Positions 1 through 56,921 of a stretch of 56,921 nucleotides of DNA are shown here, piece by piece (position 1 is the stretch's first letter; the number at the start of each line of letters is the position of its first letter). The stretch is taken from NCBI GenBank assembly GCA_032718475.1, contig JAUCBJ010005690.1, forward strand, positions 1-56,921. The letters run 5' to 3'. This DNA is from Nemertoderma westbladi (lineage: Eukaryota; Animalia; Xenacoelomorpha). Both the position numbers and the translations under genes were made by a program. Below the pieces are notes generated by a model. It ran no database searches. It saw only the letters and a program-made list of their open reading frames with translations, and was not told the origin of the DNA.

Positions 1-1039
1 GGCCAACCAGCTTAGGGAGGTTGCCTCAGCCCTGCTGTCCGTATCGGCCAATAGAATTTGAGTGGGCGTTGATTTTGACCTATCCCAGAGCTACTGAACT
101 GAATTTCCTATCTGTATGCTCATCCTCTGTGTTGGACGGGAGCTTCGGGGAATAAGGGTAGTTGGTATCCTCGTATAGTATTCTAGTCATATGATTCTTC
201 ATATGATTCTGTTGTTGTGTTCCCATTTTTCGCCATAACACCGGCTTTTGGGAAGAACTCTAGTAAAACTGCTTAAATTATCGAAAGTATAACTGTTATC
301 TTATCCGATCTAACTAACTCACTGGTAATCATATTATTCTTCCGAACTTTACTTATTAATTATATTGTTTGTACTGTTATTTACCGTCAGTTATTAATTG
401 TATCTATTTGTTGAGGAAATATTGCCCTTTGGAGAATACGGATAAATCACCCAAAATTCCCAATTTTCTTGATACACTATAGGTTAGAGAGACAGGCTAT
501 ACATAACAATTGCGATTTATATTAATGTGGTGTGTATTGAATCTAATGTTATTTAGCAGACCCTACATGAGTCAATTGCTGCTCTCTTTATGTGTGATCA
601 AATTTACTGACGGTCGGCAGAATAGTGTGCATGATTGTGATTGGTAACAAAGCATTTCCTAAAGAATGCGCCTTATACTTTAATCATAAGCGGTATCGTT
701 GCGTTTAGTATAAGTCCTAGTTCTGTTTAAATAGATAGAGCGCCACGTCCTAAAGGAACTGTTAATATTTCCCGAAAGCCAATAATATCTGTCAGAAATT
801 AATTAATAACGATCAATCGAATAATACAGTAAGTTTACACTGCAACCTTACACTGCAATAATAAAATTTAAGCAGCCGAATTCAGCCTCCCGGGTGTAGA
901 TCCATCGGGTGAATGATCGCGCATGGGCTGGCTTCGGTTAATGTTTTGTTTATTAGCATAAAATATTGTCGTATGCTAAAGGTGTTTTAATTAACTAAAA
1001 GACATATAAATTTTGGCAGGTTAAACTGCTAAAGGTCTT

Positions 1040-1683
1040 CAAAAGCGCGAACACAATGGTAAATCTGGAGGACCCGAATGGTTGCCTTACGAAATACTTA
1101 AAGCCTCTCTCCCGATTACCCTAATCTTATGGACAACCTTCTTCAACATTTGTTTCAACGCCGGTAGTGGAATTAAATCTTGGAAGGAAAGTTTGATTAA
1201 GGTACTATATAAAGGTAAAGGCAGCCGAAAAGAAGCAGACAATTACAAATGCATCGCACTTGTTGTGTAACTGTAACCCATTTAAGATTCTCACTGCCCT
1301 CGTCGGAAGATTAGATTCACATATTCCAAATGAACAATATGGGTTTATGTGCGGAAGATCAACGCTTGAACTAATTTCGCTCCTGATAAAGAGAATCTCC
1401 AGTAACCTTTCTCGTCCAAAAAATCCGCTTTACGTGATATTTATCGATTTTAGAAAAGCTTTTGATACGGTGCCCCATGAAAGACGAATAGCGAAGCTAA
1501 GAAACCAGTACAACATCAAAGGTAAAATGTATAATCTAATTAAGTGGATTTTGTCTCCGAACTACATGCGAATATCTGATGGATTGCGAACATCCAACCC
1601 AGATTTTTAACGGAAGGGTGTATTACAAGGAGATAGCCTCAGTCCATATCTCTTTCTGTTATATATTTTGGATCTGATATAAA
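1040..1683 (+). pseudogene. Degraded non-LTR retrotransposon (LINE) reverse transcriptase fragment
   Basis: Frameshifted/stop-interrupted frames give RT motifs GPEWLPYEILK, LYKGKG..DNYKCIAL, EQYGFM.GRST, FIDFRKAFDTVPH and GVLQGDSLSPYLFLLYI (1618-1668). The sequence ends before the YADD motif, where the satellite begins. Confidence 0.9.
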
Positions 1684-1690
1684 GAACGCC

Positions 1691-4600
1691 GAACAGAACA
1701 TATGAACAGAACATATGAACAGAACATATGAACAGAACATATGAACAGAACATATGAACAGAACATATGAACAGAACATATGAACAGAACATATGAACAG
1801 AACATATGAACAGAACATATGAACAGAACATATGAACAGAACATATGAACAGAACATATGAACAGAACATATGAACAGAACATATGAACAGAACATATGA
1901 ACAGAACATATGAACAGAACATATGAACAGAACAGATGAACAGAACAGATGAACAGAACAGATGAACAGAACATATGAACAGAACATATATATGAACAGA
2001 ACATATATATGAACAGAACAGATGAACAGAACATATGAACAGAACATATGAACAAGACAAATGAACAGAATATATGAACAGAATATATGAACAGAACAGA
2101 TGAACAGAACATATGAACAGAACAGATGAACAGAACAGATGAACAGAACATATGAACAGAACATATATATGAACAGAACATATATATGAACAGAACAGAT
2201 GAACAGAACATATGAACAGAACATATGAACAGAATATATGAACAGAACATATGAACAGAATATATGAACAGAACATATGAACAGAACGAATGAACAGAAT
2301 ATATGAACAGAACATATGAATAGAACATATATATGAACAGAACATATATATGAACAGAACAGATGAACAGAACATATGAACAGAACATATGAACAGAACA
2401 TATGAACAGAATATATGAACAGAACATATGAACAGAACGAATGAACATAATATATGAACAGAACATATGAACAGAATATATGAACAGAACATATGAACAG
2501 AATATATGAACAGAACAGATGAACAGAACATATGAACAGAACAGATGAACAGAACAGATGAACAGAACATATGAACAGAACATATATATGAACAGAACAT
2601 ATATATGAACAGAACAGATGAACAGAACATATGAACAGAACATATGAACAGAACATATGAACAGAATATATGAACAGAACATATGAACAGAACGAATGAA
2701 CAGAATATATGAACAGAACATATGAACAGAATATATGAACAGAACATATGAACAGAATATATGAACAGAACATATGAACAGAACGAATGAACAGAATATA
2801 TGAACAGAACATATGAATAGAACATATATATGAACATATATATGAACAGAACAGATGAACAGAACATATGAACAGAACATATGAACAGAACATATGAACA
2901 GAACATATATATGAACAGAACAGATGAACAGAACATATGAACAGAACATATGAACAGAATATATGAACAGAACATATGAACAGAACGAATGAACATAATA
3001 TATGAACAGAACATATGAACAGAATATATGAACAGAACATATGAACAGAATATATGAACAGAACAGATGAACAGAACATATGAACAGAACAGATGAACAG
3101 AACAGATGAACAGAACATATGAACAGAACATATATATGAACAGAACATATATATGAACAGAACAGATGAACAGAACATATGAACAGAACATATGAACAGA
3201 ACATATGAACAGAATATATGAACAGAACATATGAACAGAACGAATGAACAGAATATATGAACAGAACATATGAACAGAATATATGAACAGAACATATGAA
3301 CAGAATATATGAACAGAACATATGAACAGAACGAATGAACAGAATATATGAACAGAACATATGAATAGAACATATATATGAACATATATATGAACAGAAC
3401 AGATGAACAGAACATATGAACAGAACATATGAACAGAACATATGAACAGAACATATGAACAGAACAAATGAACATAATATATGAACAGAATATATGAACA
3501 GAACAGATGAACAGAACATATGAACAGAACATATGAACAGAACATATATATGAACATAACAGATGAACAGAACATATGAACAGAACATATGAACAGAATA
3601 TATGAACAGAACATATGAACAGAATATATGAACAGAACATATGAACAGAACGAATGAACAGAATATATGAACAGAACATATGAATAGAACATATATATGA
3701 ACAGAACAGATGAACAGAACATATGAACAGAACATATGAACAGAACATATGAACAGAACATATATATGAACAGAACAGATGAACAGAACATATGAACAGA
3801 ACATATTAACAGAACAGATGAACAGAACATACAGTATGAACAGAATATATGAACAGAACATATGAACAGAACATATTAACAGAATATATGAACAGAAAAA
3901 ATGAACAGAACATATGAACAGAACAAATGAACAGAACATATGAACAGAAAAGAACAGAACATATGAACAGAATATATGAACAGAACATATGAACAGAACA
4001 TATGAACAGAAAAGAACAGAACATATCAATAGAATATATGAACAGAACATATGAACAGAACATATGAACAGAACATATGAACAGAACATATGAACAGAAC
4101 AGATGAACAGAACATATGAACAGAAAAGAACAGAACATATCAACAGAATATATGAACAGAACATATGAACAGAACATATGAACAGAACATATGAACAGAA
4201 CAGATGAACAGAACAAATGAACAGAACATATGAACAGAACATATGAACAGAACATATGAACAGAAAAAATGAACAGAACATATGAACAGAACAAATGAAC
4301 AGAACATATGAACAGAAAAGAACAGAACATATCAACAGAATATATGAACAGAACATATGAACAGAACAGATGAACAGAACATATGAACAGAACATATGAA
4401 CAGAACATATGAACAGAATATATGAACAGAACATATGAACAGAACATATGAACAGAACATATGAACAGAACATATGAACAGAATATATGAACAGAACAGA
4501 TGAACAGAACATATGAACAGAACATATGAACAGAACAGATGAACAGAACATATGAACAGAACAAATGAACAGAACATATGAACAGAACAAATGAACAGAA

Positions 4601-7600
4601 CATATTAACAGAATATATATATGAACAGAACAGATGAACAGAACATATGAACAGAACATATATATGAACAGAACATATGAACAGAACAGATGAACAGAAC
4701 ATATGAACAGAACATATATATGAACAGAACAGATGAACAGAACATATGAACAGAACATATGAACAAGACAAATGAACAGAATATATGAACAGAATATATG
4801 AACAGAACAGATGAACAGAACATATGAACAGAACAGATGAACAGAACAGATGAACAGAACATATGAACAGAACATATATATGAACAGAACATATATATGA
4901 ACAGAACAGATGAACAGAACATATGAACAGAACATATGAACAGAATATATGAACAGAACATATGAACAGAATATATGAACAGAACATATGAACAGAACGA
5001 ATGAACAGAATATATGAACAGAACATATGAATAGAACATATATATGAACAGAACATATATATGAACAGAACAGATGAACAGAACATATGAACAGAACATA
5101 TGAACAGAACATATGAACAGAATATATGAACAGAACATATGAACAGAACGAATGAACAGAATATATGAACAGAACATATGAACAGAATATATGAACAGAA
5201 CATATGAACAGAATATATGAACAGAACAGATGAACAGAACATATGAACAGAACAGATGAACAGAACAGATGAACAGAACATATGAACAGAACATATATAT
5301 GAACAGAACATATATATGAACAGAACAGATGAACAGAACATATGAACAGAACATATGAACAGAACATATGAACAGAATATATGAACAGAACATATGAACA
5401 GAACGAATGAACAGAATATATGAACAGAACATATGAACAGAATATATGAACAGAACATATGAACAGAATATATGAACAGAACATATGAACAGAACGAATG
5501 AACAGAATATATGAACAGAACATATGAATAGAACATATATATGAACATATATATGAACAGAACAGATGAACAGAACATATGAACAGAACATATGAACAGA
5601 ACATATGAACAGAACATATATATGAACAGAACAGATGAACAGAACATATGAACAGAACATATATATGAACAGAACAGATGAACAGAACATATGAACAGAA
5701 CATATGAACAGAACATATGAACAGAACATATGAACAGAACATATGAACAGAACATATGAACAGAACAAATGAACATAATATATGAACAGAATATATGAAC
5801 AGAACAGATGAACAGAACATATGAACAGAACATATGAACAGAACATATATATGAACAGAACAGATGAACAGAACATATGAACAGAACATATGAACAGAAT
5901 ATATGAACAGAACATATGAACAGAATATATGAACAGAACATATGAACAGAACGAATGAACAGAATATATGAACAGAACATATGAATAGAACATATATATG
6001 AACAGAACAGATGAACAGAACATATGAACAGAACATATGAACAGAACATATGAACAGAACATATATATGAACAGAACAGATGAACAGAACATATGAACAG
6101 AACATATTAACAGAACAGATGAACAGAACATACAGTATGAACAGAATATATGAACAGAACATATGAACAGAACATATTAACAGAATATATGAACAGAAAA
6201 AATGAACAGAACATATGAACAGAACAAATGAACAGAACATATGAACAGAAAAGAACAGAACATATGAACAGAATATATGAACAGAACATATGAACAGAAC
6301 ATATGAACAGAAAAGAACAGAACATATCAATAGAATATATGAACAGAACATATGAACAGAACATATGAACAGAACATATGAACAGAACATATGAACAGAA
6401 CAGATGAACAGAACATATGAACAGAAAAGAACAGAACATATCAACAGAATATATGAACAGAACATATGAACAGAACATATGAACAGAACATATGAACAGA
6501 ACAGATGAACAGAACAAATGAACAGAACATATGAACAGAACATATGAACAGAACATATGAACAGAAAAAATGAACAGAACATATGAACAGAACAAATGAA
6601 CAGAACATATGAACAGAAAAGAACAGAACATATCAACAGAATATATGAACAGAACATATGAACAGAACAGATGAACAGAACATATGAACAGAACATATGA
6701 ACAGAACATATGAACAGAATATATGAACAGAACATATCAACAGAACATATGAACAGAACATATGAACAGAACATATGAACAGAATATATGAACAGAACAG
6801 ATGAACAGAACATATGAACAGAACATATGAACAGAACAGATGAACAAAACATATGAACAGAACAAATGAACAGAACATATGAACAGAACAAATGAACAGA
6901 ACATATTAACAGAATATATATATGAACAGAACAGATGAACAGAACATATGAACAGAACATATATATGAACAGAACATATGAACAGAACAGATGAACAGAA
7001 CATATGAACAGAACATATTAACAGAACATATTAACAGAACAGATGAACAGAACATACAGTATGAACAGAATATATGAACAGAATATATGAACAGAACATA
7101 TGAACAGAATATATGAACAGAACATATGAACAGAACAGATGAACAGAACAAATGAACAGAACATATGAACAGAACAAATGAACAGAACAGATGAACAGAA
7201 CATATGAACAGAACAAATGAACAGAATATATGAACAGAACATATGAACAGAATATATGAACAGAACATATGAACAGAACATATGAACAGAACAAATGAAC
7301 AGAATATATGAACAGAACATATGAACAGAATATATGAACAGAACAGATGAACAGAACATATGAACAGAACAGATGAACAGAACAGATGAACAGAACATAT
7401 GAACAGAACATATATATGAACAGAACATATATATGAACAGAACAGATGAACAGAACATATGAACAGAACATATGAACAGAACATATGAACAGAACATATG
7501 AACAGAACATATGAACAGAACAGATGAACAGAACATATGAACAGAATATATGAACAGAATATATGAACAGAACATATGAACAGAACATATGAACAGAACA

Positions 7601-10600
7601 GATGAACAGAACATATGAACAGAACATATATATGAACAGAACATATATATGAACAGAACAGATGAACAGAACATATGAACAGAACATATGAACAGAACTT
7701 ATGAACAGAATATATGAACAGAACATATGAACAGAATATATGAACAGAACATATGAACAGAACAGATGAACAGAACAAATGAACAGAACATATGAACAGA
7801 ACAAATGAACAGAACAGATGAACAGAACATATGAACAGAACAAATGAACAGAATATATGAACAGAACATATGAACAGAATATATGAACAGAACATATGAA
7901 CAGAACATATGAACAGAACAAATGAACAGAATATATGAACAGAACATATGAACAGAATATATGAACAGAACAGATGAACAGAACATATGAACAGAACAGA
8001 TGAACAGAACAGATAAACAGAACATATGAACAGAACATATATATGAACAGAACATATATATGAACAGAACAGATGAACAGAACATATGAACAGAACATAT
8101 GAACAGAACATATGAACAGAACATATGAACAGAACAGATGAACAGAACATATGAACAGAATATATGAACAGAACATATGAACAGAACATATGAACAGAAC
8201 ATATGAACAGAACAGATGAACAGAACATATGAACAGAACATATGAACAGAACATATATATGAACAGAACAGATGAACAGAACATATGAACAGAACATATG
8301 AACAGAACTTATGAACAGAACATATGAACAGAACAGATGAACAGAACAGATGAACAGAACATATGAACAGAACATATGAACAGAACATATATATGAACAG
8401 AACAGATGAACAGAACATATGAACAGAATATATGAACAGAACATATGAACAGAATATATGAACAGAACATATGAACAGAATATATGAACAGAACAGATGA
8501 ACAGAACATATGAACAGAACAGATGAACAGAACAGATGAACAGAACATATGAACAGAACATATATATGAACAGAACATATATATGAACAGAACAGATGAA
8601 CAGAACATATGAACAGAACATATGAACAGAACATATGAACAGAACAAATGAACAGAATATATGAACAGAACTTATGAACAGAACATATGAACAGAACATA
8701 TGAACAGAACATATGAACAGAACAAATGAACAGAATATATGAACAGAACTTATGAACAGAACAGATGAACAGAACATACAGTATGAACAGAATATATGAA
8801 CAGAACATATGAACAGAATATATGAACAGAACATATATATGAACAGAACAGATGAACAGAACATATGAACAGAATATATGAACAGAACATATGAACAGAA
8901 TATATGAACAGAACATATGAACAGAATATATAAACAGAACAGATGAACAGAACATATGAACAGAACAGATGAACAGAACAGATGAACAGAACATATGAAC
9001 AGAACATATATATGAACAGAACATATATATGAACAGAACAGATGAACAGAACATATGAACAGAACATATGAACAGAACATATGAACAGAACAAATGAACA
9101 GAATATATGAACAGAACTTATGAACAGAACATATGAACAGAACATATGAACAGAACATATGAACAGAACATATGAACAGAACAAATGAACAGAACATATG
9201 AACAGAACAAATGAACAGAATATATGAACAGAACTTATGAACAGAACATATGAACAGAAAAGATGAACAGAACAGATGAACAGAACATATGAACAGAACA
9301 TATGAACAGAACATATGAACAGAACAAATGAACAGAATATATGAACAGAACTTAAGAACAGAACATATGAACAGAACATATGAACAGAACATATGAACAG
9401 AACAGATGAACAGAACATATGAACAGAATATATGAACAGAACTTAAGAACAGAACATATGAACAGAACATATGAACAGAACATATGAACAGAATATATGA
9501 ACAGAACATATGAACAGAATATATGAACAGAACATATGAACAGAATATATGAACAGAACAGATGAACAGAACATATGAACAGAACAGATGAACAGAACAG
9601 ATGAACAGAACATATATATGAACAGAACAGATGAACAGAACATATGAACAGAACATATGAACAGAATATATGAACAGAACATATGAACAGAATATATGAA
9701 CAGAACATATGAACAGAACGAATGAACAGAATATATGAACAGAACATATGAATAGAACATATATATGAACAGAACAGATGAACAGAACATATGAACAGAA
9801 CATATGAACAGAACATATGAACAGAACATATATATGAACAGAACAGATGAACAGAACATATGAACAGAACATATGAACAGAACATATTAACAGAACAGAT
9901 GAACAGAACATACAGTATGAACAGAATATATGAACAGAACATATTAACAGAATATATGAACAGAAAAAATGAACAGAACATATGAACAGAACAAATGAAC
10001 AGAACATATGAACAGAAAAGAACAGAACATATCAACAGAATATATGAACAGAACATATGAACAGAACATATGAACAGAACATATGAACAGAACATATGAA
10101 CAGAACAGATGAACAGAACATAACATATGAACAGAACATATGAACAGAAAAGAACAGAACATATTAACAGAATATATGAACAGAAAAAATGAACAGAACA
10201 TATGAACAGAACAAATGAACAGAACATATGAACAGAAAAGAACAGAACATATCAACAGAATATATGAACAGAACATATGAACAGAACATATGAACAGAAC
10301 AGATGAACAGAACATATGAACAGAAAAGAACAGAACATATCAACAGAATATATGAACAGAACATATGAACAGAACATATGAACAGAACATATGAACAGAA
10401 CAGATGAACAGAACATAACATATGAACAGAACATATGAACAGAAAAGAACAGAACATATGAACAGAACATATGAACAGAACATATGAACAGAACAGATGA
10501 ACAGAACATATGAACAGAACAGATGAACAGAACATATGAACAGAACAGATGAACAGAATATATGAACAGAACATATGAACAGAACATATTAACAGAATAT

Positions 10601-13600
10601 ATGAACAGAAAAAATGAACAGAACATATGAACAGAACAAATGAACAGAACATATGAACAGAAAAGAACAGAACATATGAACAGAATATATGAACAGAACA
10701 TATGAACAGAACATATGAACAGAAAAGAACAGAACATATCAATAGAATATATGAACAGAACATATGAACAGAACATATGAACAGAACATATGAACAGAAC
10801 ATATGAACAGAACAGATGAACAGAACATATGAACAGAAAAGAACAGAACATATCAACAGAATATATGAACAGAACATATGAACAGAACATATGAACAGAA
10901 CATATGAACAGAACAGATGAACAGAACAAATGAACAGAACATATGAACAGAACATATGAACAGAACATATGAACAGAAAAAATGAACAGAACATATGAAC
11001 AGAACAAATGAACAGAACATATGAACAGAAAAGAACAGAACATATCAACAGAATATATGAACAGAACATATGAACAGAACAGATGAACAGAACATATGAA
11101 CAGAACATATGAACAGAACATATGAACAGAATATATGAACAGAACATATGAACAGAACATATGAACAGAACATATGAACAGAACATATGAACAGAACAAA
11201 TGAACAGAACAGATGAACAGAACATATGAACAGAATATATGAACAGAACATATGAACAGAACATATGAACAGAACATATGAACAGAACATATGAACAGAA
11301 CAAATGAACAGAACAGATGAACAGAACATATGAACAGAACATATGAACAGAATATATGAACAGAACATATGAACAGAACATATGAACAGAACATATGAAC
11401 AGAACATATGAACAGAACAAATGAACAGAACAGATGAACAGAACATATGAACAGAACAGATGAACAGAACATATGAACAGAACATATGAACAGAACATAT
11501 GAACAGAATATATGAACAGAACAGATGAACAGAACATATGAACAGAACATATGAACAGAACAGATGAACAGAACATATGAACAGAACAAATGAACAGAAC
11601 ATATGAACAGAACAAATGAACAGAACATATTAACAGAATATATATATGAACAGAACAGATGAACAGAACATATGAACAGAACATATATATGAACAGAACA
11701 TATGAACAGAACAGATGAACAGAACATATGAACAGAACATATTAACAGAACATATTAACAGAACAGATGAACAGAACATACAGTATGAACAGAATATATG
11801 AACAGAATATATGAACAGAACATATGAACAGAATATATGAACAGAACATATGAACAGAACAGATGAACAGAACAAATGAACAGAACATATGAACAGAACA
11901 AATGAACAGAACAGATGAACAGAACATATGAACAGAACAAATGAACAGAATATATGAACAGAACATATGAACAGAATATATGAACAGAACATATGAACAG
12001 AACATATGAACAGAACAAATGAACAGAATATATGAACAGAACATATGAACAGAATATATGAACAGAACAGATGAACAGAACATATGAACAGAACAGATGA
12101 ACAGAACAGATGAACAGAACATATGAACAGAACATATATATGAACAGAACATATATATGAACAGAACAGATGAACAGAACATATGAACAGAACATATGAA
12201 CAGAACATATGAACAGAACATATGAACAGAACATATGAACAGAACAGATGAACAGAACATATGAACAGAATATATGAACAGAACATATGAACAGAACTTA
12301 TGAACAGAATATATGAACAGAACATATGAACAGAATATATGAACAGAACATATGAACAGAACAGATGAACAGAACAAATGAACAGAACAAATGAACAGAA
12401 CAGATGAACAGAACATATGAACAGAACAAATGAACAGAATATATGAACAGAACATATGAACAGAATATATGAACAGAACATATGAACAGAACATATGAAC
12501 AGAACAAATGAACAGAATATATGAACAGAACATATGAACAGAATATATGAACAGAACAGATGAACAGAACATATGAACAGAACAAATGAACAGAACAGAT
12601 GAACAGAACATATGAACAGAACAAATGAACAGAATATATGAACAGAACATATGAACAGAATATATGAACAGAACATATGAACAGAACATATGAACAGAAC
12701 AAATGAACAGAATATATGAACAGAACATATGAACAGAATATATGAACAGAACAGATGAACAGAACAAATGAACAGAACATATGAACAGAACAAATGAACA
12801 GAACAGATGAACAGAACATATGAACAGAACAAATGAACAGAATATATGAACAGAACATATGAACAGAATATATGAACAGAACATATGAACAGAACATATG
12901 AACAGAACAAATGAACAGAATATATGAACAGAACATATGAACAGAATATATGAACAGAACAGATGAACAGAACATATGAACAGAACAAATGAACAGAATA
13001 TATGAACAGAACATATGAACAGAATATATGAACAGAACATATGAACAGAACATATGAACAGAACAAATGAACAGAATATATGAACAGAACATATGAACAG
13101 AATATATGAACAGAACAGATGAACAGAACAGATAAACAGAACATATGAACAGAACATATATATGAACAGAACATATATATGAACAGAACAGATGAACAGA
13201 ACATATGAACAGAACATATGAACAGAACATATGAACAGAACATATGAACAGAACAGATGAACAGAACATATGAACAGAATATACGAACAGAACATATGAA
13301 CAGAACTTATGAACAGAACATATGAACAGAACAGATGAACAGAACATATGAACAGAACATATGAACAGAACATATATATGAACAGAACAGATGAACAGAA
13401 CATATGAACAGAACATATGAACAGAACTTATGAACAGAACATATGAACAGAACAGATGAACAGAACAGATGAACAGAACATATGAACAGAACATATGAAC
13501 AGAACATATATATGAACAGAACAGATGAACAGAACATATGAACAGAATATATGAACAGAACATATGAACAGAATATATGAACAGAACATATGAACAGAAT

Positions 13601-16600
13601 ATATGAACAGAACAGATGAACAGAACATATGAACAGAACAGATGAACAGAACAGATGAACAGAACATATGAACAGAACATATATATGAACAGAACATATA
13701 TATGAACAGAACAGATGAACAGAACATATGAACAGAACATATGAACAGAACATATGAACAGAACAAATGAACAGAATATATGAACAGAACTTATGAACAG
13801 AACATATGAACAGAACATATGAACAGAACATATGAACAGAACAAATGAACAGAATATATGAACAGAACTTATGAACAGAACAGATGAACAGAACATACAG
13901 TATGAACAGAATATATGAACAGAACATATGAACAGAATATATGAACAGAACATATATATGAACAGAACAGATGAACAGAACATATGAACAGAATATATGA
14001 ACAGAACATATGAACAGAATATATGAACAGAACATATGAACAGAATATATAAACAGAACAGATGAACAGAACATATGAACAGAACAGATGAACAGAACAG
14101 ATGAACAGAACATATGAACAGAACATATATATGAACAGAACATATATATGAACAGAACAGATGAACAGAACATATGAACAGAACATATGAACAGAACATA
14201 TGAACAGAACAAATGAACAGAATATATGAACAGAACTTATGAACAGAACATATGAACAGAACATATGAACAGAACATATGAACAGAACATATGAACAGAA
14301 CAAATGAACAGAACATATGAACAGAACAAATGAACAGAATATATGAACAGAACTTATGAACAGAACATATGAACAGAAAAGATGAACAGAACAGATGAAC
14401 AGAACATATGAACAGAACATATGAACAGAACATATGAACAGAACAAATGAACAGAATATATGAACAGAACTTAAGAACAGAACATATGAACAGAACATAT
14501 GAACAGAACATATGAACAGAACAGATGAACAGAACATATGAACAGAATATATGAACAGAACTTAAGAACAGAACATATGAACAGAACATATGAACAGAAC
14601 ATATGAACAGAATATATGAACAGAACATATGAACAGAATATATGAACAGAACATATGAACAGAATATATGAACAGAACAGATGAACAGAACATATGAACA
14701 GAACAGATGAACAGAACAGATGAACAGAACATATGAACAGAACATATATATGAACAGAACATATATATGAACAGAACAGATGAACAGAACATATGAACAG
14801 AACATATGAACAGAACATATGAACAGAACAAATGAACAGAATATATGAACAGAACTTATGAACAGAACATATGAACAGAACATATGAACAGAACATATGA
14901 ACAGAACAAATGAACAGAACTTATGAACAGAACATATTAACAGAACAAATGAACAGAATATATGAACAGAACATATGAACAGAACAAATGAACAGAACTT
15001 ATGAACAGAACATATGAACAGAACATATTAACAGAACATATGAACAGAACATATGAACAGAACATATATATGAACAGAACAGATGAACAGAACATATGAA
15101 CAGAACATATGAACAGAATATATGAACAGAACATATGAACAGAATATATGAACAGAACATATGAACAGAACGAATGAACAGAATATATGAACAGAACATA
15201 TGAATAGAACATATATATGAACAGAACAGATGAACAGAACATATGAACAGAACAGATGAACAGAACATATGAACAGAAAAGAACAGAACATATCAACAGA
15301 ATATATGAACAGAACATATGAACAGAACATATGAACAGAACATATGAACAGAACAGATGAACAGAACAAATGAACAGAACATATGAACAGAACATATGAA
15401 CAGAACATATGAACAGAACATATGAACAGAACAGATGAACAGAACATATGAACAGAATATATGAACAGAACAGATGAACAGAACAAATGAACAGAACATA
15501 TGAACAGAACAAATGAACAGAACAGATGAACAGAACATATGAACAGAACAAATGAACAGAATATATGAACAGAACATATGAACAGAATATATGAACAGAA
15601 TATATAAACAGAACAGATGAACAGAACATATGAACAGAACAGATGAACAGAACAGATGAACAGAACATATGAACAGAACATATATATGAACAGAACATAT
15701 ATATGAACAGAACAGATGAACAGAACATATGAACAGAACATATGAACAGAACATATGAACAGAACAAATGAACAGAATATATGAACAGAACTTATGAACA
15801 GAACATATGAACAGAACATATGAACAGAACATATGAACAGAACATATGAACAGAACAAATGAACAGAACATATGAACAGAACAAATGAACAGAATATATG
15901 AACAGAACTTATGAACAGAACATATGAACAGAAAAGATGAACAGAACAGATGAACAGAACATATGAACAGAACAAATGAACAGAATATATGAACAGAACA
16001 TATGAACAGAACATATGAACAGAACAAATGAACAGAATATATGAACAGAACATATGAACAGAATATATGAACAGAACAGATGAACAGAACATATGAACAG
16101 AACAAATTAACAGAATATATGAACAGAACATATGAACAGAATATATGAACAGAACATATGAACAGAACATATGAACAGAACAAATGAACAGAATATATGA
16201 ACAGAACAAATGAACAGAATATATGAACAGAACAGATGAACAGAACATATGAACAGAACATATGAACAGAACAAATTAACAGAATATATGAACAGAACAT
16301 ATGAACAGAATATATGAACAGAACATATGAACAGAACATATGAACAGAACAAATGAACAGAATATATGAACAGAACATATGAACAGAACATATGAACAGA
16401 ACAAATTAACAGAATATATGAACAGAACATATGAACAGAATATATGAACAGAACATATGAACAGAACATATGAACAGAACAAATGAACAGAATATATGAA
16501 CAGAACATATGAACAGAATATATGAACAGAACAGATGAACAGAACATATGAACAGAACAAATTAACAGAATATATGAACAGAACATATGAACAGAATATA

Positions 16601-19600
16601 TGAACAGAACATATGAACAGAACATATGAACAGAACAAATGAACAGAACATATGAACAGAACAAATGAACAGAACATATGAACAGAACAAATGAACAGAA
16701 TATATGAACAGAACTTATGAACAGAACATATGAACAGAAAAGATGAACAGAACAGATGAACAGAACATATGAACAGAACAAATGAACAGAATATATGAAC
16801 AGAACATATGAACAGAACATATGAACAGAACAAATGAACAGAATATATGAACAGAACATATGAACAGAATATATGAACAGAACAGATGAACAGAACATAT
16901 GAACAGAACAAATTAACAGAATATATGAACAGAACATATGAACAGAATATATGAACAGAACATATGAACAGAACATATGAACAGAACAAATGAACAGAAT
17001 ATATGAACAGAACATATGAACAGAATATATGAACAGAACAGATGAACAGAACAGATAAACAGAACATATGAACAGAACATATATATGAACAGAACATATA
17101 TATGAACAGAACAGATGAACAGAACATATGAACAGAACAAATGAACAGAATATATGAACAGAACATATGAACAGAACATATGAACAGAACAAATGAACAG
17201 AATATATGAACAGAACATATGAACAGAATATATGAACAGAACAGATGAACAGAACAGATAAACAGAACATATGAACAGAACATATATATGAACAGAACAT
17301 ATATATGAACAGAACAGATGAACAGAACATATGAACAGAACATATGAACAGAACATATGAACAGAACATATGAACAGAACAGATGAACAGAACATATGAA
17401 CAGAATATACGAACAGAACATATGAACAGAACTTATGAACAGAACATATGAACAGAACAGATGAACAGAACATATGAACAGAACATATGAACAGAACATA
17501 TATATGAACAGAACAGATGAACAGAACATATGAACAGAACATATGAACAGAACTTATGAACAGAACATATGAACAGAACAGATGAACAGAACAGATGAAC
17601 AGAACATATGAACAGAACATATGAACAGAACATATATATGAACAGAACAGATGAACAGAACATATGAACAGAATATATGAACAGAACATATGAACAGAAT
17701 ATATGAACAGAACATATGAACAGAATATATGAACAGAACAGATGAACAGAACATATGAACAGAACAGATGAACAGAACAGATGAACAGAACATATGAACA
17801 GAACATATATATGAACAGAACATATATATGAACAGAACAGATGAACAGAACATATGAACAGAACATATGAACAGAACATATGAACAGAACAAATGAACAG
17901 AATATATGAACAGAACTTATGAACAGAACATATGAACAGAACATATGAACAGAACATATGAACAGAACAAATGAACAGAATATATGAACAGAACTTATGA
18001 ACAGAACAGATGAACAGAACATACAGTATGAACAGAATATATGAACAGAACATATGAACAGAATATATGAACAGAACATATATATGAACAGAACAGATGA
18101 ACAGAACATATGAACAGAATATATGAACAGAACATATGAACAGAATATATGAACAGAACATATGAACAGAATATATAAACAGAACAGATGAACAGAACAT
18201 ATGAACAGAACAGATGAACAGAACAGATGAACAGAACATATGAACAGAACATATATATGAACAGAACATATATATGAACAGAACAGATGAACAGAACATA
18301 TGAACAGAACATATGAACAGAACATATGAACAGAACAAATGAACAGAATATATGAACAGAACTTATGAACAGAACATATGAACAGAACATATGAACAGAA
18401 CATATGAACAGAACATATGAACAGAACAAATGAACAGAACATATGAACAGAACAAATGAACAGAATATATGAACAGAACTTATGAACAGAACATATGAAC
18501 AGAAAAGATGAACAGAACAGATGAACAGAACATATGAACAGAACATATGAACAGAACATATGAACAGAACAAATGAACAGAATATATGAACAGAACTTAA
18601 GAACAGAACATATGAACAGAACATATGAACAGAACATATGAACAGAACAGATGAACAGAACATATGAACAGAATATATGAACAGAACTTAAGAACAGAAC
18701 ATATGAACAGAACATATGAACAGAACATATGAACAGAATATATGAACAGAACATATGAACAGAATATATGAACAGAACATATGAACAGAATATATGAACA
18801 GAACAGATGAACAGAACATATGAACAGAACAGATGAACAGAACAGATGAACAGAACATATGAACAGAACATATATATGAACAGAACATATATATGAACAG
18901 AACAGATGAACAGAACATATGAACAGAACATATGAACAGAACATATGAACAGAACAAATGAACAGAATATATGAACAGAACTTATGAACAGAACATATGA
19001 ACAGAACATATGAACAGAACATATGAACAGAACAAATGAACAGAACTTATGAACAGAACATATTAACAGAACAAATGAACAGAATATATGAACAGAACAT
19101 ATGAACAGAACAAATGAACAGAACTTATGAACAGAACATATGAACAGAACATATTAACAGAACATATGAACAGAACATATGAACAGAACATATATATGAA
19201 CAGAACAGATGAACAGAACATATGAACAGAACATATGAACAGAATATATGAACAGAACATATGAACAGAATATATGAACAGAACATATGAACAGAACGAA
19301 TGAACAGAATATATGAACAGAACATATGAATAGAACATATATATGAACAGAACAGATGAACAGAACATATGAACAGAACAGATGAACAGAACATATGAAC
19401 AGAAAAGAACAGAACATATCAACAGAATATATGAACAGAACATATGAACAGAACATATGAACAGAACATATGAACAGAACAGATGAACAGAACAAATGAA
19501 CAGAACATATGAACAGAACATATGAACAGAACATATGAACAGAACATATGAACAGAACAGATGAACAGAACAAATGAACAGAACATATGAACAGAAAAGA

Positions 19601-22600
19601 ACAGAACATATCAACAGAATATATGAACAGAACATATGAACAGAACAGATGAACAGAACATATGAACAGAACATATGAACAGAACATATGAACAGAATAT
19701 ATGAACAGAACATATGAACAGAACATATGAACAGAACATATGAACAGAACATATGAACAGAATATATGAACAGAACAGATGAACAGAACATATGAACAGA
19801 ACATATGAACAGAACATATGAACAGAACAGATGAACAGAACATATGAACAGAATATATGAACAGAACAGATGAACAGAACATATGAACAGAACATATTAA
19901 CAGAATATATATATGAACAGAACAGATGAACAGAACATATGAACAGAACATATATATGAACAGAACATATGAACAGAACAGATGAACAGAACATATGAAC
20001 AGAACATATTAACAGAACATATTAACAGAACAGATGAACAGAACATACAGTATGAACAGAATATATGAACAGAATATATGAACAGAACATATGAACAGAA
20101 TATATGAACAGAACATATGAACAGAACAGATGAACAGAACATATGAACAGAACAAATGAACAGAATATATGAACAGAACATATGAACAGAATATATGAAC
20201 AGAACAGATGAACAGAACATATGAACAGAACAGATGAACAGAACAGATGAACAGAACATATGAACAGAACATATATATGAACAGAACATATATATGAACA
20301 GAACAGATGAACAGAACATATGAACAGAACATATGAACAGAACATATGAACAGAACATATGAACAGAACATATGAACAGAACAAATGAACAGAATATATG
20401 AACAGAACATATGAACAGAACAGATGAACAGAACAAATGAACAGAACATATGAACAGAACAAATGAACAGAACAGATGAACAGAACATATGAACAGAACA
20501 AATGAACAGAATATATGAACAGAACATATGAACAGAATATATGAACAGAACATATGAACAGAACATATGAACAGAACAAATGAACAGAATATATGAACAG
20601 AACATATGAACAGAATATATGAACAGAACAGATGAACAGAACATATGAACAGAACAGATGAACAGAACAGATGAACAGAACATATGAACAGAACATATAT
20701 ATGAACAGAACATATATATGAACAGAACAGATGAACAGAACATATGAACAGAACATATGAACAGAACATATGAACAGAACATATGAACAGAACATATGAA
20801 CAGAACAGATGAACAGAACATATGAACAGAATATATGAACAGAACATATGAACAGAACTTATGAACAGAATATATGAACAGAACATATGAACAGAATATA
20901 TGAACAGAACATATGAACAGAACAGATGAACAGAACAAATGAACAGAACATATGAACAGAACAAATGAACAGAACAGATGAACAGAACATATGAACAGAA
21001 CAAATGAACAGAATATATGAACAGAACATATGAACAGAATATATGAACAGAACATATGAACAGAACATATGAACAGAACAAATGAACAGAATATATGAAC
21101 AGAACATATGAACAGAATATATGAACAGAACAGATGAACAGAACATATGAACAGAACAAATGAACAGAACAGATGAACAGAACATATGAACAGAACAAAT
21201 GAACAGAATATATGAACAGAACATATGAACAGAATATATGAACAGAACATATGAACAGAACATATGAACAGAACAAATGAACAGAATATATGAACAGAAC
21301 ATATGAACAGAATATATGAACAGAACAGATGAACAGAACAAATGAACAGAACATATGAACAGAACAAATGAACAGAACAGATGAACAGAACATATGAACA
21401 GAACAAATGAACAGAATATATGAACAGAACATATGAACAGAATATATGAACAGAACATATGAACAGAACATATGAACAGAACAAATGAACAGAATATATG
21501 AACAGAACATATGAACAGAATATATGAACAGAACAGATGAACAGAACATATGAACAGAACAAATGAACAGAATATATGAACAGAACATATGAACAGAACA
21601 TATGAACAGAACATATGAACAGAATATATGAACAGAACATATGAACAGAATATATGAACAGAACAGATGAACAGAACAGATAAACAGAACATATGAACAG
21701 AACATATATATGAACAGAACATATATATGAACAGAACAGATGAACAGAACATATGAACAGAACATATGAACAGAACATATGAACAGAACATATGAACAGA
21801 ACATATGAACAGAACATATGAACAGAACATATGAACAGAACATATGAACAGAACATATGAACAGAACATATGAACAGAACATATGAACAGAACATATGAA
21901 CAGAACAGATGAACAGAACATATGAACAGAATATATGAACAGAACATATGAACAGAACTTATGAACAGAACATATGAACAGAACAGATGAACAGAACATA
22001 TGAACAGAACATATGAACAGAACATATATATGAACAGAACAGATGAACAGAACATATGAACAGAACATATGAACAGAACTTATGAACAGAACATATGAAC
22101 AGAACAGATGAACAGAACAGATGAACAGAACATATGAACAGAACATATGAACAGAACATATATATGAACAGAACAGATGAACAGAACATATGAACAGAAT
22201 ATATGAACAGAACATATGAACAGAATATATGAACAGAACATATGAACAGAATATATGAACAGAACAGATGAACAGAACATATGAACAGAACAGATGAACA
22301 GAACAGATGAACAGAACATATGAACAGAACATATGAACAGAACATATGAACAGAACATATGAACAGAACATATATATGAACAGAACAGATGAACAGAACA
22401 TATGAACAGAACATATGAACAGAACATATGAACAGAACAAATGAACAGAATATATGAACAGAACTTATGAACAGAACATATGAACAGAACATATGAACAG
22501 AACATATGAACAGAACAAATGAACAGAATATATGAACAGAACTTATGAACAGAACAGATGAACAGAACATACAGTATGAACAGAATATATGAACAGAACA

Positions 22601-25284
22601 TATGAACAGAATATATGAACAGAACATATATATGAACAGAACAGATGAACAGAACATATGAACAGAATATATGAACAGAACATATGAACAGAATATATGA
22701 ACAGAACATATGAACAGAATATATAAACAGAACAGATGAACAGAACATATGAACAGAACAGATGAACAGAACAGATGAACAGAACATATGAACAGAACAT
22801 ATATATGAACAGAACATATATATGAACAGAACAGATGAACAGAACATATGAACAGAACATATGAACAGAACATATGAACAGAACAAATGAACAGAATATA
22901 TGAACAGAACTTATGAACAGAACATATGAACAGAACATATGAACAGAACATATGAACAGAACATATGAACAGAACAAATGAACAGAACATATGAACAGAA
23001 CAAATGAACAGAATATATGAACAGAACTTATGAACAGAACATATGAACAGAAAAGATGAACAGAACAGATGAACAGAACATATGAACAGAACATATGAAC
23101 AGAACATATGAACAGAACAAATGAACAGAATATATGAACAGAACTTAAGAACAGAACATATGAACAGAACATATGAACAGAACATATGAACAGAACAGAT
23201 GAACAGAACATATGAACAGAATATATGAACAGAACTTAAGAACAGAACATATGAACAGAACATATGAACAGAACATATGAACAGAATATATGAACAGAAC
23301 ATATGAACAGAATATATGAACAGAACATATGAACAGAATATATGAACAGAACAGATGAACAGAACATATGAACAGAACAGATGAACAGAACAGATGAACA
23401 GAACATATGAACAGAACATATATATGAACAGAACATATATATGAACAGAACAGATGAACAGAACATATGAACAGAACATATGAACAGAACATATGAACAG
23501 AACAAATGAACAGAATATATGAACAGAACTTATGAACAGAACATATGAACAGAACATATGAACAGAACATATGAACAGAACAAATGAACAGAACTTATGA
23601 ACAGAACATATTAACAGAACAAATGAACAGAATATATGAACAGAACATATGAACAGAACAAATGAACAGAACTTATGAACAGAACATATGAACAGAACAG
23701 ATGAACAGAACATATGAACAGAACATATGAACAGAACATATATATGAACAGAACAGATGAACAGAACATATGAACAGAACATATGAACAGAATATATGAA
23801 CAGAACATATGAACAGAATATATGAACAGAACATATGAACAGAACGAATGAACAGAATATATGAACAGAACATATGAATAGAACATATATATGAACAGAA
23901 CAGATGAACAGAACATATGAACAGAACATATGAACAGAACATATGAACAGAACATATATATGAACAGAACAGATGAACAGAACATATGAACAGAACATAT
24001 GAACAGAACATATTAACAGAATATATGAACAGAAAAAATGAACAGAACATATGAACAGAACAAATGAACAGAACATATGAACAGAAAAGAACAGAACATA
24101 TCAACAGAATATATGAACAGAACATATGAACAGAACATATGAACAGAACATATGAACAGAACAGATGAACAGAACATAACATATGAACAGAACATATGAA
24201 CAGAAAAGAACAGAACATATTAATAGAATATATGAACAGAAAAAATGAACAGAACATATGAACAGAACAAATGAACAGAACATATGAACAGAAAAGAACA
24301 GAACATATCAACAGAATATATGAACAGAACATATGAACAGAACATATGAACAGAACAGATGAACAGAACATATGAACAGAAAAGAACAGAACATATCAAC
24401 AGAATATATGAACAGAACATATGAACAGAACATATGAACAGAACATATGAACAGAACAGATGAACAGAACATAACATATGAACAGAACATATGAACAGAA
24501 AAGAACAGAACATATGAACAGAACATATGAACAGAACATATGAACAGAACAGATGAACAGAACATATGAACAGAACAGATGAACAGAACATATGAACAGA
24601 ACAGATGAACAGAACATATGAACAGAACAGATGGACAGAACATATGAACAGAACATATGAACAGAATATAGGAACAGAACATATGAACAGAACAGATTAA
24701 CAGAACAGATGAACAGAACATATGAACAGAACATATGAACAGAACATATGAACAGAATATATGAACAGAATATATGAACAGAACATATGAACAGAACATA
24801 TGAACAGAACATATGAACAGAATATATGAACAGAATATATGAACAGAACATATGAACAGAACATATGAACAGAACAGATGAACAGAACATATGAACAGAA
24901 CAGATGAACAGAACATATGAACAGAACAGATGAACAGAACATATGAACAGAACAGATGGACAGAACATATGAACAGAACATATGAACAGAATATAGGAAC
25001 AGAACATATGAACAGAACAGATTAACAGAACAGATGAACAGAACATATGAACAGAACATATGAACAGAACATATGAACAGAATATATGAACAGAATATAT
25101 GAACAGAACATATGAACAGAACATATGAACAGAACATATGAACAGAATATATGAACAGAATATATGAACAGAACATATGAACAGAACATATGAACAGAAC
25201 ATATGAACAGAATATATGAACAGAATATATGAACAGAACATATGAACAGAACATATGAACAGAACAGATGAACAGAATATATGA
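1691..25284. repeat. 13-bp satellite array (GAACAGAACATAT)n, ~23.6 kb, roughly 1,800 monomers
   Basis: Directly visible tandem repeat. Variants include ...CAGAT, ...TATAT, ...CAAAT, ...CTTAT, ...CGAAT and a 17-bp ...CATATATAT form. Monomer count is length/13 and approximate. Confidence 0.99.
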
Positions 25285-25774
25285 TAACTGAACAGGCTCT
25301 GTCCCATCCGCAACAATTGTAGACAACCAGATATAAAATATTGCTTGGAAACTTTAAAACACCACACTAGTAATTATAAAGCAATATTTTAGTACTGTAA
25401 TATTTAACTTTCTAAAAACTTCTTTTTTGCCTTTGTCCCGTCCGCAACGCGGTACAGATTTGATAAGAATCACCCAGGTGTAGTGGAAGCAAAAGAGAGC
25501 AACTAGTGCGATAAGACGCAAAAAATACAGGACAAATGGACAAGGAGTCTTTAATTACAGAGCGATATTAGTGTGTTCGAGTCGTCAGGTATTATAGTTG
25601 GAAACCACAGAGTTGACATGGAAGTTGGTTTGTTCCTTAAACTCTAATGTAGGATCTGTATTCAAAAACCTGATAACACAGCTGAATAATTATACTATAT
25701 TTTACTACAGTTGTAAAATAATCAGATAGGGGGGGGGGGGGGGGGGGGGGGACTGGACGCAATAAAAATGTATC

Positions 25775-25892
25775 CCTCTCCAGGGAAAATTCGACGCAAA
25801 TAACAGCTGATTACTCTCAAAAGTAAAACTGTAACCTGTTCTATAGTGTTTAGTTTATTGTTTTGGTTAAAATAACGTGCCACTGTAACCTG
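25775..25892. repeat. Short dispersed repeat, copy 1 (second copy at ~29629-29972)
   Basis: CTCTCCAGGGAAAATTCGACGCAAATAAC and GTTTATTGTTTTGGT...GCCACTGTAAC recur in the same orientation at 29631 and ~29930-29970; both copies are next to or contain poly-G/C tracts. Confidence 0.6.
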
Positions 25893-26220
25893 CTCCATCC
25901 CTAAATTGAGAATTTAACATTGAGGCCGGATATTAATTCGCCAAGGCGGGTTATGTCCCCACACCTCTATTAAAATCCTCGATAAAAAATATTAGATTAT
26001 AAAATTTGAATTAACCCCCACCCAACACTACATAAACAACCGACCGCCGCCCAATATCATAAACCTCCCACTACATATCCAAAAATACCAATCCACCCGC
26101 CCCCAGACACACCACACCCACCAACACCAGTCATACATAGGATAATATGAATTATAGTAACATCATCATTTATAATCCTAAATAAACCAATACAATTAAA
26201 TTTAACTTATATTAAACGAA

Positions 26221-27180
26221 TTATTTATTATTACAAAAAGCTTTAATTTTCTCTGTAATAGAATATATAGCAGTTGTAACGGGAGTTTCATGGTTTCCAG
26301 AGTTACTATCGAACAAATTACTACCAAAGTCGCTGGCCTCCCCCAACCGGGGATCCAAAGGCACCGAGCCGAGAAACGGAACACCCATGGACTCGCACAT
26401 TCCAACAGCGCCCCCCGTAGTCCCCGCGAACACCTCACTAACACCCCGACAGTTCGGGCACACGAACTCCGTCATGTTCTCAACCACTCCGATGATAGGC
26501 AAACCAACTCGTCGACAGAAAGTAACTTCCTTTCGAACATCGAGTAGCGAAACCTCCTGCGGAGTTGTAACGATGACAACGCCGTCGCAGCCCACAGCTC
26601 CGAGGTACTGAACGATGGACAGGTGTTCGTCGCTAGTCCCTGGAGGAGTGTCTACTAGCATGTAGTCTATCTCGCCCCAATCAACATCGCGAAGGAACTG
26701 TTTAATCATCCCGTTCTTACGAGGGCCGCGAAAGATTATGGCGTCGTCTTCCGCTGGGAGGAGAAATGAGATAGACATTGTGTTTAACTTGTCGTCTACG
26801 TAGACTGGGGACCAACCGGAGCCGCTCTGGTGGACAGTCTCGCCCTGCACGCCCAGGATCCGTGGCATAGAGGGACCGCAGATGTCTGTGTCTACCACCG
26901 ACACCTGAGAATCCGACCGACAGAGGGCGTACGCGAGGTTAGCGGTCAGCGTGGACTTACCCACACCGCCTTTACCGCTGAGGATTACGATTTTGTGGGC
27001 GACGCCGCACAATCGGGATCGAATCGTCTCGATGTCCGGGTCCGGGCCCGTTTTTGCGGCGCCGCTCGCGCATATTTTTTGGTTGGGGCAGCCGCTACAC
27101 GGGGTGGCTTTACCAGCGGTGTCGCTAGCGGTTCCCGGACAGTGGGCCGGTGCGTCAGCAGGAACATCTACAACCTCCAT
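26221..27180 (-). CDS. NUBP1: Cytosolic Fe-S cluster assembly factor NUBP1/Nbp35 (Mrp/NBP35 P-loop NTPase), single exon
   Basis: N-terminal CX13CX2CX5C motif (HCPG...[11 protein letters not shown]), deviant Walker [40 protein letters not shown]. Likely ATG at 27180 (MEVVDVP); alternative in-frame ATG at 27207. Confidence 0.96.
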
Positions 27181-29163
27181 ACTGGTATCGGTACGGCGGT
27201 ACACCATACAACGAGGTGGAAAACTCAAACACTGCAACACACTGTCTGATTGTCACTGTGCGCAAATTGCCAATTGGCTTATTGGGATGTCGTTTCAGCC
27301 TTCTCATTGGCAGATAGCGATAGGGTTCATGTTAAATTATTGATCATTATTGAAAAATTAGTGCCTAGACAGCTAGAAGTTAAAATTTTACTGTAAACTG
27401 TGTTCCTAAATGAGTTTATTGTTTGGGTTTGAAAAGCCTACCGTTATAACCTGCTACTTTCCTTTAAAAGGTACCTTAAATGGTGAATACCTGAATACAG
27501 GAATATCGAAATTAAATATTCGTGAAATTAAGTTAATATGATAAAATAGGCTGAATGTGAAACGACACCCCACTTCTGCACTTATTGGTAATATGGGCAC
27601 TGTGCACTGACAACAAACTTGATTTAATTAGTAAGGCATCAAATCAAGAGCTGAAGAGACAGTCAGAAATACAGCCAGAAAGTAGCACAGTAGGTACCGT
27701 ACGGTAGCTGTTTAGGTAGGGAATTTATATTGTCACTAACTCAAGTCATAACATAACAGATAACACTACACATTAATTAAACATTTTTTTTTTACTTAAC
27801 ACAAAAAAATTATACTTATGAAAAAATTACGATAAAATGAATCCATGCACTGTATATTATTATTATATTTAGTATTCGATAATTGTATTGTAATAGACGA
27901 AAGTTTATTGCGGAATAAAAATGAAGTAGTTATTTTGGTCCTTTACTTTAATAATAATTTGAAAACATTTCACCTAAAACTGAATGAATGAATGACTCTA
28001 TATTGTATACTGTAAACTCCAACTTTTTATACAGTATCTATATCTCACTCATGCTAGCTAGCTATCTCATTTTACATTATATTGTATTATAGGGTATCGT
28101 AAAATATTTACGGTTTATTTGCTGATATATTATCTCGACAGACAGTGCGGTATGTACAAAGCATATACTGTTCTGTAGCTGATAGACCACACTATCTGCG
28201 CCGACCACCTGCGGCGAATACCACCACAGTATGTCAATATGAAGGATTTGATATAAAATTTTAAGTTTGTTTTTTTATATTTTTTTTTATTTATTTTACA
28301 GTTGTATAGACCTTGTTTTTTCTTTCTTCATTCGTTAGTAATTTCAATTAAGTCTTAGAGTGTCTGTGGATGGAGATGCCTTAATGGATCTCACCGATAA
28401 GAATGTGAAACTGTTGTTAACAGTGGACAGGATTTTTAGGAATTAAATTACGTATTACATAAAAAAAATTGTAATATCCTTTATTACACCATAAGGATGT
28501 AATATCAGGATTGCTCAGAAATTCGCGGGAAATAAAGCAGTTTTATTCCATGTTATAAATAAGATGCGGTTTGGTGCGGATTGACAACGGAGCGGATTTA
28601 TAAACGGGTCATCCAATATGAGAAAGAATAGATAGGAAATTTAACTATAGAAATAACAGAATGATAACACCACCGTAAAACTAGAATAAATTAAGTTAAC
28701 CAATAATTTTGCATCAATTTTGCATGTTGCTACGAAACTGTTAGTTACTCATTCACTAACCAATGATAGACCTTCCAGTATACGATTTTATAATGATTGC
28801 CTTATTTTTAACAGGGATTTTACCCAGTTTCCCATCATGATACCTACGAAATTAAATAGAAATTACATACTATATCATATAAAATATAATGCAAAGTGAA
28901 ATATAAAATTTCCAAGGAAAGAAACTGAATTTAAAGTGTTACTTGGTTGCCAGGTATTTCAATATTATTGTTTACCTCACTGTCATAGTGACCCAGTGGT
29001 ATTTCCCTCTACAATATATCTTCATGACACTATGAGCTTTATATTTCCAACCATTTTACTAATAATTTATTCGCGCAAGTTGAATAAAATAATTAAATAA
29101 TTTAACTGACTATTATTATATTGTAGTAGTTGTTTCAACGAGTAAGTTAAGTAATAAAACAAT

Positions 29164-29538
29164 ATGTTAAACCATTCGATATTTGTCTCTGTCGTCATAG
29201 TTGGGGCTACGGCGGTTTTAAATGAAATTATATCGCAAACTACAATCCCTTGCGTGTTTGGTGGGGATATTGGGGACACGGTGTGTCGGTTAGCAGATAC
29301 CGGGTTCAGCACCGGCGAAACTAAGTGTTGCAGTGATGGATTCTGTTGCAACGTCGTGCAAAACTTCGTAGAAGACTATGTCTCTGTTTTTCCCATGGAA
29401 GCTATTATCGGTATTTGTGCCGGTGGATTTGTTCTCATCGTGGTTCTTTGTATCTGCCTTTGTTGTTGTTGCTGTGGTAAAAAGGAGACGACTGAAGTCC
29501 ATCATCATCATCCTATGACTGTTGCCATGGGCCCATGA
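29164..29538 (+). CDS. Shisa-like/WBP1-VOPP1-type single-pass membrane protein (six-cysteine ectodomain), 124 aa
   Basis: ATG start, hydrophobic signal-peptide-like N-terminus, C..C..CC..CC ectodomain, TM helix (AIIGICAGGFVLIVVLCICL), juxtamembrane CCCCC, short tail with HHHH. Confidence 0.75.
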   Translation: MLNHSIFVSVVIVGATAVLNEIISQTTIPCVFGGDIGDTVCRLADTGFSTGETKCCSDGFCCNVVQNFVEDYVSVFPMEAIIGICAGGFVLIVVLCICLCCCCCGKKETTEVHHHHPMTVAMGP

Positions 29539-29628
29539 TCACGGACACACAATAGTATGACTCGCTAAGTGTCAATATAAATTATTTTTTAGAAAGATGG
29601 GGGACTTTTGTTATAATGAAAATTCAAA

Positions 29629-29972
29629 CCTCTCCAGGGAAAAATCGACGTAAATAACTGCTCATGTAAAGCAAAAGCTGTTCAGAAATCTGTGCTATTA
29701 GCTAGCTCGTTTTTTTTTTATTATAATAACATGCCACCATAAGCTGCTCCTTTCCATAAATGATAATTAACAATTCACCAAGATGTGACCATTTGCCGAG
29801 ATCGCATTTACGTGAATAGAACCCCCATCCCCCCCCCCCCCCCCTCCCCTCCCCCAACCCACCGACCCCCCCCCCCCCCCCCACCCATCATAGATAGTGG
29901 CGCAAATTGAACGTAAGTGAAATATAGTTTTGTTTATTGTTTTGGTCAGAAGACACTGCCACTGTAACATGC
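29629..29972. repeat. Short dispersed repeat, copy 2, with internal poly-C tracts
   Basis: Shares two sequence blocks with 25775-25892. Confidence 0.55.
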
Positions 29973-30136
29973 AATAATCTCATAATTGTATTAAATTATA
30001 TTTAAAGTTTTTTTAGCCCAATTAACGCATATTATTTGGTGTCAATTTGTGCAATTACATACACCCCCCCCCCCCCCCGCACATGTTTCAATTTTACAAA
30101 TTCCGTAAAATACCCGTACCGTATATTACAGTAGTA

Positions 30137-31038
30137 CACCATGTCCTGGAATATAGTGTCGTTATTCAGGTACCTGCCCCCCCCCCCCAAATTTTTCTAC
30201 AAATCTTAATGAGATTGCATGAAATTTGAAACAGAGATAGTTTCACCTCCCTCTCCTCCGTGGGTGAGCCAGAATTTTTATTTTTGCTTTCATTCTTTAG
30301 CTACAAGTGTTTGAAAAAGGTGTCTCCGGCGATATTTCACAGGTCACAGTACGCAATCATTCTTCAACCTTATTGTGATTTGATGGTACCAATAGAAAGC
30401 TGCCCATGCAAGGATTCCAAATATGTAAAAACATTTGAATTTGGTTGGGAAATAGCTGAGATATGGGCATTCGAATGTTGCATGTATTTGCTTCCCCTGC
30501 AGGCCATTTATTCTATTTAATAAATGTACCATATTCTAGAACATTTTGTTTATTCCATACGTAGCTGGGCAACAATGCAATACCTCTTTAATTATACTAT
30601 TACGTAGCTATTCATAAATAAACAAAATGTTCTAGAATATGGTATTTTTATTTAATAGAATAAAATAGCCTCATGCAGATGCAAAACCATGCAACTTTTG
30701 AACGCTCATATCTCAGCTATTTCCCAACCAAATTCAGATGTTGTTACATATTTGGAATCCTTGCATGGCCAGCTTTCCATCAGTACACATACTAAGGTTG
30801 AAGAATAATTGGAGTGTAACTGGTGAAATATCACCGGAGACACCTTTTTAAACGCTTGTAGCTAAAGATTGAAAGCGAAAATAAAAATTCTGGCTCACCC
30901 ACGGAGGAGGAGGGAGGTGAAACTGATCTTGTTTCAAATGTCATGCAATCTCATTAAGATTTGTAGAAAAATTTTTGGGGGGGGGGGGGGGGGGGGGGCA
31001 GGTACCTGAATAACGACACTATATTCCAGGACATGGTG
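30137..31038. mobile_element. Foldback/palindromic MITE (~900 bp) with TA target-site duplication
   Basis: TA|CACCATGTCCTGGAATATAGTGTCGTTATTCAGGTACC...GGTACCTGAATAACGACACTATATTCCAGGACATGGTG|TA. The imperfect inverted arms run ~420 bp inward to a ~60-bp spacer (~30556-30615). Confidence 0.9.
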
Positions 31039-31624
31039 TATTGGATTTGACTTGTTGATCATCATCTGAGGGCCAATTATACAATGGACTTCTAGAATAT
31101 TATTTATACTGATATATATTATTCATTTTTTATTTTGGTATTAATTAATATTCTAGAAGTGCATGATTTTATCTATGGTTTTGTGCTGAATGTAGTAGGC
31201 TACTGTAGGCCTATTATAATGATACTGAATAATATCAATTTCCATAAGTGCCAATATTTACTTGTCCTATTGTTAATCGCGTGTGATACTATAATCCTTC
31301 ATAGACTATGTCTAGAAGTCTACGAGCCCAGAAATATAGTTATCATCCTCGGGGTTTTGAGTAATTATGGGATATGTTTCATTTCATTTTATCAAAGGAA
31401 TTCATCAAGTCACGGCTGCTTTAATAAGATAGAAATATGTACAGTATGTATATCAATAAGCACAGCATATTACAGGCATATACATTTGTAGCGAGAGCTT
31501 GTAAGGAGCTCCTAAAGGGACATTAAAAAGAAACAACGCGAAATCGCGCAAAGGTCCGCGTCTACTAACGCATGAACTGTTTCCTTGAATGGCTTACTAC
31601 CAATCTTACAACAAAAAACATTCA

Positions 31625-31696
31625 CCGGAATGGGGGATTGGACTCGGTACCTACAGATTCCAAGCCCCACGCTCGGTCAACTGAGCCACTGGGGCC
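31625..31696 (-). pseudogene. Degenerate tRNA-like / tRNA-derived SINE head
   Basis: Minus strand GGCCCCAGTGGCTCAGTTGACCGAGC...CTTGGAATCTGTAGGTACCGAGTCCAATCC: A box and D arm (GCTC/GAGC) present, B box degenerate, anticodon and acceptor stems poor. Confidence 0.6.
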
Positions 31697-32050
31697 GTAT
31701 CAATCCCTAATACCAAAAGCTAGCGAGAAATTAACAACAACACCAACACCAACAACAACGGAGTGAATACTAGAGGTCTCGCGGAAATAAAAAGCACATG
31801 ACCATGAATGCCAAGTTCGTCATTTTCGTCATTCAGTCACAAGTAATTGATTTTATGCTTAATTCACGGGGAGACAAATCAACAAGCTCTTCAAAAACTA
31901 AGGACGGAGTTAGTAACAACTATTTGATAAAAGAAAAGTTAGAAACATATTTTAATTTGACAGTTTTATTGGAATTAGTGAATTTTATTTGAGAGGGTGG
32001 GATATAGGTTTCCCTTGGACACTGGGATTATAAAAAGTCATAAGTGGCTA

Positions 32051-34842
32051 GTAGATTGGTAGCAGGTTCTTCTGTGGAGGTGGATTGGTAGCAGGCGGGT
32101 CTGTGGTTGGTTGATTGGTAACATGAAGGTTCTTCTATGGAGGGGAGGTGGATTGGTAGCAGGCGGGTCTGTGGTTGGTTGATTGGTAGTAGGTTCTTCG
32201 TTGGCTGGTGGATTGGTAGCAGGTTCTTCTGTGGAGGTAGATTTGTAGCAGGCGGGTCTGTGGTTGGTTGATTGGTTGCAGGTTCTTCTATGGATGTGGA
32301 TTGGTAGCAGGCGGGTCTGTGGTTGATTGATTGGTAGCAGGTAGGTTCTTCTATGGAGGTGGATAGGTAGCAGGCGGGTCTGTGACTGGTTGATTGGTAG
32401 GTGGTAGCAGGTTCTTCTATGGATGTGGATTGGTAGCAGGAGGGTCTGTGGTTGGTTGATTGGTAGCAGGTTCTTTTGTGGCTGGTGGATTGGTAGTAGG
32501 TTCTTCTGTGGAGGTGGATTGGTAGTAGGCGGGTCTGTGGCTCGTAGATTGGTAGTAGGTTCTTCGTTGGCTGGTGGATTGGTAGCAGGTTCTTCTGTTG
32601 AGGTAGATTTGTAGCAGGCGGGTCTGTGGTTGGTTGATTGGTAGCAGGTTCTTCTATGGAGGGGAGGGGAGGTGGATTGGTAGCAGGCGGGTCTGCGGTT
32701 GGTTGATTGGTAGCAGGTTCTTCTGTGGAGGTGGATTGGTAGTAGGCGGGTCTGTGGCTGGTAGATTGGTAGTATAGGCGGGTCTGTGGCTGGTAGATTG
32801 GTAGTAGGCGGGTCTGTGGCTGGTAGATTGGTAGTAGGTTCTTCGTTGGCTGGTGGATTGGTAGCAGGTTCTTCTGTTGAGGTAGATTTGTAGCAGGCGG
32901 GTCTGTGGTTGGTTGATTGGTAGCAGGTTCTTCTATGGAGGGGAGGGGAGGTGGATTGGTAGCAGGCGGGTCTGCGGTTGGTTGATTGGTAGCAGGTTCT
33001 TCTGTGGAGGTGGATTGGTAGCAGGTTCTTCTGTGGAGTTGGAATGGTAGTAGGCGGGTCTGTGGCTGGTGGATTGGTAGCAGGTTCTTCTCTGGAGGTG
33101 GATTGGTAGCAGGCGGGTCTGCGGTTGGTTGATTGGTAGTAGGTTCTTCGTTGGCTGGTGGATTGGTAGCAGGTTATTCTGTGGAGGTGGATTGGTAGCA
33201 GGCGGGTCTGCTGTTGGTTGATTGGTAGTAGGTTCTTCGTTGGCTCGTTGATTGGTAGCAGGTTCTTGTGTGGAGGTGGATTGGTAGCAGGCGGGTCTGT
33301 GGTTGGTTGATTGGTAGCAGGTTCTTCGTCGGCTGGTGGATTGGTAACAGGTTCTTCTGTGGAGGTGGATTGGTAGCAGGCGAGTCTGCGGTTGGTTGAT
33401 TGGTAGTAGGTTCTTCGTTGGCTGGTGGATTGGTAGCAGGCGGGTCTGTGGTTGGTTGATTGGTAGTAGGTTCTTCGTTGGCTGGTGGATTGGTAGCAGG
33501 CGGGTCTGTGGTTGGTTGATTGGTAGCATGCAGGTTCTTCTATGGAGGTGCTACCAATCCACCAGCCAGTTCTTCGTTGGCTGGTGGATTGGTAACAGGT
33601 TCTTCTGTGGAGGTGGATTGGTAGCAGGCGGTGCTGCGGTTGGTTGATTGGTAGTAGGTTCTTCGTTGGCTGGTGGTTTGGTAGCAGGTTCTTCTATGGA
33701 GGTGGATTGGTAGCAGGCGGGTCTGTGGTTGGTTGATTGGTAGCAGGTTCTTGTGTGGAGGTGGATTGATAGCAGGCGGGTCTGTGGTTGGTTAATTGGT
33801 AGCAGGTTCTTCGTTGGCTGGTGGTTTGGTAGCAGGTTCTTCTATGGAGGTGGATTGGTAGCAGGCGGGTCTGTGGTTGGTTGATTGGTAGCAGGTTCTT
33901 GTGTGGAGGTGGATTGATAGCAGGCGGGTCTGTGGTTGGTTAATTGGTAGCAGGTTCTTCGTTGGCTGGTGGATTGGTAACAGGTTCTTCTGTGGAGGTG
34001 GATTGGTAGCAGGCGGGTCTGTGGCTGGTAGATTGGTTGCAGGTTCTTTTGTGGCTGGTGGATTGGTAGCAGGCGGGTCTGAGGTTTGTTGTTTGGTAGC
34101 TGGTTCTTCTATGGTGGTGGATTGGTAGCAGGCGGGTCTGAGGTTTGTTGTTTGGTAGCTGGTTCTTCTATGGTGGTGGATTGGTAACAGGCGGGTCTGT
34201 GGCTGGTAGATTGTTTGCAGGTTCTTCTGTGGCTGGTAGATTGGTTGCAGGTTCTTTTGTGGCTGGTGGATTGGTAGCAGGCGGATCTGTGGTTGGTTGA
34301 TTGGTAGTAGGTTCTTCGTTGGCTGATGGATTGGAAGCAGGTTCTACTGTGGGGGTAGATTTGTAGCAGGCGGGTCTGTGGTTGGTTGATTGGTAGCAGG
34401 TTCTTCTATGGAGGTGGATTGGTAGCAAGCGGGTCTGTGGTTGGTAGATTGGTTGCAGGTTCTTTTGTGGCTGGTGGATTGGTAGCAGGCGGGTCTGTGG
34501 TTGGTTGATTGGTAGTAGGTTCTTCGTTGGCTGATGGATTGGTAGTAGGTTCCTCTATGGAGGTGGATTGGTAGCAGGCGGGTCTGTGGTTGGTAGATTG
34601 GTTGCAGGTTCTTTTGTGGCTGGTGGATTGGTAGCAGGCGGGTCTGTGGCTGGTGGGTTGGTAGCAGGTTCTTCTATGGAGGTGGATTAGAGCAGGCGGG
34701 CTGTGGCTGGTAGATTGGTTGCGGGTTCTTTTGTGGCTGGTGGATTGGTCGCAGGCGGGTCTGTGGTTGGTTGATTGGTAGCAGGTTCTTCTATGGAGGG
34801 GAGGGGAGGTGGATTGGTAGCATGCTGGTCTGTGGTTGGTTT
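32051..34842. repeat. Complex 29-30-bp G/T-rich minisatellite (~2.8 kb) with alternating monomer types
   Basis: Monomers GATTGGTAGCAGGTTCTTCTGTGGAGGTG, GATTGGTAGCAGGCGGGTCTGTGGTTGGTT and GATTGGTAGTAGGTTCTTCGTTGGCTGGTG. Confidence 0.97.
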
Positions 34843-34930
34843 ATCCACAATCAAAACAGTGATACTTGATATATTTATGGGCGTAGTTGACATGGGCGTT
34901 TAGACTGCCCTGCTGTCTGAATTATTTGTT

Positions 34931-36157
34931 TCAATAACCGCACATATGTTTGATTAGTTTATGGATATAGTCGACATGTTTTTTTAGATCACTTTTGGTA
35001 CCAAATGATTTTCCACAATCAAAACAGCTGTACTTGATATCTTTATGGGCGTAGTTGACATGGGCGTTTAGACTGCCCTGCTGTCTGAATTCTTTGTTAC
35101 AATAACCGCACTTATGTTTGATTAGTTTATGGATAGAGTCGACATGTTTTTTTAGATCACTTTTGGTACCAAATGATTTTCCACAATCAAAACAGCTGTA
35201 CTTGATATCTTTATGTGTGTAGTTGACATGGGCGTTTAGACTGCCTTGCCGGCTGAATTCTTTGTTACAATAACCGCACTTATGTTTGATATCTTTATGG
35301 GCGCAGTTGACATGGGCGTTTAGATGGTCTTGCCGGCTAAATTCTTTGTTACAATAACCGCACTTATGTTTAATTAGTTTATGGATAGAGTCGACATGTA
35401 TCTTTAGATGGCCTCGCTGGCTGAATTCTTTGTTACAATAAACGCACTTATGTTTTATTAGTTTATGGATAGAGTCGACATGTTTCTTTACATAACTCTT
35501 CGTTGTAAACAGTTTCTCACAATAATCGCATTTATACTTATTCTTGACGTCTTTATGAAAGGATTCTATATGTCTCTCTAAATTTTCTCTGCCATTAAAT
35601 AATTCATTGCAATGCGAACAGCAACTGGTAGGCCTATCTGGAGAAAATTGGAACTCCCCAACAGCTTTACTAGAACTACAGGGATCTGTTGTTGCAAAAC
35701 CGATTGCCGGTTTAGTAGAGCTGCAAAGATCAACGTTGTCACGAGAGGTACAGGTACCAGCAGTATTACATTGTTTTCGAACAGTTCGAGTTTCGGCAAA
35801 TGGATCAATAACTATACAACCTTCAGATTTTACACTAATAAATTGCAGCCCACAAGCTGAATGTTGAATATGAATATTTGCATCTTCAGTTTCAATAGGC
35901 CTACCATACGAACATTCTGGGCTGTCATTTTCCTGTTTTTCGACAACAAAATAATCTCCAGAAATATCTTCGTCATCTTGTACAGGGACATCATCTACTC
36001 CACCAAACAAATTGTTATGATTTTCGATAGATGATCCGTAAACGCAGTTCTCCTGTTTAACTTCAACAGGATTGGGGGCACAGTCTGGTGGTTCTTTCTT
36101 TATAATTATCCCGGCACTGGAGGATTTTTTCTTCAAAACATTAATTTGTTGATTCAT
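34931..36157 (-). CDS. C2H2 zinc-finger protein, 8 intact CX2C...HX4H fingers (29-aa/87-bp period), C-terminally truncated
   Basis: Repeated KCGYCNKEF....L..HV...H units; acidic N-terminus with IKKEP/VKQE motifs. First ATG at 36157 (36163 is TTG). The stop replaces the second Cys of finger 9. Confidence 0.9.
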   Translation of the reverse strand: MNQQINVLKKKSSSAGIIIKKEPPDCAPNPVEVKQENCVYGSSIENHNNLFGGVDDVPVQDDEDISGDYFVVEKQENDSPECSYGRPIETEDANIHIQHSACGLQFISVKSEGCIVIDPFAETRTVRKQCNTAGTCTSRDNVDLCSSTKPAIGFATTDPCSSSKAVGEFQFSPDRPTSCCSHCNELFNGRENLERHIESFHKDVKNKYKCDYCEKLFTTKSYVKKHVDSIHKLIKHKCVYCNKEFSQRGHLKIHVDSIHKLIKHKCGYCNKEFSRQDHLNAHVNCAHKDIKHKCGYCNKEFSRQGSLNAHVNYTHKDIKYSCFDCGKSFGTKSDLKKHVDSIHKLIKHKCGYCNKEFRQQGSLNAHVNYAHKDIKYSCFDCGKSFGTKSDLKKHVDYIHKLIKHMCGY

Positions 36158-36165
36158 TATCAAAT

Positions 36166-36225
36166 CTTAATACCGGTAATTATATAGGCCTATCAATAAT
36201 TATAATTATACAGGTGATTACTTAC
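36166..36225 (-). other. Putative 60-bp 5'UTR intron of the zinc-finger gene
   Basis: Minus strand G|GTAAGT ... AT-rich ... TTAAG|ATTTGATAATG, ending 8 nt before the ATG. Inferred from splice consensus only. Confidence 0.4.
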
Positions 36226-36644
36226 CAAGCCTATTCGCTATTGTAAATAGATTTCAGCGTGCAGAAGTAGGCAGTTAGGCATACATTCCGTAACGTGTAC
36301 AATTGATACAATTAACAATTGTACAAAATGTACATGTACTGTCAGACTGTAGATGTAATATCTTTCTCTAACAGTAAATGAGCATGTAACAATTACATCC
36401 TAAAGGGAACCAAACAATAAACGAGTATGATTTTGTTGTTGTGATATAAGTGTTTACTTTTAGATTTAGACTGCTTAAACTGTAAAAGTACCGCTAAAAT
36501 GTAATAAACATTGTATTTGGTAAATTAGTCCTACTACATTCCCGCACACAGTATATGCCACATGATTCCGGAGCCGACGATCTTCCTATTCCCCAATCGG
36601 CCAATCCATGCAGCCATGGACTGGACGTTCCCTAACCCGGGATC

Positions 36645-37891
36645 AGGGGCAGTATTCATAGAGTTAGTATTAGTTACAGCTACTTAGTGACAGCTTTTAG
36701 TACGGTAAGAGCTGCAACTATGTTTAGTAAGAGCTATCTGTTACTAAAAACAACTGATTTTAGTAATTGACTTAACTTAGTTTCAACTAGCCCTTAAAAA
36801 ATATCAGTATTCATAAACTGTTACTAAACTTAGTTCTAGCCTATTAGTAGCAGTGCCGGTACTTTAACTCATGTTTATCAAAAAGCTTTCAGTTTCAACT
36901 TAAGGTTGGTAGTTATGCCCTGCATGTCTCTATGTTTACTGTTTTACTTGTACTGGTAGTCTACATTAAAACCCATTAATTTTATTGGTCACTAAAACAA
37001 TCCCTGTTTTCCAGTAAATTTTTTTCGTTATCAAATATATATTTCCTCCACTCAATTTAATTATCACTAAAATATATTTCCATCAAAAATAAATCTGTTA
37101 CGGCCTGTTGTAATAAAATCCCTTCATTATTAGTGGCACTGTAACATCACTTTCCCACATTTTAGCAATAATTTATAATTAATAGATTTTAGTGGAAACT
37201 GAATATTTTTTTAGTGATTTCCTGTTAAAATTATAGTGAAAAATTATTATTTTTAGTCAGTTAGTAAGGCGATAAATCAATTGGCTATACCATTATCGAA
37301 TACCTATTTACATTCGGTAATAGAGATGAAAATAATGAAGTGGGAACGCTACCGCTTTTTCATCTTGCGAAAATTAGCTAATGGTAGAATTCTTTAGCGA
37401 AACACATTTTTCAACGGACGCGGACCGTTCTGGAGCTATCTCACCATTCAAGAATATGAGCTGAAATTTGAAAATTTAAGTCGGATATATGTTTGAAAAA
37501 CAACAAGCTTTATGTCGTTACATTTGACAGTTTCTCTGCAACAACACATTTGCAATGAACACAGAAAGCTAGAAAAACAAGAGAGAGTATAATGTGGACA
37601 GAGTCGTCCGTAACATAACAACCATACTGTATGTATGAAGGCCAATATGCAATAAGTAAGCGGTCTTACCAACTTAGTTACATCTTCATGTGACTAGAAA
37701 TTTAAGTTACAGCTAATACTAACTTAAGTAAGACTAAATTCTATGAATACGAGTTTAGCAACAACTAGTACTAAATACGTTAGTAATAAGTCGCACCAAC
37801 TTCTCTGAATAACGAATTAGTACAAGCACTTACTAACTTTCTGTGACTAGGACTAAGTTCCTAGTTAGTCACATTTATGAATACCGCCCCT
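36645..37891 (+). mobile_element. Internally deleted PIF/Harbinger-type DNA transposon (~1.25 kb)
   Basis: TIRs AGGGGCAGTATTCATA / TATGAATACCGCCCCT; subterminal GTATTCATA motifs (36808, 37742). Residual transposase-like peptides ERYRF (~37344) and MVEFFSETHFSTDADRSGAISP (37381-37446) resemble HARBI1 'TQRSRAISP'. Confidence 0.65.
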
Positions 37892-38862
37892 GGAACCGAT
37901 CCCAGCAATGCGAGCATCGAGTCTAAGTCCAACTAACCCTTGGTACTTGGACTTACACAATTAGAGTTCAAGGCGCTAATCTAATCTGTTGTTATTCGAC
38001 AGGCGGAATTTGATGCGGCGTTGGATTGTCGGAGGTGGTAGGGAAGGGAGGCCTTCCGGTGTACAAATAGGAGAGGAGGGTATGTAGGTCTGGAAATCGG
38101 TACTGTGCTTGATAGCTGGCTCGTGCCATTACCATATAGCACCACAGCCTAGAATTATGCAAACGTTAAATAGCCAGGATCAGAGGATGTTGGAAAAAAG
38201 AGCCATTATAAATCTCTGTTGGCTATACTGAATTAATTATCCAGGCAGCCAGGCGGCGGCAAACAGGAACAGGCAGACAGGTAGGCCTAGCATTAAACAA
38301 TAAACAATTAAGCATTGAATGAATTTAAGGTGTAAGGTAGGCCTAGCTGCCTAGTACCATTACTGCTGCGCATCCCGGGCCGGGGCTGACCCTGACAGCC
38401 TATAACAGATACCAGCTGTCACTCATTCTCACCTGGCATGGCACCTGAACCTCTGAAAATATTAGAGACAGCCTTAACAGATCTGCCACAGCCAATAGGA
38501 AAACAGTAATTAATCATCCAATCATAGCTCCCTTAGAATGCACTTCCACTAATGGCTCCACCCTCCCGTCAACCTTCATCTACAGTATATTCAACTTATT
38601 ACAATCTAATCCTGTACTTGTAATCTATGATACACCTGCGATACCGATTTGTTTTAAAATATGTATATTTCTATCTGAATGCACCCCACCTCCGCCTGCG
38701 TTGGCAAATATAGAGACGCAAATGCACTAACTCTGTTAGAAGAATGGCACTGTCCAAAATGTTTCGTAGAACTAAACTGGGAAGAATTTTAAAATGATAT
38801 CTAATTTGTCGAAATAAAAGCCGGGATTTATTTTAAAATTATTATTAATATTATTACAAACA

Positions 38863-39100
38863 TAAACAAATGATCTAGAAAAATATGGTGTTTTTATTTA
38901 ATAGAATAAAACAGCCTCGTGCAGGTGCAAAACTATTTGAACGCAACATTTGAACGCTCATATCTCAGCTATTTACCAACCACATTCACATGTTTTTACA
39001 TTTTTTGAATCCTTGCACGGTCAGGTTTCTACTCGTACCAACAAATCACGATAAGGATCAAGAATAACTGTAGTGTAACTGCAACTGGTGAAATATCACC
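38863..39100. mobile_element. Diverged fragment of one arm of the 30137-31038 foldback MITE family
   Basis: TTTTTATTTAATAGAATAAAA.AGCCTC, TGAACGCTCATATCTCAGCTATTT and CTGGTGAAATATCACC match 30645-30835. Confidence 0.8.
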
Positions 39101-39300
39101 TGCTCATATCACCAACCACCTATCATATTATAAGCACCTATCACCAAACCTGCTTAATTTTATTACCGCAAATAAGAACCGGGTCGAGATCATTGGGCTT
39201 TGTAATTGTGTTTGAAAATGTGGTATATTCGGTTTTGCTAATATTTAAGGATAGTTTGTTGTCAGTGAGCCAGTCAGAAATAGTTTGCTTAAAATAATGT

Positions 39301-40587
39301 TATGTGGGGCGAGACACGTAGTCGGCGAGCCTTGGCATACGGTTCATATAGGGCAAATGGGGCATGTCCGTCTGTCCGTCCGTCTGTCTGGTAAATCTTT
39401 GAACGCGAATTTCTCGGCATCGCTGATTTGAAATTGAACCAAACTTAGTAGGTAAGTAGTAGAGGGAAAGTTTAGAAAATTTGTAAAGTTTGGTGAAAAA
39501 TCATGCAGTCTGACGTCAGCTACGACAGATTATGTGGTTTTTAGAAAATGTTAAATTTCTCGGGAACGCCTCATTTTCCAGAGCTGACATTTTGGTTGCT
39601 TGTAGAGAATCATAAAGTCTATCTTCTACGAAATTGAAAAGTTAAGACATTTAATTGGGGATCGGCTAAAGACTCCGAAGTAATGACATAGGCCTACCGG
39701 TACGGTACTGCTGTACTGTACAAGTACGAAATTGCAGAATAATAATTTGACACCACCTAGCGGATTAATATATAATTGTATATCGATCGACTACATTTTA
39801 TAGCATGGGGTATAGGGTCCGAGCCACGAAGTTGGCGGAGCCTTTGCGAACTGGCGCTATCTCTTAGGGGGGTAGGTCAATTATGGCAAATAGTTCATTC
39901 AATAATTGTACTGTATGTCATCATCGTCGCTACGATTTTGACTTACTTATAACTTTGTCGGCTTTAAAGCTTTCGAGTCTAAAATTAGTAGGCATCAATA
40001 AGACCATAAGTTTTGTTTTTTAGGGACTTCCAGACACCATCAAATCTTCAGTCTCTCGCTAGAGGGCTACATGTCTAGATATTATATATCCTCACATTTT
40101 CTTTGCTTTAAACCCGTTCTAGTCCATGTACTGTATGGACCATTGTACTAGACCATTAACTGTGTCATTCAAAGGAGGCAAATCCGTCTGCAGATCTCTA
40201 GTCTGCCGCTAGAGGGCAAAATGTCTCAAAGTGCAATCACTGATTTAGCTGAAACATCAGATATGTGCTAGAACAAGTCCGGTGTGTTTGCCGGGCTAGG
40301 AATCAGTCCGACCAGTTTTACCTCACCACTATTCCAGCTAGGTGTAATTATATAGGACATGCAATAGTGTTTAGGCCCTAGAGTAATAAGACAGCTTGCT
40401 TATGGTTTATCTCGCAAAATGATTGGCATTTAATGGAGATTCTTTAGAATAAATATAGCTAAATAATTTTGTTGTGACATCAACATGGTAAATTAATATT
40501 TCAGTATCAATACTAAAACGTCATAAGGTTAAGTTATAATATTTCTTATAAATTGTTTCGCCTCCACGCCTAAAATATATTACTTTT
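39301..40587 (+). mobile_element. DINE-1/Helentron-like non-autonomous element
   Basis: Subterminal inverted repeats GTGGGGCGAGACA (39304) and TGTTTCGCCTCCAC (40554); (GTCY)n microsatellite at 39366-39390 near the 5' end; T-rich 3' end. Confidence 0.55.
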
Positions 40588-40855
40588 AAAACACAAATTT
40601 TCTGTTAATACCTGCCTGTGAACAATCCTCTGTGTACCTTTGGGTTGGGGTGCAGATTAAGGGGGGGAGGGGGTTGAAAGCGAGCAACTTTCCCCTCTTA
40701 AGATTTATTTGCGGTTTGGTTAATTTCTTAAATACAGATTTTGTGTTAGAATTGCTCAATTTTAATTTGTATCTCATAACTGAGCCTCGTGCTGCGCGAA
40801 GGCCCCACGAACGTGTTCTAGAACAACAAAGGAAAACTCAAGAAAAATTACTGAG

Positions 40856-41504
40856 GTAGATTCTTTATAGTCAAAAGCCTCACGGATTTTCTCAGTGACA
40901 TAAGATAGCGAACGTCGTTGTGTATTTTTTCCTATAACCAATTTGATTAGGACAAATTATATTGAATTTTTCAAGGTAGATTATAAGCTGAGAATTTCAA
41001 TAATTTCAAGCACTTTATTGAAAACTGAAAGTAAAGATATCGGACGGTAGTTTGCATGTTGGAGTTGATCGACACTTTTAAAAATAGGAATTACTTTTGC
41101 AATTTTAAGGGAGCTTGGATAGGAACCATGTGTAATATAAAGATTAATGAGTTTGGCAAGTTGTGGGGAAATGGTGGAAGCAGCTAGTTTAATGAGTTTG
41201 GTGGGGAACTGTATTCTATGAGATGGAGGATGTAGTACTGGACTTCAACCGTACTGGTTTCAGATAGTATAATTTAGTTTTGAATTTCGAATTTGGTTAT
41301 CGAATTTGGTTTCGAGTGACAGACAAATCTGGTAGAACAGCGTGCAGCAACCAACCCGTGCAGCAAGTGCCCTCATTTGCTGCACGAGTAAAAAATACCC
41401 TACCGATGTAAAAAAAAATTGTTAAGTTCATTGGCAATCTCAGTTGGATCCGCTAGAATCTTGTTGTCAGAGGTATTAATTATTTTAGGAATAGATGACT
41501 TATT
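40856..41504 (-). pseudogene. CR1/L2-type LINE ORF2 fragment (RT N-terminal part), 3' piece
   Basis: Manual translation gives DPTEIANELNNFF.TSVG, KLAASTISPQLAKLIN, PSSLKIAKVIPIFK, NYRPISLLSVFNKVLE and NQIGYRKK, with frameshifts. Not in the ORF track. Confidence 0.85.
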
Positions 41505-41509
41505 GCCAC

Positions 41510-42169
41510 TGTGACGGGATCGGAGATCCCAACCGGGTTAGAAATGTACGCGTCACCGTTCTGCTGGGGATTGTGCTACTAGCTTTGGCCGAGGCCGTTT
41601 GGGAAAAACAGTGAAAGTTTCTGTTGTCTCTCGATATTAATTAATATGGACGATAATAGCACGCCAGTAGATAATAAGCAGAAAATATAGATTAATTGTT
41701 ACCGGTATGGTGGTGGCGGTCATTAACTATGACCGGTCTGCACTGACTGAACTGAATAATACAACTGACTGGTAAACCAGTAATGTAAGATAATATATGA
41801 TTAACACATTGAATATTGGTTTACCTCCTACTCTACTTTGGCCCTCTACCCAATGGATGCTTTCCTGTTCCCTATCACGTGCTTCCCTCCCCACTATTGG
41901 CTAATATACTACTTGTCACTTTGGCACTCCCTGGGAGTGTTTCCCCTCCGCTGCTAGCCTCTACTAGCTGCCTTCCCTCCGAGGTGGTTTGACCTCTCAC
42001 CTTTCTCTGTGGCTTTGGGGCTTGTGTCGCCCCCCCACCCCCCCCCCCCCCCCCAATGTTGGTTATGATACGAGATTAATATTGGTAATCTCGTATCCCC
42101 AACATATTGCTAAAATGCCACTAGTCCCATTTTCTGGTGGGTAATGAAGTGGAATTGAATCCGCATACA
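41510..42169 (-). repeat. 3' LTR (660 bp)
   Basis: TGTGACGGGATCGG...GAATCCGCATACA, a direct repeat of 53827-54423 with an extra 55 bp (41929-41983). Confidence 0.96.
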
Positions 42170-42180
42170 CTCCCCCCCCC
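42170..42180 (-). other. Polypurine tract
   Basis: Minus-strand G-run plus AG immediately before the 3' LTR. Confidence 0.85.
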
Positions 42181-42647
42181 ATGCTATCTTCCCGGTGAGA
42201 AGATAGCATCAACTTTAAGTGCGCTTCAATTCCGCTGGAACCCAAACTACTATCGGGTGTGGGGTGGAGTTATTTTCTCTGTACACGTCAACACCTCCTC
42301 TCCATACTTACCTCATACTCCTATACTCAACCCATGCTTGTTTCACTCCACTCACCCCCGACGAGCCTCACCCTCCCCTTTTGTGCCATCGCACTCAAGA
42401 AGTGTGATTCGTCTAGTGTCCCGTCCTCCTGTCATAGTGAATTGGTCCCCAGTCCCAGTAGCTAGTTGGAAAAAGGTTATATATGACTATAGTACTTACT
42501 TTGATTATATTCATTCTAATTATATTATAATTATATTGATTATTACATACGTACATACTAATTGCACTTAATTATTTTGCACTTAGGAGTTCGTATTATT
42601 TCCACATGTGGTACCTTCCAGGCACGCCCACTCTCCCCCTCTGAGTC

Positions 42648-45146
42648 CTAGTTCGCTCCTCCCGTCTTCGGGAACCATCTTAGGTCTTTCCCTCTAGCAT
42701 CCTCCTGTCTGGGCCGCTTCCTTCCCTCTGGTTTGTCCTCTCTGAGACTCCTCATTCTCGCCGTTACCACCTTGCTAATTCCTGTGGTCGATTCTTCGGG
42801 TGCTGGTGTTATTAACTCCCGGTAACGCTTTGCAGGTGGCCCTTCCGAATGCCCCTCCTGCTTCCCCCTGGTAGCGTCCCACAAGATCATTTTCATGGTT
42901 TGCGGCACGTGTTCCACCTGAAAGTCCCTAAACTCTCCTCTGTTTTCTGGCGTCCATCTATCCAAATACCTCTGCGTGTTGATGACTCCTCCATACGACG
43001 CCGCTGTAGCTACCTCTTGGTATGTAAATGGCAGTCTCCTCTTGATAATCTCCAGATGGGCTTCCTGATTGATGTTGAAGAAACCCCACCGGAACTCCTG
43101 GGCCTTCATCCTCTGTTGCGTCATAATGCTGATGTCGGCCCACTCCTCAAAGATCTTAAACTTCTCCTCGTCGTCCATCCAGTCGCACTGGCACCCATAG
43201 TGCCCTCGGGAGTTACACTTAGAGCAGCGGTTGTGCAGCCTCGGACATGCTCCCATCCCATGGCTCGACTCATGGCAGTAGAGACAACTCGTCCCCTTCT
43301 GAAATCGATACAAACAGCTCTTTTCCTGGTGAGTCAGCCTCCCGCAGTAATCACAGCCGTGTATTAACGCATCCCGCCCCAAGTCGTCTTTTGCCCCGAG
43401 CGGTCTCCTAGGTCTGTGGAGCCGTTGGTAGGCAAATAACATCTCTTTCCATATCCACGTTCTCCTCCCGTCTTGGCATCGTCTCTCCAAACACTACCCG
43501 TGGTGCCATTCCCGGTTGCTCACCCAACCTGATGATGCTCCCCGCAAAGTCCATCGCCGGCTCCTCGTGCACCCAGGTCTGCTTGCCGGGCTTATCCCAG
43601 AAGGCCCTCGCCCCGCTGGCCGTCACCACTCTCCCGCCCACCCTGTCCGTATCTAAGTGGCCGAACTCATCTTCATCCTCTTCCCTCGCTGGGAGTGGAT
43701 CCAGACCCGGTAGACCCACTATGCCACTTTCTGGCTTGGCTTCTACCCGTAACTTCCCATCCTTCCTGTTCCCTCGGTCTCTTTCTTACGGAATCGCCCT
43801 CAGAGCCCACTGGCATGGGCATCGCTTGCAATCCCAATGTCGACTGTTTCGGCGATTCTTCCGTCCATCCTAGCTCCTCTCCCAGAAACTCGCCCGAGCT
43901 CCCTGATCTCCACCTCAGCTCGTCCAAGTTCTGGGCCTCGAACCCGTAATCCTCTCCCCTAACCTCCGCATCTCTCTCATCTGCCTCCCTCCTTTCTCGC
44001 CTGGCGACTTCCTCCATTCGCTTCTCCTCAAGTCTATCCGCTTCCAGCTTATCCCATCCCTTGTATGGTGTATCCACCTCCCTGTCTACTAGGTGCTGGC
44101 TGTTGTAGTATACCGACTCGCCCTTCAGCCCTGGGTGGTCTACCAGACCTTTGAAGGAAACCTTAAAGGCTCTTCTGTAGTTTAGCGGTGATCCTGATAG
44201 CAGAAACGCCATCGGCTCTCTTCCAATAACCACGGCCATGAATAGGTTTAGTAAACCTATCATTATCCAATCCTCCTGACATGTCTCTTCTGATATATCT
44301 TTATCATTCCTCTCCGGAACTGATACACCTCCTGTTTCCTTGGCCTCGCTCCCCACTTCAGCGAGTTCGCCAGCTCCGCTAATTACTCCTCCCGGAACTT
44401 ACCCCAGTCCATCGGCTTGTGGCAGACGAGCCCCATGAGTTGACCCATCACCACTGCTCTGCAATGTCCTGTGTTCTCTACCAATCCCAACCCGTCTGGC
44501 CCTGTCATGGCCATATAGACCGCTTGCATGTCCAGGAGGTTGGCGGTCTCCGGTCCGACGATCCTCTCCGCATCGTTGCGGATCGCTGATCCCACCTTCA
44601 CCATTGTCTTCTCTCTTACTAGGTCTTGCACTGCCCTTGGCAACCGGTTTAACTTCGGCCTGCTCTTCTTGCCGTACATTCCTAGATCGAATAGGAATAT
44701 GTCTCCATTTGGCGCAGACAAATGCATAGTATGGTTCTAGCCGATCCTGCCGACCCTCTTCTTGAACCCTCTTCGTCCTCCACAGTCCCTTTGTCGTCTA
44801 GGACCATGTATCCTCCCCTGTTCACAGACTCTACAAACCTCCTCCAGTCCTTTCTCGGTGGTTCTATCGGATACTTCGGTATCCCGAACTTTGCTTCGTC
44901 TCCTTTCACTATGTAGCAAAAATGCTTGAGGATTGCATTGTCCAGCGACGGTGTCCCATAGGTCCCGACCAGTCGTCTCTCGTGCATCTCCCTTAAGTGG
45001 TCCTGCAGTGCTCGCGCTTTGTGACCCTTCGCTAGCGGCTCGTAGTATCCCCTTGTCTTCTCCTCCGGATGCCTTTGCGTGAAGTCCACTAGTATCTCCT
45101 TTCCACTCCTCTCCGTCTTTCTCTTCTTAACAAGTCTCTCCGCCAT
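42648..45146 (-). pseudogene. Extra ORF of the LTR element: DEDDy-like 3'-5' exonuclease domain plus three CCHC zinc knuckles (frameshifted)
   Basis: HLSAPNGDIFLFDL...LPRAVQDLVREKTMVKVGSAIRNDAE...NLLDMQ resembles the WRN/RNase D exonuclease core; QKR.CQEDW resembles ExoIII. Knuckles: CDYCGRLTHQEKSC, CLYCHESSHGMGAC, CSKCNSRGHYGCQC. Confidence 0.65.
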
Positions 45147-45674
45147 TACGAACTTCCTCGCTCGCTCACCTGCTTGCTGGTGCCTTGCCAAGGCTCAAGT
45201 AGATGAGTGACGTTTAGTAGGATGGTCTGTACTGGTTAAGTAATGGCCTATCTCTCTCAAATGCTAAATTTGTAGTATATTTTTACCTATACGCCCCGCA
45301 AAGTGCCAATTTCCTAAATTTCCTAAATCTGTCAGTTACTTTTATTATGTTCTAGAATCTTTTACTTACTGTTACGATAATTTGTCAGATTTACTTCTAA
45401 TACTATTTTATTTTATTTTTTTGTTAGTATGCTATTATCGCTTATGGTGGGTTATTTTATTTAGATAACCCATATGGTTTGTATACAGGGTAGACTAGCT
45501 ATTCTCTACTGTGCTAGTCCGTCCAGGTAGCCTCCTGGCCCTGTATCAAACATCCTAACTTACTCTATGGGCCATGCAGTACAGTAGTCTGTCTCATGCG
45601 GCCTACATGGTCTATCCTGCTGTACCCACGTGCCCCCCTCTCTATTTCGTGGCGCTCTCTATGCCCACAACCTC

Positions 45675-46335
45675 TACGGTACTACATACCCTGCTACTGC
45701 TACTCTTATGATACATCTATATACCATATTCTTTACTCTCTTACTACTAACTCTTACCAACTCTACTAACTCTATCGGTACTACATACCCTGCTACTACT
45801 CTCATGGTATGATTATATGCCACACTCCCTATACTTCTAACTCCTACCAGCGGTACTATGTACCCTGCCACTACTCTCGTGGTATGCCAAGATACCACAC
45901 TCCCTATACTTTTAACTTCTACCAGCGGTACTATGTACCCTGCCACTACTCTCGTGGTACGTCAATATACCACACTCCCTATACTTCTAACTTCTACCAG
46001 CGGTACTATGTACCCTGCCACTACTCTCGTGGTATGTCAATATACCACACTCCCTATACTTCTAACTTCTACCAGCGGTACTATGTACCCTGCCACTACT
46101 CTCGTGGTATGTCAATATACCACACTCCCTATACTTCTAACTACGGTACTATATACCCTACTACTCTCGTGGTACGTCAATGTACCACACTCCCTAACTT
46201 CTGCCTACGGTACTATGTACCCTACTACTCTTGTGGTACGTCAATGTACCGAACCCCCTAACTTCTGCCTACGGTACTATGTACCCTACTACTCTCGTGG
46301 TACGTCAATGTACCACACTCCCTAACGTCTGCCTA
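45675..46335. repeat. Tandem repeat (75-bp and 64-68-bp units) between pol and the extra ORF
   Basis: CGGTACTAT(G/A)TACCCT starts at 45851, 45926, 46001, 46076, 46144, 46208 and 46272. Confidence 0.93.
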
Positions 46336-46494
46336 CTTACTTAGTGTTACGCACTATCTACTACTATTACTTTGTAACTTTCTACTACCTCACTTCTTAA
46401 TTTTATTATTTTATTATTTTTTTATATTTTGTGTGGGAAGGGCGTCTCTCCCTCATTCCCAGCCCCCTCAGTCCAACATTTGGACGACTGAACT

Positions 46495-49400
46495 CTAAGG
46501 TGCCCCTTCTAATAGGCAGCACTTTCCTACAGCCCTCCTGTAGGTCTTCCTGTCCTTTGCTCCTATCTTGCCTCCTATTCTCACTTCCACCGACCGGACT
46601 CTTCCGTCCTCGTCGGGGTAAGTATCTACCACTCCCGCTAGCCTCCACTGGTTATTTATAATTGTGTCGTCAGTAACGATTACCAAGTCACTTTTCTTCA
46701 GCTCCCTAGTGGTGTTTCTCCACTTACTCCTCCTGTGTAATGTGGGAAGATATTCCTCTACCCATCTCCTCCAATACTTGACGCTTATTGCCTTGGCGAC
46801 TTTCCAACTTTGGCGGGAATGTATGTCGTCTGGGTCTACGCCCCGCATGTCGATGGTCGCCGGCCTCTCCATCAGAAAGTGTCCCGGTGTTAGCACGTCC
46901 AGTGATTCTGGGTCGTCATTCTCCGGATATAGCGGTCTGCTATTAATGATTCCCTCGCACTTGGCAAGCACCGTTCTTAGTATGTCCTCTGTGACCATGT
47001 GGGTGTTCATCAACTTCGTCATTAAACGCTTAGAACTTCCCACAAGTCTCTCTACACATCCTAAGGTATGTGGTGTGTACGGTGTCCTCCTTTCCCACTT
47101 CACTTGCCATCTCCTCATAGCCACCCTGACATCTTCTCCCTCCAGGATGTTGAAGGCCTTGGCCAACTCGTTCTCTGCTCCAACGAAGTTGGTCCCGTTA
47201 TCTGAATAAATCACCGCGATTGTTCCCCCTTTGCGGTCTCTAAATCTCTCTAAGGCATTAATAAATGCCGATGCCGTAGCGTCCTGCGCGAGTTCTATTC
47301 CTACCGCCCTCGTATTGTTGCATACGAAGATAATGCCGTGGCGTTTCTCCGTGTGTCGCATCACCTTAATCTTAATCGGCCCGAACATGTCTATGCCGCA
47401 GTGTGTGAATGGCGGGTCGTGTTGTCTCACTATGTTGGCCGGTAATGGCGCCATCTCCTGTATGGCCCTCTCCTTTCTCACCCTTCGGCAGGTCTGGCAC
47501 TGCCCCACTACCGCCTTCACCTTCTTCCTAAGTTGCGTGATCCAGAATGTTCTTCTTATCTCTGTGAGGGTCTGATTCGTGCCTCCATGTAGTATCAACT
47601 TATGCGAGTCCCAAATGATTTGGTGGACTATCGGTGATTTGTTAGGAATGATTATGGGTTTCGGTGGGATAACTAGGCTGTTGTTGTTCACCACTCTGGA
47701 ATTCATCACCAGAATCCCATCATCATTCAACTGTGGGGACAGCATGTTGAGCTCGCTGTCTCGACGAAGGTGTTGTTGCTTGCTAACTCTATCCACTTCG
47801 TCGGCGTAGTTCTTTCTCTGCTCGTACCGTATTACGGCTTTAGCCACTCCTTCCAGATCGATGTTTGGTTTCCTTTTGGCATCCTTGCCAACTCCCCTAA
47901 GGAAATCCCCGTAGACCTTCCAATACACTACCAACTTCTTGGTCTTATACCAGCTGGAGCTGTAACTGAGCAACCTATCTGTCGGGTTGTCGCATGGTTC
48001 TTCTAATTTCGGTGGCACCTCCTTGATCTCCCTCACTATCTGGCTGTATATCTCTTCCCCTTCTGAATCTTCCCCCTCTTCTTCTGGTACTACTTCCTCT
48101 GAGCCCTGGTCCACCTTCCTCATTGGTGGCCAGGCTGATCTATCGCTCAGGAAGTGTGGCCCGTGCTGCCACAACACTTCCTTCTTCGAGAAAGTGTGGC
48201 ATGCCACGCCCCTCGATAACAAATCTGCTGGGTTGTCGTCGGTAGGGCAGTAATGCCACCTATCTAGGTCGGTCATCGCCCTTATCTCGTCTACCCTATT
48301 CGCGACGAATATAGGGTATCTCGTCTTCTCATTATGCAGCCACCCTAGCACTACCATGGAGTCCGTCCAGTAGTGTGTCTCCACTATGTTGGGTATAGTG
48401 TCCATCAAGTAGGCTGTGGCCCTTACTCCTAACCTCGCAGCTGTCAACTCGAGTTTCGGGACTGACCCTGATTCTGGTGGCATCGACTTCGCTTTACTAA
48501 ATGCAAGTCTGGGCTTATGAACCCCCTTTCGCTGTACCAGATAAAGTGCCGCTCCATACGCTTCTAAAGATGCATCAGAAAACATATGTAGATCCAGGTC
48601 CGTCATGTCCCCGTCCGGGAAATACACGCGTGGCATGCTGTACATCCCCATCTGTTCTAGACTTCCCGTCCACTTACTCCACTGTTTGCTTATTTCTTCC
48701 GGGACCTCCGTATCCCACTCGTCCTTCAACTTGTATACTTTCTTTAGTATCTGCTTCCCTGTGACTAACAATGGGGATGCTAGGCCTAAGGGATCGTATA
48801 TCCTTGCTATGTACAATACATAGCCTCGCTTTGTGTGGATCTCTGCGCCCTCCTGGCTTAGTTGATACTCCAACTCATCCGTCTCCCGGTTCCACACAAT
48901 CCCCAGCGCCTTCTGCTGAGACTCCACTCTCTTGTTCGCCATGTCCTGTCCCTTCGCTGTTGTGGGGTTGCCCATGGTCGACTCTGGCCGCCTGTCTTCT
49001 ATGGCTTTCATGAACTTCTCTGAGCTGGACTGGAACTTAGTCAGGTTGAATCCGGATCCCTTTACGATATCGCGAACCTCGCACCCTATATCCAGTATTT
49101 CTTCAACCGTGTTTCCAGATCCCATCCCATCGTCTATCTAGAAACCGCATCGAATCATGTCGATCGACTTGGCACTATACTCTCCCTCTTTCCCCTCTAC
49201 CGTATCTCTCACAGCCAGAGTCGTCATAAATGAGGATGACTTGGCCCCCATGTTTTGCACCACCATCTTGTACATCGGTATCGCAGACGGTTCCTCGTCA
49301 CCGTTATACCACAGGAAGCGCTGGCTGTCACTGTCCTCTTCCGTCACACAGACTTGGTTGAACATGCCTTCGATGTCGCACGTGAAGGTGTGCCTCCCAT

Positions 49401-50540
49401 TCCTAAATCTCAACAAGACCTCTATCCCCAAGTTGTAGATGTTGGGGCCCTCCAGCAGATAGTCGTTAATAGGCTCTTGCCATTCGTTTTGGCCGATGCA
49501 TCAACCACCATCCGCAGTTTACCCTTCTTTGGGTCTAAAGCCACATGAAGTGGCAGGTAGTAGGTCCAGTCCGTGTTCGGTTCGTCGACCGGTAACTCCA
49601 CGGCCCATCCCTTTTCCATGTATTTCTTTATTGTCTTATGGATCTACTCATCCTACTCGGGGCTCTGTCTGAGTGTTTGCTTCAGTTTGCAAAGCCTCTT
49701 GAGTACCATCCCTTTATTGTCAGGCAACGGTAGTTTTGGTTGGTTGTTTCCACACCATGCCTATGGTGTACCATCCCTCGTCGCACTTCATCGACTCCTT
49801 CATGCTTTCTATTGCTTGTTTATCCTCTACCGAGGTTCCGACCCCGGCCTCCTTTAATCCTTCGAAGTCCTCTCTTAACAGCCTCTTAAGCTGCTCTTTT
49901 GATCCTTCATCCTCCATCTCCCTCATGGTCCCCGCGAACATGCACCCCGATGTCTCCGACACCCTGAATGGAATCTTGGTTTTGATTGGGCCGCTAAGTG
50001 TTCATCCGAACGGTGTGAGAACTGCCATTGGATCACGCTGCCTGTCCTCTCCGAAGATTGTTCGTACTCTCTCGTGGGCCATCGGACAGTCCATCCCCAC
50101 TATGATGGATACCTTCCGGACGTCCACTTCCGGTATCGAGAAATCGATTTCATCCAGGAATCTGTATTACTCGACCTCGTTGTTAGTTGGTCGCCTGGCA
50201 TTTATGTTGATCGATTCTATTACCTGAATGGGGTCGATGGTCGCCCCATAGTCACATCCCAGTGCTATTGCTGATATCTCGCACCTTCCCGTCCTCATCT
50301 CCAGGACCTCATCCAGGATCTCCAGTTACTGCCATCCTGCTCGGCCTCGTCTGTAACTTTATCTCCTCGGCCACCCAATTCTGCACCAATGTGAAGGCTG
50401 CTCCATGGTCGACCAGCATCAACGTGGTAATTGATCGACCGCTTTCTCCCATTACCCTCACCGGTACCGCCCCGAGTAGTACCATTCCCCTTCTCTTCGC
50501 ACCTACGGTGCTTGTCGCCATCGTTTTGCCTTTGCCTTGA
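46495..50540 (-). pseudogene. BEL/Pao pol (protease, RT, RNase H, integrase); 46495-49125 is still open (876 aa)
   Basis: PR LVDHGAAFT; RT YLPLH, KLRMVVDAS, CDIEGMFNQV, F*IDD (TAG at 49138-49140 replaces the Y of YxDD); RH LHMFSDASLEAYGA, PKLEL, WTDSMVVL; IN H..H..CQTC, GIDMFGP, SDNGTNFVGA, ERLVG. Confidence 0.95.
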
Positions 50541-53500
50541 CCGAATATAATTGGTGTCTCTTTACATTGCTCAGCCTTGTGTCTGCCTGCCACACATCGA
50601 TGACAGATTCCACTTTCGTTCGCGTATTCTAGCTGATCTTGTTTGGGTAATGCTTGCCAGTACCTGCAGTTCATGGTCTGATGATTGATGAAGTGCGTTC
50701 GAAAGTAATTGGCATTTGTTTCTCGGATTATAGCCTCCCCTATATAGCACGCTCCGTATCGCACGTACATTCATACTTAGCTCTCTACTGTTCTTATTAT
50801 TTGGGTTTGGCCTACTGGGCGTGTTGGGGCTGTATTTATTTGTGTTATTATTTTGTCCCTGTCCATGCCATGGTATGGCCCTACCCCCGGCTATCTCTGA
50901 ACTAGCAGTCCTCTGCGTCGTCGCGTATGGTAGCGATTGTCTGAGCTTTGGTAATGCATTTGCCGCATTATGTTCTGGTTTCAGCCTGCTATATTCGGTC
51001 TTCCGGATCTAATCCCGTTGTTCGCGCTACCCAATCGCCTACACTATCTCTTCCAGCATGGCCTATAGTATGTGCAGTAAGGCCTACAGTATGTCCTGCA
51101 GTCTGCCTATGTCCCTCCAGACCGAAGTGTAATCTTCTCGAATATTCCAAGAAGTCCTCCCCGCGACCACCGTACTCTCGATCGGCAACTATATCCCGTC
51201 GGGAAGTTTCTCTGCAATCCCCTCTTCTGTCCTCGTCCTCGTACCGGTACATCCTGTACCCTTCTCCCGGCGTATGGTATATCTTGCCAGGCTGCATCTC
51301 TCCGGGGCGACGGCAATCTCCCGGAGTTCGACCCCACTGACTCTCTAACTCCATCTCTGCCACCGACGGTTCGCTGTCCAACCTCGCTCTCCGGTTGCTC
51401 GTAGCAACGCTTCTTCTATTCTCTTCACTTCTTCTCTCCTCAGTGTAGCACTCCCGCTAATAAGATCTCTCTTCGACCTCCCGTTTAAACTCTACTGTTC
51501 TTCTTCCATCTTCCGACTGGGCTCAACGTCACATCGCTCGCCCGCTCACAGCACCAACCTCTCTCTCTCTCTAGCCGGTTGGACGCTCCTGGGGATACTC
51601 GCAATCCCCCTACTATTCTCCGTCGTCGGGTGCCGCGGTTAACCTAACTCTCCCCGCGCATTATCCGCCGATGCTTGTGGGGCATTCTCTGCCGCCCCCC
51701 CCCCCCCCTCTCACCACTAATCTCCCGTGGTGGGGCACCCGTAGCCCCCCCCCCCCCATTCACCACCTCTTACTTCGCTACCTCCTACTTCGCTTCTACG
51801 CCCCTCTCTAGTCGATGCATTATCTCTACTGTGGCTGGGTCTACTCACCCCCGCCTCTCCCTGTGCGACTGTGTGGCCTTGCAGGCTCCCATCGGGTTGA
51901 CTCACCCCCGCTACTCCCTGCCTAACTACATGGCCTTGCAGGCTCCCATTGGGGCGACTCACCGCCGCTACTCCCTGCATAACTACATGGCCTTGCAGGC
52001 TTCCGTCGGGTTCACTCACCCCGCTACTCCCTGCACAACTATGTGGCCTTGCAGGCTCTCGCTGTCCGGACTACCTGTGTCCCCTACATTCGTTTTAATA
52101 GCACCGTTATCAATAATATTGTTATCTAAATTATTTAAATTATTTAAATTATTTTGTTCGGATTTGTGGTTATTATTTGGATTACTTTGTACATTTAAAT
52201 TAGAATTATTATTTGGATTATTTTGTGTGTCTAAATTAGTGTTATTATTTGGATTACCGGTATTTTATGCGTTTAAATTAATATTATTTGGATTATTTTG
52301 TATGTTTAAATTAGTATTATTATTATTTTGCACATTTGAATCAAAATAACTATTACTGGGTAAAACATTATTTCCTGCAATAAAGGTTTGATTAGGGTTG
52401 TCTACTACAGTACTATTAATATTAATTCTTTCTAACGTATTATTATTACCCCCCCCCCCCCCTCCCCCCCCCGTCCATACGGTTACAACAGTCCTGGGTC
52501 TGTCGTCCAGTACCTGTAAGTAGGGTATTAACAAATGTTTCCATTACTTCGGGCTCCCCATAAATACTACCCGAACCGGCCTCACTCTCAGATAATCCCA
52601 ACTGCGCCAGTTCTAATCGGCGCTTTTGCTTTGTCTGGTATTGCATAAGCCCGCTTAACCGGGTATGCATATCATCCCGCATACGCTTTCCCGTTCTCTC
52701 TCTCTCTCTGTCCTCTCGCAAACTTTGGTCGGCCAACTCTGCCTCTCTCGCAATCCTCTCAAGCCTCCTCGCCTCATGCTCCTTGCGCTCGCTCGCCTCT
52801 CTCGCCTCTCGCTCTTTACATTCCCTTAATTCCCTCTCCTCACCCTCTCTAAAGTTCCTCGCGACCCTCTCAGCCATCTCTTTACTCTCTCTCACTAACT
52901 CTCTCTCTTTCTCTAATAATGCGGTTCCCTCATCCAATTGCCTCTCCAACTCTTTCTGGTCCAACGCCATCATATCTAGTTGACACGCCAGATCTATCTC
53001 TAACACCCTAACACCTAACACCTCTAACACCAGGATGTAGCGGACTTTTCACTCACAACGGACTCCCGTCGCCTCTCCGTCCTACTAACTTTCCCCCGCT
53101 TTCTGGGGTTCTCGCTAACCGACGACACCGAATCCTCGGGGTTAATCTCGGGTTCGCCGTCGTGCGGGTCCGCCCAACCCACTAGCTTAATTCCCCTAGC
53201 ATCCACTAAGTAAGGCTACACTACATCTGGATCACCACAATTCAAACAGTTCCGTGGCGACCCCCCTCGCTCTCTCACCTGCCAGTTCTCCCTGTCCAAA
53301 TGGACTAAATAGTGGAACTGTTTATTCGACTCACCTAGCCTCTGATATAGTTTAGGCTGGTCTACCTTTCTCCCTTCTTTGGCCTCCTTAAGTAACTTCT
53401 TGGTGACGTTGTAGGCCCGTCGTAGCCGATCACTCGTCCCGACGTCCTCTTCGCCAACTCCTCCTCCTCTCCTTGTCCGGCATCGTACCAGCGGCCCCAC

Positions 53501-53773
53501 TGTCGCCGTTCTGGTGGGCCATCCATCGCCCTCGGCCTGTGGCTGGCTGGCGACTTCGGTACTCCGACCGCCGTCATGCGTCGACTCGTCTCCCTCTCGT
53601 GGTTGACGGCCGCCCTCCTCTTGGACAGCCGGATCGTCTCTCGTTGGCGAATCCAGCGTGGGAGGCCGATACCGTCTTGTCGCAGCCTCACGGATTGTTT
53701 GGTTGGTGTCGTCCGGGGTCCGCGGCGGCGTCCTCTCTCCCTCTGATAATCGGGGCGTTCCTTCTTCCGCCAT
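50541..53773 (-). pseudogene. gag-like region of the BEL/Pao element, multiply frameshifted
   Basis: ATG at 53773 just inside the 5' LTR; E/R-rich coiled coil, low-complexity tracts and a Zn knuckle (CHRCVAGRHKAEQC) upstream of the protease. Confidence 0.75.
51843..52060. repeat. 57-bp (19-codon) tandem repeat within gag, ~4 copies
   Basis: ACTCACC starts at 51843, 51900, 51957 and 52014; encodes (GSLQGHVV.QGVAGVS.P.)n on the minus strand. Confidence 0.9.
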
Positions 53774-53826
53774 CTTTCTATTTTCTCTTCGCAGTCACAG
53801 TTTATTGGCAGGTGGCAGTTAATGAC

Positions 53827-54423
53827 TGTAACGGGATCGGAGATCCCGACTGGGTTAGAAATGTACGCATCACCATTCTGCTGGGGATCGTGCTACTAGC
53901 TTTGGCCGAGGCCGTTTGGGAAAAACAGTGAAAGTTTCTGTTGTCCCCTCGATATTAATTAATATGGACAATAATAGCACGCCAGTAGATAATAAGCAGA
54001 AAATATAGATTAATTATTACCGGTATGGCGGTGGCGGTCATTACCTATGACCAGTCTGCACTGACTGAACTGAATAATACAACTGACCAGTAAACCAGTA
54101 ATGTAACATAATATATGATTTACACATTGAATATTGGTTTACCTCCTACTCTACTTTGGCCCTCTACCCAATGGATGCTTTCCCGTTCCCTATCATGTGC
54201 TTCCCTCTCCACTATTGGCTAATATACTACTTGTCACTTTGGGACTGTGGTTTGACCTCTCACCTTTCTCTGTGGCTTTGGGGCTTGTGTCCCCCCCCCC
54301 CCCCCCCCAATGTTGGTTATGATACGAGATTAATATTGGTAATCTCGTATCCCCAACATATTGCTAAAATGCCTCTAGTCCCATTTTCTGGTGGGTAATG
54401 AAGTGGAATTGAATCCGCTTACA
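53827..54423 (-). repeat. 5' LTR (597 bp)
   Basis: TGTAACGGGATCGG...GAATCCGCTTACA followed by the TSD GCCAC. Confidence 0.96.
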
Positions 54424-54428
54424 GCCAC

Positions 54429-54845
54429 GGTGAAGTAATGTATTTATAGTACGTCACGTCATTTTTAATATTAAGTCTACTTTCTACAAATTGTTTATGA
54501 TAGTAATTTTTCTCAGCTAGTTTCAATAAAGAGGTTAATTTATTTCGGTAATTTTTAAAAGCATTGAAATTCAACTCAGTCCAGTTTGAAATATATTTAG
54601 AGTAAAGGTGACCTTTTCGCTTAACTGATGTTAACGAAGGATTTTTCGGGTATCCATTTTTTCAATAGTTTTTTTCGCAAATGGAGATCGCATATTTTTT
54701 GAAGGTCGTTGTAAAATAAGTTAAATTTGTTTGAGTAGGGAGCGTGGTCTGGGTTATTATATGTCCATTAGACTGTGTCCACCACAGATTCATTGAACTT
54801 GGAGTAGTCGTGTGTAGTTTTAGAAGTTTCAGGTTTAAAATAAGT
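54429..54845 (-). pseudogene. CR1/L2-type LINE ORF2 fragment (endonuclease-RT linker), 5' piece of the LINE split by the LTR element
   Basis: Manual translation gives KTTHDYSKFNES, KKWIP and FNAFKNYRNKLTSLLKLAEKNYYHKQF; collinear with 41504-40856 across the TSD. Confidence 0.75.
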
Positions 54846-54915
54846 AAAATGTTATAGTACATTATGATAATGCTCTCCATAGCGAAAAATATCAACCGCC
54901 CCTATTGGGGCTCGA

Positions 54916-54959
54916 ACCCGGTACCTAGGTTTCAAACTTCCGGTTATCATCAGCTGAGT
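54916..54959 (-). ncRNA. Type I hammerhead ribozyme, copy 1 (weakened stem I)
   Basis: ACTCAG CTGATGA TAACCGGAAGTTT GAA ACCTAGGT A CCGGGT; stem I has an A-C mismatch and a U-G pair. Confidence 0.7.
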
Positions 54960-55262
54960 GTGTGTCCTAAGACCACTGAGCTACCAGGGCGGTAGAAGAT
55001 TTATTCGCTATGGAGTGGGGTATCATTTTTAGGCCTTTTTACGTCACTCATAGTAAAGTACAACGTTATTCCCGAGCTCTGCCAGAAATGGCAACCATGC
55101 CTCAAAGAATAACTATTATACAGTGTTGTAGAAACCACTGTAACCCCGTATGCCGGCCATGCGTGTTAATTAATTATAAATGAATTGTTGTGGGGAGGGT
55201 GACGGCGAATTAAATAAATGTTATAGTACATTATGATAATGCTCTCCATAGTGAAAAATATC

Positions 55263-55362
55263 AACCGCCCCTATTGGGGCTCGAACTCGGTACCTAGGTT
55301 TCAAACTTCCGGTTATCATCAGCCGAGTGTGTGTCCTAAGACCACTGAGCTACCAGGGCGGT
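55263..55362 (-). promoter_or_regulatory. Pol III type-2 internal promoter cassette in each 369-bp unit (copy 2 shown)
   Basis: A box TAGCTCAGTGG (55352-55342), B box GTTCGAGCC (55286-55278), closing stem ACCGCCCT/GGGGCGGT, T5 run a few nt downstream. Confidence 0.7.
55285..55328 (-). ncRNA. Type I hammerhead ribozyme, copy 2
   Basis: ACTCGG-CTGATGA-T AAC CGGAA GTT T-GAA-ACCTAGGT-A^CCGAGT: perfect 6-bp stem I, intact core, palindromic stem III, GUA cleavage site between 55291 and 55290. Confidence 0.85.
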
Positions 55363-55653
55363 AGAAGATTTATTCACTTTGGAGTGGGCTATCATATATA
55401 GGCCTTTTACAGTCACTCATAGGAAAGTACAACGTTATTCCCGTGCTCTGCCAGAAATGGCAACCATGCCTCAAAGAATAACTATTATACAGTGTTGTAG
55501 AAACCACTGTAACCCCGTATGCCGGCCATGCGTGTTAATTAATTATAAATGAATTGTTGTGGGGAGGGTGACGGCGAATTAAATAAATGTTATAGTACAT
55601 TATGATAATGCTCTCCATAGTGAAAAATATCAACCGCCCCTATTGGGGCTCGA

Positions 55654-55697
55654 ACTCGGTACCTAGGTTTCAAACTTCCGGTTATCATCAGCCGAGT
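55654..55697 (-). ncRNA. Type I hammerhead ribozyme, copy 3
   Basis: Identical to copy 2. Confidence 0.85.
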
Positions 55698-56022
55698 GTG
55701 TGTCCTAAGACCACTGAGCTACCAGGGCGGTAGAAGATTTATTCACTTTGGAGTGGGCTATCATATATAGGCCTTTTACAGTCACTCATAGGAAAGTACA
55801 ACGTTATTCCCGTGCTCTGCCAGAAATGGCAACCATGCCTCAAAGAATAACTATTATACAGTGTTGTAGAAACCACTGCAACCCCGTATGCCGGCCATGC
55901 GTGTTAATTAATTATAAATGAATTGTTGTGGGGAGGGTGACGGCGAATTAAATAAATGTTATAGTACATTATGATAATGCTCTCCATAGTGAAAAATATC
56001 AACCGCCCCTATTGGGGCTCGA

Positions 56023-56066
56023 ACTCGGTACCTAGGTTTCAAACTTCCGGTTATCATCAGCCGAGT
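56023..56066 (-). ncRNA. Type I hammerhead ribozyme, copy 4
   Basis: Identical to copy 2. Confidence 0.85.
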
Positions 56067-56391
56067 GTGTGTCCTAAGACCACTGAGCTACCAGGGCGGT
56101 AGAAGATTTATTCACTTTGGAGTGGGCTATCATATATAGGCCTTTTACAGTCACTCATAGGAAAGTACAACGTTATTCCCGTGCTCTGCCAGAAATGGCA
56201 ACCATGCCTCAAAGAATAACTATTATACAGTGTTGTAGAAACCACTGTAACCCCGTATGCCGGCCATGCGTGTTAATTAATTATAAATGAATTGTTGTGG
56301 GGAGGGTGACGGCGAATTAAATAAATGTTATAGTACATTATGATAATGCTCTCCATAGTGAAAAATATCAACCGCCCCTATTGGGGCTCGA

Positions 56392-56435
56392 ACTCGGTAC
56401 CTAGGTTTCAAACTTCCGGTTATCATCAGCCGAGT
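56392..56435 (-). ncRNA. Type I hammerhead ribozyme, copy 5
   Basis: Identical to copy 2. Confidence 0.85.
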
Positions 56436-56760
56436 GTGTGTCCTAAGACCACTGAGCTACCAGGGCGGTAGAAGATTTATTCACTTTGGAGTGGGCTATC
56501 ATATATAGGCCTTTTACAGTCACTCATAGGAAAGTACAACGTTATTCCCGTGCTCTGCCAGAAATGGCAACCATGCCTCAAAGAATAACTATTATACAGT
56601 GTTGTAGAAACCACTGTAACCCCGTATGCCGGCCATGCGTGTTAAATAATTATAAATGAATTGTTGTGGGGAGGGTGACGGCGAATTAAATAAATGTTAT
56701 AGTACATTATGATAATGCTCTCCATAGTGAAAAATATCAACCGCCCCTATTGGGGCTCGA

Positions 56761-56804
56761 ACTCGGTACCTAGGTTTCAAACTTCCGGTTATCATCAGCC
56801 GAGT
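56761..56804 (-). ncRNA. Type I hammerhead ribozyme, copy 6
   Basis: Identical to copy 2. Confidence 0.85.
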
Positions 56805-56921
56805 GTGTGTCCTAAGACCACTGAGCTACCAGGGCGGTAGAAGATTTATTCACTTTGGAGTGGGCTATCATATATAGGCCTTTTACAGTCACTCATAGGA
56901 AAGTACAACGTTATTCCCGTG

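Follow-up and report, generated by a model that had tools for sequence, protein, structure and literature searches.

The question raised by this locus is what a BEL/Pao retrotransposon would gain from carrying, between pol and its 3' LTR, an open reading frame that resembles an exonuclease. The third open reading frames published for BEL/Pao elements are env-like (PMC8742986; PMC13524379). DEDDy exonuclease is among the accessory domains already listed for LTR elements (PMC6338049), and DEDDy ORF3s have been described in Juno and Vesta, LTR retrotransposons of bdelloid rotifers (PMC5408684), a precedent that the initial annotation of the present DNA had named. Here, we follow the frame through the window, that is the whole analysed stretch of 56,921 nucleotides of a Nemertoderma westbladi contig, and through other copies of the element. 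The type of cargo is already published; new are the host superfamily, the likely fusion with zinc knuckles, the abundance of copies and the sign of selection.

A Full-Length but Decayed BEL/Pao Element

The element occupies 12,914 bp and is read on the minus strand. It is bounded by a 5' LTR of 597 bp (53827..54423) and a 3' LTR of 660 bp (41510..42169), both ending in TG...CA and separated by a K2P distance of 0.043 over 603 aligned columns; stretches of about 55 bp and 9 bp in the 3' LTR have no counterpart in the 5' LTR. Comparison of the window with itself yields one long direct-repeat pair that brackets the region, both lengths lie within the 0.2-1.2 kb criterion for BEL/Pao, and identical 5-bp target-site duplications flank the insertion on the upstream (54424..54428) and the downstream side (41505..41509). 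A G-rich polypurine tract at about 42170-42180 adjoins the TG of the 3' LTR at 42169. As for a primer-binding site, TGG is absent from the 50 bases that follow the 5' LTR in this one copy. In public contigs, other copies join position 53755 to 41508, with a further stretch in between.

The region of gag and protease (50298..53773, minus strand) is split into many frames and contains internal repeats of 57 and 36 bp; it holds a gag knuckle at 50605 and an aspartyl protease-like stretch at about 50330-50470, which matches Asp_protease_2 with E 7.5e-4, below the Pfam cut-off. The pol region (46495..50001, minus strand) begins with reverse transcriptase (RT) pieces, recognised by eye in the translation and without a Pfam match, and continues as a single frame of 880 amino acids (46495-49137) with RNase H/Peptidase_A17, integrase and DUF5641, matched by PF05380 (E 3.4e-39), PF17921 (E 9.7e-11) and PF18701 (E 1e-22). 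The resulting order of gag knuckle, protease-like stretch, RT, PF05380, integrase and PF18701 is that of BEL/Pao. A search with pol found 355 relatives, the best with E 2e-142 at 34% identity and the foremost ones at 34-36%, and PF05380 is present in all 120 of the best ones listed. In a tree of the window and its 45 top matches, the window pol forms the longest terminal branch among the 46 (1.30 substitutions per site), which points to a divergent BEL/Pao lineage; this tree has no outgroup and assigns the element to no clade within BEL/Pao. By its LTRs, gene order, pol kinship and polypurine tract, the element is a BEL/Pao (Belpaoviridae) retrotransposon, the identity that the initial annotation had given it. 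The copy is full-length but dead, with gag and RT fragmented and a stop (49138-49140) inside the RT catalytic motif.

The length exceeds the range of 4.2-10 kb given by the ICTV for BEL/Pao (PMC8742986), a range that is descriptive and without diagnostic value; the excess consists of ORF3, the spacer that precedes it and the repeat-expanded gag region. The spacer between pol and ORF3 (45147..46494, minus strand) comprises 1.35 kb of non-coding DNA with A/T-rich tracts and a tandem array of 7.7 units of 75 bp at 45776-46324. It has no match in Rfam, and is a possible candidate for an internal promoter or a splice acceptor.

An assembly chimera or a nested insertion was also considered as the origin of the third frame. 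Either is unlikely, as no internal repeat pair brackets ORF3 and as, in other copies, ORF3 coding sequence is joined to the region before the 3' LTR.

Layout of the Third Open Reading Frame

ORF3 lies inside the LTRs, 1.35 kb downstream of the pol stop, and begins on the minus strand with an ATG at 45146. Its terminal stop is at 42648, which gives a total span of 833 codons, divided into six pieces. The initial annotation had seen here a same-strand coding region of about 2.5 kb after pol, broken by frameshifts and a stop, and this description holds: it is interrupted by an in-frame stop at 44383-44385 and by four frame changes, of which two lie near 44728 and 44280 and the other two in the intervals 43673-43785 and 43408-43493.

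The first piece (44730..45146) has a basic N-terminus, with KKRK at 45128, and an ExoI-like strand. Beyond the frame change at about 44728, the second piece (44386..44727) forms the DEDDy-like core with an ExoII-like KVG...D and LLD, while the stop and the third piece (44267..44385) include the frame change at about 44280 and an ExoIII-like Q..x...D that is assigned by pattern only. Pieces four and five (43408..44266) encode a hydrophobic helix after ExoIII, followed by charged, coiled-coil-like sequence and an acidic linker with RKRP at 43786. Three zinc knuckles of the form CX2CX4HX4C follow (43185..43355, with starts at 43355, 43286 and 43226), and the C-terminus (42648..43184) consists of about 100 residues without known family and a basic tail (KRYR at 42830, RKRP at 42722) up to the stop. 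By pattern only, the basic clusters at 45128, 43786, 42830 and 42722 resemble nuclear localisation signals.

The three knuckles, reported as such in the initial annotation, are real: when the 281-residue frame that contains them was shuffled 20,000 times, one knuckle arose in 7 shuffles and two in none, and the only fourth knuckle of this type in the window is that of gag. The region matches zf-CCHC_4 with E 0.006, below the Pfam cut-off, and its ESM Atlas neighbours are CCHC proteins with scores of at most 0.88, a lead only. CCHC knuckles with CX2CX4HX4C spacing bind single-stranded RNA.

From its location ORF3 could have been an env-like gene, a reading that we regard as unlikely, because the only hydropathy peak (1.65 over the best 19 residues) is that of the post-ExoIII helix and the other four pieces stay below 0.8, giving no signal of a membrane anchor. 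There is likewise no Pfam glycoprotein match for ORF3, and the N-terminus is basic, with no feature of a signal peptide. Probably, ORF3 encodes one protein of about 830 residues that unites exonuclease and knuckles.

Exonuclease Likeness of ORF3

Every motif on which the initial annotation had based a DEDDy-like exonuclease is present on the minus strand, namely YMVLDDKG (44810-44787), IFLFDL (44700-44683), KVGSAIRND (44598-44572), NLLDM (44541-44527), YQKR (44295-44284) and QEDW (44278-44267). The Pfam search that it had suggested as a check gave no such result: neither PF01612 nor any other family matches any piece of the exonuclease region, the pieces being broken fragments of a decayed copy. 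Nor was a relative of the exonuclease piece found by phmmer among 1.84 billion representatives, by two word-based protein searches, among PDB sequences (a single chance match with E 0.64), in metagenome contigs, or in phages and plasmids (best E 5), and a scan of viral contigs for WRN/EXD2 KVG-type proteins returned none.

More sensitive comparisons do point to a family. In the ESM Atlas, the 117-residue piece at 44386-44736 reached a top score of 0.95 (177 of 256 features), a score that 1 of 100 shuffled proteins also reached; 29 of 30 matches fall into the PF01612 set, and PF01612 is annotated on 17-24% of the members of the top clusters. A WRN/EXD2-type profile built from 50 natural bacterial proteins matched the ORF3 region, in which every break was written as X, with E 3.9e-5, and none of 5,000 shuffles scored as high. 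Among 681 six-frame pieces of the window, the 44386-44736 piece ranks first with this profile (E 0.0067; runner-up 0.94). The profile was picked after the KVG motif had been noticed, its match spans about 41 residues, and the hhalign probability is about 6%. The matched stretch is the KVG...D segment, of which K47, G49 and D55 are invariant in an alignment of 47 rows; identity to the bacterial set is 17-26%, with insertions. With other profiles, the score of ORF3 was reached by 25 of 2,000 shuffles (RNase D), by 377 of 2,000 (Pol I) and by 3 of 2,000 (a mixed profile, in whose alignment ExoI, the next strand and ExoII are collinear). By these comparisons, the WRN/EXD2 class suits the region better than either RNase D or Pol I does. 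An earlier "WRN-like" profile was rejected, being composed mostly of short RNase D-type proteins (KVG in 2 of 40), with its score matched by 26 of 2,000 shuffles.

The motifs are not all equally secure. ExoI and ExoII lie about 75 codons apart, compared to 59-61 in the bacterial set, and ExoII and ExoIII about 101 codons, compared to 69-72, which calls for an insertion of about 30 residues; as the two spacings are thus longer than in the bacterial proteins, by about 15 residues and about 30 residues respectively, ExoIII is the weakest assignment. Its putative Asp at 44272 lies behind a frame change, the Tyr of the Y-x3-D pattern is missing in this copy, and the motif is assigned by pattern only. 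The ExoI-like site reads D-D-K where D-x-E is expected, with a Lys codon (44792-44790) at the second acidic position, as the initial annotation had remarked.

AlphaFold with the single sequence gave a pLDDT of 35. A model led by an alignment reached pLDDT 80-86 at residues 31-80 and less than 50 at residues 97-142, and its nearest structural neighbour is EXD2 (Z 5.8, rmsd 4.8, 78 aligned; best Foldseek E 4e-3), followed by the Rrp6-containing exosome, Egalitarian and WRN (Z 5.8-4.9), with EXD1 among the neighbours and TREX1 at Z 2.8; this model and its structure searches are circular, as they follow the input alignment, and they speak for compatibility only. Overall, the likeness is weak but beyond chance, in that two independent tests, the ESM Atlas and the profile, pick the same family. 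The initial annotation had named the absence of any DnaQ-like match as a refutation; such matches were obtained, and we consider it very probable that the 44386-44736 region has a DEDDy-type fold.

Other Copies of the Family and Signs of Selection

Other copies were read through the contigs of four public DNA runs under one species label (X1, X2, X3, and X5), which stem from at most three samples and three studies, X1 and X3 being a single sample. All 30 bins of the element are covered in all four runs. The 621-base exonuclease region occurs in 1241, 829 and 894 contigs of X1, X2 and X3, respectively, and in 5 contigs of the fourth run; its abundance implies that ORF3 is repeated with the element. 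The region is therefore present in other copies, whereas its absence from them would, by the initial annotation, have refuted the reading; ORF3 characterises the family and did not arise by accident in a single copy. Summed contig depth over ORF3 amounts to 0.55-0.64 of that over pol, where depth is not to be read as copy number. In a minor sub-family, a joint from 44384/44393 to 42313/42322 removes about 2 kb of ORF3 (depth 46-274), and because the joint leads to 42313-42322, directly before the 3' LTR, exonuclease sequence is tied to the end of the element in other copies as well.

Much of the damage to ORF3 belongs to the window copy. At the place of the stop (44383), other copies differ in 82-94% of depth, and at the frame change near 44280 they carry extra letters at 44280-44283, while contig depth collapses at 44725 and at 43726 (142-320 at the latter), adjoining two further frame changes. 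At 44792, in the Lys codon, they differ in 93%, 97% and 97% of depth (X1-X3), and at 44283, the site of the putative ExoIII Tyr, in all of the depth of X1, X2, X3, and X5, depth being low there. Private to this copy are the stop, one of the frameshifts and the two departures from the catalytic pattern. Since the departures at 44792 and 44283 are unlike the other copies, the family presumably keeps the catalytic pattern.

The variation among copies was also sorted by codon position. From 91 variant places 40 were listed, 37 were used (44280, 44725 and 44768 were dropped), and 6 more next to breaks were removed, leaving 31. Among the places that vary between copies (share <0.8), 13 of 15 fall on the third codon position (binomial p 3e-5 against one third), compared to 7 of 16 among those private to this copy (Fisher p 0.023); with thresholds of 0.85 and 0.9, the third-position places number 14 of 17 and 16 of 19. 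This test counts places and is not a dN/dS estimate; its weighting by contig depth is crude, and it has no control from pol. The third-position bias among copies is the pattern to be expected if active lineages are under purifying selection and copies decay once they have inserted, and the ORF3 of the family is likely to have been under such selection. We hold both this selection and the DEDDy-type fold to be highly probable for the family.

Possible Roles of the ORF3 Protein

The PF01612 exonuclease class includes EXD1, Egalitarian, MUT-7 and Nibbler, and of these MUT-7 and Nibbler act in small-RNA pathways. Our preferred reading, held tentatively and at somewhat less than an even chance, is that the ORF3 protein trims RNA 3' ends in trans and so blunts the small-RNA silencing of the element. 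A captured RNA-processing or anti-silencing cargo had already been proposed in the initial annotation, whose interpretation the present results support in part. The product would be a single accessory protein, a WRN/EXD-type 3'-5' exonuclease with three knuckles. Because a non-coding spacer of 1.35 kb follows the pol stop, ORF3 may be translated from its own mRNA, as the anatomy suggests, and the protein would consequently stand outside gag-pol and act in trans. The knuckles would grip single-stranded RNA and deliver the 3' terminus to the two-metal site, the basic motifs may direct the protein to the nucleus, and the exonuclease would trim or destroy RNA ends in trans, with weaker small-RNA silencing as the outcome. 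That the targets are host silencing RNAs or their precursors is the least certain step, which we suggest with equal reserve. The deletion sub-family that lacks about 2 kb of ORF3 fits action in trans, because a gene unneeded in cis would allow its loss. For viruses, the use of an exonuclease against host defence is described for the arenavirus ExoN, and viral ExoN domains serve both in proofreading and in immune suppression (PMC7968707). As the substrates of EXD2 include both DNA and RNA (PMC6648332), the exonuclease class leaves the substrate unnamed. A wider scenario, in which a deep-branching BEL/Pao lineage gained and kept an active fusion of exonuclease and triple knuckle as a suppressor of piRNA/siRNA silencing, enabling high copy number and the riding of deletion derivatives, is speculative and, as a whole, rather unlikely.

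Other roles would make use of the same domains. As a helper of replication, the protein would bind and package element RNA through its knuckles, and its exonuclease would trim or proofread the 3' ends of reverse transcription. We rate this as doubtful, even though the closest class by profile and by the alignment-led model, WRN/EXD2, has in EXD2 a member that also cuts DNA (PMC6648332), nidovirus ExoN proofreads long genomes (PMC7968707), the unusual length of 12.9 kb against 4.2-10 kb (PMC8742986) would suit such a function, and the DEDDy domain of the Dada transposon is thought to process 3' ends (PMC3706591). The separation of ORF3 from gag-pol means that packaging needs an additional step, and the absence of such a domain from the 120 listed pol relatives, in their own sequences, together with the silence of the surveys, indicates that the family needs no such domain to replicate; the word "exonuclease" is absent from the main text of the three surveys that cover BEL/Pao (PMC3118150, PMC8556966, PMC6238403), whose supplements may hold unannotated cases. 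Being nucleocapsid-like as well, CCHC knuckles could draw the ORF3 protein into particles.

The protein might instead mature, protect or carry the element's own RNA, by 3'-end processing or by Egalitarian-like transport, catalytic or not, which appears unlikely. The alignment-led model has Egalitarian and EXD1 among its neighbours, and the union of exonuclease and CCHC knuckles resembles Rrp6 with Air1/2, a likeness for which the Atlas gives leads. The rotifer DEDDy ORF3s, too, have been proposed to process the 3' end of element RNA (PMC5408684). However, Maelstrom and EXD1, as RNA carriers, lose their catalytic residues according to the same paper (PMC5408684), whereas here the departures are private to one copy, and no binding site was identified in the element RNA. 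It is improbable that the protein serves to remove surplus or abortive cDNA of the element, thereby avoiding nucleic-acid sensors, or to attack competing elements. TREX1 clears retroviral cDNA and keeps host sensors untriggered in this way. The trans-acting anatomy and the immune-suppressing viral ExoN (PMC7968707) would agree with such a function, but TREX1 is of the DEDDh type and ranks low with the model (Z 2.8), and three knuckles of RNA type would be left unexplained. Finally, the exonuclease likeness could be due to chance or be a vestige, with ORF3 encoding another protein or being a passively carried fragment. The absence of Pfam and sequence matches, the single-sequence pLDDT of 35 and the one shuffled protein in a hundred that reaches the Atlas score of 0.95 favour this view, and we nevertheless hold it to be very improbable, as two independent methods arrive at the same family on the same piece, the motifs are collinear, and passive carriage is countered by the codon-position bias.

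Comparison With Known Systems

Juno and Vesta are Ty3/gypsy-like, whereas the element that carries the present ORF3 of about 830 codons, with its three CCHC knuckles, belongs to BEL/Pao. Common to both are a DEDDy-type ORF at the env position, its detection by sensitive searches only, and the lack of a membrane anchor (PMC5408684). For the rotifer ORFs, that paper reports no more than a Cys-His-Cys motif, in Vesta2 and Vesta5, and a DEED variant (PMC5408684). According to the same source, the rotifer extra ORFs show no significant departure from neutrality (PMC5408684), in contrast to the selection pattern of the high-copy family described here. The DEDDy ORFs of Juno, Vesta and Athena were not returned by word-based or phmmer searches with the exonuclease piece. 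In searches of the full-text literature, which reach few subscription journals and none of the collections Repbase, Dfam and GyDB, the matches listed included neither an exonuclease ORF in BEL/Pao nor an ORF3 joining exonuclease and knuckles.

For exonuclease cargo in LTR retrotransposons one precedent is described, from rotifer families of low copy number, with no function and without sign of selection. Its recurrence in another superfamily, with high copy number and a selection signal, suggests that the cargo pays for itself. As there are copies with and without the 3' two-thirds of ORF3, it becomes testable whether animal retrotransposons employ such enzymes against small RNAs or for the proofreading of reverse transcription.

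Exonucleases occur in mobile elements of other classes as well. Terminons/Athena likewise carry DEDDy ORFs (PMC6431247), and in Dada a DEDDy domain is inserted in the transposase (PMC3706591); we found no description of a fusion with knuckles for either (PMC6431247, PMC3706591). The env-like third ORFs of the BEL/Pao elements Tas and Roo and of mosquito elements with Chuviridae glycoproteins occupy the same location between pol and the 3' LTR (PMC8742986, PMC13524379), but the cargo of the present element is a predicted soluble, nuclease-like protein and not a glycoprotein. With the cellular PF01612 proteins (WRN-exo, EXD2, EXD1, Egalitarian, MUT-7, and Nibbler), ORF3 has in common the KVG...D ExoII segment and the order of strands and helices. 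These proteins carry a helicase, HRDC or MUT7-C, whereas the domain of ORF3 precedes three knuckles instead.

Repeats and rearrangements within the BEL/Pao element

The spacer that separates the pol stop from ORF3, the broken third ORF of the BEL/Pao element, holds a tandem array of 7.7 copies of a 75-bp unit (about 45776-46336), with a possible role in regulation or RNA structure. The gag region is lengthened by tandem repeats of 57-bp and 36-bp units (51843-52324), and the translation of the 36-bp repeat is rich in Asn. Only about 50 bases (53770-53826) lie between the 5' LTR and the first ATG, and no primer-binding site starting with TGG is present in these bases in the window's copy. Among the contigs from public DNA runs that represent other copies of the element, some join position 52469-52472 or 51712 to 54290, within the 5' LTR, and others join 42313/42322 to 44384/44393. 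The joints at 52469-54290 and 42313-44393 could reflect either sub-families with internal deletions or copies nested within LTRs by later insertion.

Features outside the element

On the minus strand, a 343-aa frame (26221-27252) matches PF10609 (E 5.5e-91) and encodes an iron-sulfur scaffold ATPase of the NUBP1/Nbp35-like kind; the frame is uninterrupted and apparently lacks introns, and may be a host gene or a retrocopy. Also on the minus strand, a C2H2 zinc-finger frame with 7 matched fingers is followed by a minisatellite (together 32044-36166) of 2.75 kb with a 30-bp unit, the translation of which gives Pro/Thr-rich repeats with numerous frame changes. A palindromic 900-bp element with nested inverted repeats (30135-31040), the outer pair of which measures 54 bp and is 100% complementary, resembles a MITE or a foldback element, and a related piece lies at 38852-39081. 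A 24-kb satellite of a 13-bp unit (1546-25284) was also observed, and in the portion covered by TRF its units are about 95% alike. A tandem array of a 369-bp unit (54847-56921), with 5.6 copies that are 99% alike, continues past the window end at 56921.

Follow-up and report, generated by a model that had tools for sequence, protein, structure and literature searches.

How are animal retrozymes transcribed, and which enzyme moves them? Non-LTR retrozymes are the subject of papers by Cervera and de la Pena in 2020 (PMC7229834) and by Li, Clavereau and Pollet in 2026 (bioRxiv 10.64898/2026.07.22.740005), and the 2026 preprint favours Penelope-like elements as their movers, arguing from distribution and phylogeny. 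The repeat family described below bears on both halves of the question.

Here, we analyse a contig of Nemertoderma westbladi (JAUCBJ010005690.1, positions 1 to 56,921; hereafter the window), which ends in a tandem array whose units each carry the motif of a hammerhead ribozyme. On the basis of the DNA and its predicted folds we consider it somewhat probable that this abundant repeat is a non-LTR retrozyme whose hammerhead is nested in a tRNA-like frame, which has its own internal Pol III promoter and which is copied by a Penelope-type reverse transcriptase.

A tandem array with a hammerhead motif in every unit

TRF and unit alignment define a head-to-tail array on the minus strand at 54847-56921, with a period of 369 bp, 5.6 copies and 99% matches, in agreement with a previous reading of the letters alone (the sequence-only reading), and the array continues past the window end. 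Compared with unit 3, units 2-6 carry 0-2 base differences and unit 1 carries 14; the edge units of satellites are often more diverged. GC content is 42.5%, the array lacks any frame of at least 120 amino acids, and the rest of the window holds no second copy of the unit (best E=0.2). The ten window ORFs that we scanned include BEL/Pao domains, a zinc-finger protein and NUBP1, the last with at most 66% identity to the 120 matches listed (animals, fungi and one holozoan), a spread that by itself points to a eukaryotic and likely animal host, and none of the ten is a Penelope-type reverse transcriptase.

A descriptor requiring an NUH triplet and three stems in addition to the hammerhead core has one match in the unit, 0 in 20,000 dinucleotide-shuffled versions of it and none in the other 54.8 kb of the window. 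The core is present on the minus strand of all six units and on the plus strand of none, at 54916-54959 (unit 1), 55285-55328 (unit 2), 55654-55697 (unit 3), 56023-56066 (unit 4), 56392-56435 (unit 5) and 56761-56804 (unit 6, a partial unit). All six motifs share a GUA cleavage triplet (NUH type); stem II has 3 bp and stem III 2 bp, or 8 bp as a dimer. Stem I is a perfect 6 bp in units 2-6, so the run of 369-bp units holds five consecutive perfect motifs; in unit 1 an A·C mismatch and a U·G pair weaken this stem. The earlier claim that every unit encodes a hammerhead with a 6-bp stem I is therefore right for the core throughout and for stem I in units 2-6, but not for stem I of unit 1. The array, and a minus-strand type I hammerhead motif in each of its units, are confirmed as real.

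In unit 3, stem I pairs 55697-55692 with 55659-55654, core positions C3-A9 lie at 55691-55685 and the GAAA at 55671-55668, and the predicted cut falls at 55660/55659. With A17 at 55660, subtracting 369 returns the 55291/55290 that had been proposed for unit 2; the predicted cut of unit 1 is at 54922/54921. Stem II has a U·U at its base followed by 3 bp that close a 5-nt loop. Stem III and its loop together form an 8-base palindrome, and stem III is best read as 2 bp with a palindromic tetraloop, or as 8 bp in a dimer.

The G10.1-C11.1 pair is highly conserved among hammerheads, though not universal; here it is absent and replaced by U·U. The sequence-only reading had flagged this as a caveat, and the U·U is indeed there, but its weight is lessened by the axolotl ribozyme HHR_Amex2, in which stem II likewise has a U·U at its base and stem III is 2 bp long and ends in a tetraloop (PMC7229834). 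An Rfam scan of 196 nt returned Hammerhead_HH9 at 21.3 bits (E=0.0034), far below its gathering score of 52, and a scan of 6.9 kb gave HH9 at E=7.8 as its sole match. Neither scan matched Hammerhead_1, the family against which the motif was to be checked, or any hammerhead family besides HH9; matches to mir-3 (E 0.74) and SNORA55 (E 0.21) in the 196-nt scan were taken as chance. In the HH9 alignment the distal part of stem I fits the consensus poorly and the typical loop II/stem I tertiary bases are not evident. Mussel retrozyme ribozymes likewise do without most of these bases, yet cut (PMC7229834).

The hammerhead fold is within reach of the transcript

We compared predicted energies of the hammerhead fold with those of the unconstrained fold. 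A single hammerhead is less stable than the unconstrained fold by 5 kcal/mol in unit 3 and by about 12 in unit 1; for the dimer the penalty is about 5. For a transcript with two motifs, the double hammerhead reaches -161.7 kcal/mol and two single hammerheads -156.0, against an unconstrained minimum of -166.5. Because the dimer stands at -161.7 against that minimum, the hammerhead fold is, in these models, within reach though not the ground state. The HHR_Amex2 monomer reaches 22% cleavage in 1 h, and its dimer cuts much better (PMC7229834). Folded as a circle, the whole monomer is no better than its shuffles (z=-1.15), while its 186-nt hammerhead-bearing half reaches z=-3.9.

The hammerhead lies inside a tRNA-like frame

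Around the hammerhead of unit 3, and recurring every 369 bp, we found a tRNA-like frame at 55634-55729 (minus strand). It has a D arm, a T arm and acceptor-like ends, and the ribozyme sits where a tRNA would have its anticodon arm and variable loop. One strand does double duty, as the 3' side of stem I and as the 5' side of the T-stem. The frame contains a match to the Pol III A box at 55711-55721, upstream of the predicted cut, and a match to the B box, scored by the standard consensus, at 55647-55655, downstream of the cut, where it overlaps stem I on its 3' side (both minus strand). Such a pair of boxes arises in 11 of 20,000 shuffles and occurs nowhere else in the window, and the majority of the family, in other contigs, has a more tRNA-like G before the B box. 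Judged from these positions, the hammerhead likely nests between the two halves of a Pol III promoter, and the predicted cut splits this candidate A/B-box promoter in two.

At default settings ARAGORN reports no tRNA in the window. With relaxed settings and the ribozyme core masked, it draws a cloverleaf for unit 1, as it does for 3 of 1,000 shuffles. Two further sets of calls were dropped: a relaxed, intron-allowed tRNA-Pro call, whose drawing has acceptor-like ends, D arm and T arm surrounding the ribozyme and for which 193 and 195 of 2,000 shuffles also give calls, and looser masked calls (-ps70) matched by 27-44 of 1,000 shuffles. The letter pattern of the element's ends led to 34 viral loci with 38 tRNA genes, 34 of the 38 being tRNA-Lys; the pattern was itself chosen with a resemblance to tRNA-Lys in mind. 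Aligned with 26 distinct viral tRNA genes, the element agrees with them from the 5' end through the A box and again from the T arm to the acceptor, with the cleavage triplet at the position of their variable loop. We treat a tRNA-Lys isotype of the frame as a lead.

On this strand each unit has a single stretch of at least four T, a T5 run (55623-55627 in unit 3, minus strand). This candidate Pol III terminator starts 20 nt after the B box and should halt many Pol III transcripts. An imperfect inverted repeat at 55601-55765 (arms about 55601-55643 and 55722-55765; self-BLAST E=1e-8; z=-3.9) folds the tRNA/hammerhead segment into a long hairpin, and in this outer hairpin one pair is preserved although both of its bases differ between units 1 and 3. 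The sequence-only reading had overlooked the A/B-box tRNA-like frame and the T5 run, with its stop at about 105 nt, as well as the mostly dispersed, Penelope-style family described next.

A dispersed family with Penelope-type insertion scars

Copies were sought in DNA runs of one organism label, with unit 3 and the left flank plus unit 1 as queries; four of five runs, from three studies, hold the unit. A run under another organism label (X5; two contigs at depth 3-4) was not counted as expression evidence. Relative to the flank, summed contig depth in runs X1 and X3 is about 14,000-23,000x over the 3' part of the unit, about 1,900-3,200x over the A-box part and about 80-170x at 55055-55069, figures that give order of magnitude and shape rather than copy number and that are much lower in X2. 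Depth declines steadily from the 3' part toward the 5' end. Part of this drop may reflect subfamily divergence, because likeness to the A-box region persists in the loose ends at 54965. By these data the unit is a member of a very abundant, mostly dispersed non-coding repeat family.

The dispersed copies share a 3' end at 54848-54863 (minus strand), in AT-rich DNA with several stop points (loose ends at 54848/9, 54854/5 and 54863), and the array has its left edge at this same end. Solo copies flanked on both sides run from about 54848 to 55015-55026; those listed are intact across the cut site, stopping 59-74 nt beyond it and as much as about 37 nt beyond the T5 run. The 5' ends of the copies listed vary: many lie upstream of 54990, up to 55069 and beyond, a few fall at 54997-54999, and the starts do not match a tRNA-like 5' end as expected of a Pol III start. 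Some copies with inverted arms extend 70-80 nt upstream of the tRNA start. Copies diverged by 10-15% also cover the spacer to 55844, so the spacer at least that far belongs to the family.

Among the 15 joints listed (25 in total), eight connect opposite strands. With the short side taken as the arm, three of the eight arms map exactly onto 54854 or 54863 and another onto 54868; seven of the eight joints lie, at contig level, off the axis of the unit's own hairpin, and five of the eight arms end at the cut site or slightly before it (54912-54922). Insertions of Penelope-like elements are described as 5'-truncated copies with an inverted copy beside the 5' end (PMC8557442), and the fixed 3' end, 5' truncation and inverted arms seen in these contigs are such a Penelope-like pattern. 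In X1, X3 and X4, contigs from the left flank match up to 54845 and then continue with 257-287 other bases, which suggests an array-free allele of the locus, although a join made in assembly, or the way the assembler treats repeats, may also account for them. X1, X2 and X4 also contain contigs of about 1.9 kb with a portion of the unit at one end.

These copies also bear on what was copied. Since those listed cross the cut site and the T5 run, and some of them the tRNA start, the template would have been an uncut multimer or a circle, and neither a linear cut monomer nor a plain Pol III transcript.

Two other accounts of the family draw on the same features. In the first, which we judge unlikely, the array is a non-LTR retrozyme of the ordinary sort or a Penelope-like element's terminal repeat (pLTR), its A and B boxes are a relic or a coincidence, and its RNA comes from Pol II read-through. 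Templates that reach past both the tRNA start and the T5 run fit this account, the 1.9-kb contigs ending in a part-unit could be longer elements, and the searched parts of PMC7229834 contain no passage on Pol III, nor those of the 2026 preprint one on a promoter or tRNA. Coincidence is harder to square with the 11 in 20,000 shuffles that yield the box pair, with a tRNA likeness that takes in acceptor ends, D arm and T arm, and with the more tRNA-like G before the B box in the family majority. The second account, which appears quite improbable, holds that the repeat is a tRNA-derived SINE of about 180 bp moved by a LINE, in which the hammerhead merely trims or destroys a short Pol III RNA and the array arose at the DNA level with no circles. 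The boxes, the T5 run and the fixed AT-rich 3' end would be expected of such a SINE, several solo copies with flanks on both sides are limited to 54848 to 55015-55026, and unit 1 is more diverged, in the manner of a satellite edge unit. Against it stand the inverted arms, the 5' breakpoints that vary up to 55069, the diverged spacer-bearing copies elsewhere and the coincidence of the array edge with the 3' end of the family.

Variation within the motif

One stem I pair is U-A in units 2-6 and U·G in unit 1, while most other contigs have the letters of a C-G pair there, at 91% and 57% of the summed depth in X1 (unphased). Among the variants listed, position 7 varies in 22 X1 contigs as compared with 3-6 at positions 3 and 6. 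Position 7 is a free core position in the established hammerhead numbering. The listed motif variants concentrate on loop II and position 7, and none falls in the GAAA, stem III or the triplet; among those listed, this spread hints at constraint, as opposed to an inactive look-alike. We also asked how often the full descriptor occurs in sequences that share short words with the element: it is absent from all 56 loci matching the core and B-box words (6 viral and 50 prokaryotic) and from the 118 metagenome matches listed, none of which has a BLAST match and for which the search pattern was too loose. That the array is an inactive satellite, its hammerhead look-alike a by-product of tRNA-derived sequence that does not cut, would agree with the weak Rfam score, the U·U pair and a minimum-energy fold that differs from the ribozyme fold, but the clustering of listed variants at position 7 and loop II and the 0 of 56 and 0 of 118 descriptor counts make it very improbable.

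A model for transcription and spread

The reading that we favour, a retrozyme nested in a tRNA-like frame with its own promoter and a Penelope-type copying enzyme, starts from features observed in the DNA: the motif nested in its frame, the hairpin that encloses both, the family's fixed 3' end, a depth that falls off toward the 5' end, and the inverted arms. As proposed steps the model adds that Pol III transcribes the units and reads through the T5 run, that the RNA cleaves itself and forms circles, and that a partner of the Penelope type takes part. Pol III would start on units at the tRNA-like head by way of the A and B boxes. A transcript terminated at the T5 run would be about 105 nt long, not 369, and on cutting itself would yield pieces of about 70 and 35 nt. 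RNA reading through the tandem units would instead cut itself into 369-nt monomers, likely best as a dimer of two ribozymes. The two ends of the predicted cut-to-cut monomer pair with each other and could be ligated into a circle; RtcB ligates the monomers of other retrozymes (PMC7229834). In such a linear monomer the B box would come first and the A box last. Because the predicted cut separates the boxes, only a circle or a tandem would rebuild the promoter. A Penelope-type reverse transcriptase would then likely copy uncut or circular RNA into the genome.

A bolder version of this model is possible, though we hold it to be doubtful. It takes the element for a retrozyme inside a tRNA gene that cuts its own promoter, selected for rolling-circle copying and spread by a Penelope-type enzyme to the order of ten thousand copies. 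The hammerhead would stand in place of the anticodon arm, the variable loop serving as cleavage triplet and the T-stem as stem I, and the inverted arms that stop near the cut site may be a DNA footprint of cleavage in vivo.

A single 369-bp unit thus joins a candidate built-in promoter to Penelope-type insertion scars, and both questions, transcription and mobility, can therefore be tested by mutants of the boxes and the core. The nesting connects SINEs and retrozymes with tRNAs and suggests how tRNA parts could be assembled into a hammerhead. If the ribozyme alone holds up, the array is merely one further retrozyme family; the split promoter and the Penelope-type scars are what set it above a routine array of this type.

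Comparison with known systems

Judged by its DNA, the array is a non-LTR retrozyme as described in PMC7229834 and bioRxiv 10.64898/2026.07.22.740005. The retrozyme-like interpretation of the sequence-only reading fits what we find: tandem type I hammerheads, 42.5% GC, no long ORF and family-wide copies. With metazoan non-LTR retrozymes it shares tandem non-coding units of 150-450 bp, a GC content below 50% and one type I hammerhead per unit, as well as the occurrence of monomers and multimers in one genome and a proposed Penelope-type mobilisation. The closest ribozyme features are those of axolotl Rtz_353 / HHR_Amex2, with the same U·U at the base of helix II and a helix III of 2 bp with a tetraloop. 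It differs in its candidate tRNA-like internal promoter, none being found in the searched parts of the two papers, and in the predicted circle: retrozyme circles are described as highly self-paired, whereas here the circle scores z=-1.15 and self-pairing is confined to the tRNA/hammerhead half.

Penelope-like elements and their pLTR hammerheads (PMC4209133, PMC8557442) share with the family 5' truncation, tandems and an inverted copy at the 5' end, and their palindromic helix III is likewise suited to cleavage as a dimer. Unlike Penelope-like elements, the unit has no reverse transcriptase or GIY-YIG ORF, and unlike the minimal pLTR hammerheads it has a stem I of canonical size and a tRNA-like frame. 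With tRNA-derived SINEs it has in common the A and B boxes, a T-run, high copy number and a fixed 3' end in AT-rich DNA; it departs from them in copies that pass the tRNA start, in inverted arms, in long tandems and in a ribozyme inside the tRNA part.

We found no published description of a hammerhead between A and B boxes in the titles and opening abstract lines of a search that left the primary Sm-alpha paper and most subscription journals outside, nor in the parts searched of PMC4209133, PMC3088659, PMC5680766, PMC6155905 and PMC10886601, and the novelty of the A box-hammerhead-B box nesting is accordingly provisional.

The nearest functional parallel is with SINE-like hammerhead retroposons of Schistosoma, Sm-alpha and Sj-alpha, which are of tRNA origin and present in tens of thousands of copies (PMC6765202, PMC2770079). 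Like them, the array would unite tRNA-derived sequence, a Pol III promoter (a candidate one here) and a type I hammerhead in one repeat, and, as in Sm-alpha, tandems would be needed and cleavage would part the promoter from the downstream copy. In Sm-alpha, as a review describes it, the promoter precedes the hammerhead and lies entire at the 3' end of the cleaved unit. Here, by contrast, the B box (55655-55647) lies downstream of the predicted cut (55660/55659), the hammerhead is flanked by the two boxes, takes the anticodon arm's place and has bases in common with the T-stem, and the predicted cut divides the candidate promoter. By analogy, the array would work like Sm-alpha yet is classed apart on account of the layout given in the review, in which the entire promoter comes ahead of the ribozyme.

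Possible variants of the hammerhead repeat family

We compared contigs from DNA sequencing runs of one organism label, X1, X2 and X4 among them, with unit 3 or with the flank plus unit 1. Within the spacer of the 369-bp unit, depth added over matching contigs forms a second peak at 55800–55860. This peak is unequal across the runs, reaching 108,000 in X1, 49,000 in X4 and about 300 in X2 (summed depths, not copy numbers), and this part of the spacer seems to be common to another abundant repeat or subfamily, which varies between samples.

A lesser depth peak lies at 55539–55577 with loose contig ends at 55539/55540; in some members of the family the 3’ end seems to lie about 47 bases past the common one. 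At 54965 (unit 1) and 55703 (unit 3), 13–32 contigs per run have loose ends that still resemble the region of the A box, the Pol III promoter match upstream of the predicted cut, which suggests a subfamily with the A box closer to the hammerhead. The three DNA runs X1, X2 and X4 also contain contigs of about 1.9 kb in which one end is formed by a section of the unit (region 55650–55804), and these are possibly a longer element.

Coding frames and other repeats in the window

An uninterrupted minus-strand frame (26221–27180) encodes an NUBP1/Nbp35 Fe-S assembly factor with at most 66% identity to relatives among the matches listed. Also on the minus strand, region 32028–36166 contains a C2H2 zinc-finger frame (34931–36166), adjoined by a 30-bp repeat block coding Pro/Thr/Glu-rich units with frame breaks. 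A 126-aa plus-strand frame (29158–29538), in which a hydrophobic stretch precedes a Cys run, had no matches in a Pfam search. A 13-bp satellite, strongly A-rich on the plus strand, occupies 1691–25284 in about 1,813 copies with 87% matches. Remains of a BEL/Pao-type LTR retrotransposon (46495–50770, minus strand) retain Peptidase_A17, integrase and DUF5641 domains, and a protease-like piece sits in a separate frame.

What the first reader, a model, noticed from the sequence alone, without database searches (positions are those of the whole stretch)
55291..55299. Palindromic stem III (ACCUAGGU) predicts a dimer-dependent double hammerhead
Seen: stem III is only the self-complementary octamer ACCTAGGT, too short for a stable hairpin (2 bp plus a CUAG loop) but able to form 8 bp with the same segment of another copy. 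Known: newt satellite 2, ASBVd and Penelope-associated minimal hammerheads cleave in dimeric form via palindromic stem III. Inference: cleavage would be licensed mainly in tandem transcripts, making array structure part of the catalytic mechanism.
Basis: partly seen in the sequence, partly recalled or inferred. Interest (0 to 1): 0.7.

Follow-up and report, generated by a model that had tools for sequence, protein, structure and literature searches.

The report
Hammerhead retrozyme inside a tRNA shell
Each 369-base unit of this tandem repeat carries a hammerhead ribozyme motif where the anticodon arm of a tRNA-like sequence would be; the short palindrome in it is real and is predicted to let two copies pair, but this is a common trait of such ribozymes and likely boosts cutting rather than being required for it.

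Summary
The palindrome is real: ACCTAGGT lies at 55292-55299 and forms helix III of a minus-strand type I hammerhead, present in 6 of 6 units of a 369-bp array. Folding models favour a double hammerhead over two monomers by 5-6 kcal/mol.

Strict dimer dependence is not established:
- A 2-bp helix III with a tetraloop is the usual invertebrate form, reported to cleave as a monomer.
- The closest form, axolotl Amex2, is dimer-enhanced only.
- Each ribozyme is predicted to be clamped in a local hairpin first.

The dimer idea is known, so interest there is low.

The hammerhead sits between the A and B boxes of a tRNA-derived shell, replacing the anticodon arm, so cleavage would split the element's own predicted Pol III promoter. 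Contigs show a large family, a compensatory change in helix I, and two recurrent 3' ends in AT-rich flanks that resemble Penelope-type copying.

Best reading: a Penelope-mobilised non-LTR retrozyme with an internal tRNA promoter. Expression and cleavage are untested. The scan has noted related elements in other genomes; I saw none with this nesting.

The parts
54847..56921 (-). Tandem array, 5.6 copies of a 369-bp unit, running off the window end; its left end (54847) is the 3' end of the element on the ribozyme strand
   Evidence: TRF period 369, 99% matches; units 3-6 differ from unit 2 by 0-1 base, unit 1 by 13; junction
55216..55584 (-). Unit 2, the unit that holds the finding; 42.5% G+C, non-coding
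   Evidence: no ORF of 150 aa or more in the array
55370..55396 (-). 5' arm of the long imperfect hairpin that encloses the tRNA shell
   Evidence: inverted repeat I1, 27 nt, 78%; pair 55376/55252 is U-A in units 2-6 and C-G in unit 1 and in most contig depth of X1 and X3
55265..55360 (-). tRNA-derived shell (acceptor-like stem, D arm, T arm) with the hammerhead in place of the anticodon arm
   Evidence: ARAGORN pseudogene call for unit 1 at 90% threshold (3 of 1000 shuffles) and for unit 2 only at 85% (56 of 1000); two-halves pattern finds tRNA genes in 121 of 122 loci
55342..55352 (-). A box-like motif TAGCTCAGTGG
   Evidence: consensus pattern recalled
55285..55328 (-). Type I hammerhead: helix I 6 bp (55323-55328 with 55290-55285), core CUGAUGA 55322-55316, helix II 3 bp plus U.U (55315/55303), loop 2 of 5 nt, GAA 55302-55300; predicted cut between 55291 and 55290
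   Evidence: pair 55326/55287 is U-A here and C-G or U.G in most of the family
55292..55299 (-). Palindromic helix III / loop 3 (ACCUAGGU), the feature reported
   Evidence: no variant listed at 3% or 1% of summed contig depth
55277..55287 (-). B box / T-loop, overlapping the 3' strand of hammerhead helix I; full match in unit 1 (54918-54908) and most of the family, one mismatch in units 2-6
55254..55258 (-). Run of five T just 3' of the tRNA shell, the only T4+ run on this strand of the unit; predicted Pol III stop
   Evidence: no variant listed here; terminator rule recalled
55232..55258 (-). 3' arm of the long hairpin
55216..55232 (-). Main recurrent 3' end of family copies (about 60-75 nt after the cut site)
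   Evidence: loose ends at 55217-55236 in X1, X3, X4, X5; matches the array's own end at 54847
55170..55171 (-). Second recurrent 3' end, 46-52 bases further on (Penelope 'tail'-like)
   Evidence: loose ends in X1 (6 contigs), X4 (1), X5 (1)

Best explanation
This is a young tandem repeat whose unit carries a type I hammerhead motif nested in a tRNA-derived shell, and it is likely a non-autonomous retrozyme copied by Penelope-type enzymes, in which the palindrome likely enhances but does not license cleavage.

Shown by sequence or calls: the array; the hammerhead motif; its position between A-box and B-box motifs in place of the anticodon arm; the enclosing hairpin; the T5 run; a large polymorphic family with compensatory changes in helix I and the hairpin; two recurrent 3' ends in AT-rich flanks; some inverted joints.

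Inferred steps:
(1) Pol III starts from the internal A/B boxes. Most transcripts would stop at the T5 as about 110-nt RNAs with one ribozyme each.
(2) Read-through or passing transcripts span several units. These must be the copied form, because the family's 3' ends lie 20-85 bases beyond the T5.
(3) Each hammerhead cuts, as a monomer at a modest rate and faster when two pair through ACCUAGGU. This frees a 369-nt RNA that starts with the B-box half and ends with the A-box half, its ends held together by helix I and the long hairpin.
(4) A host RtcB-type ligase closes the circle, as shown in vitro for other animal retrozymes.
(5) A Penelope-type RT-endonuclease nicks AT-rich DNA, starts at one of two internal sites and copies across the junction, which restores the A-then-B promoter and makes tandem copies.
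For: Hammerhead: 0 of 20,000 shuffles. The only three variants in 55285-55328 that reach 3% in both X1 and X3 are 55287, 55326 (the two partners of one helix I pair) and 55310 (loop 2); none is in the core or helix III.

tRNA shell: ARAGORN pseudogene call in 3 of 1000 shuffles; A+B pair in 2 of 20,000 shuffles. The pattern made from the two halves returns tRNA genes in 121 of 122 loci, spacing 43-44 in 113 of 124 matches against 64 here.

Retrozyme class: 369-bp tandem unit, below 50% G+C, no ORF, one type I hammerhead per unit, as defined in PMC7229834.

Penelope-type ends:
- Loose ends into diverse AT-rich flanks at 55217-55236 (X1 16+13+3 contigs, X3 15+7+9, X4 2+2, X5 1) and at 55170/71 (X1 6, X4 1, X5 1); only 20 of 423 rows were shown.
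- Opposite-strand joints in X1, X3 and X4.
- One 181-nt contig uses one end on each strand (X5 record 26, depth 3).
- Compare the inverted copy and one-sided tail in PMC8557442 and the two internal RT starts with AT-rich targets in PMC11167929.

Dimer enhancement; Amex2 analogy.
Against: No raw RNA reads, so transcription, strand, cleavage and circles are all untested.

The hammerhead lacks the usual G10.1-C11.1 pair, has only 3 Watson-Crick pairs in helix II, and scores far below Rfam thresholds. The active fold is predicted 6.6 kcal/mol above the ground state, and I had no known-active control to calibrate that. In Xenopus 8 of 9 predicted retrozyme dimers did not cleave in vitro. The PAc Penelope hammerhead needed protein and was dispensable for insertion in vitro.

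The B box has a mismatch in units 2-6. Sister subfamilies appear to lack 55335-55343, which removes the end of the A box (loose ends at 55334). Rfam's tRNA model did not match even at E 10.

The circular fold is not unusually stable (z = -1.2). The two ends are 46-52 bases apart, longer than the 30-40-bp tail described for Penelope. No autonomous Penelope element or target-site duplication could be examined (no genome held; the array leaves the window). Units 2-6 could equally have been amplified at DNA level.
Confidence: 0.6

Rival explanations
1. One reading: the ribozyme is strictly dimer-dependent and cuts only when two units in a tandem transcript swap helix I and pair through the palindrome.
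For: The lone helix III is unstable (+2.0) and the duplex stable (-11.4). The double fold is 5-6 kcal/mol better than two monomers. At 25 C the unconstrained two-unit MFE already contains the octamer duplex, tied with the local fold (-264.8 vs -264.7). Helix II is weak. The palindrome is invariant in the family. PMC4209133 states that an unstable helix III impedes monomer cleavage.
Against: The same helix III build cleaves as a monomer in invertebrate retrozymes, and to 22% in Amex2. Helix I is the canonical 6 bp with an internal loop beyond it. The local hairpin forms first, and the swap has a large predicted barrier. There is no covariation for the palindrome, whose chance level is 0.065.
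Confidence: 0.2
2. A Sm-alpha-like SINE copied by a LINE rather than by Penelope enzymes: a Pol III tRNA-derived retroposon whose hammerhead frees monomers from multimeric transcripts.
For: tRNA-derived A/B boxes plus a hammerhead in tandem repeats is the Sm-alpha/Sj-alpha design (PMC6765202; PMC2770079).
Against: No poly(A) or simple-repeat tail at the array's 3' end. Two discrete 3' ends and inverted joints. In Sm-alpha the promoter is described as followed by the ribozyme, whereas here the ribozyme lies inside it.
Confidence: 0.1
3. A DNA-level satellite: a dead or silent fragment (an old pseudo-LTR or SINE) amplified by unequal exchange, with the hammerhead and tRNA motifs no longer functional in this array.
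For: Units 2-6 are almost identical and share a B-box mismatch. Unit 1 has a C.A mismatch at helix I pair 1.2/2.2. One high-depth 1.9-kb relative in X4 appears to carry changes at core positions 55319 and 55322 (same depth value). The window holds other satellites.
Against: The core is intact in 6 of 6 units and nearly invariant across the family. Units 2-6 keep helix I pair 1.4/2.4 as Watson-Crick through a change on both sides relative to the family's G-C.
Confidence: 0.1

Closest known systems
Metazoan non-LTR retrozymes (PMC7229834, parts 2-4 of 6 read; review PMC7761336, passages; preprint 10.64898/2026.07.22.740005, parts 1-3 of 5)
   Same: Tandem non-coding unit of 150-450 bp, below 50% G+C, one type I hammerhead per unit, proposed mobilisation by Penelope-like elements.
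   Different: PMC7761336 says they do not seem to harbour promoters. This unit has tRNA-derived A/B boxes and a T5 run, with the ribozyme inside them.
Axolotl HHR_Amex2 in the 350-bp retrozyme (PMC7229834)
   Same: Helix III of 2 bp with a tetraloop, U.U at the base of helix II, similar unit length.
   Different: No tRNA shell is described in the text I read. Its sequence is in figures and a supplement that I did not open, so it was not compared letter by letter.
Schistosoma Sm-alpha / Sj-alpha SINE-like hammerhead retroposons (seen only through passages of PMC6765202 and PMC2770079; the 1998 primary paper is not held)
   Same: tRNA-derived Pol III promoter plus hammerhead, in tandem repeats; cleavage leaves promoter parts at the 3' end of the monomer.
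   Different: Described as a promoter followed by a ribozyme. Here the cut falls between the A and B boxes, and the B box doubles as part of helix I.
Penelope pseudo-LTR minimal hammerheads, newt satellite 2 / HHR_Amex1, ASBVd(+) (PMC4209133 parts 1-2 of 4; PMC6466107 passages; the 2017 RNA Biol dimer paper is not held)
   Same: Palindromic loop 3 and the option of a double hammerhead.
   Different: Min-HHRs usually lack helix III and have helix II of 7-8 bp and helix I of 4-5 bp; Amex1 has a 1-bp helix III. This one has 2 bp plus a tetraloop, a short helix II and a 6-bp helix I.

Membership tests
Type I hammerhead ribozyme | Core CUGANGA...GAAA...UH with three helices, ends in helix I | tested here: met
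   0 of 20,000 shuffles; compensatory pair 55287/55326
Type I hammerhead ribozyme | G10.1-C11.1 pair and 4-bp helix II (PMC4209133) | tested here: not met
   U.U at 55315/55303 and 3 Watson-Crick pairs; the same departure is described for active HHR_Amex2
Type I hammerhead ribozyme | Loop 1 - loop 2 tertiary contact | tested here: inconclusive
   U at position 1.7 (55284) and A at the 3' end of loop 2 (55307) are present; their role is recalled, not from a call
Type I hammerhead ribozyme | Self-cleavage | not testable with these tools
   needs an in vitro assay or raw RNA reads
Dimer-dependent hammerheads (newt/Amex1, PLE min-HHR) | Palindromic helix III/loop 3 and tandem arrangement | tested here: met
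Dimer-dependent hammerheads (newt/Amex1, PLE min-HHR) | Helix III of 1 bp or absent | tested here: not met
   2 bp plus tetraloop, the invertebrate/Amex2 form
Dimer-dependent hammerheads (newt/Amex1, PLE min-HHR) | Monomer inactive, dimer active | not testable with these tools
   folding energies only, with no calibrated control
Non-LTR retrozyme | Tandem 150-450-bp non-coding unit, G+C under 50%, type I hammerhead in two or more consecutive units | tested here: met
   369 bp, 42.5% G+C, motif in 6 of 6 units
Non-LTR retrozyme | Expressed as linear and circular RNA | not testable with these tools
   only contigs were available
Non-LTR retrozyme | Highly self-paired circular fold | tested here: inconclusive
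   circular MFE -90.6, z -1.2 against 100 shuffles; the local hairpin is clear
Penelope-mobilised element | Fixed 3' ends with an optional 30-40-bp tail, inverted copies, AT-rich targets | tested here: inconclusive
   two ends 46-52 bases apart, AT-rich flanks and inverted joints, from short contigs with 20 of 423 loose-end rows shown
Penelope-mobilised element | Homology to a pseudo-LTR of an autonomous PLE in the same genome | not testable with these tools
   no genome held
tRNA-derived SINE (Sm-alpha type) | tRNA-derived A and B boxes | tested here: met
   one B-box mismatch in units 2-6
tRNA-derived SINE (Sm-alpha type) | Promoter followed by the ribozyme | tested here: not met
   the ribozyme lies between the boxes
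tRNA-derived SINE (Sm-alpha type) | LINE-type tail and target-site duplication | tested here: inconclusive
   no poly(A) at the one end in the window; the other end is outside it
Functional tRNA gene | Complete cloverleaf with anticodon arm | tested here: not met
   ARAGORN default finds 0; no Rfam tRNA match

The most novel reading that the evidence does not exclude
A retroelement whose ribozyme cuts its own Pol III promoter in two. Unit-length RNA is a permuted tRNA mimic (B box first, A box last) whose ends are clamped like spliced-tRNA halves for RtcB. Only circles, or copies made across the junction, regain a working promoter. Short T5-terminated RNAs carry one weak ribozyme, while read-through RNAs cut efficiently as double hammerheads. 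One 100-nt module would thus serve as promoter, ribozyme scaffold and ligase substrate, and would answer how an animal retrozyme is transcribed.
Probability: 0.25. Interest if true: 0.7.

Novelty: new variant of a known kind. Interest (0 to 1): 0.42.

Why it matters
The dimer proposal alone adds one more example to a mechanism known since 1988.

The nesting matters more. How animal retrozymes are transcribed is open (PMC7761336 reports no promoters), and this family offers a built-in candidate promoter that its own ribozyme would split. That gives a direct test of whether circularisation is a needed step of the life cycle. It also sits between hammerhead retrozymes, Sm-alpha-type SINEs and the tRNA-bearing Penelope-type repeats that this scan has noted elsewhere.

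A natural tRNA scaffold with a self-cleaving anticodon arm is also a ready test construct for Pol III-driven RNA circles.

Tried and rejected
Genome and expression
- No whole genome is held, so there is no copy count, TSD survey or search for an autonomous Penelope element.
- Run search: no RNA holder listed. X5 is only guessed to be RNA, comes from another organism label, and gave 2 contigs at depth 3-4; it is not used as evidence of expression.
- Summed contig depth varies more than tenfold along the unit. It is not a copy number, so I drew nothing from it. One search did not list the known variant at 55287, so places near the ends of that stretch are not covered.

Ideas tested and dropped
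- A 'blocking strand': 55343-55335 pairs with the palindrome in the predicted ground state. Shuffling those 9 bases gave an equal or larger gap in 163 of 300 trials, so it is not shown to be a switch.
- Relatives elsewhere: hammerhead+B-box patterns in viral contigs (7 loci) and metagenomes (71 loci). 0 of the 77 matches my script recovered from these 78 loci had helix I of 4 or more and helix II of 3 or more. These collections hold little animal DNA.
- ARAGORN's Pro(CGG)/intron call is an artefact of reading loop 2 as an anticodon.
- The 'local to two monomers' barrier is void because the target had rearranged; one search replaced it.
- The exact look-up of the NUBP1-like protein found nothing; the organism was not identified further.
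- The pair count on alignment A1 failed on a length slip and was not repeated; A1 has only 2 distinct rows.

Literature
- Not held: the 2017 RNA Biol dimer paper and the 1998 Sm-alpha paper. One search fetched an unrelated paper.
- No supplements were opened. Those of PMC7229834, PMC4209133 and the 2026 preprint hold hammerhead sequences that could bear on both the Amex2 comparison and the novelty claim.
- Searches for a hammerhead inside a tRNA-derived promoter listed no such paper, judged from titles and abstract starts plus the passages cited. Repbase and subscription journals were not searchable.

Full report
1. Observation. The octamer ACCTAGGT lies at 55292-55299 and once in each of the 6 units of a 369-bp array that runs from 54847 to the window end. 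On the minus strand it is helix III and loop 3 of a type I hammerhead: helix I of 6 bp, CUGAUGA, a U.U pair, 3 bp of helix II with a 5-nt loop, GAA, AC-CUAG-GU, then A17 at 55291. My descriptor matched 0 of 20,000 shuffles of the unit and nothing in window 1-54846. Rfam gave no match at gathering score and a weak HH9 match at the same place. The palindrome alone is weak: 5 such 8-mers per kb in this window, and p about 0.065 once the hammerhead is given.

2. Setting. The window holds a 13-bp satellite, an intronless NUBP1-like ORF, a C2H2 zinc-finger ORF and broken BEL/Pao frames (Pfam on 5 of the 27 ORFs). BEL/Pao points to an animal (recalled). No genome is held. Six runs of four studies hold the unit or part of it. 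X1 and X2 are one sample, and X1 or X4 may be the window's source, so X3 is the safest independent witness.

3. The hammerhead lies inside a tRNA-derived shell. An A-box motif starts at 55352 and a B-box motif at 55287 (full match in unit 1 and in about 91-97% of summed contig depth; one mismatch in units 2-6). ARAGORN finds nothing by default. It draws acceptor, D and T arms for unit 1 at 90% threshold, which 3 of 1000 shuffles reach, and for unit 2 at 85%, which 56 of 1000 reach. Their spacing is 43-44 in 113 of 124 matches, against 64 here. The extra length is the hammerhead, which replaces the anticodon arm, and the 3' strand of helix I runs into the B box. A T5 run follows at 55258-55254, the only T4+ run on this strand. 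The whole shell tops a long hairpin with arms 55370-55396 and 55232-55258. Rfam's tRNA model did not match, so this is a derived shell and not a tRNA gene.

4. Family evidence (contigs only). laid 1519, 806, 83 and 2 contigs from X1, X3, X4 and X5. Within 55285-55328 three variants reach 3% in both X1 and X3: 55287 and 55326, which are partners in helix I (A-U here, G-C or G.U in most depth), and 55310 in loop 2. No variant is listed in 55288-55309 at 3%, nor in helix III at 1% (whose table misses places near its ends). The hairpin pair 55252/55376 also changes on both sides. Against this: 55268 varies without a listed partner change for its commonest form; unit 1 has a C.A mismatch in helix I; and a 1.9-kb contig of X4 appears to carry two core changes. 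Copies end at two recurring places, 55217-55236 and 55170/71, in varied AT-rich flanks (20 of 423 rows shown), and the array's own end matches the first. Opposite-strand joints occur, and one low-depth contig uses one end on each strand. This resembles the two internal RT starts, AT-rich targets, tail and inverted copy of Penelope-like elements (PMC11167929 parts 1-2 of 4; PMC8557442 passages), though the spacing here is 46-52 rather than 30-40 bases.

5. The dimer claim. For: the lone hairpin is +2.0 and the duplex -11.4 kcal/mol; the isolated double hammerhead is -19.6 against -4.2 for two monomer folds. In two full units the double form wins by 5.0 (37 C) and 5.8 (25 C). Two 109-nt RNAs would dimerise at equilibrium with Kd near 5 uM. 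Against: the local hairpin is predicted complete by 140-168 nt, and the pseudoknot-free route to the double form costs about 71 kcal/mol against 17 to the monomer fold (branch migration, which these models ignore, could lower the first). Both active folds lie above the predicted ground state, and no known-active hammerhead was folded as a control. In print, 2 bp plus a tetraloop is the invertebrate form. Coral and mussel retrozymes cleave as monomers, Amex2 gives 22% as a monomer and much more as a dimer, and the poor monomers have 1 bp or none (PMC7229834; PMC7761336; PMC4209133). With its U.U at helix II this ribozyme is closest to Amex2. I put dimer-enhanced at 0.4, monomer-sufficient at 0.3, strictly dependent at 0.2 and inactive alone at 0.1.

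6. Mechanism. Most likely (0.6) a non-autonomous retrozyme moved by Penelope-type enzymes, with an internal tRNA promoter. Cleavage between the boxes would give a 369-nt RNA that starts with the B half and ends with the A half. In the predicted fold its first bases pair with positions 332-337 and the hairpin arms pair across the junction. RtcB circularises other animal retrozymes in vitro. Copying across the junction would restore the promoter. Transcription, cleavage, ligation and the enzyme used are all inferred.

7. Comparison and novelty. It meets the sequence criteria of non-LTR retrozymes, which a 2026 preprint links to Penelope pseudo-LTRs. It differs in having promoter motifs, which PMC7761336 says retrozymes seem to lack. 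Sm-alpha has a tRNA-derived promoter followed by a hammerhead (primary paper not held). Searches listed no paper on a hammerhead inside the promoter. Unread supplements, Repbase and subscription papers could change that. My reading was written down before the first look-up of earlier notes. Those notes, unchecked, describe hammerhead retrozymes with Penelope ends, tRNA-bearing repeats without a ribozyme, and one hammerhead behind a tRNA-like promoter in other genomes; none for this sequence or genome.

8. Verdict. Observation confirmed; interpretation partly supported and already known in kind; the element is a new variant of a known kind. Interest 0.42: about 0.2 for the dimer claim, raised by the nested tRNA-ribozyme module.

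Noticed in passing
window 54847-55215 (unit 1): All 13 differences from unit 2 fall in unit positions 37-229 and none in 230-369; several match the family majority. The terminal unit looks like a mosaic, from a template switch or recombination.
   Followed up: partly
window 55335-55343: Many contigs (36 in X1, 19 in X3, 20 in X2, 2 in X4) leave the reference at 55334 and appear to resume at the A-box motif, i.e. sister subfamilies without these 9 bases, which are a near reverse complement of the palindrome region.
   Followed up: partly
contigs of about 1,915-1,920 nt in X1, X3, X4 laid on window 55281-55435: A longer element ends in a diverged copy of the tRNA 5' half and hammerhead; in X4 it appears to have core changes. 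A possible longer or autonomous relative; its sequence could not be retrieved.
   Followed up: no
window 1691-25284: A 13-bp satellite of about 1,813 copies with strong A/T strand skew.
   Followed up: no
window 26221-27252 (-): Uninterrupted ORF for a NUBP1/Nbp35-like P-loop NTPase (PF10609, E 5.5e-91); intronless, so a compact gene or a retrocopy.
   Followed up: partly
window 32044-36166: A C2H2 zinc-finger ORF (34931-36166, -) whose finger repeats form 84/168-bp tandem arrays, followed by a 30-bp repeat array of about 91 copies with long open frames on the minus strand.
   Followed up: no
window about 42600-53900 (-): BEL/Pao-type LTR retrotransposon in several separate frames; 46495-49137 matches Peptidase_A17, DUF5641 and integrase families. 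It ends about 1 kb from the array.
   Followed up: partly

Follow-up and report, generated by a model that had tools for sequence, protein, structure and literature searches.

A hammerhead sequence at the anticodon-arm position of a tRNA-like cassette in a 369-bp tandem repeat of Nemertoderma westbladi

Small self-cleaving ribozymes occur in several families of animal tandem repeats. Metazoan non-LTR retrozymes, as described in the available texts, consist of tandem units of 150–450 bp with one type I hammerhead each, a GC content below 50% and no ORF (PMC7229834, bioRxiv 10.64898/2026.07.22.740005). Their RNA monomers are reported to be ligated far better by RtcB than by self-ligation, and a dependence on Penelope-like elements has been proposed. 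For most animal retrozymes, the literature searched, as far as it was accessible, does not name the polymerase, and leaves open how circles escape re-cutting. The Schistosoma repeats Sm-alpha and Sj-alpha combine tandem repetition with a tRNA-derived Pol III promoter and a type I hammerhead (PMC6765202, PMC2770079, PMC4918200); their single copies are described as losing the ability to propagate.

The array described here resembles both. It lies in a window (the whole stretch analysed, 56,921 nucleotides of contig JAUCBJ010005690.1), and its unit of 369 bp, with a GC content of 43% and no ORF, carries the hammerhead core in 6 of 6 copies; in unit length and tandem form it fits the non-LTR retrozymes (150–450 bp, at least two consecutive hammerhead units). 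In every unit, judging from its sequence, the hammerhead is situated at the anticodon-arm place of a tRNA-like cassette.

The array and its cassette

The analysis covers one array in one window, with near-identical copies and a single array end inside the window. The reference coordinates for the cassette are those of copy 2, and all features are on the minus strand.

54847–56921, minus strand: tandem array holding 5.6 copies of the 369-bp unit and running off the window end.
54894–54993, minus strand: cassette of copy 1, terminal and diverged, with a weakened stem I.
55394–55400, minus strand: TATA-like word, TATATAT in copies 2–6 and TAAAAAT in copy 1.
55370–55395, minus strand: 5' arm of the outer inverted repeat, nearly all upstream of the candidate Pol III start.
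55353–55362, minus strand: 5' closing/acceptor strand, with tRNA positions 1–7 at 55359–55353.
55342–55352, minus strand: A box, with T8 at 55352; predicted pairing between its GCUC and the B-box GAGC would lengthen stem I.
55333–55343, minus strand: altered 3' side of the D arm, with 3/4 D-stem pairs.
55285–55328, minus strand: type I hammerhead, with the predicted cut at 55291|55290 after GUA, equivalent to tRNA positions 48|49.
55292–55299, minus strand: 8-nt palindrome ACCUAGGU across stem III, the predicted inter-unit helix of a double hammerhead.
55278–55286, minus strand: B box, with G53 at 55286.
55264–55278, minus strand: 3' strand of the T stem (unpaired), acceptor 3' strand 66–72 (55273–55267), G73 and trailer.
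55254–55258, minus strand: T5, candidate leaky Pol III terminator.
55233–55258, minus strand: 3' arm of the outer inverted repeat, which includes T5 and extends 21 nt beyond it.
55291–55659, minus strand: predicted 369-nt cut-to-cut monomer, with the B box at its 5' end and the A box near its 3' end.

The A box, B box, ribozyme core, closing stem and T5 are present in all six copies, and TATATAT in five. An initial annotation of this DNA had proposed a tRNA-like Pol III cassette in which a ribozyme replaces the anticodon arm and overlaps the B box. All the motifs that it named are found on the minus strand where it had placed them, including the closing stem (55362–55355 with 55271–55264; 8 pairs, one of them U-G), TATATAT upstream in copies 2–6, and T5 as the only such run of the unit on this strand. 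Apart from T5, no unit has a run of at least four T on the minus strand; one extra T4 spans the left edge of the array (54846–54849).

The motif descriptors were derived from general consensus motifs and written post hoc, after the sequence had been seen. When one unit was dinucleotide-shuffled 30,000 times and both strands were searched with them, loose A and B boxes arose in 94 cases, both boxes plus at least 6/7 acceptor pairs in tRNA register in one, and a hammerhead with its stems in two. Across the whole window, matches to the tRNA-register and hammerhead descriptors are confined to the array. The remaining features are weaker: T5 occurs no more than 20 nt after position 73 in 3% of 20,000 shuffles, and the TATA-like word within its search interval in 2.4%. 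At most one T4 run per unit is found in 26%, which is not significant.

Copies 2–6 differ from one another by 0–1 bases, and terminal copy 1 by 13 (3.5%). All 13 differences lie within unit positions 37–229 (window 54847–55075), with positions 230–369 as in the other copies; this clustering suggests recombination or an insertion junction. To the left of the array, about 420 bp away, ends a BEL/Pao LTR retrotransposon (41508–54423, minus strand) with fragmented frames and internal tandem repeats of 57, 64 and 75 bp; its LTRs (approximately 41508–42169 and 53825–54423) are 95–98% alike. Further left are an intronless NUBP1/Nbp35 frame (26221–27252, minus strand), whose best relatives listed are at most 63% identical and which may be a retrocopy or reflect a divergent host lineage; 30-bp coding-like repeats with an extensin-like match (32044–36166, minus strand), adjoining a C2H2 zinc-finger frame with 84-bp repeats; and a 13-bp satellite (1691–25284) of approximately 1,813 copies with strong strand asymmetry. 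In the 13 of 27 long window frames scanned, no Penelope-like domain was found.

In the single run X1, available as contigs only and tentatively assigned in kind, two records fall on the array, neither of them across the ribozyme, and the NUBP1 gene has no cover. The first record, one low-depth contig, matches window positions 54854–54925 and 56645–56679 as a variant copy with an inverted junction, and its match stops at a distance of 4 bases from the predicted cleavage position. Penelope-like insertions typically include inverted copies.

Probable tRNA descent and hammerhead anatomy

The cassette very probably originated from a tRNA. The case is stronger than the initial annotation had argued, because the acceptor stem is in exact register: if 55352 is taken as T8 and 55286 as G53, there are 6/7 acceptor pairs between positions 1–7 and 66–72, three further pairs lengthen the stem, and the pairing is maximal at shift 0 among the nine shifts tried. 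The ribozyme occupies tRNA positions 26–48, as had been proposed; these are replaced by 42 bases, and the 5' strand of the T stem now serves as the 3' strand of ribozyme stem I. The T stem retains 2/5 pairs (3/5 in copy 1). Among real tRNAs with the cassette's ends (100 distinct sequences from 121 loci), 92 have 7/7 acceptor pairs and 95 a 5/5 T stem. As the anticodon arm and T stem have been lost, the cassette is no longer a tRNA; ARAGORN found no tRNA genes, and the Rfam tRNA and vault models gave no match up to E=10. Of the tRNA- or vault-RNA-like outline envisaged initially, the tRNA register stands, and the likeness to vault RNA does not extend to its Rfam model.

With regard to the source isotype, the top three of the 100 sequences are tRNA-Lys, with 32/41 identities versus 31 for the others, in a set made up of viral-contig tRNAs; the sole match to the strictest tRNA pattern is a tRNA-Lys(CTT). 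A hammerhead may have entered a tRNA gene or the head of a SINE, the promoter and acceptor being kept and the anticodon and T stems lost. Phage tRNA-like genes with enlarged, unassignable anticodon loops were encountered at four loci (L176, L178, L181, L183).

The ribozyme itself is very probably a true hammerhead motif. Its core consists of CTGATGA (55322–55316) and GAAA (55302–55299), and stem I of ACTCGG (55328–55323) and CCGAGT (55290–55285), giving 6 bp. Stem II has 3 bp on a U-U mismatch and the loop CGGAA; stem III has 2 bp and the loop CUAG. The order CUGANGA, GAAA, NUH, with stems I–III present, is that of type I. The overlap with the B box is borne out as well: G53 and U54 occupy positions 1.5 and 1.6 of stem I, and U55 is the unpaired base after stem I, where U agrees with the HH9 consensus. 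Rfam scores the motif against HH9 at 21.3 bits (E=0.0032), under the gathering score of 52, and at the gathering threshold there are no Rfam matches in the window. In copy 1, stem I carries two changes (one mismatch and one wobble), and the hammerhead fold costs 11.7 kcal/mol.

The axolotl ribozyme HHR_Amex2 has the same 2-bp helix III and U-U base of helix II; as described in the available text, cleavage of its monomer reaches 22%, and its dimer is cleaved much more efficiently (PMC7229834).

Predicted transcripts, folding and alternative readings

In our judgement, the chances are about even that the array is a non-LTR retrozyme, probably driven by Pol III, in which leaky termination and cleavage of dimers would yield 369-nt monomers and circles. 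Transcription would mostly end at the first T5, leaving a rod of ~110–118 nt that hides the cut site; a smaller share of transcripts would read through one T5 and, with no further T4 on the way, extend into the next unit. The two weak ribozymes would then join by means of the ACCUAGGU palindrome and cleave as a double hammerhead. The released 369-nt monomer would have its ends held together by stem I, the acceptor stem, an outer stem and pairing between the A and B boxes. By analogy with known retrozymes, RtcB would ligate the monomer, the circle would keep the ribozyme blocked, and a Penelope-like element would reverse-transcribe the circle into tandem copies.

The use of Pol III, considered on its own, is somewhat more probable than not from the motifs. 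TATATAT lies ~30 nt ahead of a candidate start at 55371, and T5 starts 32 nt after the cut site. The initial annotation saw a conflict between T5 and the synthesis of multimers, which would call for read-through or another polymerase. The conflict is a soft one: T5 termination in human cells, as reported in the accessible text of PMC5725217, reaches 95% (U6) and 74% (7SK, H1), a leak of 5–26% at these human-cell values, and a single T5 passage gives two ribozymes, with no other T4 in the unit. With such a leak, a second polymerase would not be needed.

Two features point beyond the short transcript. The outer inverted repeat (55370–55395 with 55233–55258) spans start and terminator and cannot form in the short product; reaching beyond the likely start and T5, it points to an RNA longer than the cassette. 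The 3' end of the array lies ~38–47 nt beyond T5; the array was therefore not copied from T5-terminated RNA. The outer-stem domain has z=-4.4 (copy 2) and -5.7 (copy 1), the domain having been chosen after the repeat was seen. One pair of this stem is altered on both sides between copy 1 and copies 2–6; both are CpG sites, and the double change, which may reflect deamination, is weak evidence.

The same observations bear on an unlikely alternative, in which the tRNA part is a relic of a promoter, its ends persisting only as monomer-clamping stems. The array would then be an ordinary retrozyme whose RNA is made by Pol II or comes from external read-through. The outer stem ignores the limits of a Pol III unit, and newt satellite retrozymes appear to be made by Pol II (PMC6765202, as far as its accessible text goes). 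Mutual pairing of the A and B boxes has a predicted P=0.95, so RNA structure alone could preserve them. Sequence conservation does not decide the matter: the cassette shows 2/100 against 11/129 differences (p=0.043), which becomes p=0.07 if three adjacent differences are counted as two indels, and p=0.53 when the comparison is with the whole unit. The signal of purifying selection on the cassette is not robust, and this test does not separate the rivals. Against a relic, the A box, B box, TATA and T5 are all intact and spaced as for Pol III despite the loss of the T and anticodon stems. The neighbouring LTR element, located downstream in the same orientation, would direct its transcription away from the array.

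Folding was examined by nearest-neighbour prediction, in which tertiary contacts, Mg2+ and kinetics are omitted; in a real transcript, a rod may trap the first unit. For the 109-/118-nt product, the prediction is a rod in which the D-arm remnant pairs across the cut site and stem III (P=0.97). Stem I has P=0.03, and the hammerhead fold costs 5.0 kcal/mol. The initial proposal of a ~105-nt self-cleaving RNA is thus not upheld for the main product. Stem I is equally improbable in 34% of 300 segment shuffles; the blocking helix is therefore not special and the monomer simply weak. The idea that the D arm is a designed switch against the ribozyme was tested as well and is not supported.

These figures also weigh on the reading, slightly less probable still, that a short Pol III RNA of ~110–118 nt is the real product, cutting itself alone or as a trans dimer into pieces of 72–81 nt and 37 nt, for self-destruction or as a source of small RNAs. 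TATA, A box, B box, closing stem and T5 do outline a complete small-RNA gene, and most transcripts should end at T5. Two short RNAs could associate in trans via the palindrome (about -7.6 kcal/mol predicted), and tertiary contacts could offset part of the 5 kcal/mol. On the other side are the low stem I probability of the monomer, the position of the outer stem outside the short RNA and the fact that a 110-nt product cannot template a 369-bp unit.

The read-through RNA behaves differently in these predictions. In a natural two-unit RNA of 487 nt, the palindromes are paired with P=0.95 and the swapped stem I with P=0.76, and a double hammerhead costs 4.8 kcal/mol versus 10.6 kcal/mol for two single ones. 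In the best fold of this dimer, the core is mispaired with loop 2, and the active fold lies 4.8 kcal/mol higher. The result is unchanged over three choices of start and end; in a trimer, units 1 and 3 pair, and in a dimer running from copy 2 to copy 1 no double hammerhead appears. The ends of the released monomer are predicted to be clamped by stem I (P=0.83–0.95) and by A/B-box pairing. Once circular, the RNA is predicted to revert to the blocked fold, which is 5.0 kcal/mol lower in energy than the active fold; this would protect the circle from cutting. Overall, 56% of the circle is paired, with z=-1.2 for the sense and -2.7 for the antisense strand; the sense strand folds no better than shuffles.

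It is improbable that the array is a silent satellite, namely a dead chimaera of retrozyme and SINE spread by recent unequal crossing-over, with motifs intact through youth, or at most DNA that binds TFIIIC. Copies 2–6 are near-identical and the terminal copy has diverged, its CpG-type transitions suggest methylation, and both of its cassette changes weaken stem I; however, its core bases, both boxes and three nested stems are intact at 3.5% difference, and known retrozymes are described as highly transcribed. Misidentification of the motif can be set aside as highly improbable: a long-variable-arm tRNA whose anticodon and variable loops mimic a hammerhead core does exist (L009, positions 1169–1257, and L090; GAT anticodon, Ile according to ARAGORN), the A/B-paired panhandle resembles vault RNA, and TA flanks the outer inverted repeat in copies 2–6 as in a MITE with 26-bp terminal repeats, but no anticodon stem surrounds CUGAUGA, which is four bases off the anticodon register and accompanied by stems I–III, the vault model gave no match, and the repeat unit is 369 bp rather than the 163-bp inverted-repeat span. 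Boxes and ribozyme are not mentioned in the accessible text of PMC2872659.

In the preferred reading of a Pol III-driven retrozyme, the cut falls between the A and B boxes; a copy of the linear monomer would therefore have them in reversed order, and the promoter would be restored only from circular or multimeric templates. A more specific and more doubtful proposal within this reading is a natural circle-making cassette: a tRNA gene invaded at its anticodon arm by a hammerhead, with bases doing double duty in B box and ribozyme stem, in which a leaky T5 and a dimer-dependent ribozyme would restrict cutting to read-through RNA. If true, the splitting of the promoter in the RNA copy would explain the life of the element as tandem arrays.

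Comparison with known systems

Pattern scans for relatives gave 7 plus at least 120 viral loci, at least 119 metagenome loci and 108 loci in prokaryote genomes. Among the matches listed, 506 loci were screened (152 of them tRNA-pattern matches); four pass the hammerhead descriptor, none of these with an A box. The scan says little about animals, because the collections are mostly prokaryotic. At locus L061 (1208–1252, minus strand), a type I hammerhead (Rfam 45.3 bits) has a B-box-like word right after stem I; it lies at a contig end, where the upstream sequence stops 15 nt before the hammerhead. The nested layout, with a ribozyme between the boxes, was not found in the published literature searched, as far as this was accessible. 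Supplementary file 11 of PMC4918200, in the form seen, has A- and B-box-like runs of letters in coral retrozymes, with a garbled layout.

Several known systems share single elements with the 369-bp unit. Theta ribozymes are also joined to tRNAs, but are HDV-like, occur in phage and lie beside intact tRNAs (PMC10879173, accessible text). In the Tornado system, too, ribozymes generate the 5'-OH and cyclic-phosphate ends, and a stem presents these to RtcB, although, as described, it is synthetic and uses twister ribozymes (PMC12118343). In tRNA-derived SINEs and the TRIMp3 elements Helenus and Cassandra, a non-coding repeat carries internal A and B boxes from a small-RNA gene, and transcription of Cassandra is reported to run from one repeat into the next (PMC10886601). 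The 369-bp unit differs from these in carrying a ribozyme; no LINE-like tail, A tail, PBS or LTR structure was seen in it.

The metazoan non-LTR retrozymes differ in another way: no promoter is described for them in the accessible texts, whereas the present array has tRNA-like promoter motifs, recognised from sequence alone. In PMC4918200, as far as accessible, the schistosome tRNA is the only recognised motif named. Circles, target duplication and a Penelope partner belong, for their part, to the described retrozymes, the 369-bp array being known as DNA sequence. Its unit would permit base-level tests both of the polymerase and of circle re-cutting, as changes to the B box, T5 and palindrome predict distinct RNA patterns.

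The nearest parallel is Sm-alpha. There, according to the texts available, the ribozyme comes after a complete tRNA-Gln. In the 369-bp unit it sits between the A and B boxes, and some of its bases also belong to the B box; the anticodon and T stems are gone, and T5 follows 32 nt after the cut. If the reading is correct, this would be a natural tRNA promoter and ribozyme sharing nucleotides, and a compact Pol III design for circular RNA. In Sm-alpha the same parts stand side by side, and here they are nested.
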